From assembly GCA_002699085.1 (NCBI GenBank), contig PAAR01000029.1, positions 1,249 through 65,248 of the forward strand: a stretch of 64,000 bases of DNA, read 5' to 3'. This document shows, piece after piece, positions 1 to 64,000 of this stretch. The notes under the pieces are model-generated. The model had not been told where the DNA came from. It worked only from the letters and a program-made list of their open reading frames with translations, and made no database searches. A program made the translations under genes and the position numbers. Every line of letters starts with the position of its first letter. Positions within the stretch are counted from its first letter, which is position 1. The stretch is from Micavibrio sp. (GTDB lineage Bacteria > Pseudomonadota > Alphaproteobacteria > Micavibrionales > UBA9664).

Positions 1-22
1 TCTCAGAAAAACACAACGAGAC

Positions 23-1039
23 TTAATCATACTTGAGATCCACTGCTTTGCCGTGAAATATTTTATAGGCGACAAAAGTATAACCAAATAGCACTGGAAG
101 AACGATTAAAGCACCAACCAGAATAATCATTAGCGATTCAGGTGCACTTGCAGCATCAACGATAAGCAATTCTCCTGGCACAATATACGGATAAAAGCTA
201 TATGCCAAACCACTGAAACAAAGAACAAAAATAAAGGCCGTCATAACAAATGGTGCCCAACATAAGCGATCTTTTTCCATTGGCATCTTACGTAATAAGA
301 AATACAACCAGACGATTAGTACGCCAGTTAAGATTGGGATCGGTGATAAATATAAAATCTCTGGAAAATGGAACCAACGCTCCGCAGTATGCGGGTTAAT
401 CATTGGGGTCACTAATGAAATTAACACAACCCCTACTGTGGTGTTAATTAGATTATATTTTGCCCAACGTACAGCACGCTCTTGTAAAAAACCTTCTGTC
501 TTCATAATCAACCAGCACGCACCTATTAAACAATAGCCGGCCACTACACAGAGTCCAATAAACAAGGAAAAAATAATCCCGAACGCATCACCACGGAACC
601 CGATAATATAAGAACCAAGCATATAGCCCTGAGATAAAGCCGTTAAAAGAGAACCCCAGAAAAATATTTTATTCCACTTCTTCTTCTTTTCTTGTGGGAC
701 TTTGGCGCGGAAATCGAACGCTACACCTCTAAAGATAAGACCAATCAACATGACGGCTACAGGTAAATATAAATGCGTCAAAATAATTCCATGAGCTTTA
801 GGAAAAGCGACAAGCAAGAGACCAACGCCGAGGACTAACCATGTTTCATTGGCATCCCAGAAAGGCCCAATAGAAGCAATCATACGATCTTTATGTTTAG
901 CACTAGCATTATCGGTTAAAATACCAACGCCCAGATCATAACCATCAAGCACGGCATAAATCAGCATTGATAAACCCATTAAAAAGGCAAAAACTAAAGG
1001 AAGCCAATCACCACTTTCAATCCATTGTTGTATTACCAT
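23..1039 (-). CDS. cydB: cytochrome bd ubiquinol oxidase subunit II
   Basis: 338-aa polytopic membrane ORF. The N-terminal ...LPLVFAFLMGLSMLIYAVLDGYDLGVGIL... is typical of CydB. It starts 12 nt downstream of the cydA stop. Confidence 0.9.
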   Translation of the reverse strand: MVIQQWIESGDWLPLVFAFLMGLSMLIYAVLDGYDLGVGILTDNASAKHKDRMIASIGPFWDANETWLVLGVGLLLVAFPKAHGIILTHLYLPVAVMLIGLIFRGVAFDFRAKVPQEKKKKWNKIFFWGSLLTALSQGYMLGSYIIGFRGDAFGIIFSLFIGLCVVAGYCLIGACWLIMKTEGFLQERAVRWAKYNLINTTVGVVLISLVTPMINPHTAERWFHFPEILYLSPIPILTGVLIVWLYFLLRKMPMEKDRLCWAPFVMTAFIFVLCFSGLAYSFYPYIVPGELLIVDAASAPESLMIILVGALIVLPVLFGYTFVAYKIFHGKAVDLKYD

Positions 1040-1051
1040 GGTTTACACTCC

Positions 1052-2440
1052 TTATTCACTAACCGTTTTTTCTTCATGTTCTATAATATGTCGACGCTCG
1101 GCACCCTGTGCGATTTGGTTCTCAGGATCTCTATTACCGCCATCTCCAGCACGCTTAGTCATATAAATAATCGTACCTATATAAGCACTCAATAAGCCTG
1201 CATAGACAGCTAAATAGGCATAAAGTGTCGTCCATACCATCGCTGGCGGATGATCTGCTACAGCCATCTTTGTCGTTAAAACACCTGTAACCAACCACGG
1301 TTGACGACCAATCTCCGTAACATACCATCCCGCCAAAGTGGCTAACCACCCTGAAAAAGTCATGCCAACCAAAGTCATTAAGATAAGTTTAGGAATATCT
1401 TTGCCACGGATAATATAAGCAGTACAAGTCCATGTCACGAATAGCATTAAGAGCCCCATACCGACCATAATACGAAATGCCCAGAACACCGGCGCGACAG
1501 GTGGATGATTACCTTCAAATTCATTTAAGCCCTTAATCTCGCCATCAGGATCATGCGCCAAAATTAAGCTAGCACCTTTAGGTATTTCAACAGCGAGATG
1601 GTTCTTTTTGGCTTTTTCATCAGGAATGCCAAATATAACAAGCGGAGCGCCTTGCTCTGTTTCCCACAATGCTTCCATAGCCGCAACTTTAGCAGGCTGG
1701 TATTCTTTTGTATTTAGACCATGCAAATCGCCAACAAATATTTGAATAGGAATAAGAATAGCCGCAATCAAAATACCTGTCTTTAACGCCGACTTAACCG
1801 CTGGCTTGGTATGACCCAATAACATTCTCAAAGCAGAGACACCTGCGACTAAAAAAGAAGCTGTCAGACCAGACGCCAATAGCATATGGACCATACGATA
1901 AGGCATTGATGGGTTAAACAAGATCGCCAGCCAATCCGTTGCATGCGCTTCACCATTAATCATTTCAAAGCCCACTGGTGTTTGCATCCAGCTGTTCAAC
2001 ACCAATATCCAGAAGGCCGAGGCTGTTGTCCCGAAAGCAACAAGAAAAGTTGCTAAGTTATGAACCCAAGAGGGCACGCGACGGAAGCCAAAAAGCATCA
2101 CACCTAAAAAAGTTGCCTCTAAAAAGAAGGCTGTCAACACTTCATAGGCCAATAAAGGACCTGCTATATTACCCACAGTCTCCATAAAGCCTGGCCAGTT
2201 CGTCCCAAATTGAAAGGACATTGTAATACCGCTAACAACACCCATCGCAAAGCTAAGGGCGAATATTTTTGTGAAGAAAAAATAATTCTCCATCCATTTA
2301 TAATCTTTGGTAGCGCTATAGCGTAATTTGAAAAAGAGCAGAATCCAGCCAAGAGCTATGGTGATCGTGGGAAAAAGAATATGAAAGCTAATATTAGCCC
2401 CAAATTGCATTCTTGCGAGCATAAAAGCTTCATTTTCCAT
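1052..2440 (-). CDS. cydA: cytochrome bd ubiquinol oxidase subunit I
   Basis: 462-aa membrane ORF. The N-terminus MLARMQFGANISFHILFPTITIALGW and the GRQPW motif (TEIGRQPWLV) are CydA hallmarks. Confidence 0.92.
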   Translation of the reverse strand: MENEAFMLARMQFGANISFHILFPTITIALGWILLFFKLRYSATKDYKWMENYFFFTKIFALSFAMGVVSGITMSFQFGTNWPGFMETVGNIAGPLLAYEVLTAFFLEATFLGVMLFGFRRVPSWVHNLATFLVAFGTTASAFWILVLNSWMQTPVGFEMINGEAHATDWLAILFNPSMPYRMVHMLLASGLTASFLVAGVSALRMLLGHTKPAVKSALKTGILIAAILIPIQIFVGDLHGLNTKEYQPAKVAAMEALWETEQGAPLVIFGIPDEKAKKNHLAVEIPKGASLILAHDPDGEIKGLNEFEGNHPPVAPVFWAFRIMVGMGLLMLFVTWTCTAYIIRGKDIPKLILMTLVGMTFSGWLATLAGWYVTEIGRQPWLVTGVLTTKMAVADHPPAMVWTTLYAYLAVYAGLLSAYIGTIIYMTKRAGDGGNRDPENQIAQGAERRHIIEHEEKTVSE

Positions 2441-2462
2441 GATTTCTTCTCCTTATATCCTT

Positions 2463-2984
2463 TTATTTATTCCACGGCATAATTTTTAAGATTTTTGCGA
2501 GACCGCACCAGCCTGTTAAACCAGCAAAACCTAGCGCAAAAGCAAAAAATGCAGCCACAAAAAACACTGCAACATAGCCAAGCAGACCTAACACTATCAA
2601 GACAAAAATAAGAAAACCCATAATCACCTGTACTTGTCTCATAATCTCCCAACCAGAACCGATAGTAACAATAGGTAAGTTAGCCTCTTTCCAAGCGGTA
2701 ATACCGCCTTCCATATTATAAATCTTATTCTTAAATGATTTGGTCTCAGTAACAATCTGACACGCTTGCTCACCACGCCCGCCTTTTAGGCACTGCATGA
2801 TAAGTTTTTTCTCTGCTGGCAGATTCATAGAAGCCATTATTTCAGCAAAACGTGATAAAGGTATATTCATCGCATAGGCAATATGTGATTGTTTAAATTC
2901 ATCTGGTTCACGAACATCAACCAGCAAGGCCTCACCTGTATTAAGCCACTCTAAAGCTTGTTCCGCCGTTATATTATTCTGCAT
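2463..2984 (-). CDS. rhodanese-domain sulfurtransferase with C-terminal membrane anchor (YgaP-like)
   Basis: The N-terminal rhodanese fold has the active-site loop CLKGGRG. The C-terminal ~60 aa form two hydrophobic helices. It sits downstream of an ArsR-family regulator. Confidence 0.75.
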   Translation of the reverse strand: MQNNITAEQALEWLNTGEALLVDVREPDEFKQSHIAYAMNIPLSRFAEIMASMNLPAEKKLIMQCLKGGRGEQACQIVTETKSFKNKIYNMEGGITAWKEANLPIVTIGSGWEIMRQVQVIMGFLIFVLIVLGLLGYVAVFFVAAFFAFALGFAGLTGWCGLAKILKIMPWNK

Positions 2985-3010
2985 CTTGATCTACCTTTTT
3001 ATATAATGAA

Positions 3011-3340
3011 TTATTTTTTACAGAAAACGTCATGGAGCACACCCATAATTCTAAGAACCGAAGGATCTTTAATATAATAATAGAGCGTACGATGATCTCT
3101 CCGATAGTCAATAATATCTTCATCTTTTAATTTTTTAAGATGCTGTGACATCGAACTTTGCGCTAATCCAGTAAATTCAATAAGTTGAGAGACGTTGTGC
3201 TCACCCTCGACCAGCTTACATAGAATAAGCAAACGACTCTTATGAGAAAGGCCCTTCAAAAAATCTGCGGCGACGCTAACATTCTCTCGCATTTTTTCCA
3301 TTGATAAAAACTTCCTTAATTTATATCTTAGTGATATCAT
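3011..3340 (-). CDS. ArsR/SmtB-family transcriptional regulator
   Basis: Winged-HTH signature HKSRLLILCKLVEGEHNVSQLIEFTGLAQSSMSQHLKKLKDEDII. The real start is probably the internal ATG at 3301 (MEKMRENV...), which leaves a more sensible divergent promoter. Confidence 0.85.
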   Translation of the reverse strand: MISLRYKLRKFLSMEKMRENVSVAADFLKGLSHKSRLLILCKLVEGEHNVSQLIEFTGLAQSSMSQHLKKLKDEDIIDYRRDHRTLYYYIKDPSVLRIMGVLHDVFCKK

Positions 3341-3366
3341 AAAAATATAAAATAAGGAAGGTTAAA

Positions 3367-3702
3367 ATGACAAAAGACTATAAGGCCATTACCGCAGATA
3401 TCTCAGAATATATAGCTCAATTGAGAGAGCTGGCACCAGATGCCATGCAAGGTTTTTCTGCCCTTGCCAAAGGCGCAACAAAAGACAATACACTTGATGA
3501 GAAAACAAAAGAACTTATCGCTCTTGGCATTGGTATTTCACAACGATGCGATGGCTGTATTGGTTTCCATGTTAAAACGTTAAAACGTCTAGGCACCACA
3601 AAAGAAGAAATCGCTGAAGTTGCGGCCATGGCTGTTTACATGGGTGGCGGCCCATCTCTTATGTATGCGGCTGACGCCTTACGTGCTTACGATCAATTCT
3701 AA
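3367..3702 (+). CDS. carboxymuconolactone decarboxylase / AhpD-like family protein
   Basis: 111 aa with a CxxC redox motif in the context QRCDGCIGFHVK, typical of the CMD/AhpD family. An AAGGAAGG RBS-like purine run lies upstream. Confidence 0.85.
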   Translation: MTKDYKAITADISEYIAQLRELAPDAMQGFSALAKGATKDNTLDEKTKELIALGIGISQRCDGCIGFHVKTLKRLGTTKEEIAEVAAMAVYMGGGPSLMYAADALRAYDQF

Positions 3703-3756
3703 ATTTCACCTATACTATAGAACTCAGAACCAGAGCATTATATGCTATAGGACGTA

Positions 3757-5613
3757 ATGAAACCAATAAAAGACATAGTGCCACGGGGCTTGAATAAATG
3801 GGAAGTGTGGATCGCACTCACTGCCCTTACTTCAATAGCTCTGCACTTTGCCTTGATACATACAGCCTATAGCCAGCTTCCTTTACAAACTATGTTGGTC
3901 ATTGGTGGCTTGCCGCTGCTAGCCCAGATTGCTGGTAAACTTATCAAAGGTGATTTCGGCGCCGACCTTATGGCGATAATAGCCTTAGTGACTGCAGCTG
4001 TTTTAGGCGAATATCTGGCAGGTGTTTTAATCGTTATCATGCTGGCGGGTGGCCAAGCTCTTGAATTTTATGCCATGCGTAAAGCATCCTCCGTGCTACG
4101 TGCTTTAGCCGATCGTATGCCTTCAACTGCCCACCGCAAAGGAGGCAGTGATGTCAAGGATATTGCGCTAAGTGCTATTAAAATTGGCGATGAGATCGTT
4201 ATATATCCGCATGAAACTGCACCTGTTGATGGCACTGTCATTGAGGGTCACGGCACAATGGATGAATCCTATTTAACAGGCGAGCCCTATACAATCACCA
4301 AAGCAGTAGGTGCTAACGTGCTTTCAGGGGCGATCAATGGTGATGCCGTTTTGACTATTCGAGCCGAGAAATTAGCGAATGATTCCCGCTACGCCCAGAT
4401 TATGAGCGTCATGCAAGATGCCGAGCAGAAACGCCCAAGCATGCGCCGTATAGGTGACCAAATCGGTGCTGTTTTTGCGCCCATAGCACTGATCGTTGCA
4501 TTGGCCGCTTGGTATTTCACAGGCGATCCAATGCGCTTTCTTGCTGTTTTAGTTGTGGCCACACCATGCCCTTTGCTGATTGCCATTCCCATTACCCTTA
4601 TTAGTGCGATTTCCATGGCCGCCAAACGAGGTATCATCATTAAAGACCCAACAGTGCTGGAGCGCATACCAACATGTCGAACAGCAATATTTGATAAAAC
4701 AGGCACGCTCACTTACGGTAAACCAGAAGTCACCGAAATCCTTACGGCCAAAGGTATAGACCGTGATGATATATTACGACGTGCCGCAAGCCTTGAACGT
4801 TATTCAAAACACCCACTGGCCAGCGCTATTTTAGCCGCTGCGAAAAAAGCAAATCTACCACTTATGGACGCCACTGCTATATCAGAAAAAGCAGGTCAAG
4901 GCCTGACGGGGAGTGTGGACAGCCATGAAATCACCGTAACTAGTCGTAAGAAATTTTTAGCCAGCTACCCTGATGCCGTTGCGCTTCTCCCTGAAACAGC
5001 AGCCGGTCTAGAATGCCTTATTCTGATGGATGGCGACTATGCTGCGACGATACGTTTGCGCGATGCACCACGTGATGATGGAAAACCATTCATCCATCAT
5101 CTTGCCCCCAATCATCAATTCTCTAAAATTATGATTGTTTCAGGTGACCGTGAATCTGAGGTGACGTATCTAGCTGATATTCTGGGCATTAAAGAAACCT
5201 ATGCCTCACAAAGTCCCGAACAAAAGGTCACTATCGTCCGAGCAGAAACCACTTTTGCCCCAACACTTTATATGGGAGACGGGATCAATGATGCTCCTGC
5301 CTTGGCTTCCGCCACTGTTGGTATCGCTTTTGGTCAACATAGCAGCATCACCGCTGAAGCCGCAGGTGCTGTCATCATGGAAAACTCGCTGGTAAAAGTG
5401 GATGAGCTAATCCATATCTCCGGTTCAATGCGTAAGATCGTCCTGCAAAGTGCGCTTGGTGGCATGGCGTTAAGTTTGATCGCTATGGGTTTCGCCGCTG
5501 GTGGGTTTATCACACCCGTGGCAGGCGCATTACTGCAAGAAATGATTGATGTTCTGGCCATTGCCAATGCCCTACGCATGACATGGCAAAAGAAAATTGA
5601 AGCGGATATTTAA
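3757..5613 (+). CDS. heavy-metal translocating P1B-type ATPase (no N-terminal metal-binding domain)
   Basis: CPC transmembrane metal motif (ATPCPLLIA), phosphorylation motif FDKTGTLT and hinge GDGINDAP. The N-terminus goes straight into TM helices with no CxxC HMA domain. Confidence 0.9.
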   Translation: MKPIKDIVPRGLNKWEVWIALTALTSIALHFALIHTAYSQLPLQTMLVIGGLPLLAQIAGKLIKGDFGADLMAIIALVTAAVLGEYLAGVLIVIMLAGGQALEFYAMRKASSVLRALADRMPSTAHRKGGSDVKDIALSAIKIGDEIVIYPHETAPVDGTVIEGHGTMDESYLTGEPYTITKAVGANVLSGAINGDAVLTIRAEKLANDSRYAQIMSVMQDAEQKRPSMRRIGDQIGAVFAPIALIVALAAWYFTGDPMRFLAVLVVATPCPLLIAIPITLISAISMAAKRGIIIKDPTVLERIPTCRTAIFDKTGTLTYGKPEVTEILTAKGIDRDDILRRAASLERYSKHPLASAILAAAKKANLPLMDATAISEKAGQGLTGSVDSHEITVTSRKKFLASYPDAVALLPETAAGLECLILMDGDYAATIRLRDAPRDDGKPFIHHLAPNHQFSKIMIVSGDRESEVTYLADILGIKETYASQSPEQKVTIVRAETTFAPTLYMGDGINDAPALASATVGIAFGQHSSITAEAAGAVIMENSLVKVDELIHISGSMRKIVLQSALGGMALSLIAMGFAAGGFITPVAGALLQEMIDVLAIANALRMTWQKKIEADI

Positions 5614-5651
5614 ATAGTTTCAGATCTTAAGTTCTCCTATCAATCATTTTC

Positions 5652-6677
5652 TCAGCGAGAAACAGTTTCTTTACCCGTAAGGTTATTCTTGCAGGCTTGA
5701 GCCATGACCAGCTCTTCATCGGTGGGAATGACATAGACGTCAAAATCGCCTATCCAGCGTAACTCTGCGGTGATTTTATCTCGAATAAAGGCAGCATTTT
5801 CGCCAATGCCGCCTGTAAAGACAAGCGCCTCTAACCCGCCAATAGACGGTAATAGGCTGGCAATCTGTTTAGCGGCAGAAATACAATAAAGCTCTATGGC
5901 TTGTTTGGCTGAAGCAATGTCGCTACCGATGAGTTGACGCATATCATCACTGATCCCCGATACACCTTTAAGGCCTGCATTATGGTAGAGCAGCTCACTT
6001 AATTCAGACACAGCCATATTGTCTTGCGCCAATAGATAGAGTAAGACACCAGCATCAAGCGCACCGCAGCGTGTACCCATCATCAAACCGTCTAAGGTTG
6101 AAAAACCCATCGTGCTGTCCACGCTTTGTAACTCTTTCATAGCGCAGGCCGATGCCCCACCACCTAAATGCACCACGATAATGCGACCATTCGCTTTTTC
6201 TTTAGCGTAATCTGGTAATACATCCGCAATATGCTGATAAGACAGCCCATGGAAGCCGTAACGCATTAATCCCTCATCATGGTATTGCTGCGGTAGAGGT
6301 AAACGGCGGGCAATATCGGATATACTATGATGAAAAGCTGTATCGAAACAGGCTATATGCGGGATATCCTCATAGTGTTTTTGCGTTACCTCTATAAAGT
6401 TTATCGCTGCAGGTTGGTGTAGTGGCGCTAGTGGAATGAAGTCCTTGAGCGTTTGTAGCACCGTATCATCAATACGGACAGGATGCGTAAAAGAACGACC
6501 GCCATGAACAACACGGTGCCCAACAGCCACTACATTCTGGTGACTTTTTAACCACGCTATCGTTTCTTCTGCTTTATGGACAGATACATGATCTTGTTGT
6601 TGCAATGTGTCTACATCAAAAGCTGCCAGCTTTGTGTTACTTGATCCAGCGTTGCAGGTAAGAATAAGGGCGCTCAT
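5652..6677 (-). CDS. ackA: acetate kinase (short form)
   Basis: MSALILTCNAGSSNTKLAAF... plus HRVVHGG and the ASKHA-fold motifs. The start was chosen at ATG 6677, 1 nt downstream of the pta stop. The longer ORF-track version (to 6755) would overlap pta. Confidence 0.88.
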   Translation of the reverse strand: MSALILTCNAGSSNTKLAAFDVDTLQQQDHVSVHKAEETIAWLKSHQNVVAVGHRVVHGGRSFTHPVRIDDTVLQTLKDFIPLAPLHQPAAINFIEVTQKHYEDIPHIACFDTAFHHSISDIARRLPLPQQYHDEGLMRYGFHGLSYQHIADVLPDYAKEKANGRIIVVHLGGGASACAMKELQSVDSTMGFSTLDGLMMGTRCGALDAGVLLYLLAQDNMAVSELSELLYHNAGLKGVSGISDDMRQLIGSDIASAKQAIELYCISAAKQIASLLPSIGGLEALVFTGGIGENAAFIRDKITAELRWIGDFDVYVIPTDEELVMAQACKNNLTGKETVSR

Positions 6678-6678
6678 A

Positions 6679-8082
6679 TCAGTTCTTTTCTTTTTGGCGC
6701 ACATATAAAAGTGCCAAGGCCGAGGAAGCCACACGGCTATCCGCGTCCCCTGCACGACTTGTCAAAATAATAGGTACTGTCGCACCGAGCACAATCCCAG
6801 CGCCTTCTGCTCCTGAAAAATAGCGCAACTCTTTATAAAGCATATTCCCTGATTCAATATCTGGAACCACCAGAATATCCGCATCACCTGCGACATCTGA
6901 AATAATGCCTTTAATATCGGCGGCTTCTTTTGAAATAGCATTATCAAAGGCCAATGGGCCATCAATAATACCACCTGTAATCTGGCCACGTTGTGCCATT
7001 TTGCACAAAGCAGTTGCGTCAATAGTTGAGGGTATGCGTTCACTGACTACCTCAACTGCTGACAGAAGAGCAACTTTTGGTATCCCTAAACCAAGAGCGC
7101 CATAAAGATCAATTGCATTTTGGACGATATCTTTTTTATCCATCAGGCTGGGTTTGATGTTAATCGCTGAATCCGTTAAAAAAAGTGGTTTTGGATAGCT
7201 CGGCACATCAAGAACAAATACATGGCTCATACGTCTACCCGTACGCAAACCCTTTTCCTTATCAACCACAGCCTCCATCAATTCATCCGTATGCAGCTTG
7301 CCCTTCATCAACGCTTCCACCTCACCCTTATGCACCATTTCAACGGCGAGAGCGGCCGCAGCATGACTATGTGGTGTAGAAATGATCTCATAATGATCAA
7401 GGTCAATATGCGCATCCTCTGCAACTTTACGAATTTTAACTTCTGGACCAACAAATACAGGCTCTATAATCCCTGCCTTTGCGGCTTCTACTGCACCCGC
7501 TAGTGAAAAAATATCCGCAGGATGCACCACGGCAACACGCAAAGGCTTCAACCCAGATGCTTTATCAAGCAATATCTGTTCGTAATTATGAGCACCAGTT
7601 TTAATCTGCACTTCTGGCAAAGCTGTTGCTTTCCAGCATATTTTCTCAGAAGGCGCTAGAACAAGCGCTTCACCTTCTAGTACATGCTCGCCATCTTCGT
7701 TGGCACAAAGTGTCTGAAAAGTAATATGCTTGTGGGCATTGTCTTTCTTTATGACCTTCACTGATGCTGTGATTGTATCACCCAAACGTACAGGCCTTAA
7801 GAATTTAAGTGTTTGGCTTAAATAAAGAGTCCCTGGTCCAGGAAGCTGCATACCCAACAGCACTGAAAACATTGACGCTGTCCACATACCGTGCCCAACA
7901 ATTTGATGAAAAATATCAGTTTTAGCATAGGACTCGTCTAAATGCGCAGGGTTCATATCCCCTGTAACGGTGGCAAAGAGCTGAATATCTTGTTTAGTGA
8001 GTGTACGTGTCAGCGTTGCTGAGTCACCCATCTTTATTTCATCATAGGTTTTATTCGTTATGCAGTTATTAGCATTTATCAT
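6679..8082 (-). CDS. pta: bifunctional MaoC-like dehydratase / phosphate acetyl(butyryl)transferase
   Basis: An N-terminal hot-dog/MaoC region (GDMNPAHLDESYAKTDIFHQIVGHGMW) is fused to a C-terminal PTA_PTB domain (FLTDSAINIKPS..., SRAGDADSRV). ATG 8082 is preferred over TTG 8106. Confidence 0.85.
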   Translation of the reverse strand: MINANNCITNKTYDEIKMGDSATLTRTLTKQDIQLFATVTGDMNPAHLDESYAKTDIFHQIVGHGMWTASMFSVLLGMQLPGPGTLYLSQTLKFLRPVRLGDTITASVKVIKKDNAHKHITFQTLCANEDGEHVLEGEALVLAPSEKICWKATALPEVQIKTGAHNYEQILLDKASGLKPLRVAVVHPADIFSLAGAVEAAKAGIIEPVFVGPEVKIRKVAEDAHIDLDHYEIISTPHSHAAAALAVEMVHKGEVEALMKGKLHTDELMEAVVDKEKGLRTGRRMSHVFVLDVPSYPKPLFLTDSAINIKPSLMDKKDIVQNAIDLYGALGLGIPKVALLSAVEVVSERIPSTIDATALCKMAQRGQITGGIIDGPLAFDNAISKEAADIKGIISDVAGDADILVVPDIESGNMLYKELRYFSGAEGAGIVLGATVPIILTSRAGDADSRVASSALALLYVRQKEKN

Positions 8083-8098
8083 ATTAGCCCCTTTATCC

Positions 8099-8872
8099 TT
8101 AATCAATTACTTCATAACCACCATCAACCATATGAACGCCACCTGTAATATTTTTAGACAGATCACTAACCAAAAAGGCAGCCATATGGCCAATATCATC
8201 CAAATCAATCATACGGTGTAGTGGCATTTTAACAGCAGTAGATTCTAAAAGCCCATCAAAATCGGCAATACCCGAACCAGCACGTGTTTTTATCGCACTT
8301 GGTGATACGACGTTTACACGGATATTCTTTTCGCCTAATTCTGCTGCTAAATAACGTGTCGTAGATTCTAGCGCTGCCTTAACTGGACCCATAAGACCGT
8401 AATTTTTCACAACTTCTTGACTACCTATATAGCTCACCGTTAATAAACTGCCACCTTTTATCATTAAGGGCTCAGCACGTTTGGCTAAACGAATAAAAGA
8501 GTGACAAGAAATATCCATCGCTTCAAAAAAGCCATCTTTTGAGCAATCCGTCACACGCCCTTGTAAATCCGCTTTTGGCGCATAGGCAATAGAATGTAGA
8601 AGAAAATCTAAACAGCCCCATTCATCTTTTATCGCCTTAAAGAGTGCATCCATCTGTGCGTCATCTCTAACATCACAGGGCATAAGAATCGAAGCTTTAA
8701 GTTGCTCTGCTAGAGGTCTAACGTAAGGCGCCGCTTTCTCAGTGGCATAGGATATGGCCAGTTCCGCACCCGCTTGATGGAAAATATTAGCGCAGCCGTA
8801 AGCAATACTCTGCTCATTAGCAATACCTAAAACAAGTCCCTTTTTTCCTGCTAAATCTAACAATGCAGCCAT
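8099..8872 (-). CDS. fabI: enoyl-[acyl-carrier-protein] reductase (NADH), FabI
   Basis: SDR fold LAGKKGLVLGIANEQSIAYG and the YxxxxxxK context (SYIGSQEVVKNYGLMGPVKAALE). ATG 8872 is preferred over TTG 8884. Confidence 0.88.
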   Translation of the reverse strand: MAALLDLAGKKGLVLGIANEQSIAYGCANIFHQAGAELAISYATEKAAPYVRPLAEQLKASILMPCDVRDDAQMDALFKAIKDEWGCLDFLLHSIAYAPKADLQGRVTDCSKDGFFEAMDISCHSFIRLAKRAEPLMIKGGSLLTVSYIGSQEVVKNYGLMGPVKAALESTTRYLAAELGEKNIRVNVVSPSAIKTRAGSGIADFDGLLESTAVKMPLHRMIDLDDIGHMAAFLVSDLSKNITGGVHMVDGGYEVID

Positions 8873-9044
8873 GTACGCCCCCAAGATAACAGATACTTAC
8901 ATAGGCATATTAAAGCCATTCTGGCTTTAATTACAATCAAATGTCACTTTCGCTAAGAATAGTTAGTGGCAGACTACAAACACTTCCATTTAGCGTTAAA
9001 TTATCTATACTGACAAAAGCAAAAATAACATAGGAGCGTCTACT

Positions 9045-9716
9045 GTGCCAAAAATTGCAGCTGGTGTTGTTCATTTCCAAAAAAATGTTTATCCAGAAAA
9101 GAAGGAGCTTTTCGAAAAACTGGCTAAAGGACAATCACCCGAAGCCTTATTCATTACGTGCTCAGACTCACGTGTGAACCCAAATTTGCTAACACAAACC
9201 GATCCAGGTGAGCTATTCATCTGTCGCAATGCTGGTAATATCGTACCGCCACATACACACCACACAGGTGCTATGACGGCCAGTATTGAATATGCTGTCG
9301 GTGTTTTAAATGTACCCCATATCATCATTTGCGGCCATACAGATTGCGGGGCGATGAAAGGGGCAATGAATGTCGACCAATTAACAGATTTACCGCATGT
9401 TAAAGAATGGCTCAATTATACCAATGCGGCTGTCCGTATTTCAAAAGAAAAAGTCAAAGATGGTAATGAAGAAACCTTATTAAATATGCTGATATATGAG
9501 AATGTTTTACTACAGATGCAGCACCTCAAAACACACCCTTATGTCGCTGCTAATCTTTCGGCAGGTAAAACAAAAATCCATGGCTGGGTTTATGATATCA
9601 AAAGTGGTGAGGTCTGGGCTTATGATGAAGACAGTAAGGCTTTTCTGCCTGTTGCAGAGAAATACGCCGCAGAAGTAAAGAAATTTGCAGAAATTTCTAT
9701 GCATTGTGAGCATTAA
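9045..9716 (+). CDS. beta-class carbonic anhydrase
   Basis: Zinc-ligand motifs CSDSR and HTDCGAM. GTG start with an AGGAG RBS 8 nt upstream. Confidence 0.9.
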   Translation: MPKIAAGVVHFQKNVYPEKKELFEKLAKGQSPEALFITCSDSRVNPNLLTQTDPGELFICRNAGNIVPPHTHHTGAMTASIEYAVGVLNVPHIIICGHTDCGAMKGAMNVDQLTDLPHVKEWLNYTNAAVRISKEKVKDGNEETLLNMLIYENVLLQMQHLKTHPYVAANLSAGKTKIHGWVYDIKSGEVWAYDEDSKAFLPVAEKYAAEVKKFAEISMHCEH

Positions 9717-9719
9717 AGA

Positions 9720-10070
9720 ATGAGCGGCACTACTATCTACGGCATTAAAAATTGTAATACCATGCAAAAAGCCATGGCTTGGTTAGATACGCATAGCATC
9801 GCCTATATTTTCCATGATTACAAAAAACAAGGTGCTGATGAGGCAATACTAAAAGAAGCGATTGCCACTCATGGTTGGGAAACTGTGATAAATAAAAAGG
9901 GTATGACATGGCCTAATCTTCCTGATGAAGCTAAGACCTCTATGAATGAGAGAAAAGCTATAGAAACAGCTCTTGATAACCCGTCTATTATTAAACGGCC
10001 ACTTCTCGCCCATGAAGGCAAAACGTATTTAGGTTTTGATGAAGCCGTCTATCAAACTATCTTTAATTAA
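9720..10070 (+). CDS. ArsC/Spx-family protein (YffB-like)
   Basis: 116 aa. IYGIKNCNTMQKAMAWL... and the C-terminal IIKRPLL motif are typical of the ArsC-family thioredoxin-fold proteins. Confidence 0.8.
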   Translation: MSGTTIYGIKNCNTMQKAMAWLDTHSIAYIFHDYKKQGADEAILKEAIATHGWETVINKKGMTWPNLPDEAKTSMNERKAIETALDNPSIIKRPLLAHEGKTYLGFDEAVYQTIFN

Positions 10071-10158
10071 AAATACATAACCTATTACCATAAATTACTT
10101 GATCTGTGCTCATGCTATTTGCTAAAGATTAGATATAAACTGCTGCAATAGAGGCTAT

Positions 10159-11256
10159 ATGGGTAAAAAAGACGACGTTAAAGAAGACTTCGATGTAATT
10201 GAATGTGCTGGCTCAGCCCTCAAAGGCGGCTTAATTGGCACATTTATTCTAGCCGTTAAAAATGATCCTTTTGGTGGATCAAGTAATGTATTCGAATATT
10301 TTACAGCTATCTTAAATTTTTCTAATTGGCCTGTATCTGTCTATGACCAATATGTTAGCAGCATCAGCAATGCTTTTGAGAATGCCTCAAGCGGTGATGT
10401 TTCGGATATGGCACTATGGATAGGCGGTGGTGCAGCTCTAGTCAGCGGTGTAAATGCCATCGGACAGAAATACCCTTTTGTTAGAAAAGCCATCGACACC
10501 GCAACCACAGCACCGTTGAGCCTAGTAGAAACACCAATAAGAATAGCGGCTGCGCCTATAGCGGCAATCGCCGCTGTTATGATCGTCAACCAAGACGGCA
10601 CTGGGGATGGGTGGTTTAATTATATACGTCATATCGCAACCAACCCTTATACTCTGACAGCAATCGGTGGTGGTGCAACGCTCGGCTTTTTCTTCACAAA
10701 TTCAGTCTATAAAGCGGCTACAGCGCCTATTAGTCTGGCAATCGCTGCTTTTAAATATAATCTTCTTAAACTGCGTAACCCCGAAAACAATACCTATAAA
10801 AAAATGTGGGAAAATGTTCAGTGGTCGGTCAGCCATAATACAAAGAAATATCTTGCGACAACCCTACTTGCGACGACAACATTGGTTGGCTTAACCTGTG
10901 GTATGCAGGCTGGCTATCACCTCAATCAAACCCCCGAAATGATTGAAGCGCTGACGGCTCATACAGAATGGGGCACGCCAATTAACACAATGCTCACATC
11001 ATTCAACCATGCCGCTGAGTTTTTACGGGCTACTATTATTCAACCCCTCGCTAAAGATTGGTTAGGACCAAAAATCATTGGTCAAGAAATCCCATGGGAA
11101 GAAAAGAAGATCATGCTGGCTGCCACAGGTATATTCACCGCAATTGGTTTCGGTCTTGGTTGGGTAGGACAAAAACTAGCCTTTAATATCAAAGACGAAG
11201 AAAATGCCTATCATCGTTTTCATGGCAAAGGACCTACAACGCTCGTTATGCGTTAG
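10159..11256 (+). CDS. hypothetical Gly/Ala-rich polytopic membrane protein (orphan)
   Basis: 365-aa ORF preceded by an AT-rich spacer. It has several hydrophobic Gly/Ala-rich segments. I recognise no family motif. Confidence 0.6.
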   Translation: MGKKDDVKEDFDVIECAGSALKGGLIGTFILAVKNDPFGGSSNVFEYFTAILNFSNWPVSVYDQYVSSISNAFENASSGDVSDMALWIGGGAALVSGVNAIGQKYPFVRKAIDTATTAPLSLVETPIRIAAAPIAAIAAVMIVNQDGTGDGWFNYIRHIATNPYTLTAIGGGATLGFFFTNSVYKAATAPISLAIAAFKYNLLKLRNPENNTYKKMWENVQWSVSHNTKKYLATTLLATTTLVGLTCGMQAGYHLNQTPEMIEALTAHTEWGTPINTMLTSFNHAAEFLRATIIQPLAKDWLGPKIIGQEIPWEEKKIMLAATGIFTAIGFGLGWVGQKLAFNIKDEENAYHRFHGKGPTTLVMR

Positions 11257-11359
11257 GCATAGTCTTAATAACGCCCGTAGAATGTTTTTATTGCTATAAT
11301 ATGAAAAACTTGCTATTGGCATAATTATAAAATTTCGTAAACCTATAAGGAGAATTAAA

Positions 11360-12457
11360 GTGGTATTTGGACTAGGAAAAAAGGAAATTAAATCATTCGA
11401 AGATGGTTTGGATTTAGTCGCCTTGCAAGCACGACGTAAAATAAACTTTCGTCAAGATGATCTAGAAAAAATGATCTCCTTTGCCATTGATGAACTCATT
11501 GATGACCGCAATGATGCTGGTAAAAACATTAAGTCATTAACACGTATTTTTGGTTATACAAAAGCAGGCTTAAGTCTACCTTATATTGGCCGCCTAGCTG
11601 CTGCAATCGGATTACTTGGTATTGAATATGCACTTATTGCTAACCATAAAATACAAACTTTAGCTTTAAGTGGTATTGAGTTAAATGCCTCTAATACAAT
11701 CATCGCAGCAATTTCTGCTGCAACTATGACAGTTGCAACAGGTCTTTTTAAAGTTGGTTATGATGCAATGGATAAAGATCAGTGGTTAAGAGGATCACTT
11801 TTGTCTATGGGAGGACTTTCTGTTCCACTTATTCTCGCTTCTAATGGTTATAACCCTGTGCTTATACCCGCAGCTATCTTATCTGGTATCGTTTTCTCTT
11901 CTGCTTTTAAAAAAGACAGTGATCTAAAAAACGCCTTAGACACGCTTACCGCTATGAGTCTGCGTGGTGCAGCTGATGAAGCACGTGCGGAAATTTCTGA
12001 AACTTTTCTTAAGCATTCAGGTGCCACTCTAAATATACCAGAAGCGCCGCAAGCACCTGCAAAAGAAAAATATCCTCCATATCCAATTCTAGACTCAAGA
12101 ATCAAGGACGACGCCAGAAGAGATAAAGCCTTTGAAACAGCCAAAAGGATTTATGAATCGGAAGTAGAAGCCATCAACAAAGATTATAAATTGGCAGTAG
12201 AATCATACACAGAAGCTGTCGCCGCTTATAACGATGAAATGGCACTATACACTGAGCGCACAGGTAAAAATGCTAATCCTTTTAACACTTTTATGGATGT
12301 GTTAAACGCTGCCTATCAAGCTGTTCTTGATGACCGCGGGCTAATTACTAGCAATACAGCGGCGCCAGATGATGAATTTACGCTATATAACTCCAATATC
12401 GTTACTGAAGAAGATATCAAAGCGGTATTCAATCCTTCCAAACCACCTAAACCGTAA
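11360..12457 (+). CDS. hypothetical membrane protein with C-terminal coiled-coil-like region (orphan)
   Basis: 365-aa ORF with a GTG start and an AAGGAG RBS. It has central hydrophobic helices and a charged C-terminal half ending ...NPSKPPKP. Confidence 0.6.
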   Translation: MVFGLGKKEIKSFEDGLDLVALQARRKINFRQDDLEKMISFAIDELIDDRNDAGKNIKSLTRIFGYTKAGLSLPYIGRLAAAIGLLGIEYALIANHKIQTLALSGIELNASNTIIAAISAATMTVATGLFKVGYDAMDKDQWLRGSLLSMGGLSVPLILASNGYNPVLIPAAILSGIVFSSAFKKDSDLKNALDTLTAMSLRGAADEARAEISETFLKHSGATLNIPEAPQAPAKEKYPPYPILDSRIKDDARRDKAFETAKRIYESEVEAINKDYKLAVESYTEAVAAYNDEMALYTERTGKNANPFNTFMDVLNAAYQAVLDDRGLITSNTAAPDDEFTLYNSNIVTEEDIKAVFNPSKPPKP

Positions 12458-12491
12458 AAGACTCATTAGATAGTTAAAAGGAACTTTGTAA

Positions 12492-14369
12492 ATGGCACGC
12501 GAAAGAATATCACGAAGAAGCACTTCTCAAAGAAATACTAGAAGATCATCTACTAACTCTGCACGTCAAAGACAACGTAATATGAGAAGTCGCAATAGCA
12601 CCTCAAACAGCTTTGGGAGCGCTGCATCAAAATTCACAGCTGGAACAACGGCAATTATTGCAATAACGCTTACTGGCATTCACTTTTATCAACAAGGTTT
12701 AGATCATACAGTAAAGCTTTCTGGTGGCAGTATTCCTTTTATGTCAGAAGTGACATATGAAGCAGAAATCAGACAAAATCCGAGCTATTTCTTACCTGAC
12801 GAGATCCTAGGTCGCCAAGTGCCTGCTCTCTCTAAAAGTGACTTGAGACTATTAGGTAGAGAGCAATACCAAGCTATTGATGACCTGATGACAATTGGAC
12901 GACACAATAGCGATTACAAAAATGGTGTCACCTATGTTGATTTATCTGATAGCTTTAGAAAATGGCTCGAAGTTAACTATAAAGGTGATTTAGCGATCAT
13001 TTACGATGAACCATTTAAAGACCTCACACCAAAAGAAGCTCGTACTGTTATCGCAATTTTTCTAGCTTCTGCTAATAGTACATCAGAATTTAATGAACGT
13101 TATGATTATTTCTATGATGTCATTCGGAATTATCAAAAGCAGAATGTCTATCCATTTGCAGATAAAAACGGCAAAGATCTTATCGGATTAGCACTTTGGT
13201 CAAAAAACGTTCCTTTTGCAGATCTATACAGACGCCAAGATGGTTTTGGCCTAGGCGCCTTATACCGGGAAGCATGGGCACGATTCAAAGATAATAATCC
13301 TGGTCTTGCTGGCGCCATCAACGATGTTGATTCATCGACATTTGATGATTCACGTCCTGGTGAAATTATTCTTGGTGACAAGTCCATTTTATTCCAGCCA
13401 GACTTCAAAGATTTCAGCGCAAGTCTAGCAGAAATAGGCATACCAACGACATCTTCTACTGTGCTCAGTACATCAATGGATGTTCTTTCACAACGCTGGA
13501 GAACATATAAAACAACAGAAAAACCTGAACACCTATTACGTTATAACGATAATGTATTAGCAACATGGTTTGCCGCTGCAACTTATATGGGCACAGAGGA
13601 TACACGTGCCGCAGAGCAAACTATTGCTGCACGTAACCTGATTGCCCTTGATTTAGGTGAATATGCTGTTGACGGTACTACCATACGTGGTGGTGAGAAC
13701 TATGATATTATTGAAGGCTATAAAGATGCATCTTTCGCAGGCTTTGGAAATATTTGGATTGCTTCTGGCAGAACGCCTGTAACAAGTTTCGACAATAATT
13801 TCAGAATTAACCTAAACAACTCTTTTCAAACTGTTATCAAAATGACTGACACATCTGGTTACAATATTAAGAGTCAATTTGATATCAATGTAAAACCACA
13901 ACTTGCAGCCATATCAACAACCTTACAAAACCCAGCGTTTAATAATTTTAGACTGCCGAATGGCCGTATTGACTGGGCAAGGGAAGAAGTAAGAGATTTC
14001 TTTAAACAGGCTGCTGATATCTCGGGTGCACCGATACTTGAATATATTGACCTGAATATTGATGTTTTAAATACTGACGGACGCTTTATGGCTGCACAGC
14101 CAGTCATTAATAAACTTACACCTTATTATGGCTTGAAAGAGAATGAAATATCGCGGGCTAGAAATTCTATGTGGGGTAACTTAACGGATCAAGCTGATAC
14201 ATTACGAAAATCCACATTAGCTGACACATATCCTGCCCAGGTTGATGCGTTGGCCCGTGGTTTAGAACAAGCTAGAATTTTGTTAGACCCTTCTTCCATT
14301 GCTATAACATTACAGGAAAGAGAAAACAAAAAAGAAGACGTTCAACCAGCAACACCAAAACCTAATTAG
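12492..14369 (+). CDS. hypothetical protein with Arg/Ser-rich N-terminus and one TM helix (orphan)
   Basis: 625-aa ORF. The N-terminal ~45 aa are RS-rich (RRSTSQRNTRRSSTNSARQRQRNMRSRNS), followed by one hydrophobic helix and a large unknown domain. The C-terminus is ...KKEDVQPATPKPN. Confidence 0.6.
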   Translation: MARERISRRSTSQRNTRRSSTNSARQRQRNMRSRNSTSNSFGSAASKFTAGTTAIIAITLTGIHFYQQGLDHTVKLSGGSIPFMSEVTYEAEIRQNPSYFLPDEILGRQVPALSKSDLRLLGREQYQAIDDLMTIGRHNSDYKNGVTYVDLSDSFRKWLEVNYKGDLAIIYDEPFKDLTPKEARTVIAIFLASANSTSEFNERYDYFYDVIRNYQKQNVYPFADKNGKDLIGLALWSKNVPFADLYRRQDGFGLGALYREAWARFKDNNPGLAGAINDVDSSTFDDSRPGEIILGDKSILFQPDFKDFSASLAEIGIPTTSSTVLSTSMDVLSQRWRTYKTTEKPEHLLRYNDNVLATWFAAATYMGTEDTRAAEQTIAARNLIALDLGEYAVDGTTIRGGENYDIIEGYKDASFAGFGNIWIASGRTPVTSFDNNFRINLNNSFQTVIKMTDTSGYNIKSQFDINVKPQLAAISTTLQNPAFNNFRLPNGRIDWAREEVRDFFKQAADISGAPILEYIDLNIDVLNTDGRFMAAQPVINKLTPYYGLKENEISRARNSMWGNLTDQADTLRKSTLADTYPAQVDALARGLEQARILLDPSSIAITLQERENKKEDVQPATPKPN

Positions 14370-14382
14370 CACGCCATTTCGA

Positions 14383-15540
14383 TTGCAATTCGATCCAAGA
14401 TTGCCTATTTGTATAGGGATGCAGGATCATTCTTTATTGAAATGGGATAAACAGGCCCTTCTTGGACTATGCCAACGTTTAGGCAGCCCTTCTATCCTAT
14501 TTTGGACACTCCCTGCTTTAATGTTGCTTCTATTGGCTGGAACCATCTCACAGAAATATTTAGGTCTTTACGTTTCTATTCATCAATTTTTTGATAGCTG
14601 GATCATATGGCTATTTGGCATGATACCCTTGCCAGGCTTTTATCCAATCATGATTGTGTTTAGCACCAATCTGCTCTTCCGTTTTATTTTCCGTAGCCCA
14701 TGGTCATGGCAAAAAGCTGGCCTGCATATGGCACATTTCGGTGTTTTAGTCCTTGTTATTGGCGGGCTTTTCACCTCTTTAAGTGCTGAAGAAGGCTTTT
14801 TAGCGATTAAGGAAGGTGAATCCAATCAATATGTTTCCGACTATCACAAGCGTGTGTTGGTTTTATTTGACGGTGATACAACTCTCCAAAGCGTAGATTT
14901 CAAAAAACTAGCAAAACATCAAGAACAAAAAATTGGCCCATTCACATTAGTGATCCAAAATAAATGCAGAAACTGTGAGATTACAGCACGTACAGAGAAC
15001 GTACAGGAAACAAAATCTCAAAAGAAATCGATGGCTCAATTTATGGCCTTAAGTGATAAGCCGCTCGAAAAAGAAGATGAGCTTAATATGTCTGGCCTGA
15101 GCTTCACCGTTAATAATGAAGAATATATCGCTTTTGAAGGCATGCCAAAACCGATAACTTTACAGGCAGACAATAAAGACTATCAGTTGCTCTTTGGCAA
15201 AGATCAACGAGCATTACCCTTTACGCTCAGATTAGAAAAGTTCACACAAGACAATTATCCAGGTAGCGACACTGCCCGTAATTATAGCTCAGATATTATT
15301 ATTGTAGACGGTAAATCAAAAATTGAGGCACAGATATCAATGAACAAACCACTTCGCTACAAAGGGTATAGCTTCTATCAATCCTCTTATGAACGTACAC
15401 CAGACGAAATCTACAGCATTCTAACCGTCGTTGAAAATAAAGGACGCATTTTCCCATATATAGCCTGCCTAATTATTGGTTTAGGCCTTCTGTACCATGC
15501 ATTTATGAATTACCCCAGAACGAAGGAGACGAGGTCTTGA
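14383..15540 (+). CDS. resB: System II cytochrome c biogenesis protein ResB/Ccs1 (short form)
   Basis: N-terminal TM helices plus a C-terminal ResB signature (DNYPGSDTARNYSSDIIIVDG...MNKPLRYKGYSFYQSSY) and a final TM. The start is ambiguous (TTG 14383 or ATG 14419). Confidence 0.7.
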   Translation: MQFDPRLPICIGMQDHSLLKWDKQALLGLCQRLGSPSILFWTLPALMLLLLAGTISQKYLGLYVSIHQFFDSWIIWLFGMIPLPGFYPIMIVFSTNLLFRFIFRSPWSWQKAGLHMAHFGVLVLVIGGLFTSLSAEEGFLAIKEGESNQYVSDYHKRVLVLFDGDTTLQSVDFKKLAKHQEQKIGPFTLVIQNKCRNCEITARTENVQETKSQKKSMAQFMALSDKPLEKEDELNMSGLSFTVNNEEYIAFEGMPKPITLQADNKDYQLLFGKDQRALPFTLRLEKFTQDNYPGSDTARNYSSDIIIVDGKSKIEAQISMNKPLRYKGYSFYQSSYERTPDEIYSILTVVENKGRIFPYIACLIIGLGLLYHAFMNYPRTKETRS

Positions 15541-17306
15541 AACAATTATTTCTCCTTTTAGCTTTTATTTTATGCAGTTTCAGCTGGCCTACTATTGCAA
15601 AAGAGGCACCTATAGATATTCACGGATTAGGGAATATACCCGTTCTACATGAAGGCCGCATCAAACCTATTTCAGAGCTTGCCTTATCTGAATTCAAAAA
15701 TATCAGTGGACATAGCCAATTAGGCGAAATGGACGCAATAGACTGGTTAGCACTCACGCTTTTTTCTCCCGCAGAATCGGTAGAAATACCTGTTATTAAA
15801 CTTGCACCTTCTACAAAGCAGAAACTCAACCTTGATCCAGACACATCTTATTTCAGCCTAAAGAATACGCTCGATCCACTTTTAGGAACCTTAGAAGAAG
15901 CAGAAACATTACAGAAAAAGAAAAAGCTGACCAAGCAGGAGAAGTCTCTCCTAAAAGCACAGGATAAAGTTTTTATATACAATCAACTCTTACGCAGCCT
16001 ATCACTGGTCTTGCCACTTAATGTACGTACGCCAGAATCATTCGCAAAAAGCACATACAGCCTGAGCTATCTTGAGCTTTTAAAAATGGACTCAGAGCTA
16101 CAAAGTCTAGCAAAAGCAATTGGCACACCGATTAACCAAGAAGAAAAAGACCTCGTTATATTAGCACAACAAACACGTATTATTGCTAAAGGTGGAGAAG
16201 ACAATGTGTTCTTTAAGATCATGCCGCCACAATGGCAACAAGACGGTGATCGCTGGTATTCTCCATGGGAACAGATCAATCTCGGCACCGGCAGCCCAGA
16301 GAGCCAAGACTACTTACGTCTATGGCAAAGCTTGGCTCGTGCCTACATAACACATAACCAATCACTATGGGATGAAACGATTGAGAAGATGCAACCTTTT
16401 ATTGCACCTTACCAATCTCGTATAAAGGCAGAGCAATTTTACACACGTACAGATCCTTTTTACTGGTCACAGATTGCGTACGGCTTATGCTTGTTTTTCG
16501 TCCTTTTATGGCTAGGCTTTAAAAAAGAAATGTTTTGGCGACCTGCCATATTTAGTTTCTCTATAGCCATTATTTTGCATGTTTTTGGTCTTGGTTTGCA
16601 TATGTATATATTAGAACGTGCCCCCGTTGCGACGCTAGGCGAAAGCCTTATCTTTGTTTCGTTGTGTACAGCCATTATCGCTGGTTTTACTGAGCGAAAA
16701 GCGTGGCTTAATCATTCTATCGCACTCGGTATTGGTGCTTTCTGTGCTTTTGGGCTTCTTTCAACAGCAGCAGCGATTGACGCAACCGTTGGTAGTAAGC
16801 ATGTCCTCGCAGCCGTTTTAAATAGCAATTTCTGGCTCGGTACACATGTTATTATTATCACATTAGGCTATGCAGCCACGTTAATGACAGCTTTTTACGC
16901 ACATTACATACTCTATATACAAGAAAAACCGAATAAACTCATAGGCTTTATGGCTATATCAGCCCTTTGCCTCATGACCATAGGCACTATTCTAGGCGGC
17001 ATATGGGCTGACCAATCTTGGGGACGGTTTTGGGGTTGGGATCCTAAAGAAAACGGGGCTCTGCTGATTATTTTATGGTTGATATGGATATTACATGGTC
17101 GTTTAAGTGGGCACTTGAAAAACAAGCAATTTATTGCAGGTTTAGCTGCCTCAAATATTATGCTCGCCCTCTCATGGTTTGGCGTCAATTTACTGGGTGT
17201 TGGCTTACATGCTTATGGCTTTTTTGAAGGCTGGGGGCTTGCTTTAGCTAGCTTCTGTACGTTAGAAATAGTCTTTATTGGCTTTCTATGGAGGCGATAT
17301 TCGTGA
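15537..17306 (+). CDS. ccsA: System II cytochrome c biogenesis protein CcsA/ResC with long N-terminal periplasmic extension
   Basis: WWD heme-handling motif WGRFWGWDPKENGAL in a polytopic C-terminal half. The N-terminal ~300 aa are a signal peptide plus a soluble region. The TTG start overlaps the resB stop (TTGA). Confidence 0.85.
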   Translation: MKQLFLLLAFILCSFSWPTIAKEAPIDIHGLGNIPVLHEGRIKPISELALSEFKNISGHSQLGEMDAIDWLALTLFSPAESVEIPVIKLAPSTKQKLNLDPDTSYFSLKNTLDPLLGTLEEAETLQKKKKLTKQEKSLLKAQDKVFIYNQLLRSLSLVLPLNVRTPESFAKSTYSLSYLELLKMDSELQSLAKAIGTPINQEEKDLVILAQQTRIIAKGGEDNVFFKIMPPQWQQDGDRWYSPWEQINLGTGSPESQDYLRLWQSLARAYITHNQSLWDETIEKMQPFIAPYQSRIKAEQFYTRTDPFYWSQIAYGLCLFFVLLWLGFKKEMFWRPAIFSFSIAIILHVFGLGLHMYILERAPVATLGESLIFVSLCTAIIAGFTERKAWLNHSIALGIGAFCAFGLLSTAAAIDATVGSKHVLAAVLNSNFWLGTHVIIITLGYAATLMTAFYAHYILYIQEKPNKLIGFMAISALCLMTIGTILGGIWADQSWGRFWGWDPKENGALLIILWLIWILHGRLSGHLKNKQFIAGLAASNIMLALSWFGVNLLGVGLHAYGFFEGWGLALASFCTLEIVFIGFLWRRYS

Positions 17307-17842
17307 AAATTAATTTTTGGCTACTTTTAGGTGCCACCATTATTGGTTTAGGTCTTGGTGTATTACTACAAGACTTTAATCCATTCATACCAAAACCGCC
17401 TATTAAGGAGGATATCCAAACAGGCAAGACAGTCCCAGACTTCGCCTTTACCGACCTCTTTGGTAAAGACTACAATATTAAAGATCTTCGTGGCAAAACA
17501 GTTTTGCTTAATTTCTGGGCTAGCTGGTGCCCTCCCTGCATTATTGAATTTCCTGATCTTGTTAAACGTGCACGCAACGATGAAAACATCGTCTTTCTGG
17601 CAGTTTCGACTGATTACCGTGTCGAGAATATGGAGAAATTTTTAGCGAAACAAAATCTATTAAAAGCCCCTACCGAACGGATTATCTTAGTCCATGATAC
17701 TGACAAAACAATCACTCAAGACTTGTTCCAAACATATCGTTTGCCTGAAACGATCATCATTAACGACAAAGGTGAAATGGTTGAGAAAATTGCAGGGGCG
17801 ATTGAATGGCTAGACAAAGAGCTTCCTACCCCCTCAAGATAA
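17303..17842 (+). CDS. TlpA/ResA-like thiol:disulfide oxidoreductase
   Basis: N-terminal membrane anchor and thioredoxin motif WASWCPPC. GTG 17303 (GGAGG RBS, GTGA overlap with the ccsA stop) is preferred over ATG 17288. Confidence 0.85.
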   Translation: MKINFWLLLGATIIGLGLGVLLQDFNPFIPKPPIKEDIQTGKTVPDFAFTDLFGKDYNIKDLRGKTVLLNFWASWCPPCIIEFPDLVKRARNDENIVFLAVSTDYRVENMEKFLAKQNLLKAPTERIILVHDTDKTITQDLFQTYRLPETIIINDKGEMVEKIAGAIEWLDKELPTPSR

Positions 17843-19015
17843 CGTATAAAGTGGCAGTAAGATAACAAACCGTGCGCCTTCTTCCACTTTGTTGTCAAGC
17901 TGAATAGAGCCACCCCAGCTTTTAATTAAAGCCTGCACCAATGACAGCCCTAAACCAGTGCCATGGCCAATAGATTTAGTTGTAAAGAATGGATTAAATA
18001 TCTTCTCGGCAATGGAACGGGGTACACCTGGACCATTATCTTCAATAATGATCTTAGCATAATGAGTCTGCGGCTGATCTGTTGGCTCAGTATCCATATG
18101 CAGGCCATAAAAAGCCCTTTCAGAGGGCTTTATATAGCATTGCACTAATTTTATTTGCACAGCTCCCTTATATTCTACAGCTTGAATCGCATTATTAATA
18201 AGGTTACTCAACACACGGAATAAATCCGTGTCACTAAGATGCACAAAAGACTCTTCCAAACCTTCTCGCTCAATATCAATGGTAAGTTGGACTGATTTCG
18301 GACTCATGTCCTGAATAAATTTAAGCTTCTCTTCAAACAAACCCAAAAGATGGTGGCTCTCAAAAGATATTTCTTCTTCTTGATGTGAAAACTTCAATAC
18401 ATCACTCATAATATGAGCAGCCTTACTGGCGCAATCAACAATCTTTGATGCCTCAATAATCACGGCCTTATCTTGTGACTGTTCAATAATATTCTCTGCT
18501 TTAAATAAGATAGGCTGCAATAAATTATTCAATTCATGCGCCAAGCCAGTGGCCATATGCCCCAATGCCTCCATTTTATGTTGCTGTTTGCGCGCAATCA
18601 GTTCAGCCTGCTCACGGTGACGTTCCAATACTTGTCGAATGGAACGTTCCAATAAAGACGGCGTTACCTCTCTTTTCAAAATATACTCATAAATTCCACT
18701 ATGTATGGCTTCTTCGACATAGCGCATACGATCATGGTGAGTTAGCATAATAAAAGGGATCGTTTGCCCTCTATTTTTAGCCTGCTGAACCAGTTTTGTA
18801 CCGTTCTCTGTATCAAGACTATAATCAACGAAACAAAGATCAAAAGCCCGCTCCTCTAGCATCTGTAACGCCGAATGAAAGGTCTTTGCCCAAGAAAGCT
18901 GATAACGCCCCTTTAAATGAGATGTTTTAAAGGCTTGCTGAAATAAGCGATGATCTACAGGACAATCCTCCACAAGCAATACCGACAAAGGCATATCTGA
19001 CATTTGTGGAATCAT
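17834..19015 (-). CDS. hybrid sensor: N-terminal receiver domain + HisKA/HATPase histidine kinase
   Basis: REC-like N-terminus (VLLVEDCPVD...FVDYSLD), H-box GLAHELNNLLQPI, and ATPase N/G boxes (NLINNAIQA, DNGPGV, GHGTGLGLS). Confidence 0.85.
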   Translation of the reverse strand: MIPQMSDMPLSVLLVEDCPVDHRLFQQAFKTSHLKGRYQLSWAKTFHSALQMLEERAFDLCFVDYSLDTENGTKLVQQAKNRGQTIPFIMLTHHDRMRYVEEAIHSGIYEYILKREVTPSLLERSIRQVLERHREQAELIARKQQHKMEALGHMATGLAHELNNLLQPILFKAENIIEQSQDKAVIIEASKIVDCASKAAHIMSDVLKFSHQEEEISFESHHLLGLFEEKLKFIQDMSPKSVQLTIDIEREGLEESFVHLSDTDLFRVLSNLINNAIQAVEYKGAVQIKLVQCYIKPSERAFYGLHMDTEPTDQPQTHYAKIIIEDNGPGVPRSIAEKIFNPFFTTKSIGHGTGLGLSLVQALIKSWGGSIQLDNKVEEGARFVILLPLYTLS

Positions 19016-19018
19016 AAA

Positions 19019-19393
19019 TTATGCTGGCTCGAGAAGTAGATCATTTACTGCCCCAATAAATTGCTGCCGCGTGAAAGGTTTCTTGAGGCTACGGTGCCCC
19101 TTAATCTGTGCCAAAGAGGTTGAAAAACTAGCACTAATCAATGGACCACCGCCTGATATTGCTAAAAATTTTGACTTATCATGCTTGGCTTTGGCCATAC
19201 GTATCACATCAAAACCATTACGAAATGGCATCATAATATCGGTAATCACCAAATCATACTGACCACCCTCTAAATAGTCCTCAGCATCCAAACCATCATG
19301 CGCTGCATGCGTAATATGCCCAAGACTTTGTAATGTGGTTTGCAAGCTCTCACGCGTCTCTTCAACATCTTCAACAACTAATATTCGTGCCAT
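19019..19393 (-). CDS. single-domain CheY-like response regulator
   Basis: 124 aa. RILVVEDVEETR, the phospho-acceptor context LVITDIMMP and KKPF. Confidence 0.85.
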   Translation of the reverse strand: MARILVVEDVEETRESLQTTLQSLGHITHAAHDGLDAEDYLEGGQYDLVITDIMMPFRNGFDVIRMAKAKHDKSKFLAISGGGPLISASFSTSLAQIKGHRSLKKPFTRQQFIGAVNDLLLEPA

Positions 19394-19717
19394 AATATCT
19401 CCTTTGTTATGATAAAATTACCATAGCTTAGAGACGTGAAGAACAACCGCACACAGACGTGTTCTCTGGGTATAGAGTAATAATATTTTAAAAGTTTGAC
19501 AGATTATACTGAACTGTGTATCTTCCGCTTCATTACTGGTTAGCGTTTGGCTTATCCAATATTGATATCGACAAATTCCCCTGATAAATCCAAAGTCCTT
19601 TAGAGGCTCCACTGGTCAGAGAAGAATTTATCGGCAGATATATTCTTCTCAAACTCTCACCACAATATTAACGTTTAAACACATCATCTTTTATAAAAAG
19701 GATGAAGAAAGAAAACT

Positions 19718-21418
19718 ATGCAAAACGAACAACAAACAAATAAAGACTATGAGCCTTTAGAAGCACAAGCAACGAAACCCAGCTTTAACGATTTTGGCCT
19801 TCACAGCCGCCTTCAAAAAGGCTTGGATGAGATGGGTTATACATTACCGACATTGATCCAACAACAATCTATCCCCTTATCAATGCAAGGCCGTGATGTT
19901 TTAGCATCTGCCCAAACAGGGACTGGTAAAACGGGTGCTTTTTCTGTGCCGATGATCCAGCATTTGCTCGATAATCAAGGCAGCACAGCCCTTATTATGA
20001 CCCCAACACGTGAATTAGCGATGCAAATTCAAACCGTTGTAAAAGATATGATTAAGCACATTCCTATCTTGAAAACAGCCCTTCTTATTGGTGGTGATTC
20101 AATGCAACGCCAGATCAAACAACTACAAGATCGCCCACGTATCATTATCGGTACGCCGGGTCGTATTAATGACCATTTACGGTCAATGGTCTTTCTTAAT
20201 AAGGTGACGTTCTTAGTCCTTGATGAAGCAGATCGTATGCTTGATATGGGCTTTACTGTTCAGTTGGAAGAAATTTATAAATTCTTGCCAGCACAGCGTC
20301 AAACATTGATGTTCTCTGCGACTTTTGCACCGGGGATTATTAAATTTGCTCAAAGCTATTTAAAGAACCCTGAGCGTGTAGCGATTGAGCCAGATAAGAA
20401 AAAGGCTGATAATATCGACCATGTCATTCGCCGTGTAAAACGTGACCAAAAATATGATGTTTTAGTTGAAGAGCTAAATCAACGAACTGGCTCGGTCATT
20501 ATTTTCGTGAAAACAAAAATATGGGCAGATAAGCTAAGCACACGTCTTGTTAAAGACGGATTTAAATCAACAGCTATTCATGGTGACTTACACCAGCATA
20601 AACGTACACGTGTATTGAAAAACTTCCGTGATGAAAAATCACGTATTTTAGTGGCAACAGATGTTGCAGCACGTGGTTTGGACGTACCGCATATTGAGCA
20701 TGTTGTGAACTATGAATTGCCACAAAACCCTGAGGATTATGTACACCGCATTGGTCGTACAGCCCGTGCAGGAGCCAAAGGTAATGCGCTTTGCTTGCTG
20801 ATGGATGATGATGCAGAAAAATGGTACGGCATTCACAAAATGCTTGATCTAAAAGCTGATAATCCATTTGGCGATCAAAAACCACGCCCGTCTAAAGCCC
20901 CATCACGTGGTGGTCGTGGCAGATCAGGCGGTGGCTTTAAAGGCCGTGGCGGCTCAAACGGTGGTTACAAAGGCAAAGCTGGCAGCAACACAGGCGGTCG
21001 TAAATTTGGCGGCGGTGATAGAACCAAAACAGGTTATGGCACCAAATCTGAAGGTGGTGCTGCAGAAAGCGGCGAAAAGCGTAACTATGCGAAAAAGCGT
21101 CCTTTCGGCACTAAGCCTGGCACAAAAGCAACTGAAGGCGGCGAAAAGCGCAGCTATGAAGGCAAAAAATCATTCGGCAAGCGTAATGAAGCTTCAAAAT
21201 CAGAAGGCGGTAAAAAGCGTAACTTTGGTGAGAAGAAATCTTTTGGCGAAAAGAAGTCATATGGAGAGAAGAAAACCTTCGGCGACAAAAAGCCTTCTGC
21301 TAATAAAAAATACGGCAATAAAGGGGGCTCGGCTAAACCTGCAAGCGATAAAAAAGCATGGCAGACAAAACGTCGTCCTAACACTAAGCCAAAACCAAGA
21401 GCGACTGATTCAAATTAG
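19718..21418 (+). CDS. DEAD-box ATP-dependent RNA helicase with Lys/Gly-rich repetitive C-terminal tail
   Basis: Q-motif region, Walker A AQTGTGKT, DEAD box (VLDEADRM), SAT and HRIGRTAR. There is a ~185-aa basic G/K-rich tail. Confidence 0.92.
   Translation: MQNEQQTNKDYEPLEAQATKPSFNDFGLHSRLQKGLDEMGYTLPTLIQQQSIPLSMQGRDVLASAQTGTGKTGAFSVPMIQHLLDNQGSTALIMTPTRELAMQIQTVVKDMIKHIPILKTALLIGGDSMQRQIKQLQDRPRIIIGTPGRINDHLRSMVFLNKVTFLVLDEADRMLDMGFTVQLEEIYKFLPAQRQTLMFSATFAPGIIKFAQSYLKNPERVAIEPDKKKADNIDHVIRRVKRDQKYDVLVEELNQRTGSVIIFVKTKIWADKLSTRLVKDGFKSTAIHGDLHQHKRTRVLKNFRDEKSRILVATDVAARGLDVPHIEHVVNYELPQNPEDYVHRIGRTARAGAKGNALCLLMDDDAEKWYGIHKMLDLKADNPFGDQKPRPSKAPSRGGRGRSGGGFKGRGGSNGGYKGKAGSNTGGRKFGGGDRTKTGYGTKSEGGAAESGEKRNYAKKRPFGTKPGTKATEGGEKRSYEGKKSFGKRNEASKSEGGKKRNFGEKKSFGEKKSYGEKKTFGDKKPSANKKYGNKGGSAKPASDKKAWQTKRRPNTKPKPRATDSN
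21227..21298 (+). repeat. four tandem 18-bp coding repeats (GEKKSF/GEKKSY/GEKKTF/GDKKPS) in helicase tail
   Basis: Read directly: ggtgagaagaaatctttt / ggcgaaaagaagtcatat / ggagagaagaaaaccttc / ggcgacaaaaagccttct. Confidence 0.7.
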
Positions 21419-21427
21419 AGTAGCTTG

Positions 21428-21967
21428 TTAAATAAATTTTTTGAGCGCGGCCTTGTGGGCTTCAGTTAAAACCCCTTCGCCGCGCCATAGAATTTTACCA
21501 TTATTGTCTAATAATAATGTGTAAATACGATCAGGACTCATATCCATGATCTCAAAAAATTTCTCACGATCTGTATATACCGTAATCGTCCGTGTACGTG
21601 CCTCATCACTTGGTATACCTGAGCGCATACCATTATTAATCCACCAACGATACGCTGGATTTATCTCATAAATGAGCGGTACTTCATAAAAACGGAAATC
21701 TTCATCAGCGGCCTCTAGCTCTTCTGCATAAGAAATCCAAGTATCAATCTCTGCCTGATCTTCTCGTTGAAATCCAATAGTGACGAGGTTTTTTTCACCT
21801 TCAAAAGCATCAGGTAGTAGCTGTTCACTGCCTTGCAAATCTATGCCCGTCATAGCAGGAAACATGCCTTGGGCTTTGCTTTCTACTGGTGAGTTAACAC
21901 CTGCACCAATACAAGCTGACAACAATAGACAAAGACTAAAAACACATAAATACTTCATAAAAATCAC
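21428..21967 (-). CDS. hypothetical lipoprotein, last gene of the icmB operon
   Basis: Lipobox LLLSAC after a hydrophobic signal; the start may be ATG 21958 (MKYLCVF...). Its start abuts or overlaps the stop of the upstream ORF. The fold looks thioredoxin-like but has no CxxC; this is a weak impression only. Confidence 0.55.
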   Translation of the reverse strand: MIFMKYLCVFSLCLLLSACIGAGVNSPVESKAQGMFPAMTGIDLQGSEQLLPDAFEGEKNLVTIGFQREDQAEIDTWISYAEELEAADEDFRFYEVPLIYEINPAYRWWINNGMRSGIPSDEARTRTITVYTDREKFFEIMDMSPDRIYTLLLDNNGKILWRGEGVLTEAHKAALKKFI

Positions 21968-22539
21968 TATCTTTCATAACTAAACGAGGGATCAAGTGGC
22001 AACATCTTGCGGTCTTTAGCGGCCTCTATATCCGTGTTATAACCTTCAGGCGTTTGAGTATCCATATCCGTTTGAAGAATAAATGGCAAATAATCAGAAA
22101 CATTTTTATACGCTGCTTTCGGTAAATCTTTGCCATCTTGTGCCACTGATTTGATATAGGGACGGCCATCCTTAATGTCAAATAAGCAATAAATGAGGTG
22201 TAAACGCTCATCCCCAAAAGAATTGCGGCGAGAATAATAGATTGTTGCTGAATTAGGCGTCTCACCAGAAGCTAGGATATCGACAGATGATGGATATTCT
22301 GCCAGTTCTTCAATAACAACTTTACAAGCACCATACCGCCACTCACCATGTGGTACATAAAGTAATGAAGAGATCACAAAATAAAGACCAAGAACCACAA
22401 TTGTAACTAAAGCGGTCACGATTTGAGTGGCACGATCAGTTTTAAGCCTCTGCCAAAACATATCAAAAGCCTCAAACATTACAGCTAAACGTGATTTTTT
22501 TACTGAATTATCTACTTCATCACTCATAGCAAACCTCAC
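21967..22539 (-). CDS. hypothetical single-pass membrane protein, translationally coupled to icmB
   Basis: 190 aa with one TM helix (IVTALVTIVVLGLYFVISSLLYV). The start overlaps the icmB stop by 4 nt. No recognisable family. Confidence 0.55.
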   Translation of the reverse strand: MRFAMSDEVDNSVKKSRLAVMFEAFDMFWQRLKTDRATQIVTALVTIVVLGLYFVISSLLYVPHGEWRYGACKVVIEELAEYPSSVDILASGETPNSATIYYSRRNSFGDERLHLIYCLFDIKDGRPYIKSVAQDGKDLPKAAYKNVSDYLPFILQTDMDTQTPEGYNTDIEAAKDRKMLPLDPSFSYER

Positions 22540-25523
22540 GAGGCTCGTTCAATACGTGCTTCAGCTTTCATCACCAAATCAACCAACTCATTGACAATCT
22601 CATCAATAACTTCTGATGTTACTGCAGCGCCCGTTTTACCACCTTCGGCTTTCAAATAAAGGCGACGTTTAATCTCTGCGCTAGCCGATCCACCAGGAAA
22701 ACTAGCCGCCAAAGCACGTCTTGCACGCTGAGCGCCTAAACGGGCATATAAACGATTTCGGACACCCACATCTTCCGTTGATGTTGATAAAGCCCATAAT
22801 TCGATCGGCCCTAATGTATTAATAAGATGCTGTTCATAACGCCCATCTTTACTCCCCAAAACAAACAAACATGGTGCACCGCCGCTTCTTGGGCCCGTTA
22901 ATTGATAACGAATAATGTTTCGTGCCGTGTCCGACAAACCGAAACGCTCTTGTGCTCGATCAATAGCAGACTCAGAAATCGCCGTGCCTAAAATCCAAAC
23001 ACCTGTCGCCAAATCAACCATGTCATCAGAGAAATCATCAATGAGTTGAGAAGACAGAACAATCTGGACAGAACGTTTACGTCCTTCACGTACGTCACGT
23101 ACGACCTGCGTACGTACAGCTGGCGATTTACTTGTTCGATGAAATTCATCATAACACAAACGCTTCGGCGTCTCTGCTAAATCCTGCAGTTTAAGCTCAT
23201 GGTAATGACGATATTTTTCTGGAATAAATTCAAGATTTTCTTTAGCCATCCACCATGAACGTACAAGCGCATGACGTGCCAGCATATACATGATCGCAGT
23301 TTGGCGATCCGCTGTTGCATCACCTTGAGGTGCAACATCCATTAAATCTAGAGAACATACACGTGCATCTGTAATCTCAAACTTTGTCACAGCCGATACA
23401 ATAGGAAATTCACGAATAGCAGATGTTATCATACGTTCAAACGCATTCACGACATTCTCAACTGATGCACCGATCGAGGTTTCCTCTAATAATGAACGAA
23501 TTTGCGGACGGCGTGCGGCGACGATAGAATCAGCTAGAACAGGTACAGCATGGCGTTGCGCTAGATTAGCCAAATGATATTGGCCAAGCTCAAAGAATTT
23601 ATCGACAACATCCCACCAATACGGATCTTTTGGAAGATGCACATTATGCTTACGCAAAGCCTCATCCACCTCTTCGTCAATACGTGGCAGGTAAGGCCGT
23701 GCCTCAGCCCCTGCTTTTGTATCATCGCGCCAGCGGTACATTTCATCAACCACCATACCCGCCAATTGCTGGATACCGTCATAAGGCTCTTCTTTGCCTG
23801 CCGGCGTACATAATAGCGTTAAAAGCTCAATTAAATAGGCTCGCTCATCCGCCAATGGGTAACGGCAGCCTAATTGTGTATCGAAAGGGTTAATAGCGTA
23901 TTCACTACTCATCTGCAAACGGTAATAAGCGGCCTCGTGCTTACGTTCAGGGGGTAAAGCTTCTTTTATCAGTGATATAAGTCCAGAAGAAGACGGTCCA
24001 ATATCGATAATAGCGACATAAGGCAGCTTTGAGAGGCCCGCCCCCATACATGTCCCTAAATTCAGCGTATTCATCAACACAGATTTACCAGCGCCAGGCT
24101 GTGCAAAAATAAGGTCAAACCATGTATTGGTCATTGATGACCCTGTTTGATAAGGCCAGACCTTACCATCTGGTGAGCGTAATATGATCGAACCTTTATC
24201 AAAAGGACTTGACGGACGCTGCCACGGAATGAGCTTAAAGACTTCATAAAGAGGCGCAATTGCAGCTGGTGCAGTAGAAGCACAGGCAATCCCCATAGAT
24301 GATGACATGATCGCATCAAGCGGATCACCAATCATATTTGACACTTGGCAATATCCCCAACTCTCTACCGCTTGCATCAAAATCGAAATACGGTCTTCCA
24401 TCAGCTCTGTATTCCCTTTGGGTGCCCATGTTGCCAAAGATACACGCATACGTACAACAGGTTCTGAACGGGCGACCGCTGCTAAAGAATTAATAGAATT
24501 TTGTATTTGTTTATTTTGAGAGTTCGTGACTGCTAAAATTGAAGCAATAGATGCTTTCGTTGTTGCGCCTTGAATACCACCGCTTTCAATCAGATACGAA
24601 ATTCTAAAAGGAATACCTGATTCAAACAATCTATTCATCAGCATGGGAAAAGGACTAGGATCCATGGGCGCTAAGGTTAGGTCGCACCCGCCCCATAGCA
24701 TATTATCCATCTCAATAAATTGGTTACTCACTTTCTCCGCAGCAGAAACCGCTAACTGCGTACGCAGTGGTGGCCATAAAATATCAGCCATATCAGTGGC
24801 TGAGCGAGGCGCACGGGGCGGAATGGGATCACCAGGCACACAAGCACGCCAGCCATCATTAGCCCGAGAAGGAAACATACATGTACGTACAGCTGCCAAA
24901 GCGTCATGCACTTCTAGTAAGTCAGCACGAATACCCATTTCATCCAGTGCTGACAAGAAACCTGTTACATACGTTGTATGCCGTGTTTGCAGCCCCTCAA
25001 GACCTGTTTCAGGGCTTTGTGCTTCCCCGACATTATACTTAGCCTTTTTCTTAGCAAGCTTTGCGGCACGCTCTAATTCAGGCTTGGTCATTGATGAAGG
25101 GCGTGTCCAAAGCACGTAATAATTATCTTCTTGCACTAAAAATCGTGATAAATGACGTTTTTTCTCGTCAATAAGGTCATCAAGTTCCAAGCCAATATTT
25201 TGAGTCGCCTCTTTACTACTTGATGTCAATTTCTCCATTTCACGGCGCATACGCTGCGGATTGCGCGAAAAGAAAATTTGAAGGGCATGGCCTGGCTTAT
25301 CAAAACGAGACCCCAGCTTTACGGTCGCTGCTTCGATTAAAAATTTATATTCTTCATCGCCAATAATTTGGCGAGACCCATCAACTTTAATATAAGAAAC
25401 CAACGATCCATCTTCGGCAATAATTGTCGTCTCGTCTTGGGTCGATTCAAGACGAATAAAGGATTCAACAGGATGTTTTGAGGCCATAAGAAAAGGCGTC
25501 AAATATTTGCTATACCATGACAT
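22536..25523 (-). CDS. icmB: type IVB secretion ATPase IcmB/DotO (R64 TraU-like)
   Basis: 995 aa with Walker A FAQPGAGKSVLMN. Its size and its position directly after icmJ match IcmB/DotO. Confidence 0.85.
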   Translation of the reverse strand: MSWYSKYLTPFLMASKHPVESFIRLESTQDETTIIAEDGSLVSYIKVDGSRQIIGDEEYKFLIEAATVKLGSRFDKPGHALQIFFSRNPQRMRREMEKLTSSSKEATQNIGLELDDLIDEKKRHLSRFLVQEDNYYVLWTRPSSMTKPELERAAKLAKKKAKYNVGEAQSPETGLEGLQTRHTTYVTGFLSALDEMGIRADLLEVHDALAAVRTCMFPSRANDGWRACVPGDPIPPRAPRSATDMADILWPPLRTQLAVSAAEKVSNQFIEMDNMLWGGCDLTLAPMDPSPFPMLMNRLFESGIPFRISYLIESGGIQGATTKASIASILAVTNSQNKQIQNSINSLAAVARSEPVVRMRVSLATWAPKGNTELMEDRISILMQAVESWGYCQVSNMIGDPLDAIMSSSMGIACASTAPAAIAPLYEVFKLIPWQRPSSPFDKGSIILRSPDGKVWPYQTGSSMTNTWFDLIFAQPGAGKSVLMNTLNLGTCMGAGLSKLPYVAIIDIGPSSSGLISLIKEALPPERKHEAAYYRLQMSSEYAINPFDTQLGCRYPLADERAYLIELLTLLCTPAGKEEPYDGIQQLAGMVVDEMYRWRDDTKAGAEARPYLPRIDEEVDEALRKHNVHLPKDPYWWDVVDKFFELGQYHLANLAQRHAVPVLADSIVAARRPQIRSLLEETSIGASVENVVNAFERMITSAIREFPIVSAVTKFEITDARVCSLDLMDVAPQGDATADRQTAIMYMLARHALVRSWWMAKENLEFIPEKYRHYHELKLQDLAETPKRLCYDEFHRTSKSPAVRTQVVRDVREGRKRSVQIVLSSQLIDDFSDDMVDLATGVWILGTAISESAIDRAQERFGLSDTARNIIRYQLTGPRSGGAPCLFVLGSKDGRYEQHLINTLGPIELWALSTSTEDVGVRNRLYARLGAQRARRALAASFPGGSASAEIKRRLYLKAEGGKTGAAVTSEVIDEIVNELVDLVMKAEARIERAS

Positions 25524-25578
25524 GCTGTAATGATTATAAACTGATTTTACAAAGAGGTGAAAGCCTAACTATTAAAAA

Positions 25579-26298
25579 CTACGCAGCTTTTACGTCGTGA
25601 AACAGCTCTTTATAGCGGCTAAGCCATTTATTAGGCATTAAACCGCCAAATGCGCCATCTTTTGAGCGCCAATACGCATTAATTTGCGGATATTGGTTAA
25701 ATTCGTAGTCGCCTTCTTTAATAATACGACGATCAAGCGGCATTAGACGAACACCTTGAAGCTTTCTCATACGCTCTGCATAATGTCGCTCTTCCAGATA
25801 GTCGCTCAATATAGAGGCCAGCACTGCCGGATCATCAGTTCCCAACCTTGCTTTTGCCTCTTCACGACGTGCCATAAGACTATCAATAGTTTTTTTAGCT
25901 TGTGTCGCCACATCTCCTTGAGAAATACGCGCCACATAAAGGGCACGTGCCACATTATTAAGCACTGCTTGTGATACTTCTGGCAGCCATATTAATACGC
26001 CTGATTTCATTGTCGCCACAGCATCTAAATGGAAACATTGATGACAAAAAATACATAATGTCATCAGATTATCCGATGCATGATCGTTCTGATTACCGTT
26101 TTTAGCATGAATTTTTTGATATTTTTCAGAACGGAAACCGCAGCATTGGCAGCTATATTTGTCACGTTCTAATATTTTGAGCTTTTGCTCGGGTGTTAAT
26201 AAATCTTCAAAATTAACAGCCTGCTTATGATAGGCCTGCACCGATTGTGCTGATGCGTTTTTACGCTGAACATCAAAACTAATCGGTGCAAATGCCAT
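25579..26298 (-). CDS. icmJ: IcmJ/DotN (R64 TraT-like) zinc-binding T4BSS protein
   Basis: Cys cluster ERDKYSCQCCGFRS...HAKNGNQNDHASDNLMTLCIFCHQCFHLD matches the DotN Cys/His motif pattern. It sits between icmD and icmB. Confidence 0.8.
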   Translation of the reverse strand: MAFAPISFDVQRKNASAQSVQAYHKQAVNFEDLLTPEQKLKILERDKYSCQCCGFRSEKYQKIHAKNGNQNDHASDNLMTLCIFCHQCFHLDAVATMKSGVLIWLPEVSQAVLNNVARALYVARISQGDVATQAKKTIDSLMARREEAKARLGTDDPAVLASILSDYLEERHYAERMRKLQGVRLMPLDRRIIKEGDYEFNQYPQINAYWRSKDGAFGGLMPNKWLSRYKELFHDVKAA

Positions 26299-26324
26299 AA
26301 TTTATATATACCGATTCTCGACTA

Positions 26325-26717
26325 TTAGCCGCCGATTGAATCAAGCGGTTTATAGGTGATACCTGTGCCTTCAGTCACACCCATTGTGTCAAGAACACCT
26401 TTAAAGGCAACAGGGGCAACTAACAACAATGCACCAGCTATCAAGCGCACCAAACCATTACGAATTGGCTCACGTGATGGATCATCAACATGCTTCTTCA
26501 ACGCCAGAATACCGCCAGCTGCCATAATAGCACCACCAATATACAATACCGCCGAAATCAATTGAGGTATATTGTCTAAGCTTGATCTACTTTTCTGAAC
26601 CATATTATCGAGACTTGCGCTACTTTGAGCGAAAACCTCTGTAGAAAAAGTTCCTGCCGTAAAACCACCGATAACTGCGGCTGATAGTCTTTGGCCTTGT
26701 ATTTTTAGTGCTTTCAT
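26325..26717 (-). CDS. icmD: IcmD/DotP-like small inner-membrane T4BSS protein
   Basis: 130 aa: signal/TM, then a helix-loop-helix with the loop KKHVDDPSREPI. It is a paralog of the modules in the upstream ORF, and its size and position match IcmD. Confidence 0.7.
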   Translation of the reverse strand: MKALKIQGQRLSAAVIGGFTAGTFSTEVFAQSSASLDNMVQKSRSSLDNIPQLISAVLYIGGAIMAAGGILALKKHVDDPSREPIRNGLVRLIAGALLLVAPVAFKGVLDTMGVTEGTGITYKPLDSIGG

Positions 26718-26757
26718 AGTATTTCTCCTTTTCTATTACGCCCTAATTCATTAAATT

Positions 26758-27762
26758 CTATTGGAATAGTAACCCATTCGCAGGATCTAATCCAAAGGTT
26801 TGTTGAACCGCATTAACAAACGGCCCAATATTCACGGCTATCACCCCTGCAATAATATGACTAAATGCCGACATTGCAGTTGCTTGGCCGTTTCCATCCG
26901 CCACTGATCTAAGAATAAACCAACCACGGAAGAAACTAATAACGCCAATAATAATAAGAAAGCTCTCGATCGCTGTCATAATCGCTTCAGCACGCGCCTT
27001 CAGATCAGCATCCATGCCAGCACCATCGGCAAAAACAGGGTTCGTTACTATGCCTGCATCGCCAAATAAAGTAGACGAAATACCACTCAATGCTTGTGGC
27101 GCAGAAAGCAATATAGCTGCCAAAAAGAAACTCATCACTGTCCCGAGACCTAATGGTCCACGAGGACCCTGATCCATGCTTTTTGTCAGGCGGAAAATAG
27201 CATTCATCAACACAAATATACCCGCAACATAACTAAAGGCACTTAATAGCATTAAGCTTGGACCATAGATATCCGAAGATAACGACATCAACATGCCATC
27301 AACAGTACCAACCTGACCACCTTTAAGTCCTTCGAGCCCTAAATCAAGCGCATCACCATCGGCCAAACCAAAGGTTCTGACGGCTATACCTGCAAGTGCA
27401 GGGAGTGCTATAAAAAAGGCCCCCGCAAATAAATAACGAATAGGTGTATTAATTGGCTCACGTGACGGATTATCAACGTGCTTAACAAAATTCAACAGGC
27501 CATAGGCACAAAAAACGAGACCCATAAGATAAGAAACGGCACTAAAAAGCAGCGGAAAATTAGTTAAATTCTCGGTAAGAGTACTCATCATCCCACCCAA
27601 AGTTGTGGCATCTCCACCGCCGGCATTAACTGCTGAAAAAGCACTAAGCGGTAGCGCAAAAGGCGACACGGCATAAGCATCAGCTGCACTCAATAAAGTG
27701 GCCGCCACTAATGTCGTCAAAAATAGTAAGAAATGAATGCTCTGCATTCTTAGCGTACTCAT
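26758..27762 (-). CDS. icmC: IcmC/DotE-like membrane protein built from three IcmD-like modules
   Basis: 334 aa from ATG 27762 (signal peptide ...LLSAADAYA). It has three repeats of a two-helix module; the first loop, KHVDNPSREPI, is almost identical to the IcmD loop. Confidence 0.65.
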   Translation of the reverse strand: MSTLRMQSIHFLLFLTTLVAATLLSAADAYAVSPFALPLSAFSAVNAGGGDATTLGGMMSTLTENLTNFPLLFSAVSYLMGLVFCAYGLLNFVKHVDNPSREPINTPIRYLFAGAFFIALPALAGIAVRTFGLADGDALDLGLEGLKGGQVGTVDGMLMSLSSDIYGPSLMLLSAFSYVAGIFVLMNAIFRLTKSMDQGPRGPLGLGTVMSFFLAAILLSAPQALSGISSTLFGDAGIVTNPVFADGAGMDADLKARAEAIMTAIESFLIIIGVISFFRGWFILRSVADGNGQATAMSAFSHIIAGVIAVNIGPFVNAVQQTFGLDPANGLLFQ

Positions 27763-27958
27763 CTTATCCCTTTTCACACTCTCATTCGTATTTATATAAA
27801 ACACGATAATTATACGTTATTTTCACGCAAAAAAAAGCTCTGAAAATAAATCCTCATTACATAAGCTTTTCACAAAGCCTACACCCTATGAAGAATTTTA
27901 GACATAAAACATTAATAAACAATTAAATCTTGTTCATTTTTATATCTATTACACTAAA

Positions 27959-29656
27959 TTACTGAGTTATTTGGCCTTGCGAGGCACTCACGATCCATCG
28001 GCCATTATTAAGAGCGATACTCTTAATCGTGCCCAAACCTTCCAATTGATCGCCAACAGAAACCTGTTTAAGGGTGCTATTACCCTGACGTGATACCCAT
28101 GCCTGATTTGGTGATGCCGCTCGCAACTCCCATTTCACTGCAGGCTTTTGTGCAACGGGCTGTGTACGTGTAATTGATTTCGTTGAGTTAGATACTACAG
28201 ATGGTTTCGAATGTGACACAGAAGACTGACTTACCTTTCGCTCTAAACCTGATACCTTTTTGTTTAAAGCCTCAATACTATTAGCCAACTTCTGGTAATC
28301 AGCGGACGACTCGGCAGAAACGCCCTCACTATTAATTTTTTGCTCAACCGCTTCTATACGCTCGACAAAAGCTGCTGTTTGCTTTTCAAAACGTGCCATG
28401 TTTTCTGTCAAAGTTTCTGCCAATATTACCAATTCTTGGTTACTACCTCTCGGCTTAGGCTTTGAGACCATTTCTGCTTCGGCCTCTGCTTTACCCATTT
28501 TTTCAGCTGTTGTCTCTATCGATTGCAGTTCCGCTAAAGCCTCAGCTTTATTTTGCTGTTCAATTTCTTTTGGTTTTGCATCACCAAAGGGCGCAGGCAA
28601 TGATAATGCATCATTAAAGCCATCATTTGTACCTTTAGGTTGATACGGCTCAAAGTCAGACATCCTGTCACCTTGCGGTTGTGCAGTAATATCTGCAGGC
28701 GCTGCGTTATCGTTAACTGCCTGCTGCGACGACAATAATGGCGCCAAAGGCTCTGCATTCACATTAGTAGTTGGAACAGCCATCTCGTTCGAAATCGGCG
28801 TCGGTGACGGCAGTCCACCTAAACTTTGTCTTTCGCCAAAATCAGCGACTTGATTCGTATTTGCTAATTGTTGAGACACTGTTTTAGGCGCAGGAACATC
28901 TCGGATTTGACTTTCTAACGCATCAAGATCATCTAGTGTATTACGCTGCAATTGCTTATCCTGTTTGGTCGCTAAGGTCCCTGAATTTAAAATGCCAGAG
29001 AGCGTTTGCGGCTCTTGCGATTGGAGCATTTGATTTTGCTGTTGTTGCTGGGCATTGGCTAATTGCAGCGTTTGTTGCGATTGAGTGTCACCACCCGAGA
29101 ATAATGTTAAATATCCAATAATTATCACAATGAAACCCACCACACCGTAAACAGCGTAGTTAAAGAGTTTTGCATTACCACCACCAAACAGCGCTGACAA
29201 AGGACTACCTGCGTGAGGTTTCTGCTCACCTTGATTAAAATCAGACGAATCAGAAGATACTTCTTCTTGAGGCTTTTCATCCACCCATTCATCATCTGAT
29301 GGAAATTCAGCTTCAGCATCCTCTCCTGATTCAACATGCGCTTCAGGAAATTCAGAATCTTGGAATTCTGAAAACTCAGCATCAATAGGCTCTTCCATGG
29401 CTGGATCTATATAAAAATTATCCTCCAAGAATTCAGCATCATCGAAGGTATCAAATTCATCGAAAGCTTCATCAGGAATGTAATTTTCTGAGAAATTATC
29501 GGTAAAGTCACCTACCTCTTCAGGAGCAGGCATTTCAGGTTCAGACTGATTGGCTTCAGAGTCCACACCTTGTGCTAAATCATCAAAAGCTTGTGAGCCA
29601 GCATTTTCTTGTTCTGACTGCGTTTCATCTTCTGGCTTTTGCGGATCGTCACTCAT
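27959..29656 (-). CDS. icmG: IcmG/DotF-like protein, expanded (acidic N-terminus, TM, Q-rich and coiled-coil regions)
   Basis: Position between icmE and icmC. It has a single TM (NYAVYGVVGFIVIIIGYLTLF). The C-terminal domain WELRAASPNQAWVSRQGNSTLKQVSVGDQLEGLGTIKSIALNNGRWIV resembles the DotF C-terminus. Confidence 0.65.
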   Translation of the reverse strand: MSDDPQKPEDETQSEQENAGSQAFDDLAQGVDSEANQSEPEMPAPEEVGDFTDNFSENYIPDEAFDEFDTFDDAEFLEDNFYIDPAMEEPIDAEFSEFQDSEFPEAHVESGEDAEAEFPSDDEWVDEKPQEEVSSDSSDFNQGEQKPHAGSPLSALFGGGNAKLFNYAVYGVVGFIVIIIGYLTLFSGGDTQSQQTLQLANAQQQQQNQMLQSQEPQTLSGILNSGTLATKQDKQLQRNTLDDLDALESQIRDVPAPKTVSQQLANTNQVADFGERQSLGGLPSPTPISNEMAVPTTNVNAEPLAPLLSSQQAVNDNAAPADITAQPQGDRMSDFEPYQPKGTNDGFNDALSLPAPFGDAKPKEIEQQNKAEALAELQSIETTAEKMGKAEAEAEMVSKPKPRGSNQELVILAETLTENMARFEKQTAAFVERIEAVEQKINSEGVSAESSADYQKLANSIEALNKKVSGLERKVSQSSVSHSKPSVVSNSTKSITRTQPVAQKPAVKWELRAASPNQAWVSRQGNSTLKQVSVGDQLEGLGTIKSIALNNGRWIVSASQGQITQ

Positions 29657-31200
29657 TATTGGCCGTTCAAATATTGGTTAACTTGCTGGGTTGGCTGCGT
29701 TGCGCCAAATAAAGGCTGCTGATTTAAAGGGTATTGACCACCAAATTGTGTTCCATAAGGTTGAGGTTGAATACCATATTGACCATAACCTTGCTGCGCA
29801 TAGGGAAATTGACCTGTTAATCCACCAAAACCACCCTGATTATTATACTGCTGTTGTCGCAGTATCGCCGCATCATTAGGATCATACACATCGTCAGTAA
29901 AGAAAATCGCTACAGGTGTGCCTGCCGCCACACGAATAAGCGGTTCAATCTGTTGCGCTTCATCATCAAGTATGTCATCAAACTTACGTGCACCCTCTTC
30001 TACACCACGCCCTACCTCTTGTTTAACATCAAGGTCTTCCGTATCAGAAACGGTTGCACCACCTGCGCCAACAACAGTTGTCGTTTGCTGTTCAGAGAAG
30101 GCCGATCCCATACCTTCAATAAACCTTGCAGCAGCAGGCAAAACAACACGACGGAAATAACGTCCGTCATATTCTGTTACCATACCGCTAATATTTGTAT
30201 CAGGGTCAAGCGCTACAGCCTGAATAGAATAAGATTTCTTGCCACGTGTCATTCTATTAAACTTAATAGTGATATAACGATCGGTATTGTCAAAATCGCC
30301 GATAATTTTAGCGCCTGAAAAACGTGTATCGACAATTTGCGCCAGAATAGGTCCTGGTGCGTCTGTATTTGCCTCGGTCATTAATTGAGCGTATAAAACT
30401 GTACCCGCCGTAATAACCGGATCTGGCTGGACGTCTAATGGTGCTACTTGCTGCGGTTGCAGCCCTTGTATTTGCCCATTTTGAGAAACGGCGTTACCAA
30501 AACTATTCACTCCCGATTGACCAAAAGCACCACCACCTGCAATCTGCGGTTGTGTGACAGTCATAAGCGTAATCGGTGATATTTGTTGTGTTTCTAAAAT
30601 CGCCTGCATTTGCGCCAACATAGCATCTGACAGGGCCGCTACAGCATTTGGGTCTGGTTGCATACTCACAGCTTGATCGAAACTTTCAACAAACTGATCT
30701 TGCTCTTGCGCCATTTGTGTTTTTTGCTGCTCAACTTGCTCTTCAAACTCCTTGATCCGCCACTGCTTGAAAGGATCCTGCTCATCGTCATTAGTGCTAT
30801 CCGCCTCAAGATCACTCAATACACGGTCTTGGTCACCAAAGGCAATAGTGGGAACAGCACTCCCTACGCCACTGCGCAACGCTTGATCCGCCTCTTGCTG
30901 ATCAGTCTCCTCAATAGCCTGCTTCATAGCAGGTGTCAGCTCATCATCAGGGCCGAGCACAGCACGTGTCGCTGGAGCCCCTGCAATTTGTGATTGATTC
31001 TCGTTAGAGCCATTGCCTGCAAGAAGGAAAACACCCCCTACAACAATCAAAACAGCTGCCAGAACAAGGCCCATCTTAAGTAGAGGGTTATTGGCGAACA
31101 CATCTTTTAATGACTGACCCTTACCGACTTGCGTTTCAAAGCCATCAAAACCATCATCAAAGTCATCAAAGCCGTTTTCTGTATTATTATCATCAACCAT
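29656..31200 (-). CDS. icmE: IcmE/DotG-like (VirB10/TrbI-domain) T4BSS core protein, short form
   Basis: N-terminal acidic segment plus TM (LKMGLVLAAVLIVVGGVFLL). TrbI/VirB10-like block GTVLYAQLMTEANTDAPGPILAQIV...GAKIIGDF...RVAAGTPVAIFF. The stop overlaps the icmG start. Confidence 0.8.
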   Translation of the reverse strand: MVDDNNTENGFDDFDDGFDGFETQVGKGQSLKDVFANNPLLKMGLVLAAVLIVVGGVFLLAGNGSNENQSQIAGAPATRAVLGPDDELTPAMKQAIEETDQQEADQALRSGVGSAVPTIAFGDQDRVLSDLEADSTNDDEQDPFKQWRIKEFEEQVEQQKTQMAQEQDQFVESFDQAVSMQPDPNAVAALSDAMLAQMQAILETQQISPITLMTVTQPQIAGGGAFGQSGVNSFGNAVSQNGQIQGLQPQQVAPLDVQPDPVITAGTVLYAQLMTEANTDAPGPILAQIVDTRFSGAKIIGDFDNTDRYITIKFNRMTRGKKSYSIQAVALDPDTNISGMVTEYDGRYFRRVVLPAAARFIEGMGSAFSEQQTTTVVGAGGATVSDTEDLDVKQEVGRGVEEGARKFDDILDDEAQQIEPLIRVAAGTPVAIFFTDDVYDPNDAAILRQQQYNNQGGFGGLTGQFPYAQQGYGQYGIQPQPYGTQFGGQYPLNQQPLFGATQPTQQVNQYLNGQ

Positions 31201-31227
31201 ATTAAAAGGATTCTATATTATCTGTTA

Positions 31228-32325
31228 CTATATATCGTCATCATCTGCTTTTTGAGAAAGCGTTGCCCGCACCATCTTACCATTATCAGACAAAAGTAAA
31301 ACAGGTGTTTCTGGTATTGTATAAACTTTTAAACCATCAGCAGAATTAATTGAATTAGACCATGCTGGTGACAACAATGTATATGGCGTACGCAGATAAA
31401 CCTCACTGTTCAACATATAAGCGGACGTTCTGCCATCAATACCTTCAACAATCATCCTTTTTGCACCAGAGGGGATAACACCATCAAGCATTGACACTAG
31501 TGTTGCACTACCAGCTTCTGTTTTAAGTCCACCTTGTTCGATGATGGGTACAGAGGCACTTGGGCCATATTTTGGTATGCGTGCATCAAAGCGGTATTGA
31601 ACAACATCACGATGTGTCTGCAGCATAAAAGTCACAGGTGTATTGAGATCGACAAGACGAATAGAGAGATTGCCACGATTATAGGCCCCTAAAGGACTAA
31701 TCCGCAACACATGCCCACCATCTTCTGGCTGCAAAATATCAAAATCCCCACCCCAACTTACATCTTGAATAGGCCAAGGCTCACCTGATTGATCGAGCAT
31801 AGAAAGCGTTGTCACATGCCCTGGTGCCACTTTAATAATTGGCGGTGCCACACCGGGATCTAATGAAACAGTTTGAACTGTAATTTCAGGCTCAGGCGCA
31901 TCCATGATAGGCGTTTGCGCCGCTTCTGTTGATTCATCATACTTGCCCAATAAGCGGCGAATTTCATCAGGCCTTAACGGTAACAACCCATTAACAGCCG
32001 CATCAAAAGCGAGATCTCTTGCTTGCGCCTCCATCTCTGCTTGGCGCTCTTCAGGAGTCATATTGGCTGCATCTAAAACACCACGTAACTGCTCATTATT
32101 CTGAATATTAACTGGCGGCAACTCAGGCGACTGGGCATTCACTGTGCCAACTTGCCCACCCTCTCGTATTTTTGGTGCAGGTTTGGAATTAGCCTCTTCT
32201 TGCTTCTTACTTTGCTCATTAAAAAGCTCCAAACTCATTTGCGCAAACGCAGAATGAGCAGAAGCCATGAAAGACATACTTAAAAGGGCGGTGAAAAATA
32301 TTTTTCTGTAATTGTTAATAATCAT
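31228..32325 (-). CDS. icmK: IcmK/DotH (R64 TraN-like) outer-membrane core complex protein
   Basis: 365 aa with a signal peptide (...ASAHSAFAQ). Its position between icmL and icmE and its size fit. The conserved-looking C-terminal beta-rich domain is consistent with DotH. Confidence 0.75.
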   Translation of the reverse strand: MIINNYRKIFFTALLSMSFMASAHSAFAQMSLELFNEQSKKQEEANSKPAPKIREGGQVGTVNAQSPELPPVNIQNNEQLRGVLDAANMTPEERQAEMEAQARDLAFDAAVNGLLPLRPDEIRRLLGKYDESTEAAQTPIMDAPEPEITVQTVSLDPGVAPPIIKVAPGHVTTLSMLDQSGEPWPIQDVSWGGDFDILQPEDGGHVLRISPLGAYNRGNLSIRLVDLNTPVTFMLQTHRDVVQYRFDARIPKYGPSASVPIIEQGGLKTEAGSATLVSMLDGVIPSGAKRMIVEGIDGRTSAYMLNSEVYLRTPYTLLSPAWSNSINSADGLKVYTIPETPVLLLSDNGKMVRATLSQKADDDDI

Positions 32326-32443
32326 TGGTTTTGCTAAAGCTGACAGCCCTTAATGTTTTCTTATGTTGGTATGTATTACACGCTCCAAAATAGCCCTGTT
32401 GATAGGGGGTTGGCAAGCTTTTTTATGAAAGAACTATCTGTAC

Positions 32444-33139
32444 CTAACCTGCGAAAGCGACCCATTGCTGAATGCCAATGCCGCTTGGGCTTTCAAGCCT
32501 TGGTACACGTACAACAATTAAGCGAACAATCTGTGAATTTGTCCGTGAACTTGCACCTAACTGAAAGTTTATCAACATAGGAATCTCTATTTCCCATTGA
32601 TAGCGACCATCTTTAATACCTTCAGAACGAATAATTGGTGCTGATCTTGGTGTCGCTGTCACTACTTGACGGTTCTTGTTAACTGCTTCAATAACACCAG
32701 AATCTTGCAATGCACGGGTAAAGCTCTGCCAACCATCACGTGTAAAATGACGAGATGATTCTTGTAACCGTGTACGATAGTCATGGAATCCGAAAGTCAT
32801 CACTTCGGTCGCCGCCTGAGCCGCCCATGAAACAAGCGCAGGATGAGATAAATTAGGCTCACTTAACGCTATCATTGGCACTAAACGCCCATCTTCCGTC
32901 GTTGCAAAATATTGGTTACGTGGCTCTGTAAAACCCATAAAAAAGACTAAAGCTAAGATCAACCCGACAATGGCAACCGTTTGCATCATTGTGATTCTTA
33001 CTAAAGAGCGATATCCATCACGATAAAAGCTATTACGCGTGACAACGGCGTTTAATGCCGATGATGTTACTTTCTCATCTACAGGCATTGCCTTAGCAGA
33101 TTTCGGGGACTCTTTTACAGGTGGTTTCGTATTAGCCAT
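32444..33139 (-). CDS. icmL: IcmL/DotI (R64 TraM-like) inner-membrane T4BSS protein
   Basis: Strong resemblance to IcmL: VVTRNSFYRDGYRSL..., single TM, ...DGRYQWEIEIPMLINFQ...VVRVPRLESPSGIGIQQWV. Confidence 0.9.
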   Translation of the reverse strand: MANTKPPVKESPKSAKAMPVDEKVTSSALNAVVTRNSFYRDGYRSLVRITMMQTVAIVGLILALVFFMGFTEPRNQYFATTEDGRLVPMIALSEPNLSHPALVSWAAQAATEVMTFGFHDYRTRLQESSRHFTRDGWQSFTRALQDSGVIEAVNKNRQVVTATPRSAPIIRSEGIKDGRYQWEIEIPMLINFQLGASSRTNSQIVRLIVVRVPRLESPSGIGIQQWVAFAG

Positions 33140-33293
33140 GATTCAATCTAAAATGTTTATCGCCATTTGCAAAGACAAATCCTTCAAATAACTTAATTTT
33201 TCATAATATTTACAAAAAATGTGATTCTCAAGTGGAAATTCATATAAAAACCATGGTATACTAAAAATTAAAGACTGTGAGCATGAGGAATCG
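33140..33293. promoter_or_regulatory. AT-rich divergent intergenic region (icmL operon vs paralog pair)
   Basis: 154-bp non-coding spacer between divergently oriented starts. The promoters are inferred, not identified. Confidence 0.35.
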
Positions 33294-35177
33294 ATGGTGT
33301 GTATAAATAAGGCAGCTTGTCTGCTTTTAGCTTTTTTACTAGCTTTATTACCAAGTTTTGCGGCATATGCCGAAGCAGGGTACACGCCCATTCCTCGCTA
33401 TGCGCAGCATGATAATGCAAATCAGCAAAATCAACCGCGCCCTTATATTGATTACCAACCTTCTCCCGCATATGAAAAAGCAGTAGAGAAACTAAGGCAA
33501 CAAACACCTCAAGCTACACAAGCAAATATTGTACCCGCCCAATATATACCGGCACAAGCTGAAGGTGCCCAAAATGATGTTTATGGCTATCAATTACCCG
33601 GTGCACTTTCTGGTTACAGCAACATAGCAAGTAAAGCTGTTTCTGCACTTCAAGAATTTTTTAGCTTTATTCTAGAAACATTGCAGGTCGTTTTTGGCTT
33701 CTTAGATAATAGTACACAAGACGAAGTTGCCAATAACTCACAAGCTGCTGACAAGCTTCAAACCGAAGCAATGGCAACAGATTCCTTTTATGCGACACGT
33801 GATGCAGCAATACTCGACGCGCAACAAAGCGATAACATACATAGAGCTATGGAAAAGGACGCTTTTAACGCTAAACTGCCTCTTGACGTTGCCTTTAATT
33901 CAGGACTTGTCGGCTTAATGTGTAGAGACAATTCTACACGTCAAGGCGTCTCTGCGGCTTTGGTCGCTGGAAAGGTCACCGTTGAAGGATTGGCTGAAAT
34001 TCAATCTGATAAAAATGCTCAAACCTCGACTGGTTCATATAGTGCCGCTAGCGGTGGCGGCGGTGGTGGCGGCGGTACAGGCCCAGATGATTCTGGCAAC
34101 CCAGATGATTCATCTGATGCTAGTAACAAAGAAAATATCATCAATGAAGGACCTGGTGCGGCTGGACCATTAGATGAGATCAATGATCGCTGGGGTACGG
34201 TGCTTCTATTCTGTAACCCAGGTGACCCAAAAGTTGAGAAATCTGGCGATATGAATGGGGCAGCAAAAGCATTTTGTCCAGCAACCTGTTCTGAAGGCCA
34301 AGGTGCTAAATGTAATTACGTTGCCAAAGCCTATAAAGATGCCGCTGGCCGTGATATGCCTGGCTTACTGCCGCCAATTAACGCAAGAGACAGAAAAACA
34401 GGCGGTGCAGGCTCTTTCAAAAAAGACAATACGATTTATAACATGGATACGAGCTATTATAAGGCAATTAATGGTCGTAAAACATGGGGATTAGGCTATT
34501 ACCTGCACATGAATGAAGCTACTGGTAAAGCCGATAAATGGCAAAAAAGATCTTTAGCTTCAGATGAGGCAATCGCCGAATTCTTTTTACAAAATGTTTT
34601 CCGGACGGCAGTAACACCTTTACCACGAAACGTGATTGAGGAATCTATTGACGAAGATACTGGATTACCCAGTCTTGAAGCTGTTGAGTTTTTACTTAAC
34701 CATAAAAGTCTATCAGCACAACGCAGTGTGGCGCAAAATGTCTTTATTAACCAGATCGCTTATAAAAGACCATCACCAGTTGAAAATAGATATTTATTTG
34801 ATCAAGCACAGGACATTCTTCTAGGTAACAAACTTAATGATCCATCAGCAGACAAGCCTCAAGATGCCTATGAGAATTACAAACTTGAAATCATGGGCGA
34901 CCCTAATAAGAAACAAGGGCCTAGCTATGAAGCACAGTTAGAATATTTGGCAAAATTGGTCTATTTGAATCCGGATTTTATTATCTCAAAAGCTCCAGAA
35001 GATTTTGAAAATAAAATGCAGCTCATGGCAGCTACTAAAAATATTGTAACTTACGATCTTCTTGAAAGCATGAAACGTCAAGAAGCTGTGATGGCCACTA
35101 TATTAGAAGTGCTCCTGACACCAAAACAACGTGAGTTAGAAGAAAAAAGCGAATTAATATCACAAGGTGGCCAATGA
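33294..35177 (+). CDS. secreted protein of unknown function, paralog A (T4BSS/pilus-associated)
   Basis: Signal peptide MVCINKAACLLLAFLLALLPSFAAYAEA. It shares several collinear blocks with the next ORF, e.g. PSYEAQLEYLAKLVYLNPDF...RQEAVMATILEVLLTPKQRELEE. Confidence 0.7.
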   Translation: MVCINKAACLLLAFLLALLPSFAAYAEAGYTPIPRYAQHDNANQQNQPRPYIDYQPSPAYEKAVEKLRQQTPQATQANIVPAQYIPAQAEGAQNDVYGYQLPGALSGYSNIASKAVSALQEFFSFILETLQVVFGFLDNSTQDEVANNSQAADKLQTEAMATDSFYATRDAAILDAQQSDNIHRAMEKDAFNAKLPLDVAFNSGLVGLMCRDNSTRQGVSAALVAGKVTVEGLAEIQSDKNAQTSTGSYSAASGGGGGGGGTGPDDSGNPDDSSDASNKENIINEGPGAAGPLDEINDRWGTVLLFCNPGDPKVEKSGDMNGAAKAFCPATCSEGQGAKCNYVAKAYKDAAGRDMPGLLPPINARDRKTGGAGSFKKDNTIYNMDTSYYKAINGRKTWGLGYYLHMNEATGKADKWQKRSLASDEAIAEFFLQNVFRTAVTPLPRNVIEESIDEDTGLPSLEAVEFLLNHKSLSAQRSVAQNVFINQIAYKRPSPVENRYLFDQAQDILLGNKLNDPSADKPQDAYENYKLEIMGDPNKKQGPSYEAQLEYLAKLVYLNPDFIISKAPEDFENKMQLMAATKNIVTYDLLESMKRQEAVMATILEVLLTPKQRELEEKSELISQGGQ

Positions 35178-36745
35178 TGAAGCACACATTTCATCATGGA
35201 TTACTATGCCTCACCCTTGTTTTTATGATGGCCTTTGTGCCTGTTGCACAAGCCTATGCGGCCGGTAATTACACCTCTTTCCAAACATTAAAAGAGGAAG
35301 AGAAACCGACGAAACAAGGCGTTGTATATAAATATGATGAATGTCCTCATAAAACGGAAAATGGGGAATGCGCCCAATCACCTAATGCAAAACCTGTTTT
35401 TTATACCACAGCAGCTAATGTTATTAGCGGTGGTATTGCTATTATGCAGCTTCTTACTGAACTTCTTGGTGAGTTCTTCAAAAAGGTTATCATTAAAGGC
35501 CTTATAAGTTTTCTTACTAACATTGTGACAACATTTTTCAGCTTCTTGACCGATTTATTTGATTTTAAGTCGCAGGCCTTGCGTCAAAATGAATCGAAGC
35601 GTCAAAATGAGAAACTGGCTTTTGAAGCGCTTAATAAAACACGCGAAGCCGCTTTACAAGATTCCATACATAGTCGTGCAATCCACGATAGCCTAGAAAA
35701 AGACGTTTTCAATGCGACAAAAGATACTGGTCTTTCTGAACAAAGTGGTGAAATGGCCCTGCAATGTAAGATTAATACGCAATATAAATACCAATCTAGT
35801 GCCTTTGCGACCTCCGTTAATACAGCAACCATCAATGCTGATAAAATGGCCGACAATGCTGGCGCCCAAGAAGGACCTCTGGAGAACCTTGTAAGAAGAG
35901 CAAAAGACTGTCTTAACTACAGCGAAAATGATCTTAATGGCAGTGTTTCAAAATATGTTGAAGAATGTAAAGCAAAATACGGCGCCGCTATAATTGCCAA
36001 AATTAATGCCGACGCTTTACAAGGAGAAAGCACAGATTTCCACTCTAAATGTGATGACGGCGATGATCTTAGCATTACTAATTTTATAACCAACCCTACC
36101 TATATTGAGCAAGAAGACCCAGGTTGTGGCAAACCAAATACTGGCGCAGAAGAAAAATATAAGCTCAAGGGATTCATAGATCACTATACTGGTGAGCGGG
36201 CAACTACACCCATCACGGAACAGGCCATCAAAGACAGCTATAACGAGGAAACTGGCATGTTGGGTCAAAATGAAATTGAATATATCTTAGAAAAGAAAAC
36301 ATTCGACTCGCTTACCTCAATTGTTGATAACTCGCTCAACCATCTTTTAGCCAAAGACAAAGAACCCGTTCTGCGTAGCAATAACGACGGAGAAAGACAA
36401 TTCTTAACCAATGAAATTAAAGAGATCATTGGTGATGAAGGCGCAACTGACAAAAAATATGCTGCGTATACAGGTAATGAAAACTATTTACCCAGCTATG
36501 AAGGGCAGTTGCAGTTCTTGGCCAAAATCCAATATACAAACCCTGCTTTTGAATCAACTAACTTTAGTAAGCTAGGTTATGAAGGCGGGATGCTAAGAAA
36601 GAGTGCCACAGAGAGCATGGTTTTATACGATGCCCTTCAATCAGCGCAGCGCCAAGAAGCTATAATGGCAGCTATTCTGGAAGTCCTCCTGCAGCCAAAA
36701 CAAGAAGAGCTTGAAGAATTGTCCGCAGAGTTAAGCGGCAATTAA
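35174..36745 (+). CDS. secreted protein of unknown function, paralog B
   Basis: Signal peptide ...FMMAFVPVAQAYAAG. ATGA start/stop overlap with paralog A. Shared blocks include PSYEGQLQFLAKIQYTNPAF...RQEAIMAAILEVLLQPKQEELEE. Confidence 0.7.
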   Translation: MMKHTFHHGLLCLTLVFMMAFVPVAQAYAAGNYTSFQTLKEEEKPTKQGVVYKYDECPHKTENGECAQSPNAKPVFYTTAANVISGGIAIMQLLTELLGEFFKKVIIKGLISFLTNIVTTFFSFLTDLFDFKSQALRQNESKRQNEKLAFEALNKTREAALQDSIHSRAIHDSLEKDVFNATKDTGLSEQSGEMALQCKINTQYKYQSSAFATSVNTATINADKMADNAGAQEGPLENLVRRAKDCLNYSENDLNGSVSKYVEECKAKYGAAIIAKINADALQGESTDFHSKCDDGDDLSITNFITNPTYIEQEDPGCGKPNTGAEEKYKLKGFIDHYTGERATTPITEQAIKDSYNEETGMLGQNEIEYILEKKTFDSLTSIVDNSLNHLLAKDKEPVLRSNNDGERQFLTNEIKEIIGDEGATDKKYAAYTGNENYLPSYEGQLQFLAKIQYTNPAFESTNFSKLGYEGGMLRKSATESMVLYDALQSAQRQEAIMAAILEVLLQPKQEELEELSAELSGN

Positions 36746-36759
36746 GAAAAAACCTCAAA

Positions 36760-37782
36760 TTAAAAAAGACCAGTTTCGCCTAAACCACTATCATCTGTTA
36801 AAGGCACAGGTGCTGCATCATTAAGGGGTGTCGTTGCACGTGGTGCATTGGTTGGTGCTGTCATATTAGCACCTGGAAAACCCGAAAATTGCGCTTCTAA
36901 ATCACCTAAAGACGTCGGAATTTCACGTGGCACGGGTGCTTCATTTCTATTAAGAGGCGCAGGGTCAAGTCGGATGATTTCTCCTGCTTTCGTCACTTCC
37001 ATTCGGCCCGGTTGTACTTTTGTCACACGCGACCCATCAGGCAGCGTTTCATCAACCTTAACTGTACGACGAAAATCGCCATTTTCTTTACTGCCTAAGA
37101 CAGCCTCACAAATACCTGAAAGACAAAAAATTTCTATCCACTCGTAATTAGATGTTACTGCCACGGGTTTTTTCTTCAATGAAGATGACATATCACCTTT
37201 GGCCGCTTTTTCAATCACAGCATCAAGCGCACTTTGTGCTGTTTCATTCGAGTTCAGATTTGGCCGCAACGCATTTTGCAACGCCGCAACTTCATCGACA
37301 GCTGATGCTTTCTGAGCTTTTTGTTCATCTAATTCTTTTAAACGCTGTTCTAATACATCTTCTGTCCCAGGGTATACCTCTGGATAAGCATTAAAACACG
37401 GTACATTAGCCGGCACTTGCTCACATAAACCACGTGGTGGCTGCGGTGTCGTGTAATTTACACCAATACTGGTATAAGCCTTTTGAATCTCACTCACTTG
37501 TTTTTGCCAAGTAATGAGGTTCTCAATTAAAGCAATCTGATATTGCAATGTAATTTTGTCTGCTAAATATTTATTCTGAATCTTGTATTCAGTAAAATTC
37601 TCGGCGTTTAAAACATTGTCTCGATTAAGCTCAGCTTCAATAGGTGGTACTGAAATATCAGGTAATTTTGTTGTAAGACGTTTACTATTCTGAGCATAGG
37701 CATCAGCACTACATAATACCGCCATAACAGCAATAGAACATACTGAAAATTTAAACCATTTTTTATGCCAATGAATATTCAT
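36760..37782 (-). CDS. secreted coiled-coil protein, last gene of pilus operon (PilP-like C-terminal domain?)
   Basis: Signal peptide ...VLCSADAYAQ. The C-terminus VKVDETLPDGSRVTKVQPGRMEVTKAGEIIRL loosely parallels the C-terminus of the PilP-like ORF at 46157. Confidence 0.55.
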   Translation of the reverse strand: MNIHWHKKWFKFSVCSIAVMAVLCSADAYAQNSKRLTTKLPDISVPPIEAELNRDNVLNAENFTEYKIQNKYLADKITLQYQIALIENLITWQKQVSEIQKAYTSIGVNYTTPQPPRGLCEQVPANVPCFNAYPEVYPGTEDVLEQRLKELDEQKAQKASAVDEVAALQNALRPNLNSNETAQSALDAVIEKAAKGDMSSSLKKKPVAVTSNYEWIEIFCLSGICEAVLGSKENGDFRRTVKVDETLPDGSRVTKVQPGRMEVTKAGEIIRLDPAPLNRNEAPVPREIPTSLGDLEAQFSGFPGANMTAPTNAPRATTPLNDAAPVPLTDDSGLGETGLF

Positions 37783-37802
37783 GAAAATTATTATACGTGT
37801 AT

Positions 37803-39215
37803 TTACGGATTAATAAAACAGCCATCATCACAATTACCAAAATTATTGAAGGTCACATTGCCCTTATTCTCAATATCAATTGCTGACAGCGTATTGTTGA
37901 TAGTGGTCGTTTCACTTAATGTATCAATTGTCGCCAAACTACCTGCCCCATGATCAAATGATGCAGGGCCTGCGGTGGCTGGGTTATCTTGCACAACCAA
38001 TGTATCGCCACGAATCTCCCGTTGCAGGTTAAGTTGTAATGTATTTGGATTGGCGGCATTATTAATTAAGTTACTTACCGCCATACCGGCAACCGAATCC
38101 ACGTTTAAAGCACCGCCATTAAGGTTAACTGTGCCTGACACAAGATTCTCCGCATTAAATTCATTGGTTGTTACACGTTCAACTTGAAGCTCCTCGGTAG
38201 TCATAGACTGACCAATTTCCAGAGTATTTTGAACGGCCAATTCACTGCGTCCGACGCCATAAGCCGAACGAGTTGCAGGCGTTAAAATCGTATCGCCCAA
38301 TGCAAAGCCTTGCGCCCGCACCTGCCCATCTACCGCAAAATTACCATTAATGTCAGTCACGCCGCCAACATAAGCCGATCCTTGCACAATCATATCCTGC
38401 GTAACAGACAAATCTCCCGCAACATTAATATTATCGACCCCCACAAGATTATTACTCGCCATATTTAAATCAGAATTCATCACATGTAACTCAGGACGTG
38501 TGAATTGCGGTGTACGATACAAATAATCACCAAAAACATCTTCTTCATTAATGTATGAATAATGCGCAATATAGGCTTCATCTGTTGAAATACCTGTTGC
38601 TGTTGCGGCTGTGTGCCAGCTTGTACCTGCCATATCGGCAAAATTAACATGCCAAATGCCGAAAATCCCACGAATAGGGTCATTCGCAGCGACTAATACA
38701 TCATCATAATAAAGACCGCCTTGGCCACCCATTAACTCAGCCGTAGGCTTAGCACGGTCTGTTGAAATAGGGTCTTCAGAAAGAATTAAAATATCCAAGG
38801 CTCTAGTGGCGGCAGTATCTGCCACCAATACATATATCTCCAAATTAGTCTTTAAAGGACTATAGGCACTGGCATTTTGTGCAATAACAGAGCTTGGCTC
38901 AAGACCCAAGCCAACATCACCTGCCGTTAAAAAAGTAAATGGTATTTCATAAACACCCGCCGTGGTAAATCCAGGATTAACAGCGCGTAAATAAATAGCG
39001 TCGAACATTACTGGGTCTTTCAACATTTCCTCAGTCGCCGTTGCAATCTGCTCAATATGCTCTGCCGCGTTACCTGCAAGTTCATCTCTGGCTAAATTTT
39101 GTAAAGCAATAGATAGCCCAATCAACAATGTTGTCGCCACAATCAATGAGAGCAGCAATTCCAACAGCGTTAAACCAGACTCATGATGTATGTTGTTGTA
39201 TCCCTGTTTTAGCAT
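37803..39215 (-). CDS. giant pilin-headed protein 3 (PilV-like putative pilus tip adhesin)
   Basis: Prepilin N-terminus MLKQGYNNIHHESG/LTLLELLLSLIV (Glu5 present). Motif LYRTPQFTRPELHVMNSDLNMASNNL, an N/G/V/T-rich repetitive C-terminal half and a terminal Cys pair CDDGC. Confidence 0.7.
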   Translation of the reverse strand: MLKQGYNNIHHESGLTLLELLLSLIVATTLLIGLSIALQNLARDELAGNAAEHIEQIATATEEMLKDPVMFDAIYLRAVNPGFTTAGVYEIPFTFLTAGDVGLGLEPSSVIAQNASAYSPLKTNLEIYVLVADTAATRALDILILSEDPISTDRAKPTAELMGGQGGLYYDDVLVAANDPIRGIFGIWHVNFADMAGTSWHTAATATGISTDEAYIAHYSYINEEDVFGDYLYRTPQFTRPELHVMNSDLNMASNNLVGVDNINVAGDLSVTQDMIVQGSAYVGGVTDINGNFAVDGQVRAQGFALGDTILTPATRSAYGVGRSELAVQNTLEIGQSMTTEELQVERVTTNEFNAENLVSGTVNLNGGALNVDSVAGMAVSNLINNAANPNTLQLNLQREIRGDTLVVQDNPATAGPASFDHGAGSLATIDTLSETTTINNTLSAIDIENKGNVTFNNFGNCDDGCFINP

Positions 39216-40714
39216 GGATCACCACCTGATGTCTGACAGAATACTTTTGTACCGACACCCATCGATTTTGTTACATTCGTCGTCCCTAAAACGTTCATGT
39301 TGCCAGATACATCTAAAGCCCGAGTAACACGCAAATCACTAATGTTGGTATTTGTATCTTCAATAATAGCCTGTAAAACAACAGACCCTGCGGCATTAAC
39401 TGTTTCAAAGGTATTCGTAGCAGCCCCATTTCCAACCATCTGGAAGGCACCGGCATCAACATTAATCGGCTGAGAGCCTGATGCTGCGTTCATATTCATC
39501 GTAAAGGCTGTCACTTTACCAAATTGCGCAGGATCAGCACCCGGTGCCGCTTTACTCACGATAACATCTTGGAATTCTGCTGATGTAAAGGTAACGGCCG
39601 TATTACCTGACCCTTCAACAATAATATCTTCTGCAACAACCGCACCTGTATAAGCCGGTGCCACTGCCGATACATCAAGAAAATCGACATCATTTTGCAC
39701 AAGGATAGCGGGATTTGTAGCGTCCGAGAAATTGACAACCATATTACCGCCGACAATATCACACCCTGCACCAACAACGCCGCCACTGCCGTCAAATGCA
39801 CAACCAGACCCATCAGGACCAATAACAGCATGGTTAATTGATACAGCATTATTAAATTGCGCCATTTGTGAAATATTGAGTGCATTGGCAAAAGTACCCT
39901 CCGTGAAACCTTGTGCCAAAATTTCAGTATTGCCAGCCACCTCCAAACGATCGACAGTCATCGCTTTGGCACCTGTTAAACTATAATTATTCATATCAAG
40001 ATTAGCTTGCATAACATTCGCATCGACAGCTGTCGCTATAGGAATCTTATACAAAACATCACTATTCATAGATTCAGCCTGCGAAATCCTGCCATACGCC
40101 GCCAAATAACCGCCTTCATCCGCATCTGGAACAGAAGTACCCGCCGCGACAAATGGCGCTCTATTGATGCTCCATTGACCAGAAAGACTTGTAATATCGT
40201 TGGGCGTGATAATGCCGCTTGAATAACCCAGTTTAGCACCACCGTAACTCGCAATTTTACGCAAACGTGCATCTGGTATATATGCCGTTCCAGCTGCTGG
40301 ATCTTCACTAATAGTCAAAACTTCAATCGTTAAACCATTTGTAAAATTAGTCCCTAAATTACGAATATAAACAGTAATATCTTGCTGAAACCTATTCGTT
40401 TCTTTAAAGCCTGCCGCTAAAAAATTATCTGTCTTCAATGTTGCTAATGGCACTTCGCCAATATCATTGGTATTAGGAATATTAACAGTCACAATATCCG
40501 AGAAATTAGCGGCAACATAATTTTCTGCAGCTTGCTGTACATCAAGCATTTGAGCTGCAATACGCTGGTTCGAGACACGTACAGCACTATCTTTCAGAAT
40601 AGCCGTTGCTGCTATGCCAACTAATGCCAGAACGCCTACAACGAGCAGAAGCTCTATCAAAGTAAAGCCCTTCTCTCTTTTTAATCGACCTAAATTGCAC
40701 ATTCTCTTATCCAT
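39209..40714 (-). CDS. giant pilin-headed protein 2 (PilV-like putative pilus tip adhesin)
   Basis: Prepilin N-terminus ...RLKREKG/FTLIELLLVVGVLALVG. Motif LYKIPIATAVDANVMQANLDMNNYSL and a terminal Cys pair CQTSGGDPC. TAATG overlap with the upstream ORF. Confidence 0.7.
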   Translation of the reverse strand: MDKRMCNLGRLKREKGFTLIELLLVVGVLALVGIAATAILKDSAVRVSNQRIAAQMLDVQQAAENYVAANFSDIVTVNIPNTNDIGEVPLATLKTDNFLAAGFKETNRFQQDITVYIRNLGTNFTNGLTIEVLTISEDPAAGTAYIPDARLRKIASYGGAKLGYSSGIITPNDITSLSGQWSINRAPFVAAGTSVPDADEGGYLAAYGRISQAESMNSDVLYKIPIATAVDANVMQANLDMNNYSLTGAKAMTVDRLEVAGNTEILAQGFTEGTFANALNISQMAQFNNAVSINHAVIGPDGSGCAFDGSGGVVGAGCDIVGGNMVVNFSDATNPAILVQNDVDFLDVSAVAPAYTGAVVAEDIIVEGSGNTAVTFTSAEFQDVIVSKAAPGADPAQFGKVTAFTMNMNAASGSQPINVDAGAFQMVGNGAATNTFETVNAAGSVVLQAIIEDTNTNISDLRVTRALDVSGNMNVLGTTNVTKSMGVGTKVFCQTSGGDPC

Positions 40715-42747
40715 TAAAACGGTGTCCCCGGGTCAATATCTTCAATTTCAGGACAATCACCTGAACAAACTGCCTCAGGATCGCTACCACTAGCACGCTG
40801 TATATTTGTCAAACCTGAAAAGACAGTATCACCAAACACCTGAACACCCTCGTCCGATACAACATTATCTGCTGTTAATGTTTGGCCATTAGCGACCGTT
40901 AAACGACCCATGATTGTTTCATAGCTATCTGGGCCGATTGTTGCCGCCCCATACAAACCACTACCCTGATCGCCCAATACAAAATTTTCAACATTCAAGC
41001 CGTTGGAAAAATTTGCTGACTGAGCGTTAATATTATTACCGTTCACACGGAAGTCACGTACTGTTAAGCCAATATTATCGCTCGTTGATAAGAGTGAGGG
41101 GTCTATATTCATCCCTTCTGGTAATAAAATACTGTTTAATCTGACTACCGTTTGACCCGATGCCTTGGCCGCATCAGCAGAAAGAACCTGCCCATCAACT
41201 GTCGTTCCTTCAGCAATACCAATATTTATTGTGGCATTCGGTGCTTGTAATTCAGGCGTAATAATATTGGCTTGTGAGGCTAATAAATTACCCGATATAC
41301 GCATATAAGATGTACCGCCAGAGCCTGTACTAACACTACCTTGTACATTCACATTCTGGTTAAAATAAGCTTGCTGAATCGGCTGAATATAATTGAAATC
41401 AGGATCATTAAATATTTTAACGTTACTATCAACATTGAGTGAACCACCAAGCGCCACGACATCATCAATATCTCTGTTGCCCGCAATAGCATCAATATTA
41501 ACAGAATCCTCAATACCATTATACGTTTCACCTGCAACAACCACACCTGTAGGCGAACCATCCAAGGTTACACTAACATCCCTTGAGGTAGCGCCATCAA
41601 TAGCTCTATCACGTTGATCTGCCGCTATAATACGCTGAAGCGTTAAATTAGATATATTCATGATATTGCGACGATTATCTGCAAATGTTAATGGGTTATC
41701 TCGTATCGTTGGACACAATCTTGAATCAACCTTTTGAATCCCCCCCGCACCATCATCTTCATTGAAAGCAATTGTGTTTTCGCCACCACCATCACCATAA
41801 TAATTTGGATCACCTACATCCTCTATTGCCACATTTGCTTTACAATTCGCATCCACAACATCACCCATATATAAATCTGTAAGCATTGTCGCATAGGTAG
41901 TATTTTCTGGTTGTGGGAAACGCATAACAGCACGCTCATCAAAACGTACAGACTTCCATGCAGGGATAAGCATTTCACCTGGTTGGAATGCTGCGCCTGT
42001 TAAATTATTAAAATCAGCATCGCTTGTACACCCTGTATCCCATGCTGAGACAGCCGGTGTGCCATTACAATTATCAGAAATATTCACCCCTGCACCGTTA
42101 AATAATGGCGCCGAAACAGGTACTTCTAAATTCTGCAAAACGCGTGATAAACGTATGGCATCACCTGCACTTACAGCTGGCGACCCGCCTAATGTTACAT
42201 AGGCTGTTGCAACAGTTGTTGCTAAATTTGAGTCCCCATCAATAGGTGAGTTTGCTGCATACACAGTAATAGGCTGACGTAGAATCGTGCTTTCAGTTAA
42301 ATCGACCGCATTCGCATCCTGATTAACAAAACTAATCGGTAAATAACCTGCCGCAACTAATTGCGCCACAGTAATTTGTTGAGGTGCGCCCGCTGCATTA
42401 ATATCTAACGCTTGCTTATTGAACTGAGCATCTAATATACCATCCCCATTTTGATCGATCGCATTGGCGATCATATAAGCTAAATCTCTTGGCGTATCTG
42501 GAATATTATCCGCATTTGTATCTTCTACAAATTGTGACAAAGAATTATTACGTACCATAAGTCTTGCAGCCTGTGCGATCTGCTTTATCTGCCATGCCAC
42601 AGCCCGTAAGGTACGTTGATCCCTAGCATCCTTATTTGCGGTTGCAATAAAAGCAATAATAAAGGCAAAAGCGATCGTAATCACAAGCATCACAGCCAGT
42701 GAAAAACCTGATTCTTTCTTTCTGCATTGCTTAATCTGATTTAGCAC
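40714..42747 (-). CDS. giant pilin-headed protein 1 (PilV-like; lacks Glu5)
   Basis: N-terminus ...CRKKESG/FSLAVMLVITIAF, where position 5 is Val rather than Glu. Motif VMRFPQPENTTYATMLTDLYMG and a terminal Cys pair CSGDC. 677 aa. Confidence 0.65.
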   Translation of the reverse strand: MLNQIKQCRKKESGFSLAVMLVITIAFAFIIAFIATANKDARDQRTLRAVAWQIKQIAQAARLMVRNNSLSQFVEDTNADNIPDTPRDLAYMIANAIDQNGDGILDAQFNKQALDINAAGAPQQITVAQLVAAGYLPISFVNQDANAVDLTESTILRQPITVYAANSPIDGDSNLATTVATAYVTLGGSPAVSAGDAIRLSRVLQNLEVPVSAPLFNGAGVNISDNCNGTPAVSAWDTGCTSDADFNNLTGAAFQPGEMLIPAWKSVRFDERAVMRFPQPENTTYATMLTDLYMGDVVDANCKANVAIEDVGDPNYYGDGGGENTIAFNEDDGAGGIQKVDSRLCPTIRDNPLTFADNRRNIMNISNLTLQRIIAADQRDRAIDGATSRDVSVTLDGSPTGVVVAGETYNGIEDSVNIDAIAGNRDIDDVVALGGSLNVDSNVKIFNDPDFNYIQPIQQAYFNQNVNVQGSVSTGSGGTSYMRISGNLLASQANIITPELQAPNATINIGIAEGTTVDGQVLSADAAKASGQTVVRLNSILLPEGMNIDPSLLSTSDNIGLTVRDFRVNGNNINAQSANFSNGLNVENFVLGDQGSGLYGAATIGPDSYETIMGRLTVANGQTLTADNVVSDEGVQVFGDTVFSGLTNIQRASGSDPEAVCSGDCPEIEDIDPGTPF

Positions 42748-42804
42748 AATATTTAGCCCTTTTCCCTATATCTATAGTACACCATAAAAGGGTTAAAATT
42801 TAGT

Positions 42805-42840
42805 GTAAAAAACCCTTGAAAATAAGGATTCTCAAGGGTT
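42805..42840 (-). terminator. putative intrinsic terminator/attenuator after major pilin gene
   Basis: On the minus strand: CCCTTGA-(12 nt loop)-TCAAGGG followed by TTTTTT. It lies in the 124-nt gap between pilS and the first PilV-like gene. Confidence 0.5.
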
Positions 42841-42871
42841 TATGACAATTTTTTAATAAAGGGACGTTAAA

Positions 42872-43411
42872 TTAGATAAATGTCCAAGCAATTGTGTTTG
42901 TTGCACCTGCTTCACAGCTTCCCTGCACATCAGAAACAGTTGGGTCTGTGTACGTATCGCCCTGAATCGTTACATCAATAAAGTCCGAATCAGAAGACGG
43001 TGTAAAGGCTGTACCTAACTGAACACATGCCTCTTGAGGTAAATTAACTAAAGATATCACAAAAGTTGCCGCATCTGCTGCACCCACTTCGACAGATATA
43101 TCATTACCCCATGGGTCACGTACTTGACCTGTAGCCGCATCAATAACATTCCGAGCAGGAAAGACACCTGCCTGTGCTGCGATAATACTTAAATCAGCCC
43201 CTGTTGAGCCATATGTTGATTGATTCTGGTAAAGCGTTTGAATACCAATTTTTGATGAATTCAACAATCTGACAGCAGAACTAACATTATTACCTTGTGT
43301 CACAATTCTGTACGTCGCAAGACCTGCCAAAAGCAACAAAGCACCTACGCCAATAACAAGTAAAAGCTCTAGCAAAGAGAAACCCTTTTCTTGTGATGGG
43401 TGATATTTCAT
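42872..43411 (-). CDS. pilS: type IV (IVb-like) major prepilin
   Basis: 179 aa. Leader MKYHPSQEKG then FSLLELLLVIGVGALLLLAGLA (class III signal, Glu5). Two Cys residues in the C-terminal region could form a D-region disulfide. Confidence 0.85.
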   Translation of the reverse strand: MKYHPSQEKGFSLLELLLVIGVGALLLLAGLATYRIVTQGNNVSSAVRLLNSSKIGIQTLYQNQSTYGSTGADLSIIAAQAGVFPARNVIDAATGQVRDPWGNDISVEVGAADAATFVISLVNLPQEACVQLGTAFTPSSDSDFIDVTIQGDTYTDPTVSDVQGSCEAGATNTIAWTFI

Positions 43412-43458
43412 AATTTAACTCCTAAATTTTAATCTTATGTATCAATAATATAACGTAA

Positions 43459-44532
43459 TTATGCAGATGTGGAAGCATTAATTTGCTGGAAAACACCAAA
43501 AAAGGCCATAATTAACATACCAATTGTAATAGCGATCATGAATAGAACAACCGTATTAACAACCTTCATCGAGACATTTACTTCCTCAATAAGATCATCT
43601 ACCCAATTAAACGTAATTTTCGAAATATTATGCTCAAAACCACGTAATTGAGCATAAATTTGCATATCTGCAATTAACCCCTCATCTGGAAATTTATATC
43701 CTGCCTTTTGTAAAGCATCTCCGAAATTAGCCCCCGAAGACATCCACTTTTTCACTGCCTTTATCCGAACAGCCAAATAAGGGTCAGCACTTCTTGCAAG
43801 ACGAGTCAAAGACATTTCATCTAATTTAACACCCGCATTCATCAATGATGAAACAGACAATAAAAAGGCCGATCCCTGCCACATACGATAAAAATTGAAC
43901 GGCACTATATTCTCAAATGGCAAGCGGGACATACCTGACCATCTGGGTAAAGCATAACTAATACCAATAATCGCTAGAATAGCCGTTAATAAAATAAAGA
44001 AACCAAACTCACGAATAAATGAAGAGACATTAGCCATTAACTTCGAAACACCCGTCCATTCTTCAACAGGGATAATCTCGGCGAAAGTAGGAATAACCTG
44101 ATAAGAAGATAGCACTAATGCGCCAATCAACATCATCACCAGCACAGCAGGATAAGCACTCGCCGTAACAATAGCCTTTTTCACCTTACCTTGTTGTTCA
44201 ACAGCCGTTTCTGCATTCTTCAGCGCCATAATTAAATGGCCAGAATCTGCGCCTGTTTCAATCAAAATCGCTTCAGAGCTTGGAATATATGGCCCCATAC
44301 ATTTCCCAAAATTCACACCATTGGCAACAGAGCGTCGCCACCGTGCATAGAGCTGCCCTAATACCGATCCACGACTTTTAGCAGCAACTTTTTGTAGCTG
44401 AGATAGCGCCATATCCAACGCCACACCATTATCCAATAACTGTGATAATTTGGAATAGAAGCGCAAACGCTCTTTAGCATTAAACTCAAATTTAACTGAG
44501 GTATCAAAAAACCATTTTTCCAAACCACTCAT
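43459..44532 (-). CDS. pilR: type IV pilus platform protein (GspF/PilC family; R64 PilR-like)
   Basis: 357-aa polytopic protein with the duplicated GspF-type architecture. It lies directly downstream of the GspE-family ATPase. Confidence 0.8.
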   Translation of the reverse strand: MSGLEKWFFDTSVKFEFNAKERLRFYSKLSQLLDNGVALDMALSQLQKVAAKSRGSVLGQLYARWRRSVANGVNFGKCMGPYIPSSEAILIETGADSGHLIMALKNAETAVEQQGKVKKAIVTASAYPAVLVMMLIGALVLSSYQVIPTFAEIIPVEEWTGVSKLMANVSSFIREFGFFILLTAILAIIGISYALPRWSGMSRLPFENIVPFNFYRMWQGSAFLLSVSSLMNAGVKLDEMSLTRLARSADPYLAVRIKAVKKWMSSGANFGDALQKAGYKFPDEGLIADMQIYAQLRGFEHNISKITFNWVDDLIEEVNVSMKVVNTVVLFMIAITIGMLIMAFFGVFQQINASTSA

Positions 44533-44535
44533 ATA

Positions 44536-46110
44536 CTACCCTCGATCAGGTACGGCAAAAGGTCCAACAATACGCTCGGCATCAACAGGATCTACTTGAC
44601 CTGCCATCACACGATCCACCATTTGTTCGTTCATCGTACGGCCATTTAAGTGAGTCAACCAATACCGTTCTGCAGAACGTTTGTCGTCCTTTTTCACAAA
44701 ATTCATAAAATCATCATCTGGCAAAATAATCTCACCAACCAAGCTTCTTCCTACATAGCCAGCCCCACGACCACAGGATTCACAGCCATGTGGATTACGA
44801 CGACGCAAACGCTCAATCGGTATTTGCACTGATTCCAAACGAGACATCAGATTAAGATTAAGCTCATTCTCTTTGATAGGCGTTGAACAAGATGGGCACA
44901 GAACTCTGACAAGACGCTGGGAGATAAGGCCTGTCATCAAACTCGGATCACCGAGTTTGTAACTTTCAACCTTCAAGTCACGCAAACGAAACGGTATCGT
45001 AATCGCATCATTCGAGTGAAGTGTCGTCCATACTTGGTGACCTGTCATCGCCGCTTCAAAGGCAAGCTGAGCTGAGGCGGGGTCACGAATCTCACCGATC
45101 ATCAAACGATCAGGGTTCGACCGCAGTGATGCGGCGATCGCTTTGGTAAAAGCCGCCGAACGCTGTTCTGCCGTTGAAGCATTAACAACAGGCATCTGCA
45201 CCGCCCCTGGAATAGGATATTCAGGTGGATCCTCAACCGTATAAATTGCGATATTATAACTATGCTCTTGTAAAATAGAGATAATATTACGCTGCAACGT
45301 TGTTGATTTACCATGACCTGTCGGCCCTGCTACAATGTTAATACCAAAGGGCTTAGAGCGTAAATACTCAAAATCTTCTAAATGCTCTGGCGTAAAACCA
45401 AGTGCGCCCACATCACCCGCTGTCTTATCATCCGTGCTGTAAAGCAAACGCATAATCATCGCCCGACCGTTATATACTGTCGGGTTGAACTGAAGACGCA
45501 TAGAGATCACACCTTCAGGCAGTTGTAAATCTTTACGATTAGAAATACGTGCGCCCTGATATTCATAGGGCTGATAGTTCACATCCGAGGCATCAGCCAT
45601 CGCAAAAGCTGCCGCACAGAAACTATGGCCATATTCAGGTGGCCACTCAGCAATCTGCGTCATCGACCCGTCAATACGTGCTCTGACCAAACAAGAAGAT
45701 TCATAAACCACAACGTGTACGTCTGATACACGACGTTTAGCCATATCCCCTATAAGAGATAGCACCTCACGACGCATTCTCGCCTCATCTTGACGGCCTC
45801 TCGTATCCATAATCCCTGACGCATCCGTGTAACAAAGCTGTACACGGGTAATATCAACGACTTCCATATCAGGCTCGCCAAATCCACCCATGCGAATCTC
45901 AGCCAAAAGACTCAAGACTTTAGGATTATTGACATGCGATTTAGAAACAAAGAACTTACCATCCGTAAAGTAAGCAGCAATTTGACGTAGCTCCTCACCA
46001 CGATCAAAAGGGCCACCCTGCACCGTTAAAGGTAAACGATCATCCCACTCTTTAAGCTTACCGCTTGTGGCTCTATCTTTCGCTTTTCCTGTTGCTGTTA
46101 ATTCAACCAT
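44536..46110 (-). CDS. pilQ: type IV pilus assembly ATPase (GspE/PilB family; R64 PilQ-like)
   Basis: Walker A GPTGHGKST, Asp/His boxes (MIGEIRD, TGHQVWTTLHSN) and the tetracysteine motif CPSC...CESCG. Confidence 0.9.
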   Translation of the reverse strand: MVELTATGKAKDRATSGKLKEWDDRLPLTVQGGPFDRGEELRQIAAYFTDGKFFVSKSHVNNPKVLSLLAEIRMGGFGEPDMEVVDITRVQLCYTDASGIMDTRGRQDEARMRREVLSLIGDMAKRRVSDVHVVVYESSCLVRARIDGSMTQIAEWPPEYGHSFCAAAFAMADASDVNYQPYEYQGARISNRKDLQLPEGVISMRLQFNPTVYNGRAMIMRLLYSTDDKTAGDVGALGFTPEHLEDFEYLRSKPFGINIVAGPTGHGKSTTLQRNIISILQEHSYNIAIYTVEDPPEYPIPGAVQMPVVNASTAEQRSAAFTKAIAASLRSNPDRLMIGEIRDPASAQLAFEAAMTGHQVWTTLHSNDAITIPFRLRDLKVESYKLGDPSLMTGLISQRLVRVLCPSCSTPIKENELNLNLMSRLESVQIPIERLRRRNPHGCESCGRGAGYVGRSLVGEIILPDDDFMNFVKKDDKRSAERYWLTHLNGRTMNEQMVDRVMAGQVDPVDAERIVGPFAVPDRG

Positions 46111-46156
46111 TTATCTATTGTACCTTATTTAACTCAATGATAGCTACGTCGATTTA

Positions 46157-46741
46157 TTAACGTGCCCATTGTAAGTCAACTTTTCCTTTACCACCAAGGG
46201 TCACACCGCTCCTTGAAATTGACTTAACTGTGTAACCATCTGAAAGGGCATCCCCATTACGAACATTGGCAATTTCACCGTCTTTACTTGTGATACGTGC
46301 ACGCAAATTATTGTGAATGCCGTAAATATCATTAATTAACCACGGGGTTCTTGTGTCTTCGGCAATCTCGACATCTGCATTTTTGTCACGACTATAATCT
46401 TCACTCATATCATCCAAACCAAGATCATTAGCCGATATTGGTGGCAAAGCAGCCAGAGCAGCGTCATTCGGCATGGCTGGCATAGAGGATGGGCTATTAA
46501 TACCCAATAAAGAATCTGTATTTTTTGCAGACAGTTCATTCAATTGCTCAAGCAACTCAGCGCGCTTTAAACAAAGTGCAAAACGCTCAATATCAGACTG
46601 TACGCTCGCTAAGTCATTCGGCGTTTGTTTTGATGCCACATTAGGGCTCGGGCAAAGGTCATCACCCAAACTCTGTGCTTGAACGGCCTGCCCGGCACAT
46701 AAAAACACTATTAAAAAAGCTGCTATTATTAATTTTTTCAT
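46157..46741 (-). CDS. pilP: type IVb pilus biogenesis protein, PilP-like
   Basis: Signal peptide and small size. C-terminal beta-domain ...ANVRNGDALSDGYTVKSISRSGVTL. It sits between the PilO-like gene and the ATPase, as in the R64 pil operon. Confidence 0.5.
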   Translation of the reverse strand: MKKLIIAAFLIVFLCAGQAVQAQSLGDDLCPSPNVASKQTPNDLASVQSDIERFALCLKRAELLEQLNELSAKNTDSLLGINSPSSMPAMPNDAALAALPPISANDLGLDDMSEDYSRDKNADVEIAEDTRTPWLINDIYGIHNNLRARITSKDGEIANVRNGDALSDGYTVKSISRSGVTLGGKGKVDLQWAR

Positions 46742-48105
46742 TGTGGCACGCCTCCAGCCATACGTAGGATTATATTGGTTTTATACGTCCAATCCTGCCT
46801 GTTTAAATTATATTCTATCATCTCAAAGCTCAAACCTGGAATATTAAAATATTCTGCTGCCTTTGTCGGCGGGGTACTTGTTTTAAGTTCGACAGACAAA
46901 AAGGGTGGTTTTTTTGTTTCTGATTCATTTGTAATAAGCGTCGTTACAGCACTTTGCGCACGACGACGCACAGATGATGCAGTTTTCTTATCTTCATCCG
47001 GCACACGATATTGCACATTCATTTGCCCTAAATCGCCAAAACGGTCATTTACAAGTAAAATAGCACGATCACGATCAAGTGGTATATTCTGTTCTTTATA
47101 TTGATCGAGACTTGGCAATAATTTTGTAGCTGTGAACAACCTTGCGCCATCATACGTATGCGTCACACCTGGTCCAAAACGAGAAATATAGGGCCTAATA
47201 TTATCTAGGTCACCCCCATTGCTATTCCAAGAGACCGTTACAATCCGCCCATCACATTTAATTGATTCAATTGTCCACATCGGCAAAGGTAGAACGATAT
47301 CTTCCATACCTTTCAAACATGCAAAAACAACGAAGCTAGGTGTTGGCAAGGACACGTCTCCAAAACGTAACAATGGATTAAGTTGCTGGCCTACCTCTGG
47401 TCTTGGCGGCGGTGTCAATTCGTTCGCTGTGCCCAATGCAAGCTGTTTTGCTTGCCGTGGTTGTGGCAATAAAGAAGGTAAGATTTGTGAGGTCAACGTG
47501 CCTAAAAATAAAATACCTACCAGGATAGCCGCCAAAACAACGGCGATATCTTTGTTACGGCGACCCCCAAAAAGTGCATCGAGATTTGCAGGCTGTAAAG
47601 TAGCATTGGGAATCTCATCAAAGATCTTATTTAAGCTGACTTCACCAGCATTATCTTCGAATTCCCAGTTATCAGGTACAAAAGCACGTGGCCAACGATA
47701 GCCCGCCGCTTTTTGCAAAAAGAATTGATACGCCTCTTCTTCATCATCAAACAGAATGTCGCCATCTGGCGCAATTGCATCGGCATGAACAGCGACATAC
47801 CACCAGCCATTTTCAGCCACAAACACACCATGCCATTCACCAACCATTACATCAGCAGCCGTTGAGGCAGCAGCAGGTAATCCACGCTTATGACCCTGCT
47901 CTAAATAGCCGATACCATTTTGATTAACAACTGTATTTCTAATAACATAAAAGTCGGCGCCAACTTGTTTGGCCCGCTGACGTGGTGCTTTTGGGTCTTC
48001 TTCATCTTCCGAGGTCAACCAAAGCAAGCCGACAGCATAATCCTGTCCAGCATAGCGCATAATGCCAAGTTTATCTTTTTGTTTCTGGACTGCTTCGCTG
48101 CTCAT
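46738..48105 (-). CDS. pilO: type IVb pilus biogenesis protein, PilO-like (bitopic)
   Basis: 455 aa: cytoplasmic N-domain, one TM (IAVVLAAILVGILFLGTLT) and a periplasmic C-domain. The position after the secretin matches R64 pilO. Assigned mainly by synteny. Confidence 0.5.
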   Translation of the reverse strand: MSSEAVQKQKDKLGIMRYAGQDYAVGLLWLTSEDEEDPKAPRQRAKQVGADFYVIRNTVVNQNGIGYLEQGHKRGLPAAASTAADVMVGEWHGVFVAENGWWYVAVHADAIAPDGDILFDDEEEAYQFFLQKAAGYRWPRAFVPDNWEFEDNAGEVSLNKIFDEIPNATLQPANLDALFGGRRNKDIAVVLAAILVGILFLGTLTSQILPSLLPQPRQAKQLALGTANELTPPPRPEVGQQLNPLLRFGDVSLPTPSFVVFACLKGMEDIVLPLPMWTIESIKCDGRIVTVSWNSNGGDLDNIRPYISRFGPGVTHTYDGARLFTATKLLPSLDQYKEQNIPLDRDRAILLVNDRFGDLGQMNVQYRVPDEDKKTASSVRRRAQSAVTTLITNESETKKPPFLSVELKTSTPPTKAAEYFNIPGLSFEMIEYNLNRQDWTYKTNIILRMAGGVPQ

Positions 48106-48251
48106 GCGTCTCTGATGTCTTTGTACTTAAATATTTTACGAATCTTAACCAATATGAATATTCTACCAGCGGATAGACAAAACATCTACACCCTATTATA
48201 CGGCAAACGCATATATCTAAAGCACATTAAGAGCCATTTATTTAAAAATGA

Positions 48252-49811
48252 TTAAAAACCTTGTTCAGAAACACTTAATGGCTCTTCAGGTAAAACCTCT
48301 GCCGAAATAAGAAGAACCGTAATATTTCTGCCACGGTCATAATTACGTGTGCCGCCCAACAACCAACTTGGCGTACGCGCATCTGTAATCCCTGACTGTC
48401 TACGCTCAAAGCCAGCCAAAACAAGCGTTTCACCTTGTGACAACACCGCATTTTGTAAGAAACCAGTCGTGTCAATTTGCGGCAATTGAATTTGTTGCGT
48501 GTCTGTACCAAATGTCTGGAAAGGCTGCTCCGCATCAGTAATGGAAATCGCTAAGCGCATCAAAATACGATTATTCTCGATCACACGTGGCAATATATTC
48601 ATCGTTAAACCAACATCAATTGTACCAGGTTCAAGTGATGTCCCTGTACTATCACCACTCGCCGAAGCCGAAATACGCTCAAGATAGGTGATCTGACGAC
48701 CAATTTGTAGCGGTGCTGGCTGATCTGACAGCGTTACGATAGAACCAGAATTAGCGATCGTTACATGTGATACATTTTCTGCAGCACGTACAATAGAAGC
48801 AAAATCATCTATCGTTCCAGCTACTTGTCCGTTAATAGCCTGAGACTGCCGCAAAATACCCGCTGACAATGAACCATCAATCGAGCTTAGCTGATATGGC
48901 TGCTTATCGATCACATCTTGCAGCTCTAAAAACAGGTCAAAGCCATATTCAGAAGAATTTTGCACTTGAACATTTAACACCTTCACAGCCACCGCAACAC
49001 GGCGTAGACGTAATGAGTTTTGTTGACGCAAATATTCTTCCACACGATCGACCAAGGTTGGCGAAGCGCTCACAGTAATTGTCCCAGTTGAACGTGACAA
49101 TGAAATACGGCCACGACTATCGAGAATATTATTCAGAACTTCTTCGATCTCATCCCAAATTTGAATTTCTGTCTTATCGTCAATCGTTACAGACGGTAGA
49201 CTTCCGCCACCTGAAGCAACACCCGTTTCAAGCGAACCGCTTAAATCAATGCCTGTGCCAAGCGCATGCAACATGAATGTTTTTGTTACTTCTTGGAATA
49301 TTTTAATCACGCCATTTTCATAGCTCCAGCCAACGTCAAACGCATCGGCAATTTGATTAAGAAGCTGTGTTAATGATCCTTGCCATACAACACGTCCACC
49401 AGTTACCTGCAAGCCATCCGATGGTAAGAAACGTTGATCCAGAGTGTTGCTACCACGGTCAAACACTACACGAATATTTGTTACCTTTTGAATCTCTGAA
49501 CGAAGCTGCGGCAATGAAAGTGGCTCTGCAAAGGTTACCACAACACTGTCTTTTGCATTAAACTTTGCTGGCAGCGGATCGCCTTTAGCCAATGCCACCG
49601 CCTTACCGCCATACCATGGACGGTCGTCAACCATTAAAGATTTAGACAATTCTTTTGTTGGCTCAATTTGACGCAACGCTTTTTCGGCAATGACACCATC
49701 TTTATCAAGATCGCCTTTAATTGCTGCATGTTGAGCGCAAGAGCTCATAAAAAAAGCGGCAAAAAGAAAGGTAAATATTTGAAATGTCTTTGTGAATTTA
49801 GATAATGTCAT
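48252..49811 (-). CDS. pilN: type IVb pilus secretin lipoprotein (R64 PilN / BfpB-like)
   Basis: Lipobox FFMSSCA. C-terminal secretin domain (…GETLVLAGFERRQSGITDARTP...GRNITVLLISAEV). Confidence 0.8.
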   Translation of the reverse strand: MTLSKFTKTFQIFTFLFAAFFMSSCAQHAAIKGDLDKDGVIAEKALRQIEPTKELSKSLMVDDRPWYGGKAVALAKGDPLPAKFNAKDSVVVTFAEPLSLPQLRSEIQKVTNIRVVFDRGSNTLDQRFLPSDGLQVTGGRVVWQGSLTQLLNQIADAFDVGWSYENGVIKIFQEVTKTFMLHALGTGIDLSGSLETGVASGGGSLPSVTIDDKTEIQIWDEIEEVLNNILDSRGRISLSRSTGTITVSASPTLVDRVEEYLRQQNSLRLRRVAVAVKVLNVQVQNSSEYGFDLFLELQDVIDKQPYQLSSIDGSLSAGILRQSQAINGQVAGTIDDFASIVRAAENVSHVTIANSGSIVTLSDQPAPLQIGRQITYLERISASASGDSTGTSLEPGTIDVGLTMNILPRVIENNRILMRLAISITDAEQPFQTFGTDTQQIQLPQIDTTGFLQNAVLSQGETLVLAGFERRQSGITDARTPSWLLGGTRNYDRGRNITVLLISAEVLPEEPLSVSEQGF

Positions 49812-49913
49812 CTGTCTATCTATTGTTTTACTTAACGAATCTTATCTTAGCTTACACAGGGTTACGGCTTCCGACAAACAGAATTTTTAGATTTTTCACT
49901 TTAAATAATATGT

Positions 49914-51320
49914 TTAGCGAATAATATGACGTGTTTCGATCACTATAACAGCAGGACCATCTGGCTCATTTGGATGCAATCTTGCGATCGGGCGAGGCTG
50001 CGCCTCACTGAAACCCTTCAGCAAAACTTCAACAACTTCTTCAAATGTGCCCTGCAAACTGACATCAGACTCAAGAGGGTAGTCGTAATCAGCTCGCCAA
50101 TATAACTGAACACCCGCCTCTTTCGACCATGATTCAAGGACTTGGCGTAGTGTTAAGTTTCGTGGCGCTGTCCATGTTTTGATCGTTGTATCATAATCAA
50201 CCATCTCAACAGAAGAACGCTCATTTAGGTTATCAAGCGCATAAAGTGCTGACGAAACTGTTTTGTTCGACCCAAAATTTTCAAGTGCTGAATGACGTGT
50301 TGCACTTGGCATAATTTGTACGGTTTTTCCTGCAATTGACGCTGTTAAGTTTTTCGGTGCCAACATAGAATCCAGCACCTGATTCCAAGGCTTGCCACCT
50401 TCCCACGAAACAGTTTGGGATACATCGACCCCCTCAGCGTAGATCAAAGAATAATCACTTGGAACAATTTGTGATAAAGCAATCGGCAAAGGCATACCTT
50501 TACCAAACCCAACAGCAACAGCATATGATCCAGCTGGTGCGTCCATTTGTTGTGAGACAATAGGTTGCATGCGTTGAGGCGCTGCCAATGTCGCTGTTTG
50601 TACTGACGCACGCGGCATTGAATTATTCATATAAGGTCCAGAAAATCCTGTTGCAGGAATAGGCGCAGATGCCGAAGATGGTACTGGACGACCAAATAAA
50701 AATCCTTTTTGCTCTGATGGTTTTGCTGTTAAGCCAAATGGAAACGGGTTTAATGAGACGATAGAACGTTTCTTCTCTTCTTCTGCACGGCGGCGTGAAA
50801 TTGACGGTGCAAAAGCATCACCTTCTACAGCAACTTCGGAATAAACAGGGATACTGGTCACCGCTTGCGGTGCAGCCATTTGCTGCATTTGCATAGGCTG
50901 TTGCGCAGGGGCTTCCATTACAGGCTGTTGCGCCATTTGCGCCCTTAGAGGCTGTGGCTCTGTTGATGAAAACGGCATAGAGGCTGGCTGCATCATTTGC
51001 GGTTGCGGTTGATACTGTTGTTGTGGCTGTTGCATAACAGGAGCCATTTGCATTTGTTGAACTGGCTGTTGGTACGCTTGCTGAGATTGCTGTCTGTAAT
51101 AATTATCTTGAGCACGAGATGGTGCCATCACAACAGGCAACGTATTTTGTACAATTGGCTGTGTCGGTGGAATGCGATTAATTTGCTGGCCCATTTGGCC
51201 CGATTGATTGTAGTTTGCCATTGGCGCAACAAACTCAAAACCAGCCTGCGCTTCATTTAGATTTATGCTCGCAGCACTTACCACTAAACCCATTACCAGA
51301 AAAACTTTTGAAAAACGCAT
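49914..51320 (-). CDS. pilL: PilL-like pilus protein with Q/P/M-rich spacer and TcpQ-like C-terminal domain
   Basis: Signal peptide and a long low-complexity Q/P/M region. C-terminus WTAPRNLTLRQVLESWSKEAGVQLYWRADYDYPLESDVSLQGTFEEVVEVLL is typical of the TcpQ/PilL domain. Confidence 0.55.
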   Translation of the reverse strand: MRFSKVFLVMGLVVSAASINLNEAQAGFEFVAPMANYNQSGQMGQQINRIPPTQPIVQNTLPVVMAPSRAQDNYYRQQSQQAYQQPVQQMQMAPVMQQPQQQYQPQPQMMQPASMPFSSTEPQPLRAQMAQQPVMEAPAQQPMQMQQMAAPQAVTSIPVYSEVAVEGDAFAPSISRRRAEEEKKRSIVSLNPFPFGLTAKPSEQKGFLFGRPVPSSASAPIPATGFSGPYMNNSMPRASVQTATLAAPQRMQPIVSQQMDAPAGSYAVAVGFGKGMPLPIALSQIVPSDYSLIYAEGVDVSQTVSWEGGKPWNQVLDSMLAPKNLTASIAGKTVQIMPSATRHSALENFGSNKTVSSALYALDNLNERSSVEMVDYDTTIKTWTAPRNLTLRQVLESWSKEAGVQLYWRADYDYPLESDVSLQGTFEEVVEVLLKGFSEAQPRPIARLHPNEPDGPAVIVIETRHIIR

Positions 51321-51409
51321 ATGTTTTATGAACCTTTAAATATTTAAGCTTAAGCCATAGCCTAGGATATTTCTATCCAAGACGCCATTATTTTTTTATA
51401 GAAACTATA

Positions 51410-51700
51410 CTAGCCGTAGTCAATCAGCTTGTTACGGCGCGTGTGCATAAGTGCTGGGCGGTGATTGCCGACAATCCAACTCCGCAAAGCCCGTAAAGCA
51501 GAAGGCAATGTATAACCATTACGCTCAACCACATGAAACACAAAAGTAATAATAGCGCATAGATACACTGTCCACCAACGCATATAAAGCAATACAACAA
51601 GAAATGTCGAAGCGGCCCGTGCATCAAGTGCAAAGAACTTCAACGGCTTCATTGAATTCCGCCAATGCCAATCGCCTTCTGTTTCGATATTATTTGCCAT
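51410..51700 (-). CDS. icmT: IcmT (R64 TraK-like) small T4BSS membrane protein
   Basis: 96 aa. HWRNSMKPLKFFALDARAASTFLVVLLYMRWWT...GYTLPSALRALRSWIVG matches my recollection of the IcmT/TraK pattern. It follows dotB as traK follows traJ. Confidence 0.7.
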   Translation of the reverse strand: MANNIETEGDWHWRNSMKPLKFFALDARAASTFLVVLLYMRWWTVYLCAIITFVFHVVERNGYTLPSALRALRSWIVGNHRPALMHTRRNKLIDYG

Positions 51701-51733
51701 AGGTTCTAGGATATCACGCTTTGGGATATGCTT

Positions 51734-52885
51734 CTAGCTTATATTAGATAACATCAAATAATGACGTTTTTCGATCAAACCTGCTTCAAAGGCTTTTGAC
51801 GCTGATTGAGCCATGGTCTGACCGTAATTAGGCATCATGCGTTGTACTTCATTGGTCCAATCCTGGAAATCCATATCTAATAATTTTTCACGTACAGCAT
51901 CATCAAAATGCATCCATTCACGAATACCGATACGCCCACCACCAATTTTAGGCACAAGGGCTTGGGTGACAATCATTCGTAATGTTTCCATGAGTGCGGA
52001 AGCACGCTCTAAACGTTCCTCTGGATCAAAAGTTGAAATCATACGACGGATCGTTGTTGCGACACCTGTTGTGTGGGTTGTTGTATAGACAGCGTGGCCA
52101 GTTTGACCCGCTTCAATCGCCGCAGAGATTGTCTCCTTATCGCGTGCCTCACCTATCAGAATAATATTTGGTTTACGACGTAGAGCGTTCCGTACGCCAT
52201 GAGCAAAGCTATCTAAATGACGACCCACTTCGGTTTGCGACACCACAGAATGCGGTGATTGAATTGTGTCATAGGTATATTCGATCGGCGCTTCATAGGT
52301 CAGCATCTTACCGCACCCATTTGGCTGCTCTAAAAGCATACGATTCACGGCTGCCAATAACGTTGTTTTACCAGAACCCGTTGGGCCAGTAATAACTACC
52401 ATGCCTTGGCGTGGTGCAACATGTTTAATGATATCTTCTTCAATCCCTAACGCTTCCAATGTTGGTGGCTCGGTCGGCAACGTACGCATCGTAATTTGCG
52501 CTGCATCACGCCCCTTTGAAAGAATGGCTGTAATGTTCACCCGAAAACGCATGCGAGAATAACGATCAGGGCGTATCTCGTATGAAAGATCAAGATCTTT
52601 ACCAGAAGCCAAACGTGCTTGTGCTTCTGCACCGTAAATTTTGCTCAAGAAAATGGCCATATCGCCAGAATCAACAGGGCGGAACGTTGCTGGATACAAT
52701 TTACCACTAATATCATTATAGACAGGACGATCTGTCTGAATTGTTACATCAGATGCCCCTTGTGCCACGCACCAGCTCAATAATTTATCAACATGATCTT
52801 CAGTGAAACGATCTGGCTCATCAGGCCATAGCTGGCCTTCTGGATTTTCGCCTTTTTTCAAACTTATCGGTTTACGGGTTGCCAT
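51734..52885 (-). CDS. dotB: DotB (R64 TraJ-like) PilT/VirB11-family secretion ATPase
   Basis: Walker A GPTGSGKTT, IGEARD and the His box TGHAVYTTTHT. Adjacent to dotC and dotD. Confidence 0.85.
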   Translation of the reverse strand: MATRKPISLKKGENPEGQLWPDEPDRFTEDHVDKLLSWCVAQGASDVTIQTDRPVYNDISGKLYPATFRPVDSGDMAIFLSKIYGAEAQARLASGKDLDLSYEIRPDRYSRMRFRVNITAILSKGRDAAQITMRTLPTEPPTLEALGIEEDIIKHVAPRQGMVVITGPTGSGKTTLLAAVNRMLLEQPNGCGKMLTYEAPIEYTYDTIQSPHSVVSQTEVGRHLDSFAHGVRNALRRKPNIILIGEARDKETISAAIEAGQTGHAVYTTTHTTGVATTIRRMISTFDPEERLERASALMETLRMIVTQALVPKIGGGRIGIREWMHFDDAVREKLLDMDFQDWTNEVQRMMPNYGQTMAQSASKAFEAGLIEKRHYLMLSNIS

Positions 52886-53697
52886 TCTTCAGGTCTCGCT
52901 TGTAATTGTGATGGGCCAGTGATTTGTACAGCCCGATCCCCTATTCTAAGCTCATTTCCGCCACCTGTCACCCCACGTTCTTCGAGCAACGCAAAAGGCG
53001 CTGAAATAATATTCTGTTTCAATAATAAACGGTAACGTACCATACCTGTAAAATCACGGTTTAGTCGATCAAGGTCCGCTTGGAAGATATCATCCCCTTG
53101 CAAATAACCTTCTTCCCAGCCCTTTTCAACGTTTTCACGCCAAATAACACGCTCTTCATAATCTTTAGGCAATAATAAATCTGGTGGTGGCGTAACTTCG
53201 CCCCATTCACGCTCTAAATACGTCCGCCAGTTACGAGGCGCACCAACAATTTTGGCTTTTTGATTAATATTATACAAAACTTCGGCAATCGCTGCTGTTT
53301 GACCCTCGTTTTCAACAATGAACGCATCCTGACCTTCGGTCACGGTTGGCGGTTCAATAAATACACCCGATGGGCCTTTAATAAGTAAACGAGAAAAATC
53401 ATAGGTACGATCCATATAATTCCCTTTACCTTTAAGTTCTTGACGAATCTCATAGGTACGACGTGCCAAACCGCCACGTGCACCATAAGAAAGAGCGGCA
53501 TTCTTAATGGCATCCCGACGAATATTCGGCGCTTGCGGTTTGCCAGAAATGAGATCTTTCTCATTTTTAGGCTTCACATCTTGTAAATATTTTAAACTAG
53601 GCGGCGGTGGATTAATTGAGTCCTTAGCTTGCGCCATAGAAATGCTTACACCAAAGGAGAAAAGAACAGCAAAAACACCAACAAATAAGGGTTTCAT
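52864..53697 (-). CDS. dotC: DotC (R64 TraI-like) outer-membrane core complex protein
   Basis: Signal peptide. Conserved-looking block AIKNAALSYGARGGLARRTYEIRQEL. Position between dotD and dotB; the 3' end overlaps dotB by 22 nt. Confidence 0.75.
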   Translation of the reverse strand: MKPLFVGVFAVLFSFGVSISMAQAKDSINPPPPSLKYLQDVKPKNEKDLISGKPQAPNIRRDAIKNAALSYGARGGLARRTYEIRQELKGKGNYMDRTYDFSRLLIKGPSGVFIEPPTVTEGQDAFIVENEGQTAAIAEVLYNINQKAKIVGAPRNWRTYLEREWGEVTPPPDLLLPKDYEERVIWRENVEKGWEEGYLQGDDIFQADLDRLNRDFTGMVRYRLLLKQNIISAPFALLEERGVTGGGNELRIGDRAVQITGPSQLQARPEEWQPVNR

Positions 53698-54237
53698 CTA
53701 CCCCCCTGTTTTAGTTGTCATAGCAGGGTCATCAAGCGCTGATGGATAATAAAGCTCAACAACACGACGTTGTGCATCTACCTTTAACTGAGCCATAGAC
53801 CCTAATTGCAACCCAACATCACGCAACACATCAATCACTTGGCGATTACGAGAAGTAATTGTCACAACAATTGGTGTTGGTGGCACATTACCGAAACTTT
53901 GAAAGTTATAACTCGCTCGGTCAGCCAAAATACGGGCAACCTGCTCAACTGGACCATACCAATCAAGATTGATCGTACGGCGTAACTCTTGTGGAGCGGC
54001 TGGAATAGACGCAATATCAACTTCTGGGCTCGCCGCTTGCTCAACAGCTGCCAATGTCTCTAGTGAACGAGATGCACGGTCAGCGGCTTCTGCTAAACGC
54101 ACAGATACTGAGTCAGGACTTGCCACGAGTTGAGGATCTTCAACAGGCATAGGACGCAATGCACAGCCTGACAACAGCAAAATTGTCATGGCGGCTATAA
54201 GTAAATTATTTTGTTTCAACGATATTCTCATATGCAT
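53698..54237 (-). CDS. dotD: DotD (R64 TraH-like) lipoprotein of T4BSS core complex
   Basis: Lipobox LLLSGCA. C-terminal N0/secretin-like domain (PTPIVVTITSRNRQVIDVLRDVGLQLG...VVELYY). Immediately upstream of dotC. Confidence 0.75.
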   Translation of the reverse strand: MHMRISLKQNNLLIAAMTILLLSGCALRPMPVEDPQLVASPDSVSVRLAEAADRASRSLETLAAVEQAASPEVDIASIPAAPQELRRTINLDWYGPVEQVARILADRASYNFQSFGNVPPTPIVVTITSRNRQVIDVLRDVGLQLGSMAQLKVDAQRRVVELYYPSALDDPAMTTKTGG

Positions 54238-54327
54238 ATTTTATTGGCTTAACAACGAACCTCTTTAAAAACTAGACCCTAGCGATTTCCTCTATGGTAA
54301 ACAAGATTTTTTATTATGGGTAGAGGT

Positions 54328-54744
54328 TTATTCAATCGAAATCAGTCCTTTTTTTTGCAAGGCCTCGACAACCTTCTTTTTATAGCGTCTACCATAATAT
54401 GGCGTGCGTGAGTGATAATGGGCAATAGCTTGGGATAGAGACCCTGTTTCATTAATATGTTGGCGCAAGATCCAAGCCGAAACATTTATATTGGTACAAG
54501 GATCATCTTTAACCCAGCGGATAGCGGTTGCTTGGTCAACATTCCAATATTTAGCCAATTCGGGAATCCAAATTGTATTAATTTGCATTGGCCCCAAATC
54601 ATAACTACCATTTTTATTTTTAACGGCTTGGCCAACCTGACCGCCCTCAACGGTTTGAATACCCATTAAAACAGCTGGTGGCACTTGATACGTCTGCGAC
54701 GCAATGAACAGACATGATGCTAGAACCTGCGCTATCATACACAA
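54328..54744 (-). CDS. specialised lytic transglycosylase (SLT domain; IagB/VirB1/R64 PilT-like)
   Basis: Catalytic-Glu context GIQTVEGG, then YDLGPMQINTIW and AHYHS motifs. Confidence 0.85.
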   Translation of the reverse strand: MCMIAQVLASCLFIASQTYQVPPAVLMGIQTVEGGQVGQAVKNKNGSYDLGPMQINTIWIPELAKYWNVDQATAIRWVKDDPCTNINVSAWILRQHINETGSLSQAIAHYHSRTPYYGRRYKKKVVEALQKKGLISIE

Positions 54745-54753
54745 TCCTTTTGA

Positions 54754-55884
54754 TTACATACCACCTTTTTTCGCTCCGAAATAACCCATTGGATTTGCTT
54801 TAGGTGGCTTCAAATCTGGATTGACCTTACTTTTCTCTCCGCCACCACGACGCCCTTCTGAACCGTCATCATCTTCATCATCGTCTTTATCTTCACCAAT
54901 AATGGTTTTAGGTTTTGTAGCCCCACCCTTAGAAAAGAACGACATAGGATTGCCTAAAGCAGGTGCTTCTGATTCTTGCACTTTATTTGAGGATGCTTTT
55001 GTTGCTTTTAATGCCTCTTTTGGCGCAGCTTTCTCAGATGAGGAGGCTGACTCATCTTCTGGCGTCACCATTAGATTTTTTGTTAAAGCGACCATCAAGC
55101 CAGAACGCATTTCAAACATATGCCACAAGGTATCAAGTGATAATTCACCCGTTTTATTCATTGATTTTTCACGAAGTTTTTCATCCATTTCTTCATAGCG
55201 ACGTTTTTCCGCCATATGACATGACGCATATATATGCGTCAAACTACGCAAAACACCTAATTCAGAGAGCTTTTGATCGCTTATATCATCGGCACGACCA
55301 AATAAGGCGCGAGCAACAATCTTAGCACGTGATTGTAATTTCGTCGTAATCTCTGCCAGAAGTTCTTTATGGTCATGGCCAAAACTATATTCAGCCACAC
55401 GGATCACCACAGGTAACAACGCCTGCATTGCCTGTATTGTCATTTGATCTTCATCAAACACCAAACGATCAGAGACTGAGATTGGATCAGGGTTAGCCAA
55501 TCTTAAACGACGATTGGCCGCATCTTTTGCTTCTGCAAATTTATCAGTAAAATCTAAAATACCGTCAAAAACATCTGAGAACTGACCAATATCTTCATCA
55601 GATAAATCTTTACCAGTTTTTGCAAAATGCTCAGCTATAATAGGGCTCACCAAACAGGCCACCGCTAAACGCAGTGCATCGGCATCATCATTATTAGAAG
55701 GCTGAAAGCTATCAGATAGGGCCTTGCTCATTTTAATAGACGTACGCAAAAGTGAGGAAATTTGCGCCACATCATCGGCTTCAACAGCACCCTTTTTTTG
55801 ATATGAGCCACGCAACACTGCATTCATTAGCGGCGCAGCTAATTTCTCAAAAACCTTTATATTATAGAGTGTTTTACTATCCAT
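54754..55884 (-). CDS. hypothetical protein (helical N-region, charged low-complexity C-terminus), in dotD operon
   Basis: 376-aa ORF tightly packed between the dsbC-like gene and the SLT gene. The C-terminal tail is DKDDDEDDDGSEGRRGGGEKSKVNPDLKPPKANPMGYFGAKKGGM. No family recognised. Confidence 0.55.
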   Translation of the reverse strand: MDSKTLYNIKVFEKLAAPLMNAVLRGSYQKKGAVEADDVAQISSLLRTSIKMSKALSDSFQPSNNDDADALRLAVACLVSPIIAEHFAKTGKDLSDEDIGQFSDVFDGILDFTDKFAEAKDAANRRLRLANPDPISVSDRLVFDEDQMTIQAMQALLPVVIRVAEYSFGHDHKELLAEITTKLQSRAKIVARALFGRADDISDQKLSELGVLRSLTHIYASCHMAEKRRYEEMDEKLREKSMNKTGELSLDTLWHMFEMRSGLMVALTKNLMVTPEDESASSSEKAAPKEALKATKASSNKVQESEAPALGNPMSFFSKGGATKPKTIIGEDKDDDEDDDGSEGRRGGGEKSKVNPDLKPPKANPMGYFGAKKGGM

Positions 55885-55928
55885 GCCGCCCTTTTACCAC
55901 AAGCTGTGTCGTCTTAGCCAGTAAGATT

Positions 55929-56903
55929 TTATCCGTTCAAATCCTTTATAATCGCTGGAATGTCGCCAGGCACACCACGGATAATTTTCACTTCACCAGC
56001 GGCATTACGATAAAACATCATTGGTGTCACATCAAAACCCCACGTATTGATCGTCATTAAATTCCGATCAATCCCTTGCGTATTAACATTTCCAGACTTA
56101 CCAAGATCTTTTGCCTTACCTGTGATATAACTGTAATACAGCGTTTCCGCATCTCCAGCCACCAACATCAACGCCCCTACACGTTTTGTATCAAGCTCAA
56201 AGCCAACAGGCATAACACGCATTTCCAACATGTCATTATCTAAATATGGCTTAAACGCCAACATTGTTTCTTGGCAATGTGGGCAACCAGGATCAATCAT
56301 TGCATAAATCTCAGGCTTTGACACATCCCCAAAACTCACCCAATTAGCATTTTGTAAATCCTGCATTAATTTATCGCTCTTCGTTACTGCTTCAGCAGGC
56401 TCACGGGATGGAGACGGTGTCTTTACTACAGGTGCAGCATCTGCCGCCTTCACTTGTGAAGCAGGTGCTTCCGTATTTTGTAAATTATCTGTAATTTGTT
56501 TTGTCGCCTCAGTCGCCCGTGTCGTACGTTGACGATCTTTAATTAAGCGTGAAACTTCATTAAGCGTATCGAAACTATCTTCACCATCACGAATACGGAA
56601 ATCTTGTAGCTGTTTAAAAGTAAGGTTGTCGCCTTTTTCATTAAACATCATACCTTGAAAATATGTTTTTTGATCCTTTGTTGAGTAGGTAAACGTTGGC
56701 CTTCCCTTATCAAACACAACCCAGCCATCAAAATCTTTATACGGTCCTAAATAGCGAATTTGCGCGCCTTTTTCTTCCATAGGTTTTAATAATTCTGGTG
56801 TTTCTGGCACGACAAGCTTTTCTAATGTTGGCCATTCCTGCGATTGTACTGGCATCGCCAATAATAGAGCTAGAAAGAAACTTGCTAAAAATTTTACACG
56901 CAT
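55929..56903 (-). CDS. periplasmic thiol:disulfide interchange protein (DsbC/DsbG-like; analogous to plasmid TrbB)
   Basis: Signal peptide, thioredoxin-fold motif DPGCPHCQ and an N-terminal extra domain plus an Ala/Pro/Lys-rich linker. Confidence 0.75.
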   Translation of the reverse strand: MRVKFLASFFLALLLAMPVQSQEWPTLEKLVVPETPELLKPMEEKGAQIRYLGPYKDFDGWVVFDKGRPTFTYSTKDQKTYFQGMMFNEKGDNLTFKQLQDFRIRDGEDSFDTLNEVSRLIKDRQRTTRATEATKQITDNLQNTEAPASQVKAADAAPVVKTPSPSREPAEAVTKSDKLMQDLQNANWVSFGDVSKPEIYAMIDPGCPHCQETMLAFKPYLDNDMLEMRVMPVGFELDTKRVGALMLVAGDAETLYYSYITGKAKDLGKSGNVNTQGIDRNLMTINTWGFDVTPMMFYRNAAGEVKIIRGVPGDIPAIIKDLNG

Positions 56904-57060
56904 GGATTATATACTCCTCATTCTGATGCTTTAGAATAGAGTGGCACAGGCAGAACTTCAAGTCATGTTTTACTGGTTTTTAGCAAAACCGATTGTCCTT
57001 GAAATAGCCACAATCTTATCCCATATTATACTATATATTTTAACAAGGAGTTTACGAGAG

Positions 57061-57771
57061 ATGTCACACCCTCAAACACAAGAACAAACCCAAACACTCA
57101 GCCGCTATGATGCTGGCTTGCGTGCACATTTTGCGCGTGTTTATAAAATTATGTGCTTTGGCTTACTAATCACAGGTCTTGTATCCTTTGGTACAGCACA
57201 AGTCCCAGCACTTTTTAATGCCATTCACGGCACATTCTTAGGCATTATTGTTGCTCTATCACCTTTAGCCGTGATTTTCTTTGGACTGAGCCCAAAGCGT
57301 GTTCGTACCATGAGTAATGCTGCTGTCAGCGGCATGTTCTATCTCATGTCTGGCCTCATTGGTCTATCAATGTCGTATATATTTGCGGTTTATTCAGGCA
57401 ACTCTATTGCACGTGTATTCTTCATTACCGCAGGTATGTTTGGGACAATGTCACTATGGGGCTATACAACAAAACGTGATTTAAGTGCGATGGGCTCATT
57501 CCTGTTCATGGGTATGATCGGTCTTATTATCGCTTCTGTAGTAAACATTTTCCTGCACTCTACCATGATGCAGTTAATTGTGTCAGCAGCAGGTGTATTG
57601 ATCTTCACCTTAATGATTGCCTTTGATACCCAGCGTATCAAGGAAATGTATAATTCAATGGATAGCGAATCAGCGCTCCACAAACTGGCCGTGATGAGTG
57701 CTCTAAGTCTATACTTAGATGTCATCAATCTATTCCAGTTCTTATTACAATTCCTCGGCAACAGAAATTAA
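57061..57771 (+). CDS. Bax inhibitor-1/YccA family membrane protein
   Basis: Seven-TM pattern and the C-terminal IAFDTQRIKEMY motif. ATG 57061 with an AAGGAG RBS is preferred over the longer ORF. Confidence 0.85.
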   Translation: MSHPQTQEQTQTLSRYDAGLRAHFARVYKIMCFGLLITGLVSFGTAQVPALFNAIHGTFLGIIVALSPLAVIFFGLSPKRVRTMSNAAVSGMFYLMSGLIGLSMSYIFAVYSGNSIARVFFITAGMFGTMSLWGYTTKRDLSAMGSFLFMGMIGLIIASVVNIFLHSTMMQLIVSAAGVLIFTLMIAFDTQRIKEMYNSMDSESALHKLAVMSALSLYLDVINLFQFLLQFLGNRN

Positions 57772-57798
57772 GAACAACAACAGTATCTTTTAAGAATT

Positions 57799-57827
57799 AA
57801 AAAAGCCCCGTCATCGGGGCTTTTTTA
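57799..57827. terminator. bidirectional intrinsic terminator between convergent genes
   Basis: AAAAA-AGCCCCG-TCAT-CGGGGCT-TTTTT: a GC-rich hairpin flanked by an A-run and a T-run. Confidence 0.8.
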
Positions 57828-57829
57828 AT

Positions 57830-58915
57830 TCATGATAAAATTTTAGCTTTCAAAAAACGTGCCTCTTCTTCCCAATTATGCCTGTATTTCTCACGTTTCA
57901 ACTTATTGTTAAAGTATTGGACACTATCTCCTTGCGACTGATCAGACATAGAAAAACCATATAAATTTACGTTATTCTCAGAAAAAGAGCCTCTGATTTT
58001 CCTAAGCCAGTACAAGATCAGAAGTCCCGCACTAGGTGGATAGTCTAAAGCGACAGCTAGTTCAGAATATATTCGAGCTGGAATGCAAGCTGTTGGCACG
58101 CCTGCCTCAACTGCCTCAATAATATCTAACCCTGTTGAGTGATACCTCTTATCAGGGCCACTAAAGACAATCAAATCATAGTTTGACATGGGTCTACGCC
58201 AAATATCCATATACTTTCCTGCTCGTACCCAAATATTAGTCTTTTTGCCATAGTCTTTAGTATATTCATGCTCAATGCTATAATTATTAAACCGTATAAC
58301 AATATCATGAGAATCTATTTCATCACCTTTTCCGCTACCGATCCCTATCGGTGAGTTTCCGACAATTGCTATTGATGCATCACTCCTAGCTATAGCCTCA
58401 AATTTTCCTTCATCTCTCCGTGTTCTCTGCATAACTTTATGGCATATTTCAGCAAAAGATCCGTCGCATTGATTGGTCTTATATAAATAATCAACCAGCC
58501 CTATTGGTAAACTCGTAAAAGGTGGGGTTGCTTCATAAAGAAATCCCTGCCCTGACTCAGCGAAAATAGATGCCTGTAAGCGTTCTAGCGTAATAAGATT
58601 TTTCCAATTTCCTTTGTAAATTCTTATCAAATCTTTGGCACATGCTAAAGTTTCATGACCATGACCGTGAACGTGCCAATATTCTCTCAGTAAATATTCT
58701 GCGGCTTTTATATCGAAATAAGCAATCTTGCTCGCTTCGTTCAAATGAACAGAAATAGGCTGTGCATCATTTTTCTCTAAAAAATCTTTCCAAGAAAGAA
58801 CATAATCTTCACCCGTCTTTTTACTTAAAGCTTTTCTTTGACTGTTCTTAATAGCATCAATAAAGAACAAATGCGGTGATTCTACCAACTTTTTTAATTT
58901 TCTAGTTCTGCTCAT
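57830..58915 (-). CDS. eukaryote-like glycosyltransferase family 29 (sialyltransferase-like) protein
   Basis: Sialyl motif L-like IAIVGNSPIGIGSGKGDEIDSHDIVIRFNN, motif S-like PSAGLLILYWLRK...VNLYGFS and a C-terminal HNWEEE (VS-like). Confidence 0.7.
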   Translation of the reverse strand: MSRTRKLKKLVESPHLFFIDAIKNSQRKALSKKTGEDYVLSWKDFLEKNDAQPISVHLNEASKIAYFDIKAAEYLLREYWHVHGHGHETLACAKDLIRIYKGNWKNLITLERLQASIFAESGQGFLYEATPPFTSLPIGLVDYLYKTNQCDGSFAEICHKVMQRTRRDEGKFEAIARSDASIAIVGNSPIGIGSGKGDEIDSHDIVIRFNNYSIEHEYTKDYGKKTNIWVRAGKYMDIWRRPMSNYDLIVFSGPDKRYHSTGLDIIEAVEAGVPTACIPARIYSELAVALDYPPSAGLLILYWLRKIRGSFSENNVNLYGFSMSDQSQGDSVQYFNNKLKREKYRHNWEEEARFLKAKILS

Positions 58916-59017
58916 AATAACTTCTTTTTATTATGGAATAAAAATATACCATTTTGGGATAATCCTAGAATGGGTTTATCGCTTTCATTTGGCCTTAGCA
59001 AGAAAAAAGTTAAGAAA

Positions 59018-59248
59018 ATGAAATCAATATATAAGAAAAACTATCAGAAACTAACAGCACTTCTTGTCGCAGCACGCAAACAAACAGGTATAACACAGCA
59101 AGCTTTAGCGGAAGCCTTAAACAAACCGCAATCTTATATTGCAAAAATTGAGAACAATGAAAGACGCCTCGATATTATTGAATTTATGATGATATGCGAA
59201 GCCTTAAACATTCAATACCAGAATATATTAGAACAACTAAAGGAATGA
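59018..59248 (+). CDS. XRE-family helix-turn-helix transcriptional regulator
   Basis: HTH LVAARKQTGITQQALAEALNKPQSYIAKIENNERRLDIIEF. ATG 59018 is preferred. Confidence 0.75.
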   Translation: MKSIYKKNYQKLTALLVAARKQTGITQQALAEALNKPQSYIAKIENNERRLDIIEFMMICEALNIQYQNILEQLKE

Positions 59249-59463
59249 ACTTTTTTATCGTTAAAGCGTTGTTTGATAGAACTATTAAAGTAATACAGAA
59301 AGAAAGAGACTATATGACAGACGTTACACATATAACAGACAAGAACAATAAAGGTGAATGGCAAGTACAGAAATTATGTACGGACGTTAAAGACTATGAG
59401 CTATCAATCGAAAAGCAAAAAACAGATTGGCAATGCGAGCAACGCCGTGAAAGCTGGAAATGA
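59245..59463 (+). CDS. hypothetical small protein, ATGA-coupled to XRE regulator
   Basis: 72-aa ORF whose ATG overlaps the regulator's TGA. No motif recognised. Confidence 0.35.
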   Translation: MNFFIVKALFDRTIKVIQKERDYMTDVTHITDKNNKGEWQVQKLCTDVKDYELSIEKQKTDWQCEQRRESWK

Positions 59464-59569
59464 CGTGTCTCTTATCATGGGTCAGTCGTCGCAAGCGGCT
59501 CTGTGAATGACCCAGAACAAGCTATGGCGCAAGCACATGCAAATGTTCCTCAGAGCATCTAAAGTATTT

Positions 59570-61192
59570 TTATGAAACCGCTTTCGCTTTTTTCTTTTCT
59601 TTGCGATCTTGGCGGCGAGACTGGATTGTAAAATTACGATAATCTTCCAAATCACCCTCAAAATCCTGTACAGCACCACCTTTGACGAGCCATAGACGAT
59701 CAGCCACACGCTCCACCATATTCGGATCATGGCTCACAATAACAATCGCCCCTTTATAATTATTCAACGCTGAAACAAGTGCTTGGCGGGCATCAATATC
59801 CAAATGGTTTGTCGGCTCATCAAGCAATAATAAATGAGGTGCATCAAAACTCATAAAAGCAAACAGCAATCTGGCTTTCTCACCGCCGCTTAATGCGCCG
59901 ATACGATTATCCGCCAAATCACGAGAGAAACCGAACGCACCAAGCTTGGCACGTACAACATGCTCCTTCACGCCGTCTTTTTGTTTTTTCTGATAAAGCC
60001 GAAACATTTCTTCATAGGGCGTTGAATCGACATCCAGTTCTTCTGTTTGATGTTGAGAGAAATAGCCAATTTTCAGCTTAGTTGAGCGAAAAACATCGCC
60101 CTTCATCACGCCCAAACGATCAGCAATCAATTTCATCAAGGTTGATTTACCTTCACCATTCGCCCCTAAAAGCGCAATGCGGTCATCATTATCAATATTC
60201 TTATGGACACGTTTTAAGATTGGCTGCCCTTCGACATAGCCAATATCAGCATGATTAATTGAGAGCATTGGCGAAGCAATTTGCACAGGACCAGGAAACG
60301 TAAACTGGATCGCCCGTTCGGCAATCACCGCATCAACAATATCCATTTTCTCTAAAGCCTTCATACGGCTTTGTGCTTGACGAGCCTTACTGGCTTGCGC
60401 TTTAAAACGATCAACAAAGGCCTGCATATGGGCTCGTTCCGCCTCTTGTTTTTCATGCATCTTTTGTTGCAACCCCAGCGCCATCGTACGCTCACGCTCG
60501 AATGTATCGTAATTACCTGTATATAAAGTAAGTTGTTTTTTATCAACATGGATCACATGATCGATACATTTATTCAGCATTTCTCGGTCATGCGAGATAA
60601 TCATTAAGGTGTGCCGATATGACATTAAATATGTTTCCAGCCACATAATCGCTTCTAAATCCAAATGGTTAGTCGGTTCATCAAGAAGCAAAATTTCAGG
60701 CTCAACAAAGAGCGCCCCTGCAAGAGCAACACGCATACGCCAACCACCACTAAAAGAGGAAAATGGCTCTGATAATTGTTCTTCCGTAAAGCCTAAGCCT
60801 GTCAGCAGCATTGAGGCTTTTGACGGGGCGGTGTACGCATCCATATCGGCCAAACGCTGATATATCTCAGCAATCTTGTTGCCATCTGTTTCTGTCTCTG
60901 TTTGTTTCCACAGAGCCGCCATTTCTGTATTAGCCGCTAAAACAATATCGAGTAATGAATCATCGGTCTCTGGGATATCTTGACGTACCATGCCTAGACG
61001 TTGACCATCACTGTAACTAACGATACCGCCATCTGGTTTAAGGTCACCTGAAATGAGCTTAAACAGTGTCGACTTACCAGCACCATTATGACCGATGACA
61101 CCGACTCGCCAGCCATCCATCACAGTAATATTACCGTTTTCAATGATTGTGCGATTCCCTATTTGATAGGATAGGTCGGAGATATTCAGCAT
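59570..61192 (-). CDS. ABC-F family ATPase (two ABC domains, no TM)
   Basis: Two Walker A motifs (GHNGAGKST, GANGEGKST), two signature motifs (FSGGWRMR, LSGGEKAR) and a basic C-terminal tail. ATG 61192 is preferred. Confidence 0.9.
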   Translation of the reverse strand: MLNISDLSYQIGNRTIIENGNITVMDGWRVGVIGHNGAGKSTLFKLISGDLKPDGGIVSYSDGQRLGMVRQDIPETDDSLLDIVLAANTEMAALWKQTETETDGNKIAEIYQRLADMDAYTAPSKASMLLTGLGFTEEQLSEPFSSFSGGWRMRVALAGALFVEPEILLLDEPTNHLDLEAIMWLETYLMSYRHTLMIISHDREMLNKCIDHVIHVDKKQLTLYTGNYDTFERERTMALGLQQKMHEKQEAERAHMQAFVDRFKAQASKARQAQSRMKALEKMDIVDAVIAERAIQFTFPGPVQIASPMLSINHADIGYVEGQPILKRVHKNIDNDDRIALLGANGEGKSTLMKLIADRLGVMKGDVFRSTKLKIGYFSQHQTEELDVDSTPYEEMFRLYQKKQKDGVKEHVVRAKLGAFGFSRDLADNRIGALSGGEKARLLFAFMSFDAPHLLLLDEPTNHLDIDARQALVSALNNYKGAIVIVSHDPNMVERVADRLWLVKGGAVQDFEGDLEDYRNFTIQSRRQDRKEKKKAKAVS

Positions 61193-61397
61193 AAGCCCTT
61201 TTCTGTTAAATATGTGTGTGGTTATGGCACATACCCGCACTAAAAGGGAAGGCTTTTCTAGGAAAATTCTTTATGAAAATTAACCTAAGTAATAATTACA
61301 ATCATTATCAAGTAACCATCTTTCAAATATTATATTGTCTTGCACAAAATAAATCATTAGGCTGTGTTGATAATAAAAAAACTAAGGCAAAAAATAT

Positions 61398-61868
61398 ATG
61401 TCACAAATAATCCAGCCAAAAAATATGCTTAAAACAAAAGTAGGTGATGGCGGCTTTAAAACAGAAAGTTTAGCGAAAGCACAAAAAGCGATTGAAGAAA
61501 ATGTCGTTGATTTCGTGCCTATTGCTACAAAATATCTCGCACAAATAAAGAAATCTCTTAATGACCATGCGGGAGATAAAGCATCAAAACAACTTTATTC
61601 TGAACTTTTAGACATTTTAACACAATTAAGAGCACAGGGTTCGATGTTCCATTACCCCTCTATTACAGCCGTGACAGATACCGTAGTTGATCTATTAGAC
61701 TCTCTCAAAGCAATTGACAGCACCATTGTTGAAATCGTTCAAGTGTATGAAAAAGCGGCAATGGCGATTGTGACAATGAATATCAAGAGTGATAAAGACA
61801 AGGTTTGTGCAGCACTTGTCACTGAATTAAAAGGTGTTTGCACAAGATATAAGGCTAAAAATAGTTAG
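61398..61868 (+). CDS. hypothetical helical protein (Hpt-like, no obvious phospho-His)
   Basis: 156-aa all-helical-looking ORF 11 nt upstream of a receiver gene. The segment LTQLRAQGSMFHYP aligns loosely to the Hpt HxxKG region, with Gln at the His position. Confidence 0.5.
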   Translation: MSQIIQPKNMLKTKVGDGGFKTESLAKAQKAIEENVVDFVPIATKYLAQIKKSLNDHAGDKASKQLYSELLDILTQLRAQGSMFHYPSITAVTDTVVDLLDSLKAIDSTIVEIVQVYEKAAMAIVTMNIKSDKDKVCAALVTELKGVCTRYKAKNS

Positions 61869-61879
61869 AAGAATTTTAT

Positions 61880-62389
61880 ATGGCTTATGATTTTTCAAAG
61901 GTAAATGTTCTTGTTGTCGAATCGACTGCCGAGATGTTTAAGCTTTTTAAGAATGTTCTAGCCATGCTTGAAGTACCCGATAGAAACATTCACTCAGCCT
62001 ACTCAAAAGATGAGGGTTTCGAAAAATTTTGTTCACAGCGTCACGACATTGTGATTACAGACTGGCTAGACAACCCAGATACTGGGATAGAACTCGTTAA
62101 AAAAATTCGTACAGACGATAAATCACCCAATAAATTTGTGCCTATTATTATGACGGCTGGCTCAAGCCACTTGACCCGTGTTTTAAAATCACGTGACTCA
62201 GGGGTGTCAGAATACCTTGTTAAGCCTTTCGCCGCCGATGCATTGGCCACAAGACTCACCCGTGTTATTGAAAAACCTCGGCCCTTCGTTATTTCCAAAA
62301 CATATACAGGCCATGACCGTCGCGTCAAAACCCTACCATTCAAGGGCGAAGACCGCCGCAAAGAAAAACTCGAAATAGAATATCAGTAA
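61880..62389 (+). CDS. CheY-like receiver protein with Arg-rich C-terminal extension
   Basis: Receiver fold (VLVVES..., IVITDW, IIMTAG, LVKPF) plus a ~35-aa tail GHDRRVKTLPFKGEDRRKEK. Confidence 0.8.
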   Translation: MAYDFSKVNVLVVESTAEMFKLFKNVLAMLEVPDRNIHSAYSKDEGFEKFCSQRHDIVITDWLDNPDTGIELVKKIRTDDKSPNKFVPIIMTAGSSHLTRVLKSRDSGVSEYLVKPFAADALATRLTRVIEKPRPFVISKTYTGHDRRVKTLPFKGEDRRKEKLEIEYQ

Positions 62390-62396
62390 GACGCCA

Positions 62397-63119
62397 CTAA
62401 CGACCAAAACTATTTAAATAATAGTCCTTATTATCAGCACTTTTACGATCCAAACGCCTTGAAAACGCTTGTGATTTCTCATCACCCTCAAATGGAACAG
62501 TAACACGTATCATTGTGCGGCCCATTATATCCTGATCAAGCTCTATATCAAATAAACTGAAGACCCCTGATTCTTTTATATCAGCTCTCGATCGTTTAGC
62601 TGCAAACTCTTTACCCATACCTGATCTAAAAATTATTCCAGAACGTTTCTGTCCCAGTTTTGGCAAAGGAGAATGTTGATAAAGTTTTCGATTAAACAGA
62701 AAAGCCAGCGGTGTCGTAATGCGCCACCGTTCAGTGCGTATTGTATTCATAAATAATGTGTGCGCTTCATCTAAATCATCCGCACTCATACGGTCAAAGC
62801 CCAGTGCAATCTTTCGCCCATCTACTTCACCATGCGCTTTGCAATATACCCAGCAAGATGTCCCTGAACCCGCCTCAACAAAAAGCTTTTTAGGGGCAAA
62901 TTTTTTCAGCATATCCGTAGAATCTTTTCCATCCATTAAAGTGCGCATCATCGCTTCAGCAATCATAGACTTGCCACCACCTGACGTCCCGCCGATTGTA
63001 ATCATAGGGATTTTATCTTGATCTAAAAGCAGCTCTTTTGGTATGCATGCGGCAATCATCGCTGACAACTGAATAAGTTGCTCTCGTCCCCTCACCTCAA
63101 AATTAAATACTTTTCTCAT
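62397..63119 (-). CDS. hypothetical P-loop NTPase
   Basis: 240-aa ORF with a Walker A-like GGTSGGGKS. Nothing else recognisable. Confidence 0.45.
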   Translation of the reverse strand: MRKVFNFEVRGREQLIQLSAMIAACIPKELLLDQDKIPMITIGGTSGGGKSMIAEAMMRTLMDGKDSTDMLKKFAPKKLFVEAGSGTSCWVYCKAHGEVDGRKIALGFDRMSADDLDEAHTLFMNTIRTERWRITTPLAFLFNRKLYQHSPLPKLGQKRSGIIFRSGMGKEFAAKRSRADIKESGVFSLFDIELDQDIMGRTMIRVTVPFEGDEKSQAFSRRLDRKSADNKDYYLNSFGR

Positions 63120-63213
63120 TACTACAAACGACCTCTACTCAAAGTCATTGTATCAAATAGCTTCTTAAAATATTCTTAACTATGTCAATAAATACAAATA
63201 AATATTTAGATAC

Positions 63214-63289
63214 TGGTGGACCCGATCAGTCTCGAACTGACGACCTCTTCACTGCCAGCGAAGCGCTCTACCAACTGAGCTACGGGCCC
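63214..63289 (-). tRNA. tRNA-Ala (anticodon GGC)
   Basis: The reverse complement GGGCCCGTAGCTCAGTTGGTAGAGCGCTTCGCTGGCAGTGAAGAGGTCGTCAGTTCGAGACTGATCGGGTCCACCA folds as a 76-nt cloverleaf. Anticodon loop CTGGCAG, G3:U70 alanine identity pair, encoded CCA. Confidence 0.92.
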
Positions 63290-63582
63290 GTACATGAAAT
63301 ATGTATGCCTATTTTTATTAATAGAGGCTATTTAGAAAGTAAAGTCCCTATCGTTAAAGATTTTAATTGTGCTTTTTAGCAAAGCTGTATATCGTCATTT
63401 TTAAGGAATTCTCTTTGAGAGTTGGGTCGGCTGATCTCGCCGTAGCGAATAAATCCCAGCTTTATAAGGAGCATTAAAGAATTAACACGCTGCCTCAAAG
63501 GTTTTTCGTGTTTATAGAGCCGTATTTTTAATTTTGCCTATAAACAAACTTTTCTGGCGCGATACATAAGGAGAATTGAGCA
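63290..63582 (+). promoter_or_regulatory. putative promoter and long 5' leader of rne
   Basis: ~290-nt non-coding region ending in an AAGGAG RBS 9 nt before the ATG. A regulatory role is inferred by analogy with rne leaders. Confidence 0.35.

Positions 63583-64000: not shown

Follow-up and report, generated by a model that had tools for sequence, protein, structure and literature searches.

Three PilV-type minor pilins encoded side by side in a Micavibrio Dot/Icm-like locus as candidate parts of one type IVb pilus tip

Variants generated by the PilV shufflon share one constant region, and the C-terminal segments alone are exchanged. In a marine 'Micavibrio sp.' MAG, three consecutive minus-strand open reading frames (ORFs; here P1, P2 and P3) lie downstream of pilS in a type IVb pilus operon of the R64/IncI type, and a preliminary description of this DNA proposed that they are three full-length variants standing in for shufflon switching. 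The question is whether the three genes encode a hard-wired repertoire of this kind or, rather, distinct parts of a single structure. We addressed it in a window of 64,000 nt (GCA_002699085.1, contig PAAR01000029.1, positions 1,249-65,248 of the forward strand) and in related loci.

The pilus operon is embedded in a chromosomal Dot/Icm-like secretion cluster. The genes for PilN, PilO, PilP, PilQ, PilR and PilS are located directly upstream of the triad (Table 1), with the same layout in related loci, and the pilus block was recognized by Pfam and NCBIfam profiles (T2SSF, T2SSE, pilP_fam, PAP_PilO, PilN family type IVB secretin and TcpQ). No prepilin peptidase gene was found in the 64-kb window, and no relaxase is in view at the locus. 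The product of the gene 3' of P3, X340, has no matches in Pfam, NCBIfam or PDB; its orthologues occupy this position in every related locus of sufficient length.

The coordinates and junctions of the three ORFs (470-677 aa) are those originally reported: the stop of P1 and the start of P2 overlap by 1 nt (TAATG), and P2 and P3 overlap by 7 nt (ATGCTAA), with a P2/P3 overlap present in five of the six loci with recorded gene calls. Such translational coupling suggests joint synthesis of the three proteins. The terminator-like hairpin between pilS and P1 has a predicted folding energy of -18.1 kcal/mol (z -5.6; none of 200 shuffled sequences folded equally well), and a stem-loop followed by a U-run, differing in sequence, is found after pilS in 9 of 10 related loci. 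This element is probably an attenuator that holds minor-pilin expression low.

Table 1. Features of the triad and its surroundings (positions in the 64,000-nt window)
Feature	Position	Strand	Description
X340	36760..37782	-	340 aa, Sec-type signal peptide, gene 3' of P3
P3	37803..39215	-	470 aa; PilV-family minor pilin with Glu5, sister paralogue of P2
P3 terminal Cys pair CDDGC	37818..37832	-	C462 invariant, C466 nearly invariant
P3 motif copy LYRTPQFTRPELHVMNSDLNMASNNL	38445..38522	-	residues 232-257
P2	39209..40714	-	501 aa; PilV-family minor pilin with Glu5
P2 terminal Cys pair CQTSGGDPC	39212..39238	-	C493/C501, nearly invariant
P2 motif copy LYKIPIATAVDANVMQANLDMNNYSL	39977..40054	-	residues 221-246
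P1	40714..42747	-	677 aa, GTG start; divergent PilV-like minor pilin
P1 terminal Cys pair CSGDC	40753..40767	-	C661/C665, invariant in 23 sequences
P1 motif copy VMRFPQPENTTYATMLTDLYMG	41863..41928	-	residues 274-295; marks end of conserved N-half
Terminator-like hairpin	42804..42847	-	inverted repeat between pilS and P1; 14-bp stem, then U6
PilS, type IVb major pilin	42872..43411	-	179 aa; Pfam PilS 1.2e-12, Bundlin 1.6e-8, N_methyl 24.2 bits
Pilus machinery, whole block	43459..51320	-	Pfam and NCBIfam matches
PilR platform	43459-44532	-	
PilQ ATPase	44536-46110	-	
PilP	46157-46741	-	
PilO	46738-48105	-	
PilN secretin	48252-49811	-	PilN family type IVB secretin, 3.4e-60
PilL/TcpQ-like protein	49914-51320	-	

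Among the three proteins, P2 passes the cut-offs of both Pfam families Shufflon_N (PF04917; 34.1 bits against 27.5) and N_methyl (26.2 bits against 21.2), and in tblastn searches it matches annotated plasmid PilV genes with 27-29% identity across residues 41-279. P3 scores under both cut-offs, at 24.7 bits (E 2e-5) for Shufflon_N, which 5 of the 11 members of its family match at E<=1, and at 14.5 bits for N_methyl. None of the 23 P1-family members matches Shufflon_N, neither P1 nor any of its 22 relatives matches N_methyl, and a tblastn search of plasmids with P1 gave no match. The expected similarity to the shufflon N-terminal family, of which about two thirds of the profile (positions 8-233 of 324) is covered here, was thus recovered for P2, fell just short for P3 and was not seen for P1, which matches no family.

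Comparison of family profiles extends this picture to P1. P2 and P3 are linked already by BLASTP (26% identity over 288 aa, E 8e-8) and strongly so by hhalign (E 2.5e-41), whereas the kinship of P1 to P2 (E 1.1e-13) and to P3 (E 7.6e-14), both at a probability of 98.1%, is seen by profile comparison only. All three alignments stop at a shared internal motif, and the boundary between the conserved and the variable part lies directly after it. The preliminary description found this motif reminiscent of the conserved region of PilV, and rightly so: it is a PilV hallmark, present at the matching place in IncI2 PilV (LYR...P.LN.M...L.M..NN is common to that protein and P1-P3) and in a PilV-like ORF of a Methylorubrum megaplasmid, and the profiles align far beyond chance. 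In P1, R276, P278, Q279, P280, E281, T287, M288 and T290 of the motif are invariant in 23 sequences. The N-terminal domains of the three proteins (~250-300 aa, ending at the motif) are homologous. All 24 P1 homologues are without Pfam annotation, as are 85 representative clusters (50% identity) gathered at E<=1e-30, and when 1.84 billion proteins were searched with a P1 profile, PilV-like proteins were matched at E 1e-8 to 1e-15. Taken as sequence evidence, these comparisons support the assignment of P1, P2 and P3 to PilV-type minor pilins of an R64-like thin pilus.

The class III (prepilin-type) starts read earlier are present on all three ORFs, although P1 lacks Glu5. P2 begins ...REKG/FTLIELLL and P3 ...HESG/LTLLELLL; in the P2 family E21 never varies, and in the P3 family E19 is nearly invariant. 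P1, with ...KKESG/FSLAVMLV, retains Gly at -1 in the same E-x-G/F-S-L context as PilS (...QEKG/FSLLELLL) and has the hydrophobic helix, with Val at +5; Glu occurs at +5 in none of 23 aligned P1-family members. The pilin-like N-terminal helix that was looked for in predicted structures is long in both AlphaFold2 models, spanning residues 13-68 in P1, followed by an alpha/beta domain (residues 13-265, pLDDT ~80), and 19-69 in P2, followed by a sheet (residues 20-215, pLDDT ~70-86). Taken together, the two N-halves show a long helix and then an alpha/beta domain at pLDDT ~75-85.

Past the motif, the C-terminal halves (~380 aa in P1, 256 in P2 and 215 in P3) have no detectable relationship to each other. 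Identity between orthologues falls from 57/38% in the N-half to 38/18% in the C-half, so that the C-halves evolve faster, and on the basis of this drop they are likely to be exposed. N, G, V and T are abundant in them, as initially described, whereas the accompanying claim of short periodicity has weak support: about 20 of 45 C-halves, compared to 2 of 12 control N-halves, show a hydrophobic period of ~6 residues at p<0.05, in a band picked after inspection of the data. AlphaFold2 places short strands there at pLDDT <50, and a Foldseek search of PDB returned best matches at E>0.5 (topped, without significance, by GlmU, LpxD and ice-binding proteins). As to the suggested beta-helix or solenoid fold, which would thus be a conjecture for these halves, Pfam Bactofilin was matched by 1 of 11 P3 members (E 0.039) and by 1 of 23 P1 members (E 0.35), and LbH by one member (E 0.0099). 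The terminal Cys pairs are present and conserved in all three proteins; their proposed likeness to the pilin D-region disulfide is ruled out by the spacing of 3-7 residues and by a position that ends the C-terminal module. The proteins are indeed 3-4 times the size of ordinary minor pilins, but 'giant' is apt for P1 alone, because IncI2 PilV itself is of similar size (458 aa); past its motif, too, G, N, S and T are abundant.

There is no shufflon at this locus. Neither an sfx-like repeat family nor convincing inverted repeats were detected in the 36-44 kb interval of the window, and no integrase or recombinase domain was found in its scanned ORFs, in line with the contrast to Rci-mediated inversion drawn earlier; in the IncI2 reference locus, an integrase is encoded directly 3' of pilV. 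What the locus has instead is a constant gene set. Counting over related loci long enough to show the whole set, we found in every one exactly P1-P2-P3 plus the conserved ~340-aa secreted protein. The order PilS-P1-P2-P3-X is seen in L001, L002, L005, L006, L007, L011, L012, L013, L015 and L017, and also in the truncated L010 and L014, such that the search of other genomes recovered the triad, constant in number and order, in about a dozen loci and down to ~25-30% identity. The IncI2 and Methylorubrum plasmid loci have one PilV each. Each paralogue forms its own clade (bootstrap 100 for P1, 100 for P3, 86 for P2 and 96 for P2+P3). In L002, the triad sits away from a pil operon and still adjoins Dot/Icm genes.

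The constancy of the triad, the separate clades and the family-wide loss of Glu5 in P1 point to a fixed three-part tip, and the invariant number and order of genes, combined with diverged N-halves and old clades, is the pattern of non-redundant partners and not that of a variable repertoire. With slightly better than even confidence, we interpret P1, P2 and P3 as anciently duplicated, non-redundant members of the PilV superfamily that most likely form one heteromeric tip and priming complex of an R64-type type IVb pilus. By analogy with GspI-J-K, this would be a fixed complex capped by P1. Type IV filaments extend from the tip, where the top subunit has no partner for a Glu5 salt bridge, so that the Glu5-less P1 would be the cap. 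P2 and P3 would dock below it via their Glu5-bearing helices, in the way that GspI and GspJ carry GspK, and the trio would prime the polymerisation of PilS. The three differing C-terminal modules would stick out at the tip and together make up a composite adhesin, directed at the cell that the linked Dot/Icm-type machine targets. Cleavage of P1 by a prepilin peptidase is assumed in this scheme. Several facts weigh against the tip complex: P1 matches no pilin model in Pfam, the unrelated C-halves are of unequal length and do not suggest a simple three-stranded fibre, and a single PilV is sufficient in R64. A fixed gene set would also fit three adhesins, each serving one of three constant receptors.

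The strongest competitor to a joint tip, fairly unlikely in our view, is that the three proteins are interchangeable tip adhesins, each capping its own subset of pili, which together would form a hard-wired receptor repertoire that replaces Rci-driven PilV switching. In its favour, the proteins are homologous to PilV, the N-half being conserved and the C-halves divergent and evolving faster, neither a shufflon nor a recombinase was found, and in IncI plasmids, differing PilV C-termini do determine recipient specificity (PMC9045228). However, a repertoire selected for diversity is expected to gain, lose and recombine copies, whereas here copy number and order are invariant in about a dozen loci, to ~25% identity, and the paralogues are separate old clades. 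With identities of at most 26%, the N-halves do not amount to one 'constant region', and the translational coupling suggests that the proteins are made together. Finally, because Glu5 and the N_methyl signature have been lost throughout the P1 family, P1 is not equivalent to P2 and P3. Given the deep divergence of the N-halves, the Glu5-less P1 and the fixed set and order, the original proposal of three full-length variants in place of shufflon switching is not upheld.

It is less probable still that only P2 and P3 are pilus subunits and that P1, of PilV-like ancestry, serves as an assembly factor, bitopic in the inner membrane or periplasmic, or else as a surface protein, with the N-terminal helix as an uncleaved anchor. 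The missing Glu5 and the lack of N_methyl and Shufflon_N matches in 23 members would fit such a role, as would the failure of tblastn to detect P1 in plasmids and the extra conserved Cys residues and lineage-specific insertion that P1 contains. Against it stand the retention of Gly at -1 in the sequence context of the major pilin, the pilin-like helix and alpha/beta head of the AlphaFold2 model and the homology to P2 and P3, which extends as far as the PilV motif; furthermore, cap pilins, GspK among them, are known to be marked by the absence of Glu5 (PMC10191384). That the three are adhesins, secreted or on the surface, with no relation to the pilus and with the pil operon as a chance neighbour, is hardly credible, for although the C-halves belong to no known family and the L002 triad is away from a pil operon, the class III-type N-termini and PilV homology, the position directly 3' of pilS in at least 10 loci and the Dot/Icm genes next to the L002 triad all speak against it.

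The closest known counterpart is PilV of the IncI1/IncI2 plasmids (R64, R721, TP114), which likewise follows pilS in a pilL-N-O-P-Q-R-S operon linked to an I-type/Dot-Icm T4SS and has the N-terminal pilin domain and the motif in common with P1-P3. The Micavibrio locus differs from it in having three paralogous genes instead of one, without sfx repeats or Rci, in that P1 lacks Glu5 and falls outside PF04917, and in being chromosomal and lineage-conserved rather than plasmid-borne. A three-part tip would also resemble the GspI-GspJ-GspK tip of the T2SS pseudopilus and, in type IVa pili, the priming complexes of the PilH/I/J/K type. There, several minor pilins, of low abundance relative to the major pilin as we suppose for the trio, are encoded together, and the largest subunit lacks Glu5 and caps the filament (PMC10191384); P1 is likewise the largest and Glu5-less. 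Nevertheless, NCBIfam matches to the GspH/I/J/K or PilH/I/J/K families are confined to the N-terminal helix and score far under the cut-offs (gspH 22 against 80 bits, gspJ 13 against 65), and unlike GspI-J-K, P1-P3 stem from one PilV-like ancestor, each with a C-terminal module of 200-380 aa.

Large type IVb minor pilins are known as well. CofB, TcpB and LngB are described as a pilin head followed by beta-rich C-terminal domains, forming a tip trimer that initiates assembly, and CofJ and TcpF as secreted partners of ~340 aa encoded near CofB and TcpB (PMC6048534, PMC9565799, PMC10191384). The trimers known so far are homotrimers of one gene product, as opposed to three distinct genes here, and X340 corresponds to CofJ/TcpF by position and size only. 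The solved CofB and TcpB chains gave no sequence match, profile searches of PDB returned N-terminal pilin helices only, and similarity in fold was not seen by Foldseek either (best PDB matches at E>0.5). For a predator pilus, the Kil (Tad) pilus of Myxococcus, several minor pilins have been proposed to adapt the tip to the prey (PMC12075869). That filament belongs to the Tad, type IVc class and is unrelated in sequence, with alternative sets in place of a fixed triad.

Cultured Micavibrio-like bacteria are epibiotic predators. We put forward, tentatively and as a rather unlikely scenario in its full form, that in these bacteria a chromosomal Dot/Icm-type injection machine is guided by a type IVb pilus whose tip is an obligate heterotrimer of P1, as the Glu5-less cap, P2 and P3, each with a different fast-evolving module, and that this complex perhaps recruits the conserved secreted X340; parts of a conjugation system would then serve as a device for recognizing prey and not as a conjugation pilus.

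No structure of PilV is available, and its place and mode of seating on the thin pilus are under discussion (PMC9045228). A naturally split PilV, with a Glu5-less cap and two Glu5-bearing partners, would be a testable model of priming and tip building in type IVb pili, and would bridge the type IVb systems with a single minor pilin and the tips made of several pilins in type IVa pili and the T2SS. P1 is a new, well-bounded and unannotated family, and judging by the wider set of Glu5-less 'P1-like' relatives, annotation appears to miss part of the cap-type PilV proteins. The genomic setting is unusual in being chromosomal and linked to Dot/Icm in bacteria of a predatory lineage, and a pilus of the conjugation type may here have been turned to the targeting of cells.

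The genes for the three PilV-type minor pilins P1, P2 and P3 (the triad) follow, on the same strand, an R64/IncI-type thin-pilus operon that encodes a PilL/TcpQ-like protein, the PilN secretin, PilO, PilP, the PilQ ATPase, the PilR platform protein and the PilS major pilin and lies immediately upstream of them. This operon is, in turn, surrounded by Dot/Icm-type type IVB secretion system (T4BSS) genes. The translational coupling of the triad proposed in the preliminary description was borne out, with P1 and P2 overlapping in TAATG and P2 and P3 overlapping by 7 nt. Beyond the T4BSS cluster, we identified housekeeping genes (cytochrome bd, acetate kinase, cytochrome c maturation and an ABC-F protein), and the ORFs scanned in the 64-kb window revealed no integrase, relaxase, coupling protein, prepilin peptidase or Rci-type recombinase. 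We rejected a mobile-element origin in view of the housekeeping flanks and the lack of a recognisable integrase or relaxase within the window, and a shufflon remnant in view of the lack of repeats and of a recombinase among those ORFs.

Features of the triad region and its surroundings (window positions)
Feature	Position	Strand	Description
Dot/Icm-type T4BSS cluster	21400-56900		DotB, DotC, DotD, IcmL, IcmK, IcmE, IcmG, IcmJ, TraQ-like, IcmB-like (995 aa)
Paralogue 1	33294-35177	+	627 aa
Paralogue 2	35174-36745	+	523 aa
X340	36760-37782	-	340 aa, Sec-type signal peptide
P3	37803-39215	-	470 aa
P2	39209-40714	-	501 aa
P1	40714-42747	-	677 aa, GTG start
Loop in P1	42430-42456		DQNGDGILD, P1 residues 98-106
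Terminator-like hairpin, pilS/P1	42804-42847	-	14-bp stem then U6; -18.1 kcal/mol, z -5.6
SLT lytic transglycosylase	54328-54744	-	edge of T4BSS cluster
DsbG/DsbC-like thiol:disulfide interchange protein	55929-56903	-	E 1e-24; edge of T4BSS cluster
Glyco_transf_29 ORF	57830-58915	-	Pfam match, E 2e-15

Several neighbouring genes were noted in their own right. Two adjacent, overlapping genes between the triad and icmL encode paralogous proteins (BLASTP E 2e-24) with signal-peptide-like N-termini that match no known family, and similar-sized genes occupy the same place in one related locus (L006). The DsbG/DsbC-like protein may act on the pilins' conserved Cys pairs. The Glyco_transf_29 domain belongs to the sialyltransferase family and is unusual in bacteria.

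A search for the triplet in other genomes, as had been suggested, recovered the same order in all related loci that extend far enough: PilQ-PilR-PilS, a single P1, a single P2, a single P3 and then a signal-peptide protein of ~330-370 aa, which in the window is X340. The full order was found in loci L001, L002, L005 (identical to L016), L006, L007, L011, L012, L013, L015 and L017, and the truncated loci L010 and L014 show it as far as their sequence reaches. The source MAGs are labelled Micavibrio, Pseudobdellovibrionaceae or Alphaproteobacteria, and protein identity to the window falls as low as 25-33%. Two distant loci adjoin flagellar, SCO1 and PhoH genes, which shows the system to be chromosomal and old in the lineage. 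In L002 (10001-16126), a P1-P2-P3-X cassette stands apart from any pil operon, with ABC-F and flavodoxin genes upstream, and adjoins Dot/Icm genes; thus, the four genes can move as a unit. In contrast to the three genes of the triad loci, an IncI2 plasmid and a Methylorubrum megaplasmid each carry a single PilV. In a neighbour-joining tree of the N-domains, P1 (bootstrap 100), P1 together with P1-like proteins (100), P3 (100), P2 (86) and P2+P3 (96) formed clades, with the plasmid PilVs placed outside P2+P3. The fixed order and the separate paralogue clades together imply that the duplications are older than the spread of these genomes and that no gain, loss or homogenisation has occurred since.

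The prepilin-type N-termini originally noticed (...ESG/FSLAVMLV in P1, ...EKG/FTLIELLL in P2 and ...ESG/LTLLELLL in P3, compared with ...EKG/FSLLELLL in PilS) were confirmed, and the internal motif shared by the three proteins is indeed a PilV hallmark, being present also in the annotated IncI2 PilV and in a PilV-like ORF of the Methylorubrum megaplasmid (LYRFPVPGMPEANRMHADIDMTAHSINNL). Membership in Shufflon_N, the Pfam family of the PilV N-terminal region, held for P2 (34.1 bits against a cut-off of 27.5), was narrowly missed by P3 (24.7 bits, E 2e-5) and failed for P1; neither P1 nor any of its 22 relatives matched Pfam. Because BLASTP detected no significant similarity between P1 and either P2 or P3, the homology of P1 to these proteins is seen only at the profile level, where comparison of the family alignments gave E-values of 2.5e-41 for P2/P3, 1.1e-13 for P1/P2 and 7.6e-14 for P1/P3. 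All three profile alignments start at the N-terminus and break off at the motif, in agreement with the conserved/variable boundary suspected earlier. A P1 profile search of 1.84 billion representative proteins yielded 85 clusters at E<=1e-30 and a clear gap beneath, followed by a group of 'P1-like' proteins of ~480-530 aa and then by ordinary PilV-like proteins with E-values of 1e-8 to 1e-15. No plasmid match to P1 was found by tblastn, and no tail-fibre relationship was seen in a PHROGs search. P2 and P3 are new PilV family members.

Beyond the motif, hhalign detected no relationship among the C-terminal halves of P1-P3, and between orthologues these halves evolve faster than the N-terminal halves (e.g. 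identities of 38% vs 57% and 18% vs 38%). A Cys pair is kept near the C-terminus in each of the three families, as described; its likening to a pilin D-region disulfide had to be abandoned, given a spacing of 3-7 residues and a position outside the pilin domain. AlphaFold2 models of P1 and P2 built with family alignments (mean pLDDT ~55 for both) are usable for the N-halves only. These are predicted to have the expected pilin shape: in P1, residues 13-265 (pLDDT ~80) comprise a helix (13-68) and then an alpha/beta domain, and in P2, residues 20-215 (pLDDT ~70-86) belong to a helix (19-69) followed by a sheet. Foldseek found nothing in the PDB at E<0.5 for these models, and a PDB sequence search with the three family profiles returned pilin N-terminal helices only. 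The C-halves were modelled as short strands with pLDDT <50; speculatively, such low-confidence monomer models would be expected if the C-modules fold only within an oligomer. Every hint of the originally suggested beta-helix in the C-halves was below significance: their top Foldseek matches (GlmU, LpxD and ice-binding proteins), a Bactofilin match (E 0.039) and an LbH match (E 0.0099), each in a single family member, a JGI label 'CcmA (bactofilin family)' on one P3 orthologue, and a weak hydrophobic period of ~6 residues in a band picked out post hoc. We make no claim of a beta-helix. Within the P1 pilin domain, an insertion of ~45 aa contains a loop of the pattern D-x-N-x-D-G-[IV]-x-D, a putative EF-hand-like calcium site; the loop is found in 7 of the 23 family members.

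The P2 family invariably has Glu at mature position +5 (Glu5), and the P3 family almost invariably; no member of the curated P1 alignment has it, the position being occupied by Val, Leu, Ile or Ala. The P1-like proteins (P0119-P0152 of the representative search) also are devoid of Glu5, several have a hybrid motif, e.g. MMRFPQPGRPDLNSMMTDLAM, and their C-terminal ends (C-x3-4-C-P) resemble that of P1.

The hairpin between pilS and P1 has counterparts in 9 of 10 related loci, where a stem-loop and U-run stand at the corresponding place between the two genes, with the structure kept and the sequence not. Together with the gene overlaps, it fits with low, coupled expression of P1-P3 relative to the major pilin. 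X340, which always comes next after P3, had no match in Pfam, NCBIfam or the PDB and no significant similarity to PilP. It is similar in position and size to CofJ and TcpF, secreted partners of type IVb minor pilins; no sequence link to either was found.

Type IV filaments grow from tip to base, type IVb pili use fewer minor pilins for this and a CofB trimer sits at the tip (PMC10191384). The reading we favour, at somewhat better than even odds, is that P1-P3 form a tip and priming complex of three fixed parts, in which P1 would cap the pilus, P2 and P3 would dock under it and three distinct C-terminal modules would be displayed at the tip. Such a tip would be functionally akin to GspI-J-K or the CofB trimer but made of PilV paralogues. 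The original proposal of three alternative tip adhesins, a hard-wired substitute for the PilV shufflon, is sound in the PilV relationship and in the absence of repeats and recombinase. Nevertheless, interchangeable variants fit poorly with an invariant copy number, a supposedly 'constant' region that is deeply diverged, a P1 without Glu5 and translational coupling, making this proposal rather unlikely. A role for P1 as an uncleaved membrane factor appears improbable, and the notion that P1-P3 are unconnected with the pilus hardly deserves credence.

The literature searched contains no description of the P1 branch or of a chromosomal Dot/Icm-linked triad: the Micavibrio genome paper mentions dispersed pil genes and not the P1-P3 system (PMC3189940), and pili are unmentioned in the report on the bacteria-killing T4BSS of P. 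putida. What is new is P1, an unannotated branch that lacks Glu5, and the occurrence of a conserved triad alongside Dot/Icm genes on a chromosome. Judging from the taxonomy and the lack of a relaxase in the 64-kb window, it is conceivable, albeit doubtful, that the triad provides a prey-targeting tip for the Dot/Icm machine in a predatory lineage. More generally, the sequences of the P1-like group suggest that PilV-type proteins without Glu5 may be more widespread.

Follow-up and report, generated by a model that had tools for sequence, protein, structure and literature searches.

The 64-kb stretch of DNA that we analyzed (the window) comes from an uncultured marine MAG that NCBI labels Micavibrio sp. 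It contains a gene for a GT29-like glycosyltransferase (Table 1). The encoded protein is 100% identical to the hypothetical protein CMH30_09060 [Micavibrio sp.] from an NCBI MAG, and the gene is also present on GCA_002358745.1. A divergent gene for an XRE-family HTH_3 protein lies 54 bp from the start of the GT29 gene and is followed, in the table of called genes, by a gene encoding 72 amino acids. The HTH_3 protein could be a local regulator of the GT29 gene. Around the GT29 gene, a consensus scan for promoters was uninformative (3 promoter-like sites versus 6.6 expected) and a consensus scan for terminators found 0.

The GT29 gene also has a T4BSS-associated operon as a neighbor. The original prediction put the gene about 1 kb from the T4BSS locus. 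This is correct for the nearest gene of the operon, which starts at 56903 (~0.9 kb off), but the nearest recognizable T4BSS genes, which encode SLT and DotD, are 3.1-3.6 kb off, and a convergent gene of the Bax1-I/YccA type lies between the GT29 gene and the operon. There is a tRNA-Ala gene at 63214-63289, which is separated from the GT29 gene by housekeeping genes, among them those for ABC-F and a response regulator. We considered an ICE or genomic island that would span the T4BSS to the tRNA-Ala, and we rejected it because there is no integrase beside the tRNA and housekeeping genes intervene.

The GT29 gene is far from any genes for sugar biosynthesis or export that we looked for. In the window and in the 10 kb beyond either end, we found no genes for NeuB, CMP-synthetase, Capsule_synth, pyruvyl-transferase, or a capsule ABC-transporter, and no kps-type locus (KpsMT, KpsC/S, or KpsD/E). 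The 10 kb beyond both ends contain only housekeeping genes. These include LptF and LptG, 8-10 kb to the left of the window; since these are present, the organism makes LPS and presumably has a pool of CMP-Kdo.

Table 1. Features of the GT29 gene, its product, and the divergent HTH_3 gene.
Feature	Residues	Position	Strand	Basis or details
GT29-like glycosyltransferase gene		57830..58915	minus	ORF list; complete ORF, ATG start, 361 aa + stop
Basic motif RKLKKLVESPHLFFIDA, putative peripheral membrane anchor or capsule-enzyme tag	5-21	58853..58903	minus	regular expression and likeness to NeuS
All-alpha N-terminal domain, probably helical-repeat (TPR-like)	1-177	58385..58915	minus	AlphaFold model
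GT29 catalytic domain, GT-A variant fold	178-361	57833..58384	minus	Foldseek against PDB and family profile
Sialyl motif L (CMP-sugar donor binding)	182-229	58229..58372	minus	alignment to motif L of ST8SiaIII and ST3Gal-I
Sialyl motif S, PSAG...LYGF	294-321	57953..58036	minus	alignment to PSTG...YGF of ST3Gal-I
Motif III variant QYFN	333-336	57908..57919	minus	family alignment
Motif VS, H-N-W-E-E-E (H-x4-E)	346-351	57863..57880	minus	alignment to VS His and Glu of ST3Gal-I
XRE-family HTH_3 gene		58970..59248	plus	92 aa, PF01381, E=1.7e-12

The C-terminal half of the protein is a genuine GT29 domain, as originally predicted from its motifs L, S, and VS. The Pfam family Glyco_transf_29 (PF00777) matches the protein with 57.4 bits (E=2e-15), which is well above the gathering cutoff of 23; a search of NCBIfam gave no match. 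A profile built from the protein and 47 relatives aligns with pig ST3Gal-I over motifs L, S, III, and VS (E=1.2e-18). The AlphaFold model of the protein (pLDDT 82, pTM 0.82) leads to the same family. When it was compared to the PDB with Foldseek, the best 30 matches were all mammalian GT29 enzymes (probability 1.00, E of 4e-5 to 3e-3), and the next match was at E>0.03.

The key motifs are well conserved. Motif L has the sequence IAIVGNSP...EIDSHDIVIRFNN...DYGKKTNIW, and nine of its residues are invariant across 48 relatives (V185, G186, I200, D201, R208, F209, N210, D221, and G223). Motif S has three invariant residues (G297, G320, and F321) and one that is nearly invariant (P294). In motif VS, H346 and E351 are invariant in the family. 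The catalytic base of GT29 enzymes is a histidine (PMC8433944), and from the alignment, we predict that His346 has this role. Motif III is a variant and is discussed below.

The protein lacks the cysteines and the TM segment of the Golgi-type GT29 enzymes, and here too the original prediction was accurate. None of its cysteines (at 92, 150, 158, and 277) are at the disulfide positions of motifs L or S. The protein has neither a TM segment (the Kyte-Doolittle mean over 19 residues peaks at 1.34, inside motif S) nor a signal peptide, which supports the suggestion that the enzyme is cytosolic.

In the AlphaFold model, residues 2 to 177 form helices only, with a pLDDT of about 80-94 from residue 70 onward. 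This region has two blocks in common with the relatives, W..G....L and L.E......A. The family profile also has a weak match to a PPR protein (E=0.004), and some of the long relatives are fused to TPR domains. Since the N-terminal domain is all-helical in the model of the whole protein, and given the weak PPR match and the TPR fusions, it is probably TPR-like.

At the very N terminus is a short basic motif, KLxKLxxxPxxFFxD, which is found in 18 of 199 proteins of the family (0.12 would be expected from shuffling), almost always at residues 3-15. The polysialyltransferase NeuS from E. coli K1 begins with the same motif (KLRKLFVNPIGFFRD), and the first 20 amino acids of bacterial polysialyltransferases are their putative membrane anchor (PMC5517516). 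The first 35 residues of our protein have a net charge of +8, and the highest helical hydrophobic moment of the entire protein is at residues 4-15. We tentatively suggest that this motif, which many bacterial GT29 proteins have in common with the polysialyltransferases of GT38, might be a fold-independent tag that targets proteins to the machinery of capsule assembly, although this is less likely than not.

The original prediction described GT29 as an overwhelmingly eukaryotic family, but this view is outdated. The family comprises 1,202 clusters at 50% identity. In a scan of species-representative genomes, in which the window's own genome was not among the matches, we found GT29 relatives in at least 84 bacterial species from many phyla; these are mainly free-living and gut taxa. 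Our protein is far more similar to its relatives (80-280 bits) than to the animal enzymes (about 20 bits), and the five closest relatives with a readable context are all in bacterial genomes. Bacterial GT29 proteins without a TM segment or the disulfide cysteines were already described by Petit et al. (2018, PMC5811610). In their phylogeny, the bacterial GT29 proteins branch basally and were proposed to be the source of the eukaryotic enzymes, but their function could not be predicted. Based on the ranking of similarities, the contexts of the nearest relatives, and this published phylogeny, our protein belongs to a well-populated bacterial clade of GT29.

The relatives are often encoded near genes for the synthesis of surface polysaccharides. 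Among the closest relatives, for instance, P0003 adjoins PS_pyruv_trans and Capsule_synth genes, P0005 (from Prosthecomicrobium) adjoins PS_pyruv_trans, P0002 adjoins Polysacc_deac_2, and P0004 adjoins a second GT29 gene and a gene for a pyruvyl-transferase-like protein. P0023 is in an operon that encodes GT1, GT2, DegT, WbqC, GT29, NeuB, and CMP-synthetase. More broadly, 51 of 80 species loci have a gene for NeuB, CMP-synthetase, Capsule_synth, PS_pyruv_trans, WbqC, or DegT within 8 kb of the GT29 gene, and 24 of the 80 have NeuB or CMP-synthetase. Fusions point the same way: of the 44 long relatives, 26 carry a Capsule_synth domain (PF05159, KpsC/S-type), 7 a GT2 domain, and 6 a PS_pyruv_trans domain. 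Thus, both gene neighborhood and domain fusion tie the bacterial GT29 clade to capsule- or LPS-type synthesis.

We propose, with a probability of roughly 0.62, that the protein is a cytoplasmic, peripherally membrane-associated, metal-independent inverting bacterial GT29 enzyme that uses a CMP-ulosonic acid as the donor for a surface polysaccharide. The C-terminal domain, a variant of GT-A, would bind the CMP-activated ulosonic acid via motifs L and S. Either CMP-Kdo or the CMP form of a nonulosonic acid, for example of Neu5Ac, legionaminic acid, or pseudaminic acid, would be the donor. With His346 as the base, the sugar would be transferred to a growing capsule- or LPS-type glycan of the cell surface. 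The basic segment at the N terminus may attach the enzyme to the cytoplasmic membrane on its inner side, and the helical domain may recognize the acceptor or a partner, as in other capsule polymerases. The orphan copy would work with glycan genes from elsewhere in the genome, and its position beside the T4BSS and the thin-pilus cluster is most likely a coincidence. Our analysis shows that the protein is a GT29 member with the fold and the conserved motifs of that family, that its affinity is bacterial, and that its relatives are found in capsule and nonulosonic-acid contexts; we infer the donor, the acceptor, the membrane association, and the partnership with distant glycan genes.

Three observations count against the surface-glycan model: the orphan position of the gene, the change of the motif III histidine to glutamine, and the lack, in the literature that we searched, of a biochemical characterization of any bacterial GT29.

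We considered whether the GT29 gene and the divergent HTH_3 gene might be a mobile accessory or serotype-converting cassette, that is, an acquired AT-rich islet that alters an existing surface polysaccharide. No stretch of the neighborhood is more AT-rich than these two genes (GC of 0.372 for the GT29 gene and 0.333 for the HTH_3 gene, versus a window mean of 0.421 with a standard deviation of 0.027). Some of the relatives have phage genes nearby: phage tail genes (TMP_2 and DUF6950) as well as capsule genes adjoin P0003, and phage head-tail connector genes are near P0023. The tRNA-Ala could also fit with a mobile origin, but the genes between it and the GT29 gene do not, and we did not identify any integrase or transposase. 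Also, the shift in the composition of the GT29 gene is under two standard deviations from the window mean. Overall, a cassette seems unlikely. It would be a variant of the surface-glycan explanation that differs in the origin and the regulation of the gene.

Another explanation is that the protein is a catalytically impaired or repurposed remnant, which has lost the motif III histidine and whose pathway partners are missing. The published consensus for motif III is (H/y)-Y-(Y/W/F/h)-(D/E/q/g) (PMC8433944). The QYFN of our protein keeps the tyrosine and the aromatic residue and departs from the consensus at the first position (His to Gln) and the last. Most of the bacterial relatives have HYF or HYY, and P0004 has LYF. 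Only four proteins of the family have QYF, and ours is one of them, as are P0002 and P0003, to which it is most closely related. Since these share the glutamine at only 41-55% identity, the alignment implies that it is conserved within a small subclade, which argues against decay. In addition, the ORF is intact, all of the other invariant residues are kept, and the AlphaFold model is confident. Despite the orphan location, we consider a remnant to be quite unlikely.

The protein could instead be a cytoplasmic protein glycosyltransferase that adds an ulosonic acid to the pilin or to another component of the T4BSS or thin pilus, much as Maf modifies flagellin. The neighboring T4BSS has a thin pilus and belongs to the IncI/R64-like class, and a type IVb thin-pilus cluster, which includes the pilin PilS and two PilV-like adhesins, is close by. 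Also, there are no polysaccharide genes around this orphan. However, none of the relatives are linked to pilus genes, and the contexts and fusions of the family point to polysaccharide synthesis instead. Furthermore, the glycosylation of type IV pilins is normally periplasmic. So, pilin glycosylation is very unlikely.

It was originally suggested that the protein might be injected via the Dot/Icm-like system and modify the glycans of a host. Such an effector would add sialic acid or Kdo to glycoconjugates of the host or prey. If it were delivered into these cells to cap their glycans with an ulosonic acid, no GT29 effector would have been known to be translocated before it. The short distance to the T4BSS-associated operon, the absence of a signal peptide and a TM segment, the distance from sugar genes, and the slight AT-richness of the gene are all compatible with this. 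There is also an EEE run at positions -13 to -11 from the C terminus, which is roughly the location of the E-block signals of Dot/Icm substrates. But this run is part of the conserved VS motif and lies inside a confidently-modeled terminal helix. Only 16 residues follow the VS histidine, versus a family median of 19, hence there is no extension that could bear a signal. The gene is outside of the T4BSS operon, with the convergent Bax1-I gene in between. T4BSS genes were found in none of 88 loci with relatives (0/88), and there were no Legionellales among the 84 species with matches. The relatives are instead embedded in, or fused to, machinery for capsules and nonulosonic acids, and the N terminus has an anchor motif of the capsule-polymerase type. 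The T4BSS itself has an R64-like thin pilus, and we did not detect IcmS, IcmW, or a T4CP in the window. Its ATPase is similar to those of conjugative plasmids of free-living alpha-proteobacteria, whose megaplasmids are its best plasmid matches. We consider an effector to be highly improbable.

Finally, the recent acquisition of a sialyltransferase gene from a eukaryotic host, which was also part of the original prediction, is almost certainly wrong: the motifs are indeed closely similar to those of animal enzymes and the GC content is low, but the best matches and the closest relatives are bacterial, the eukaryote-specific TM segment and cysteines are absent, the basal bacterial GT29 proteins are the proposed donor lineage (PMC5811610), and the codon usage of the gene is not unusual (a distance of 0.99 versus 0.90, with a standard deviation of 0.20).

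The original prediction had itself named a populated bacterial clade of LPS or capsule synthesis, with sugar genes beside the relatives, as the result that would speak against it, and this is what the loci and fusions revealed. Because the bacterial clade is tied to capsule and LPS synthesis, the effector and the host-acquisition readings are unsupported. The protein is a GT29 enzyme from a large and previously-described bacterial branch for surface sugars, and there is no indication that it came from a host or is injected into one.

More generally, a bacterial gene that encodes a GT29 domain should not be assumed to derive from a eukaryote or to target a host. There is a large bacterial branch of GT29 that is tied to the chemistry of capsules, Kdo, and nonulosonic acids. 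Because no bacterial GT29 appears to have been characterized biochemically, our protein, which is a small, soluble-looking, single-module member, could be an entry point to the donor and linkage specificity of this branch. The subclade with glutamine in motif III and the NeuS-like motif at the N terminus are further entry points. Work on the bacterial enzymes also bears on the proposed bacterial origin of the eukaryotic sialyltransferases.

Among known systems, the Dot/Icm effectors Lgt1-3 and SetA of Legionella are also glycosyltransferases, but they are of the DXD type, depend on UDP-glucose, and have translocation signals at the C terminus. In contrast, our protein is a CMP-sugar GT29 enzyme with no extra C-terminal tail, and its relatives in our scans show no association with T4BSS organisms. 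The GT38 enzymes NeuS and SiaD share with our protein the basic N-terminal motif (the putative membrane anchor) and the class of donor (CMP-sugars). However, their catalytic fold is GT-B, which is unrelated, and the likeness is limited to the N-terminal ~17 residues.

The mammalian GT29 enzymes (ST3Gal-I, 2wnb; ST6Gal1, 4js1; ST6GalNAc2, 6apj; and ST8SiaIII, 5bo6) have the same fold and catalytic motifs as our protein, including the VS His and Glu, but are only 17-22% identical to it. Neither a type II TM stem nor the disulfide is present in our protein, and it has a bacterial helical domain at the N terminus and the glutamine in motif III. For the plant GT29-like proteins, the proposed reaction is the transfer of Kdo, or of a related heptulosaric acid, onto rhamnogalacturonan-II (as cited in PMC5811610). 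By this description, they too are GT29 members that would use a CMP-ulosonic acid, in their case not sialic acid, although they are eukaryotic Golgi enzymes.

The capsule locus of E. coli K6 encodes a dual GT29-GT107 protein, which is consistent with poly-Kdo (PMC13171606). This GT29 module belongs to a capsule locus that depends on an ABC transporter, and its proposed reaction is the transfer of Kdo from CMP-Kdo (PMC13171606). The K6 architecture, GT29 with Capsule_synth (KpsC/S-type), is also that of the 26 Capsule_synth fusions among the long relatives. Unlike the K6 protein, ours has a single module with a helical N-terminal domain and no fused Kdo-transferase, and it is encoded outside of a capsule locus.

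The closest comparison is to the bacterial GT29 proteins of Petit et al. (2018, Sci Rep, PMC5811610), a set of 23 sequences, mostly from marine alpha-proteobacteria, with no function assigned. These share motifs L, S, III, and VS with our protein and likewise lack a TM segment and the cysteines for the L-S disulfide. Sequences from Idiomarina are in both their set and the relatives that we found, whereas Micavibrio sp. is absent from the main text of that paper. Our protein also differs from their set by belonging to the small subclade with glutamine at the histidine position of motif III. The branch itself was already described; what is unusual about this copy is its orphan position, without sugar genes nearby, and the glutamine in motif III.

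The window protein matches the Pfam family PF00777 (Glyco_transf_29) with 57.4 bits (E=2e-15; the gathering cutoff is 23 bits), and no NCBIfam model matches it. A single-sequence search of PDB sequences found animal sialyltransferases only, through motif L only (ST8SiaIII, E=0.002). A profile of the window protein and 47 relatives matches pig ST3Gal-I at E=1.2e-18, with an alignment that spans motifs L, S, III, and VS. V185, G186, I200, D201, R208, F209, N210, D221, G223, G297, G320, F321, H346, and E351 are invariant in all 48 family members. The last two agree with the VS consensus from the literature, H-x4-E, in which His serves GT29 enzymes as the catalytic base (PMC8433944). In the AlphaFold model (pLDDT 82, pTM 0.82), residues 2-177 are all-helical and the C-terminal domain is alpha/beta; in a Foldseek search of PDB, mammalian GT29 enzymes fill the first 30 places, and the match after them has E>0.03. 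The L-S disulfide cysteines of the Golgi enzymes are absent from the sequence and the profile alignment, and no TM segment was found in the sequence. Therefore, the original prediction of a cytosolic GT29-family protein with sialyl motifs was correct.

Motif III reads QYFN, with Gln in place of His at the first position. This Gln is shared with the bacterial relatives P0002 and P0003, while P0004 has Leu and about 90 relatives have HYF or HYY. To judge from these sequences, the Gln appears to be conserved within a subclade.

Features of the window and of related loci
Feature	Locus	Coordinates	Strand	Details
Chromosomal T4BSS interleaved with R64/IncI-type thin-pilus cluster	Window	22536-56903
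Four large ORFs	Window	33294-37782, 40714-42747		627, 523, 340, 677 aa
376-aa protein	Window	54754-55884	minus	No Pfam match; between DsbC-like gene and SLT transglycosylase
First gene of T4BSS-associated operon	Window	55929-56903	minus	324 aa; signal-peptide-like N-terminus, C-terminal CPHC motif; no Pfam match
Bax1-I/YccA-type gene	Window	56941-57771	plus	Convergent with GT29 gene
GT29 ORF	Window	57830-58915	minus	ATG-initiated, 361 aa
N-terminal motif of GT29 ORF	Window	58853-58903
XRE-family HTH_3 gene	Window	58970-59248	plus	Divergent from GT29 gene; very AT-rich, GC 0.33
HTH_3 gene with overlapping small gene downstream	Window	58970-59463	plus	Small gene annotated as 72 aa in public record
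P-loop protein	Window	62397-63119		240 aa; without family assignment
Spurious ORF	Window	63182-63379	plus	65 aa; translation across tRNA gene
tRNA-Ala(GGC)	Window	63214-63289	minus	Adjoins P-loop gene
Capsule genes around P0003	L003	1-12711
Nonulosonic-acid operon of P0023	L007	2527-13810		935-kb contig
757-aa protein downstream of P0004	L009	3988-6261		Tandem GT29 pair with P0004
NeuS N-terminal motif	L091 (E. coli UTI89 K1 capsule)	8413-8484

The window protein is 100% identical to one annotated as hypothetical in a marine MAG with the label Micavibrio sp., and GCA_002358745.1 carries it as well. All 53 word-indexed homologues contain PF00777. An exhaustive HMMER search of 1.84 billion cluster representatives found 1,202 proteins at E<=1e-3 (694 at E<=1e-10), and a pattern scan with each species represented by one genome found relatives in 84 bacterial species. 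These include Prosthecomicrobium, Rhizobium, Pararhizobium, Idiomarina, Helicobacter ganmani, Moraxella nonliquefaciens, and Microbacterium, as well as Melainabacteria/Gastranaerophilales, Clostridia, Spirochaetes, and Verrucomicrobia; none of the 84 are Legionellales. The closest relatives (41-55% identity) are set among ordinary bacterial genes.

Horizontal acquisition from a host, as originally suggested, is not supported by this placement in a well-populated bacterial clade: the window protein scores 80-280 bits against its bacterial relatives and about 20 bits against animal enzymes. The gene's GC content is mildly low (0.372 vs 0.421, sd 0.027; GC3 0.298 vs 0.340, sd 0.037), which leans towards acquisition, but its codon distance is within 0.5 sd. 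Its composition is unusual only mildly. Such a bacterial branch of GT29 is already published: the bacterial proteins of Petit et al., many of them marine, have all four sialyl motifs and lack TM segments and the disulfide cysteines, and they are basal in the tree; the authors proposed that the eukaryotic enzymes came from bacteria (PMC5811610).

The other suggestion, a host-glycan-modifying effector, arose from the nearby T4BSS. The GT29 gene is monocistronic and lies outside the T4BSS operon, because it is convergent with the Bax1-I/YccA-type gene and divergent from the HTH gene. Homologues of the window's T4BSS genes are in none of 88 relatives' loci. The protein ends 16 residues past the VS His (family median 19), so the EEE run near its C-terminus is no added signal but the catalytic motif, placed in a structured helix. 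The effector reading is not supported by these findings.

As for the neighbors, the listed GTG start gives the Bax1-I/YccA-type ORF 276 aa, yet its Pfam domain begins at residue 62, and an internal Met (MSHPQTQ...) looks like the more plausible start. The HTH_3 gene and the 72-aa gene may be a regulator or a toxin-antitoxin-like pair.

In the T4BSS we recognized DotB/C/D, IcmT, DotI, DotH, DotG, DotN, and a VirB4-like DotO, with weak matches to DotF and TraQ. The R64-type thin-pilus cluster is complete (PilN-like protein, secretin, PilO, ATPase, PilR, PilS pilin, and two tandem PilV/Shufflon_N proteins). We did not recognize IcmS, IcmW, a coupling protein, or a relaxase in the window, or an integrase in the cluster, which has core or housekeeping genes on both flanks. 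The best plasmid matches of the DotO homologue are megaplasmids of free-living alpha-proteobacteria (38-44% identity), and 3,220 of the 3,780 plasmids that match DotO are predicted to be conjugative. The CPHC motif suggests that the 324-aa protein could be a DsbC/TrbB-like thiol-disulfide oxidoreductase. The C-terminal third of the 376-aa protein is highly acidic, then Lys/Gly-rich, and is probably disordered. The four large ORFs match nothing in Pfam or NCBIfam, and two of them are on the strand opposite to the rest of the cluster.

The relatives' contexts link this clade to LPS or capsule synthesis. The operon of P0023 encodes GT1, GT2, a DegT aminotransferase, WbqC, GT29, NeuB, and a CMP-sugar synthetase. 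Next to P0003 are a Capsule_synth gene and one for a polysaccharide pyruvyl transferase, and a pyruvyl transferase also adjoins P0005 and the homologue from Prosthecomicrobium hirschii. We scanned other loci with phmmer, using seeds from these contexts and an 8-kb limit. NeuB, CMP-synthetase, PS_pyruv_trans, Capsule_synth, WbqC, or DegT homologues lie that close in 51 of 80 species loci (NeuB or CMP-synthetase in 24), and at 12 loci one ORF combines GT29 with a pyruvyl-transferase-like or Capsule_synth-like region.

Some of these loci have further features. The P0023 operon, a full nonulosonic-acid operon, is near genes for VirB8 and for phage head-tail connectors. The capsule genes around P0003 directly adjoin phage tail genes (tape measure TMP_2, DUF6950), which suggests a phage- or prophage-borne cassette that modifies capsule. 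Directly downstream of P0004, the 757-aa protein weakly matches GT29, the second such match at this locus, and also resembles pyruvyl transferases.

This GT29 copy is an orphan: neither the 64-kb window nor the 10 kb past each end contains sugar-nucleotide, capsule, or export genes. LptF and LptG are present; the organism therefore makes LPS, and we infer that it has CMP-Kdo. We propose, with a probability of about 0.6, that the window protein is cytoplasmic, associates with the membrane, and acts on a surface polysaccharide as a CMP-Kdo or CMP-nonulosonic-acid transferase. Because the copy is an orphan and motif III is QYFN, the identity of the donor and acceptor is uncertain; neither feature points to a host-directed role.

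The original prediction gave the N-terminal region no assignment. Its first 21 residues (MSRTRKLKKLVESPHLFFIDA) match the motif KLxKLxxxPxxFFxD, which is in 18 of 199 family proteins (0.12 expected by shuffling), almost always at residues 3-15. The first 35 residues have a net charge of +8, and the helical hydrophobic moment peaks at residues 4-15. The motif also occurs in neighboring non-GT29 ORFs (Helicobacter loci L014 and L016, and L019 and L080) and may be a portable targeting tag for membrane or capsule machinery. Residues ~60-177 are helical repeats, common to many relatives, and the family profile weakly matches a PPR protein. Capsule polymerases commonly have TPR domains, which affect their handling of partners and acceptors (PMC11666461). 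With its anchor-type motif, its helical domain, and its catalytic domain, the window protein is therefore built along the same lines as capsule biosynthesis enzymes.

Alone among the K1 capsule proteins of E. coli UTI89, the GT38 polysialyltransferase NeuS has the same N-terminal motif (MIFDASLKKLRKLFVNPIGFFRDS) as many bacterial GT29-like proteins, although the catalytic folds are unrelated. In bacterial polysialyltransferases, the N-terminal segment is a putative membrane anchor, and the enzyme is soluble once it is removed (PMC5517516). Among the top 150 hits, 44 relatives have at least 600 aa; 26 of these are fused to PF05159 (Capsule_synth, the KpsC/KpsS-type beta-Kdo transferase family), 7 to GT2, 6 to PS_pyruv_trans, 3 to GT1, and several to TPR repeats. 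The GT29-Capsule_synth fusions have the same architecture as a dual GT29-GT107 protein from the E. coli K6 capsule locus, which a 2026 study linked to a probable poly-Kdo polymer; the study noted that GT29 and GT107 alike use CMP donors to transfer ulosonic acids (PMC13171606).
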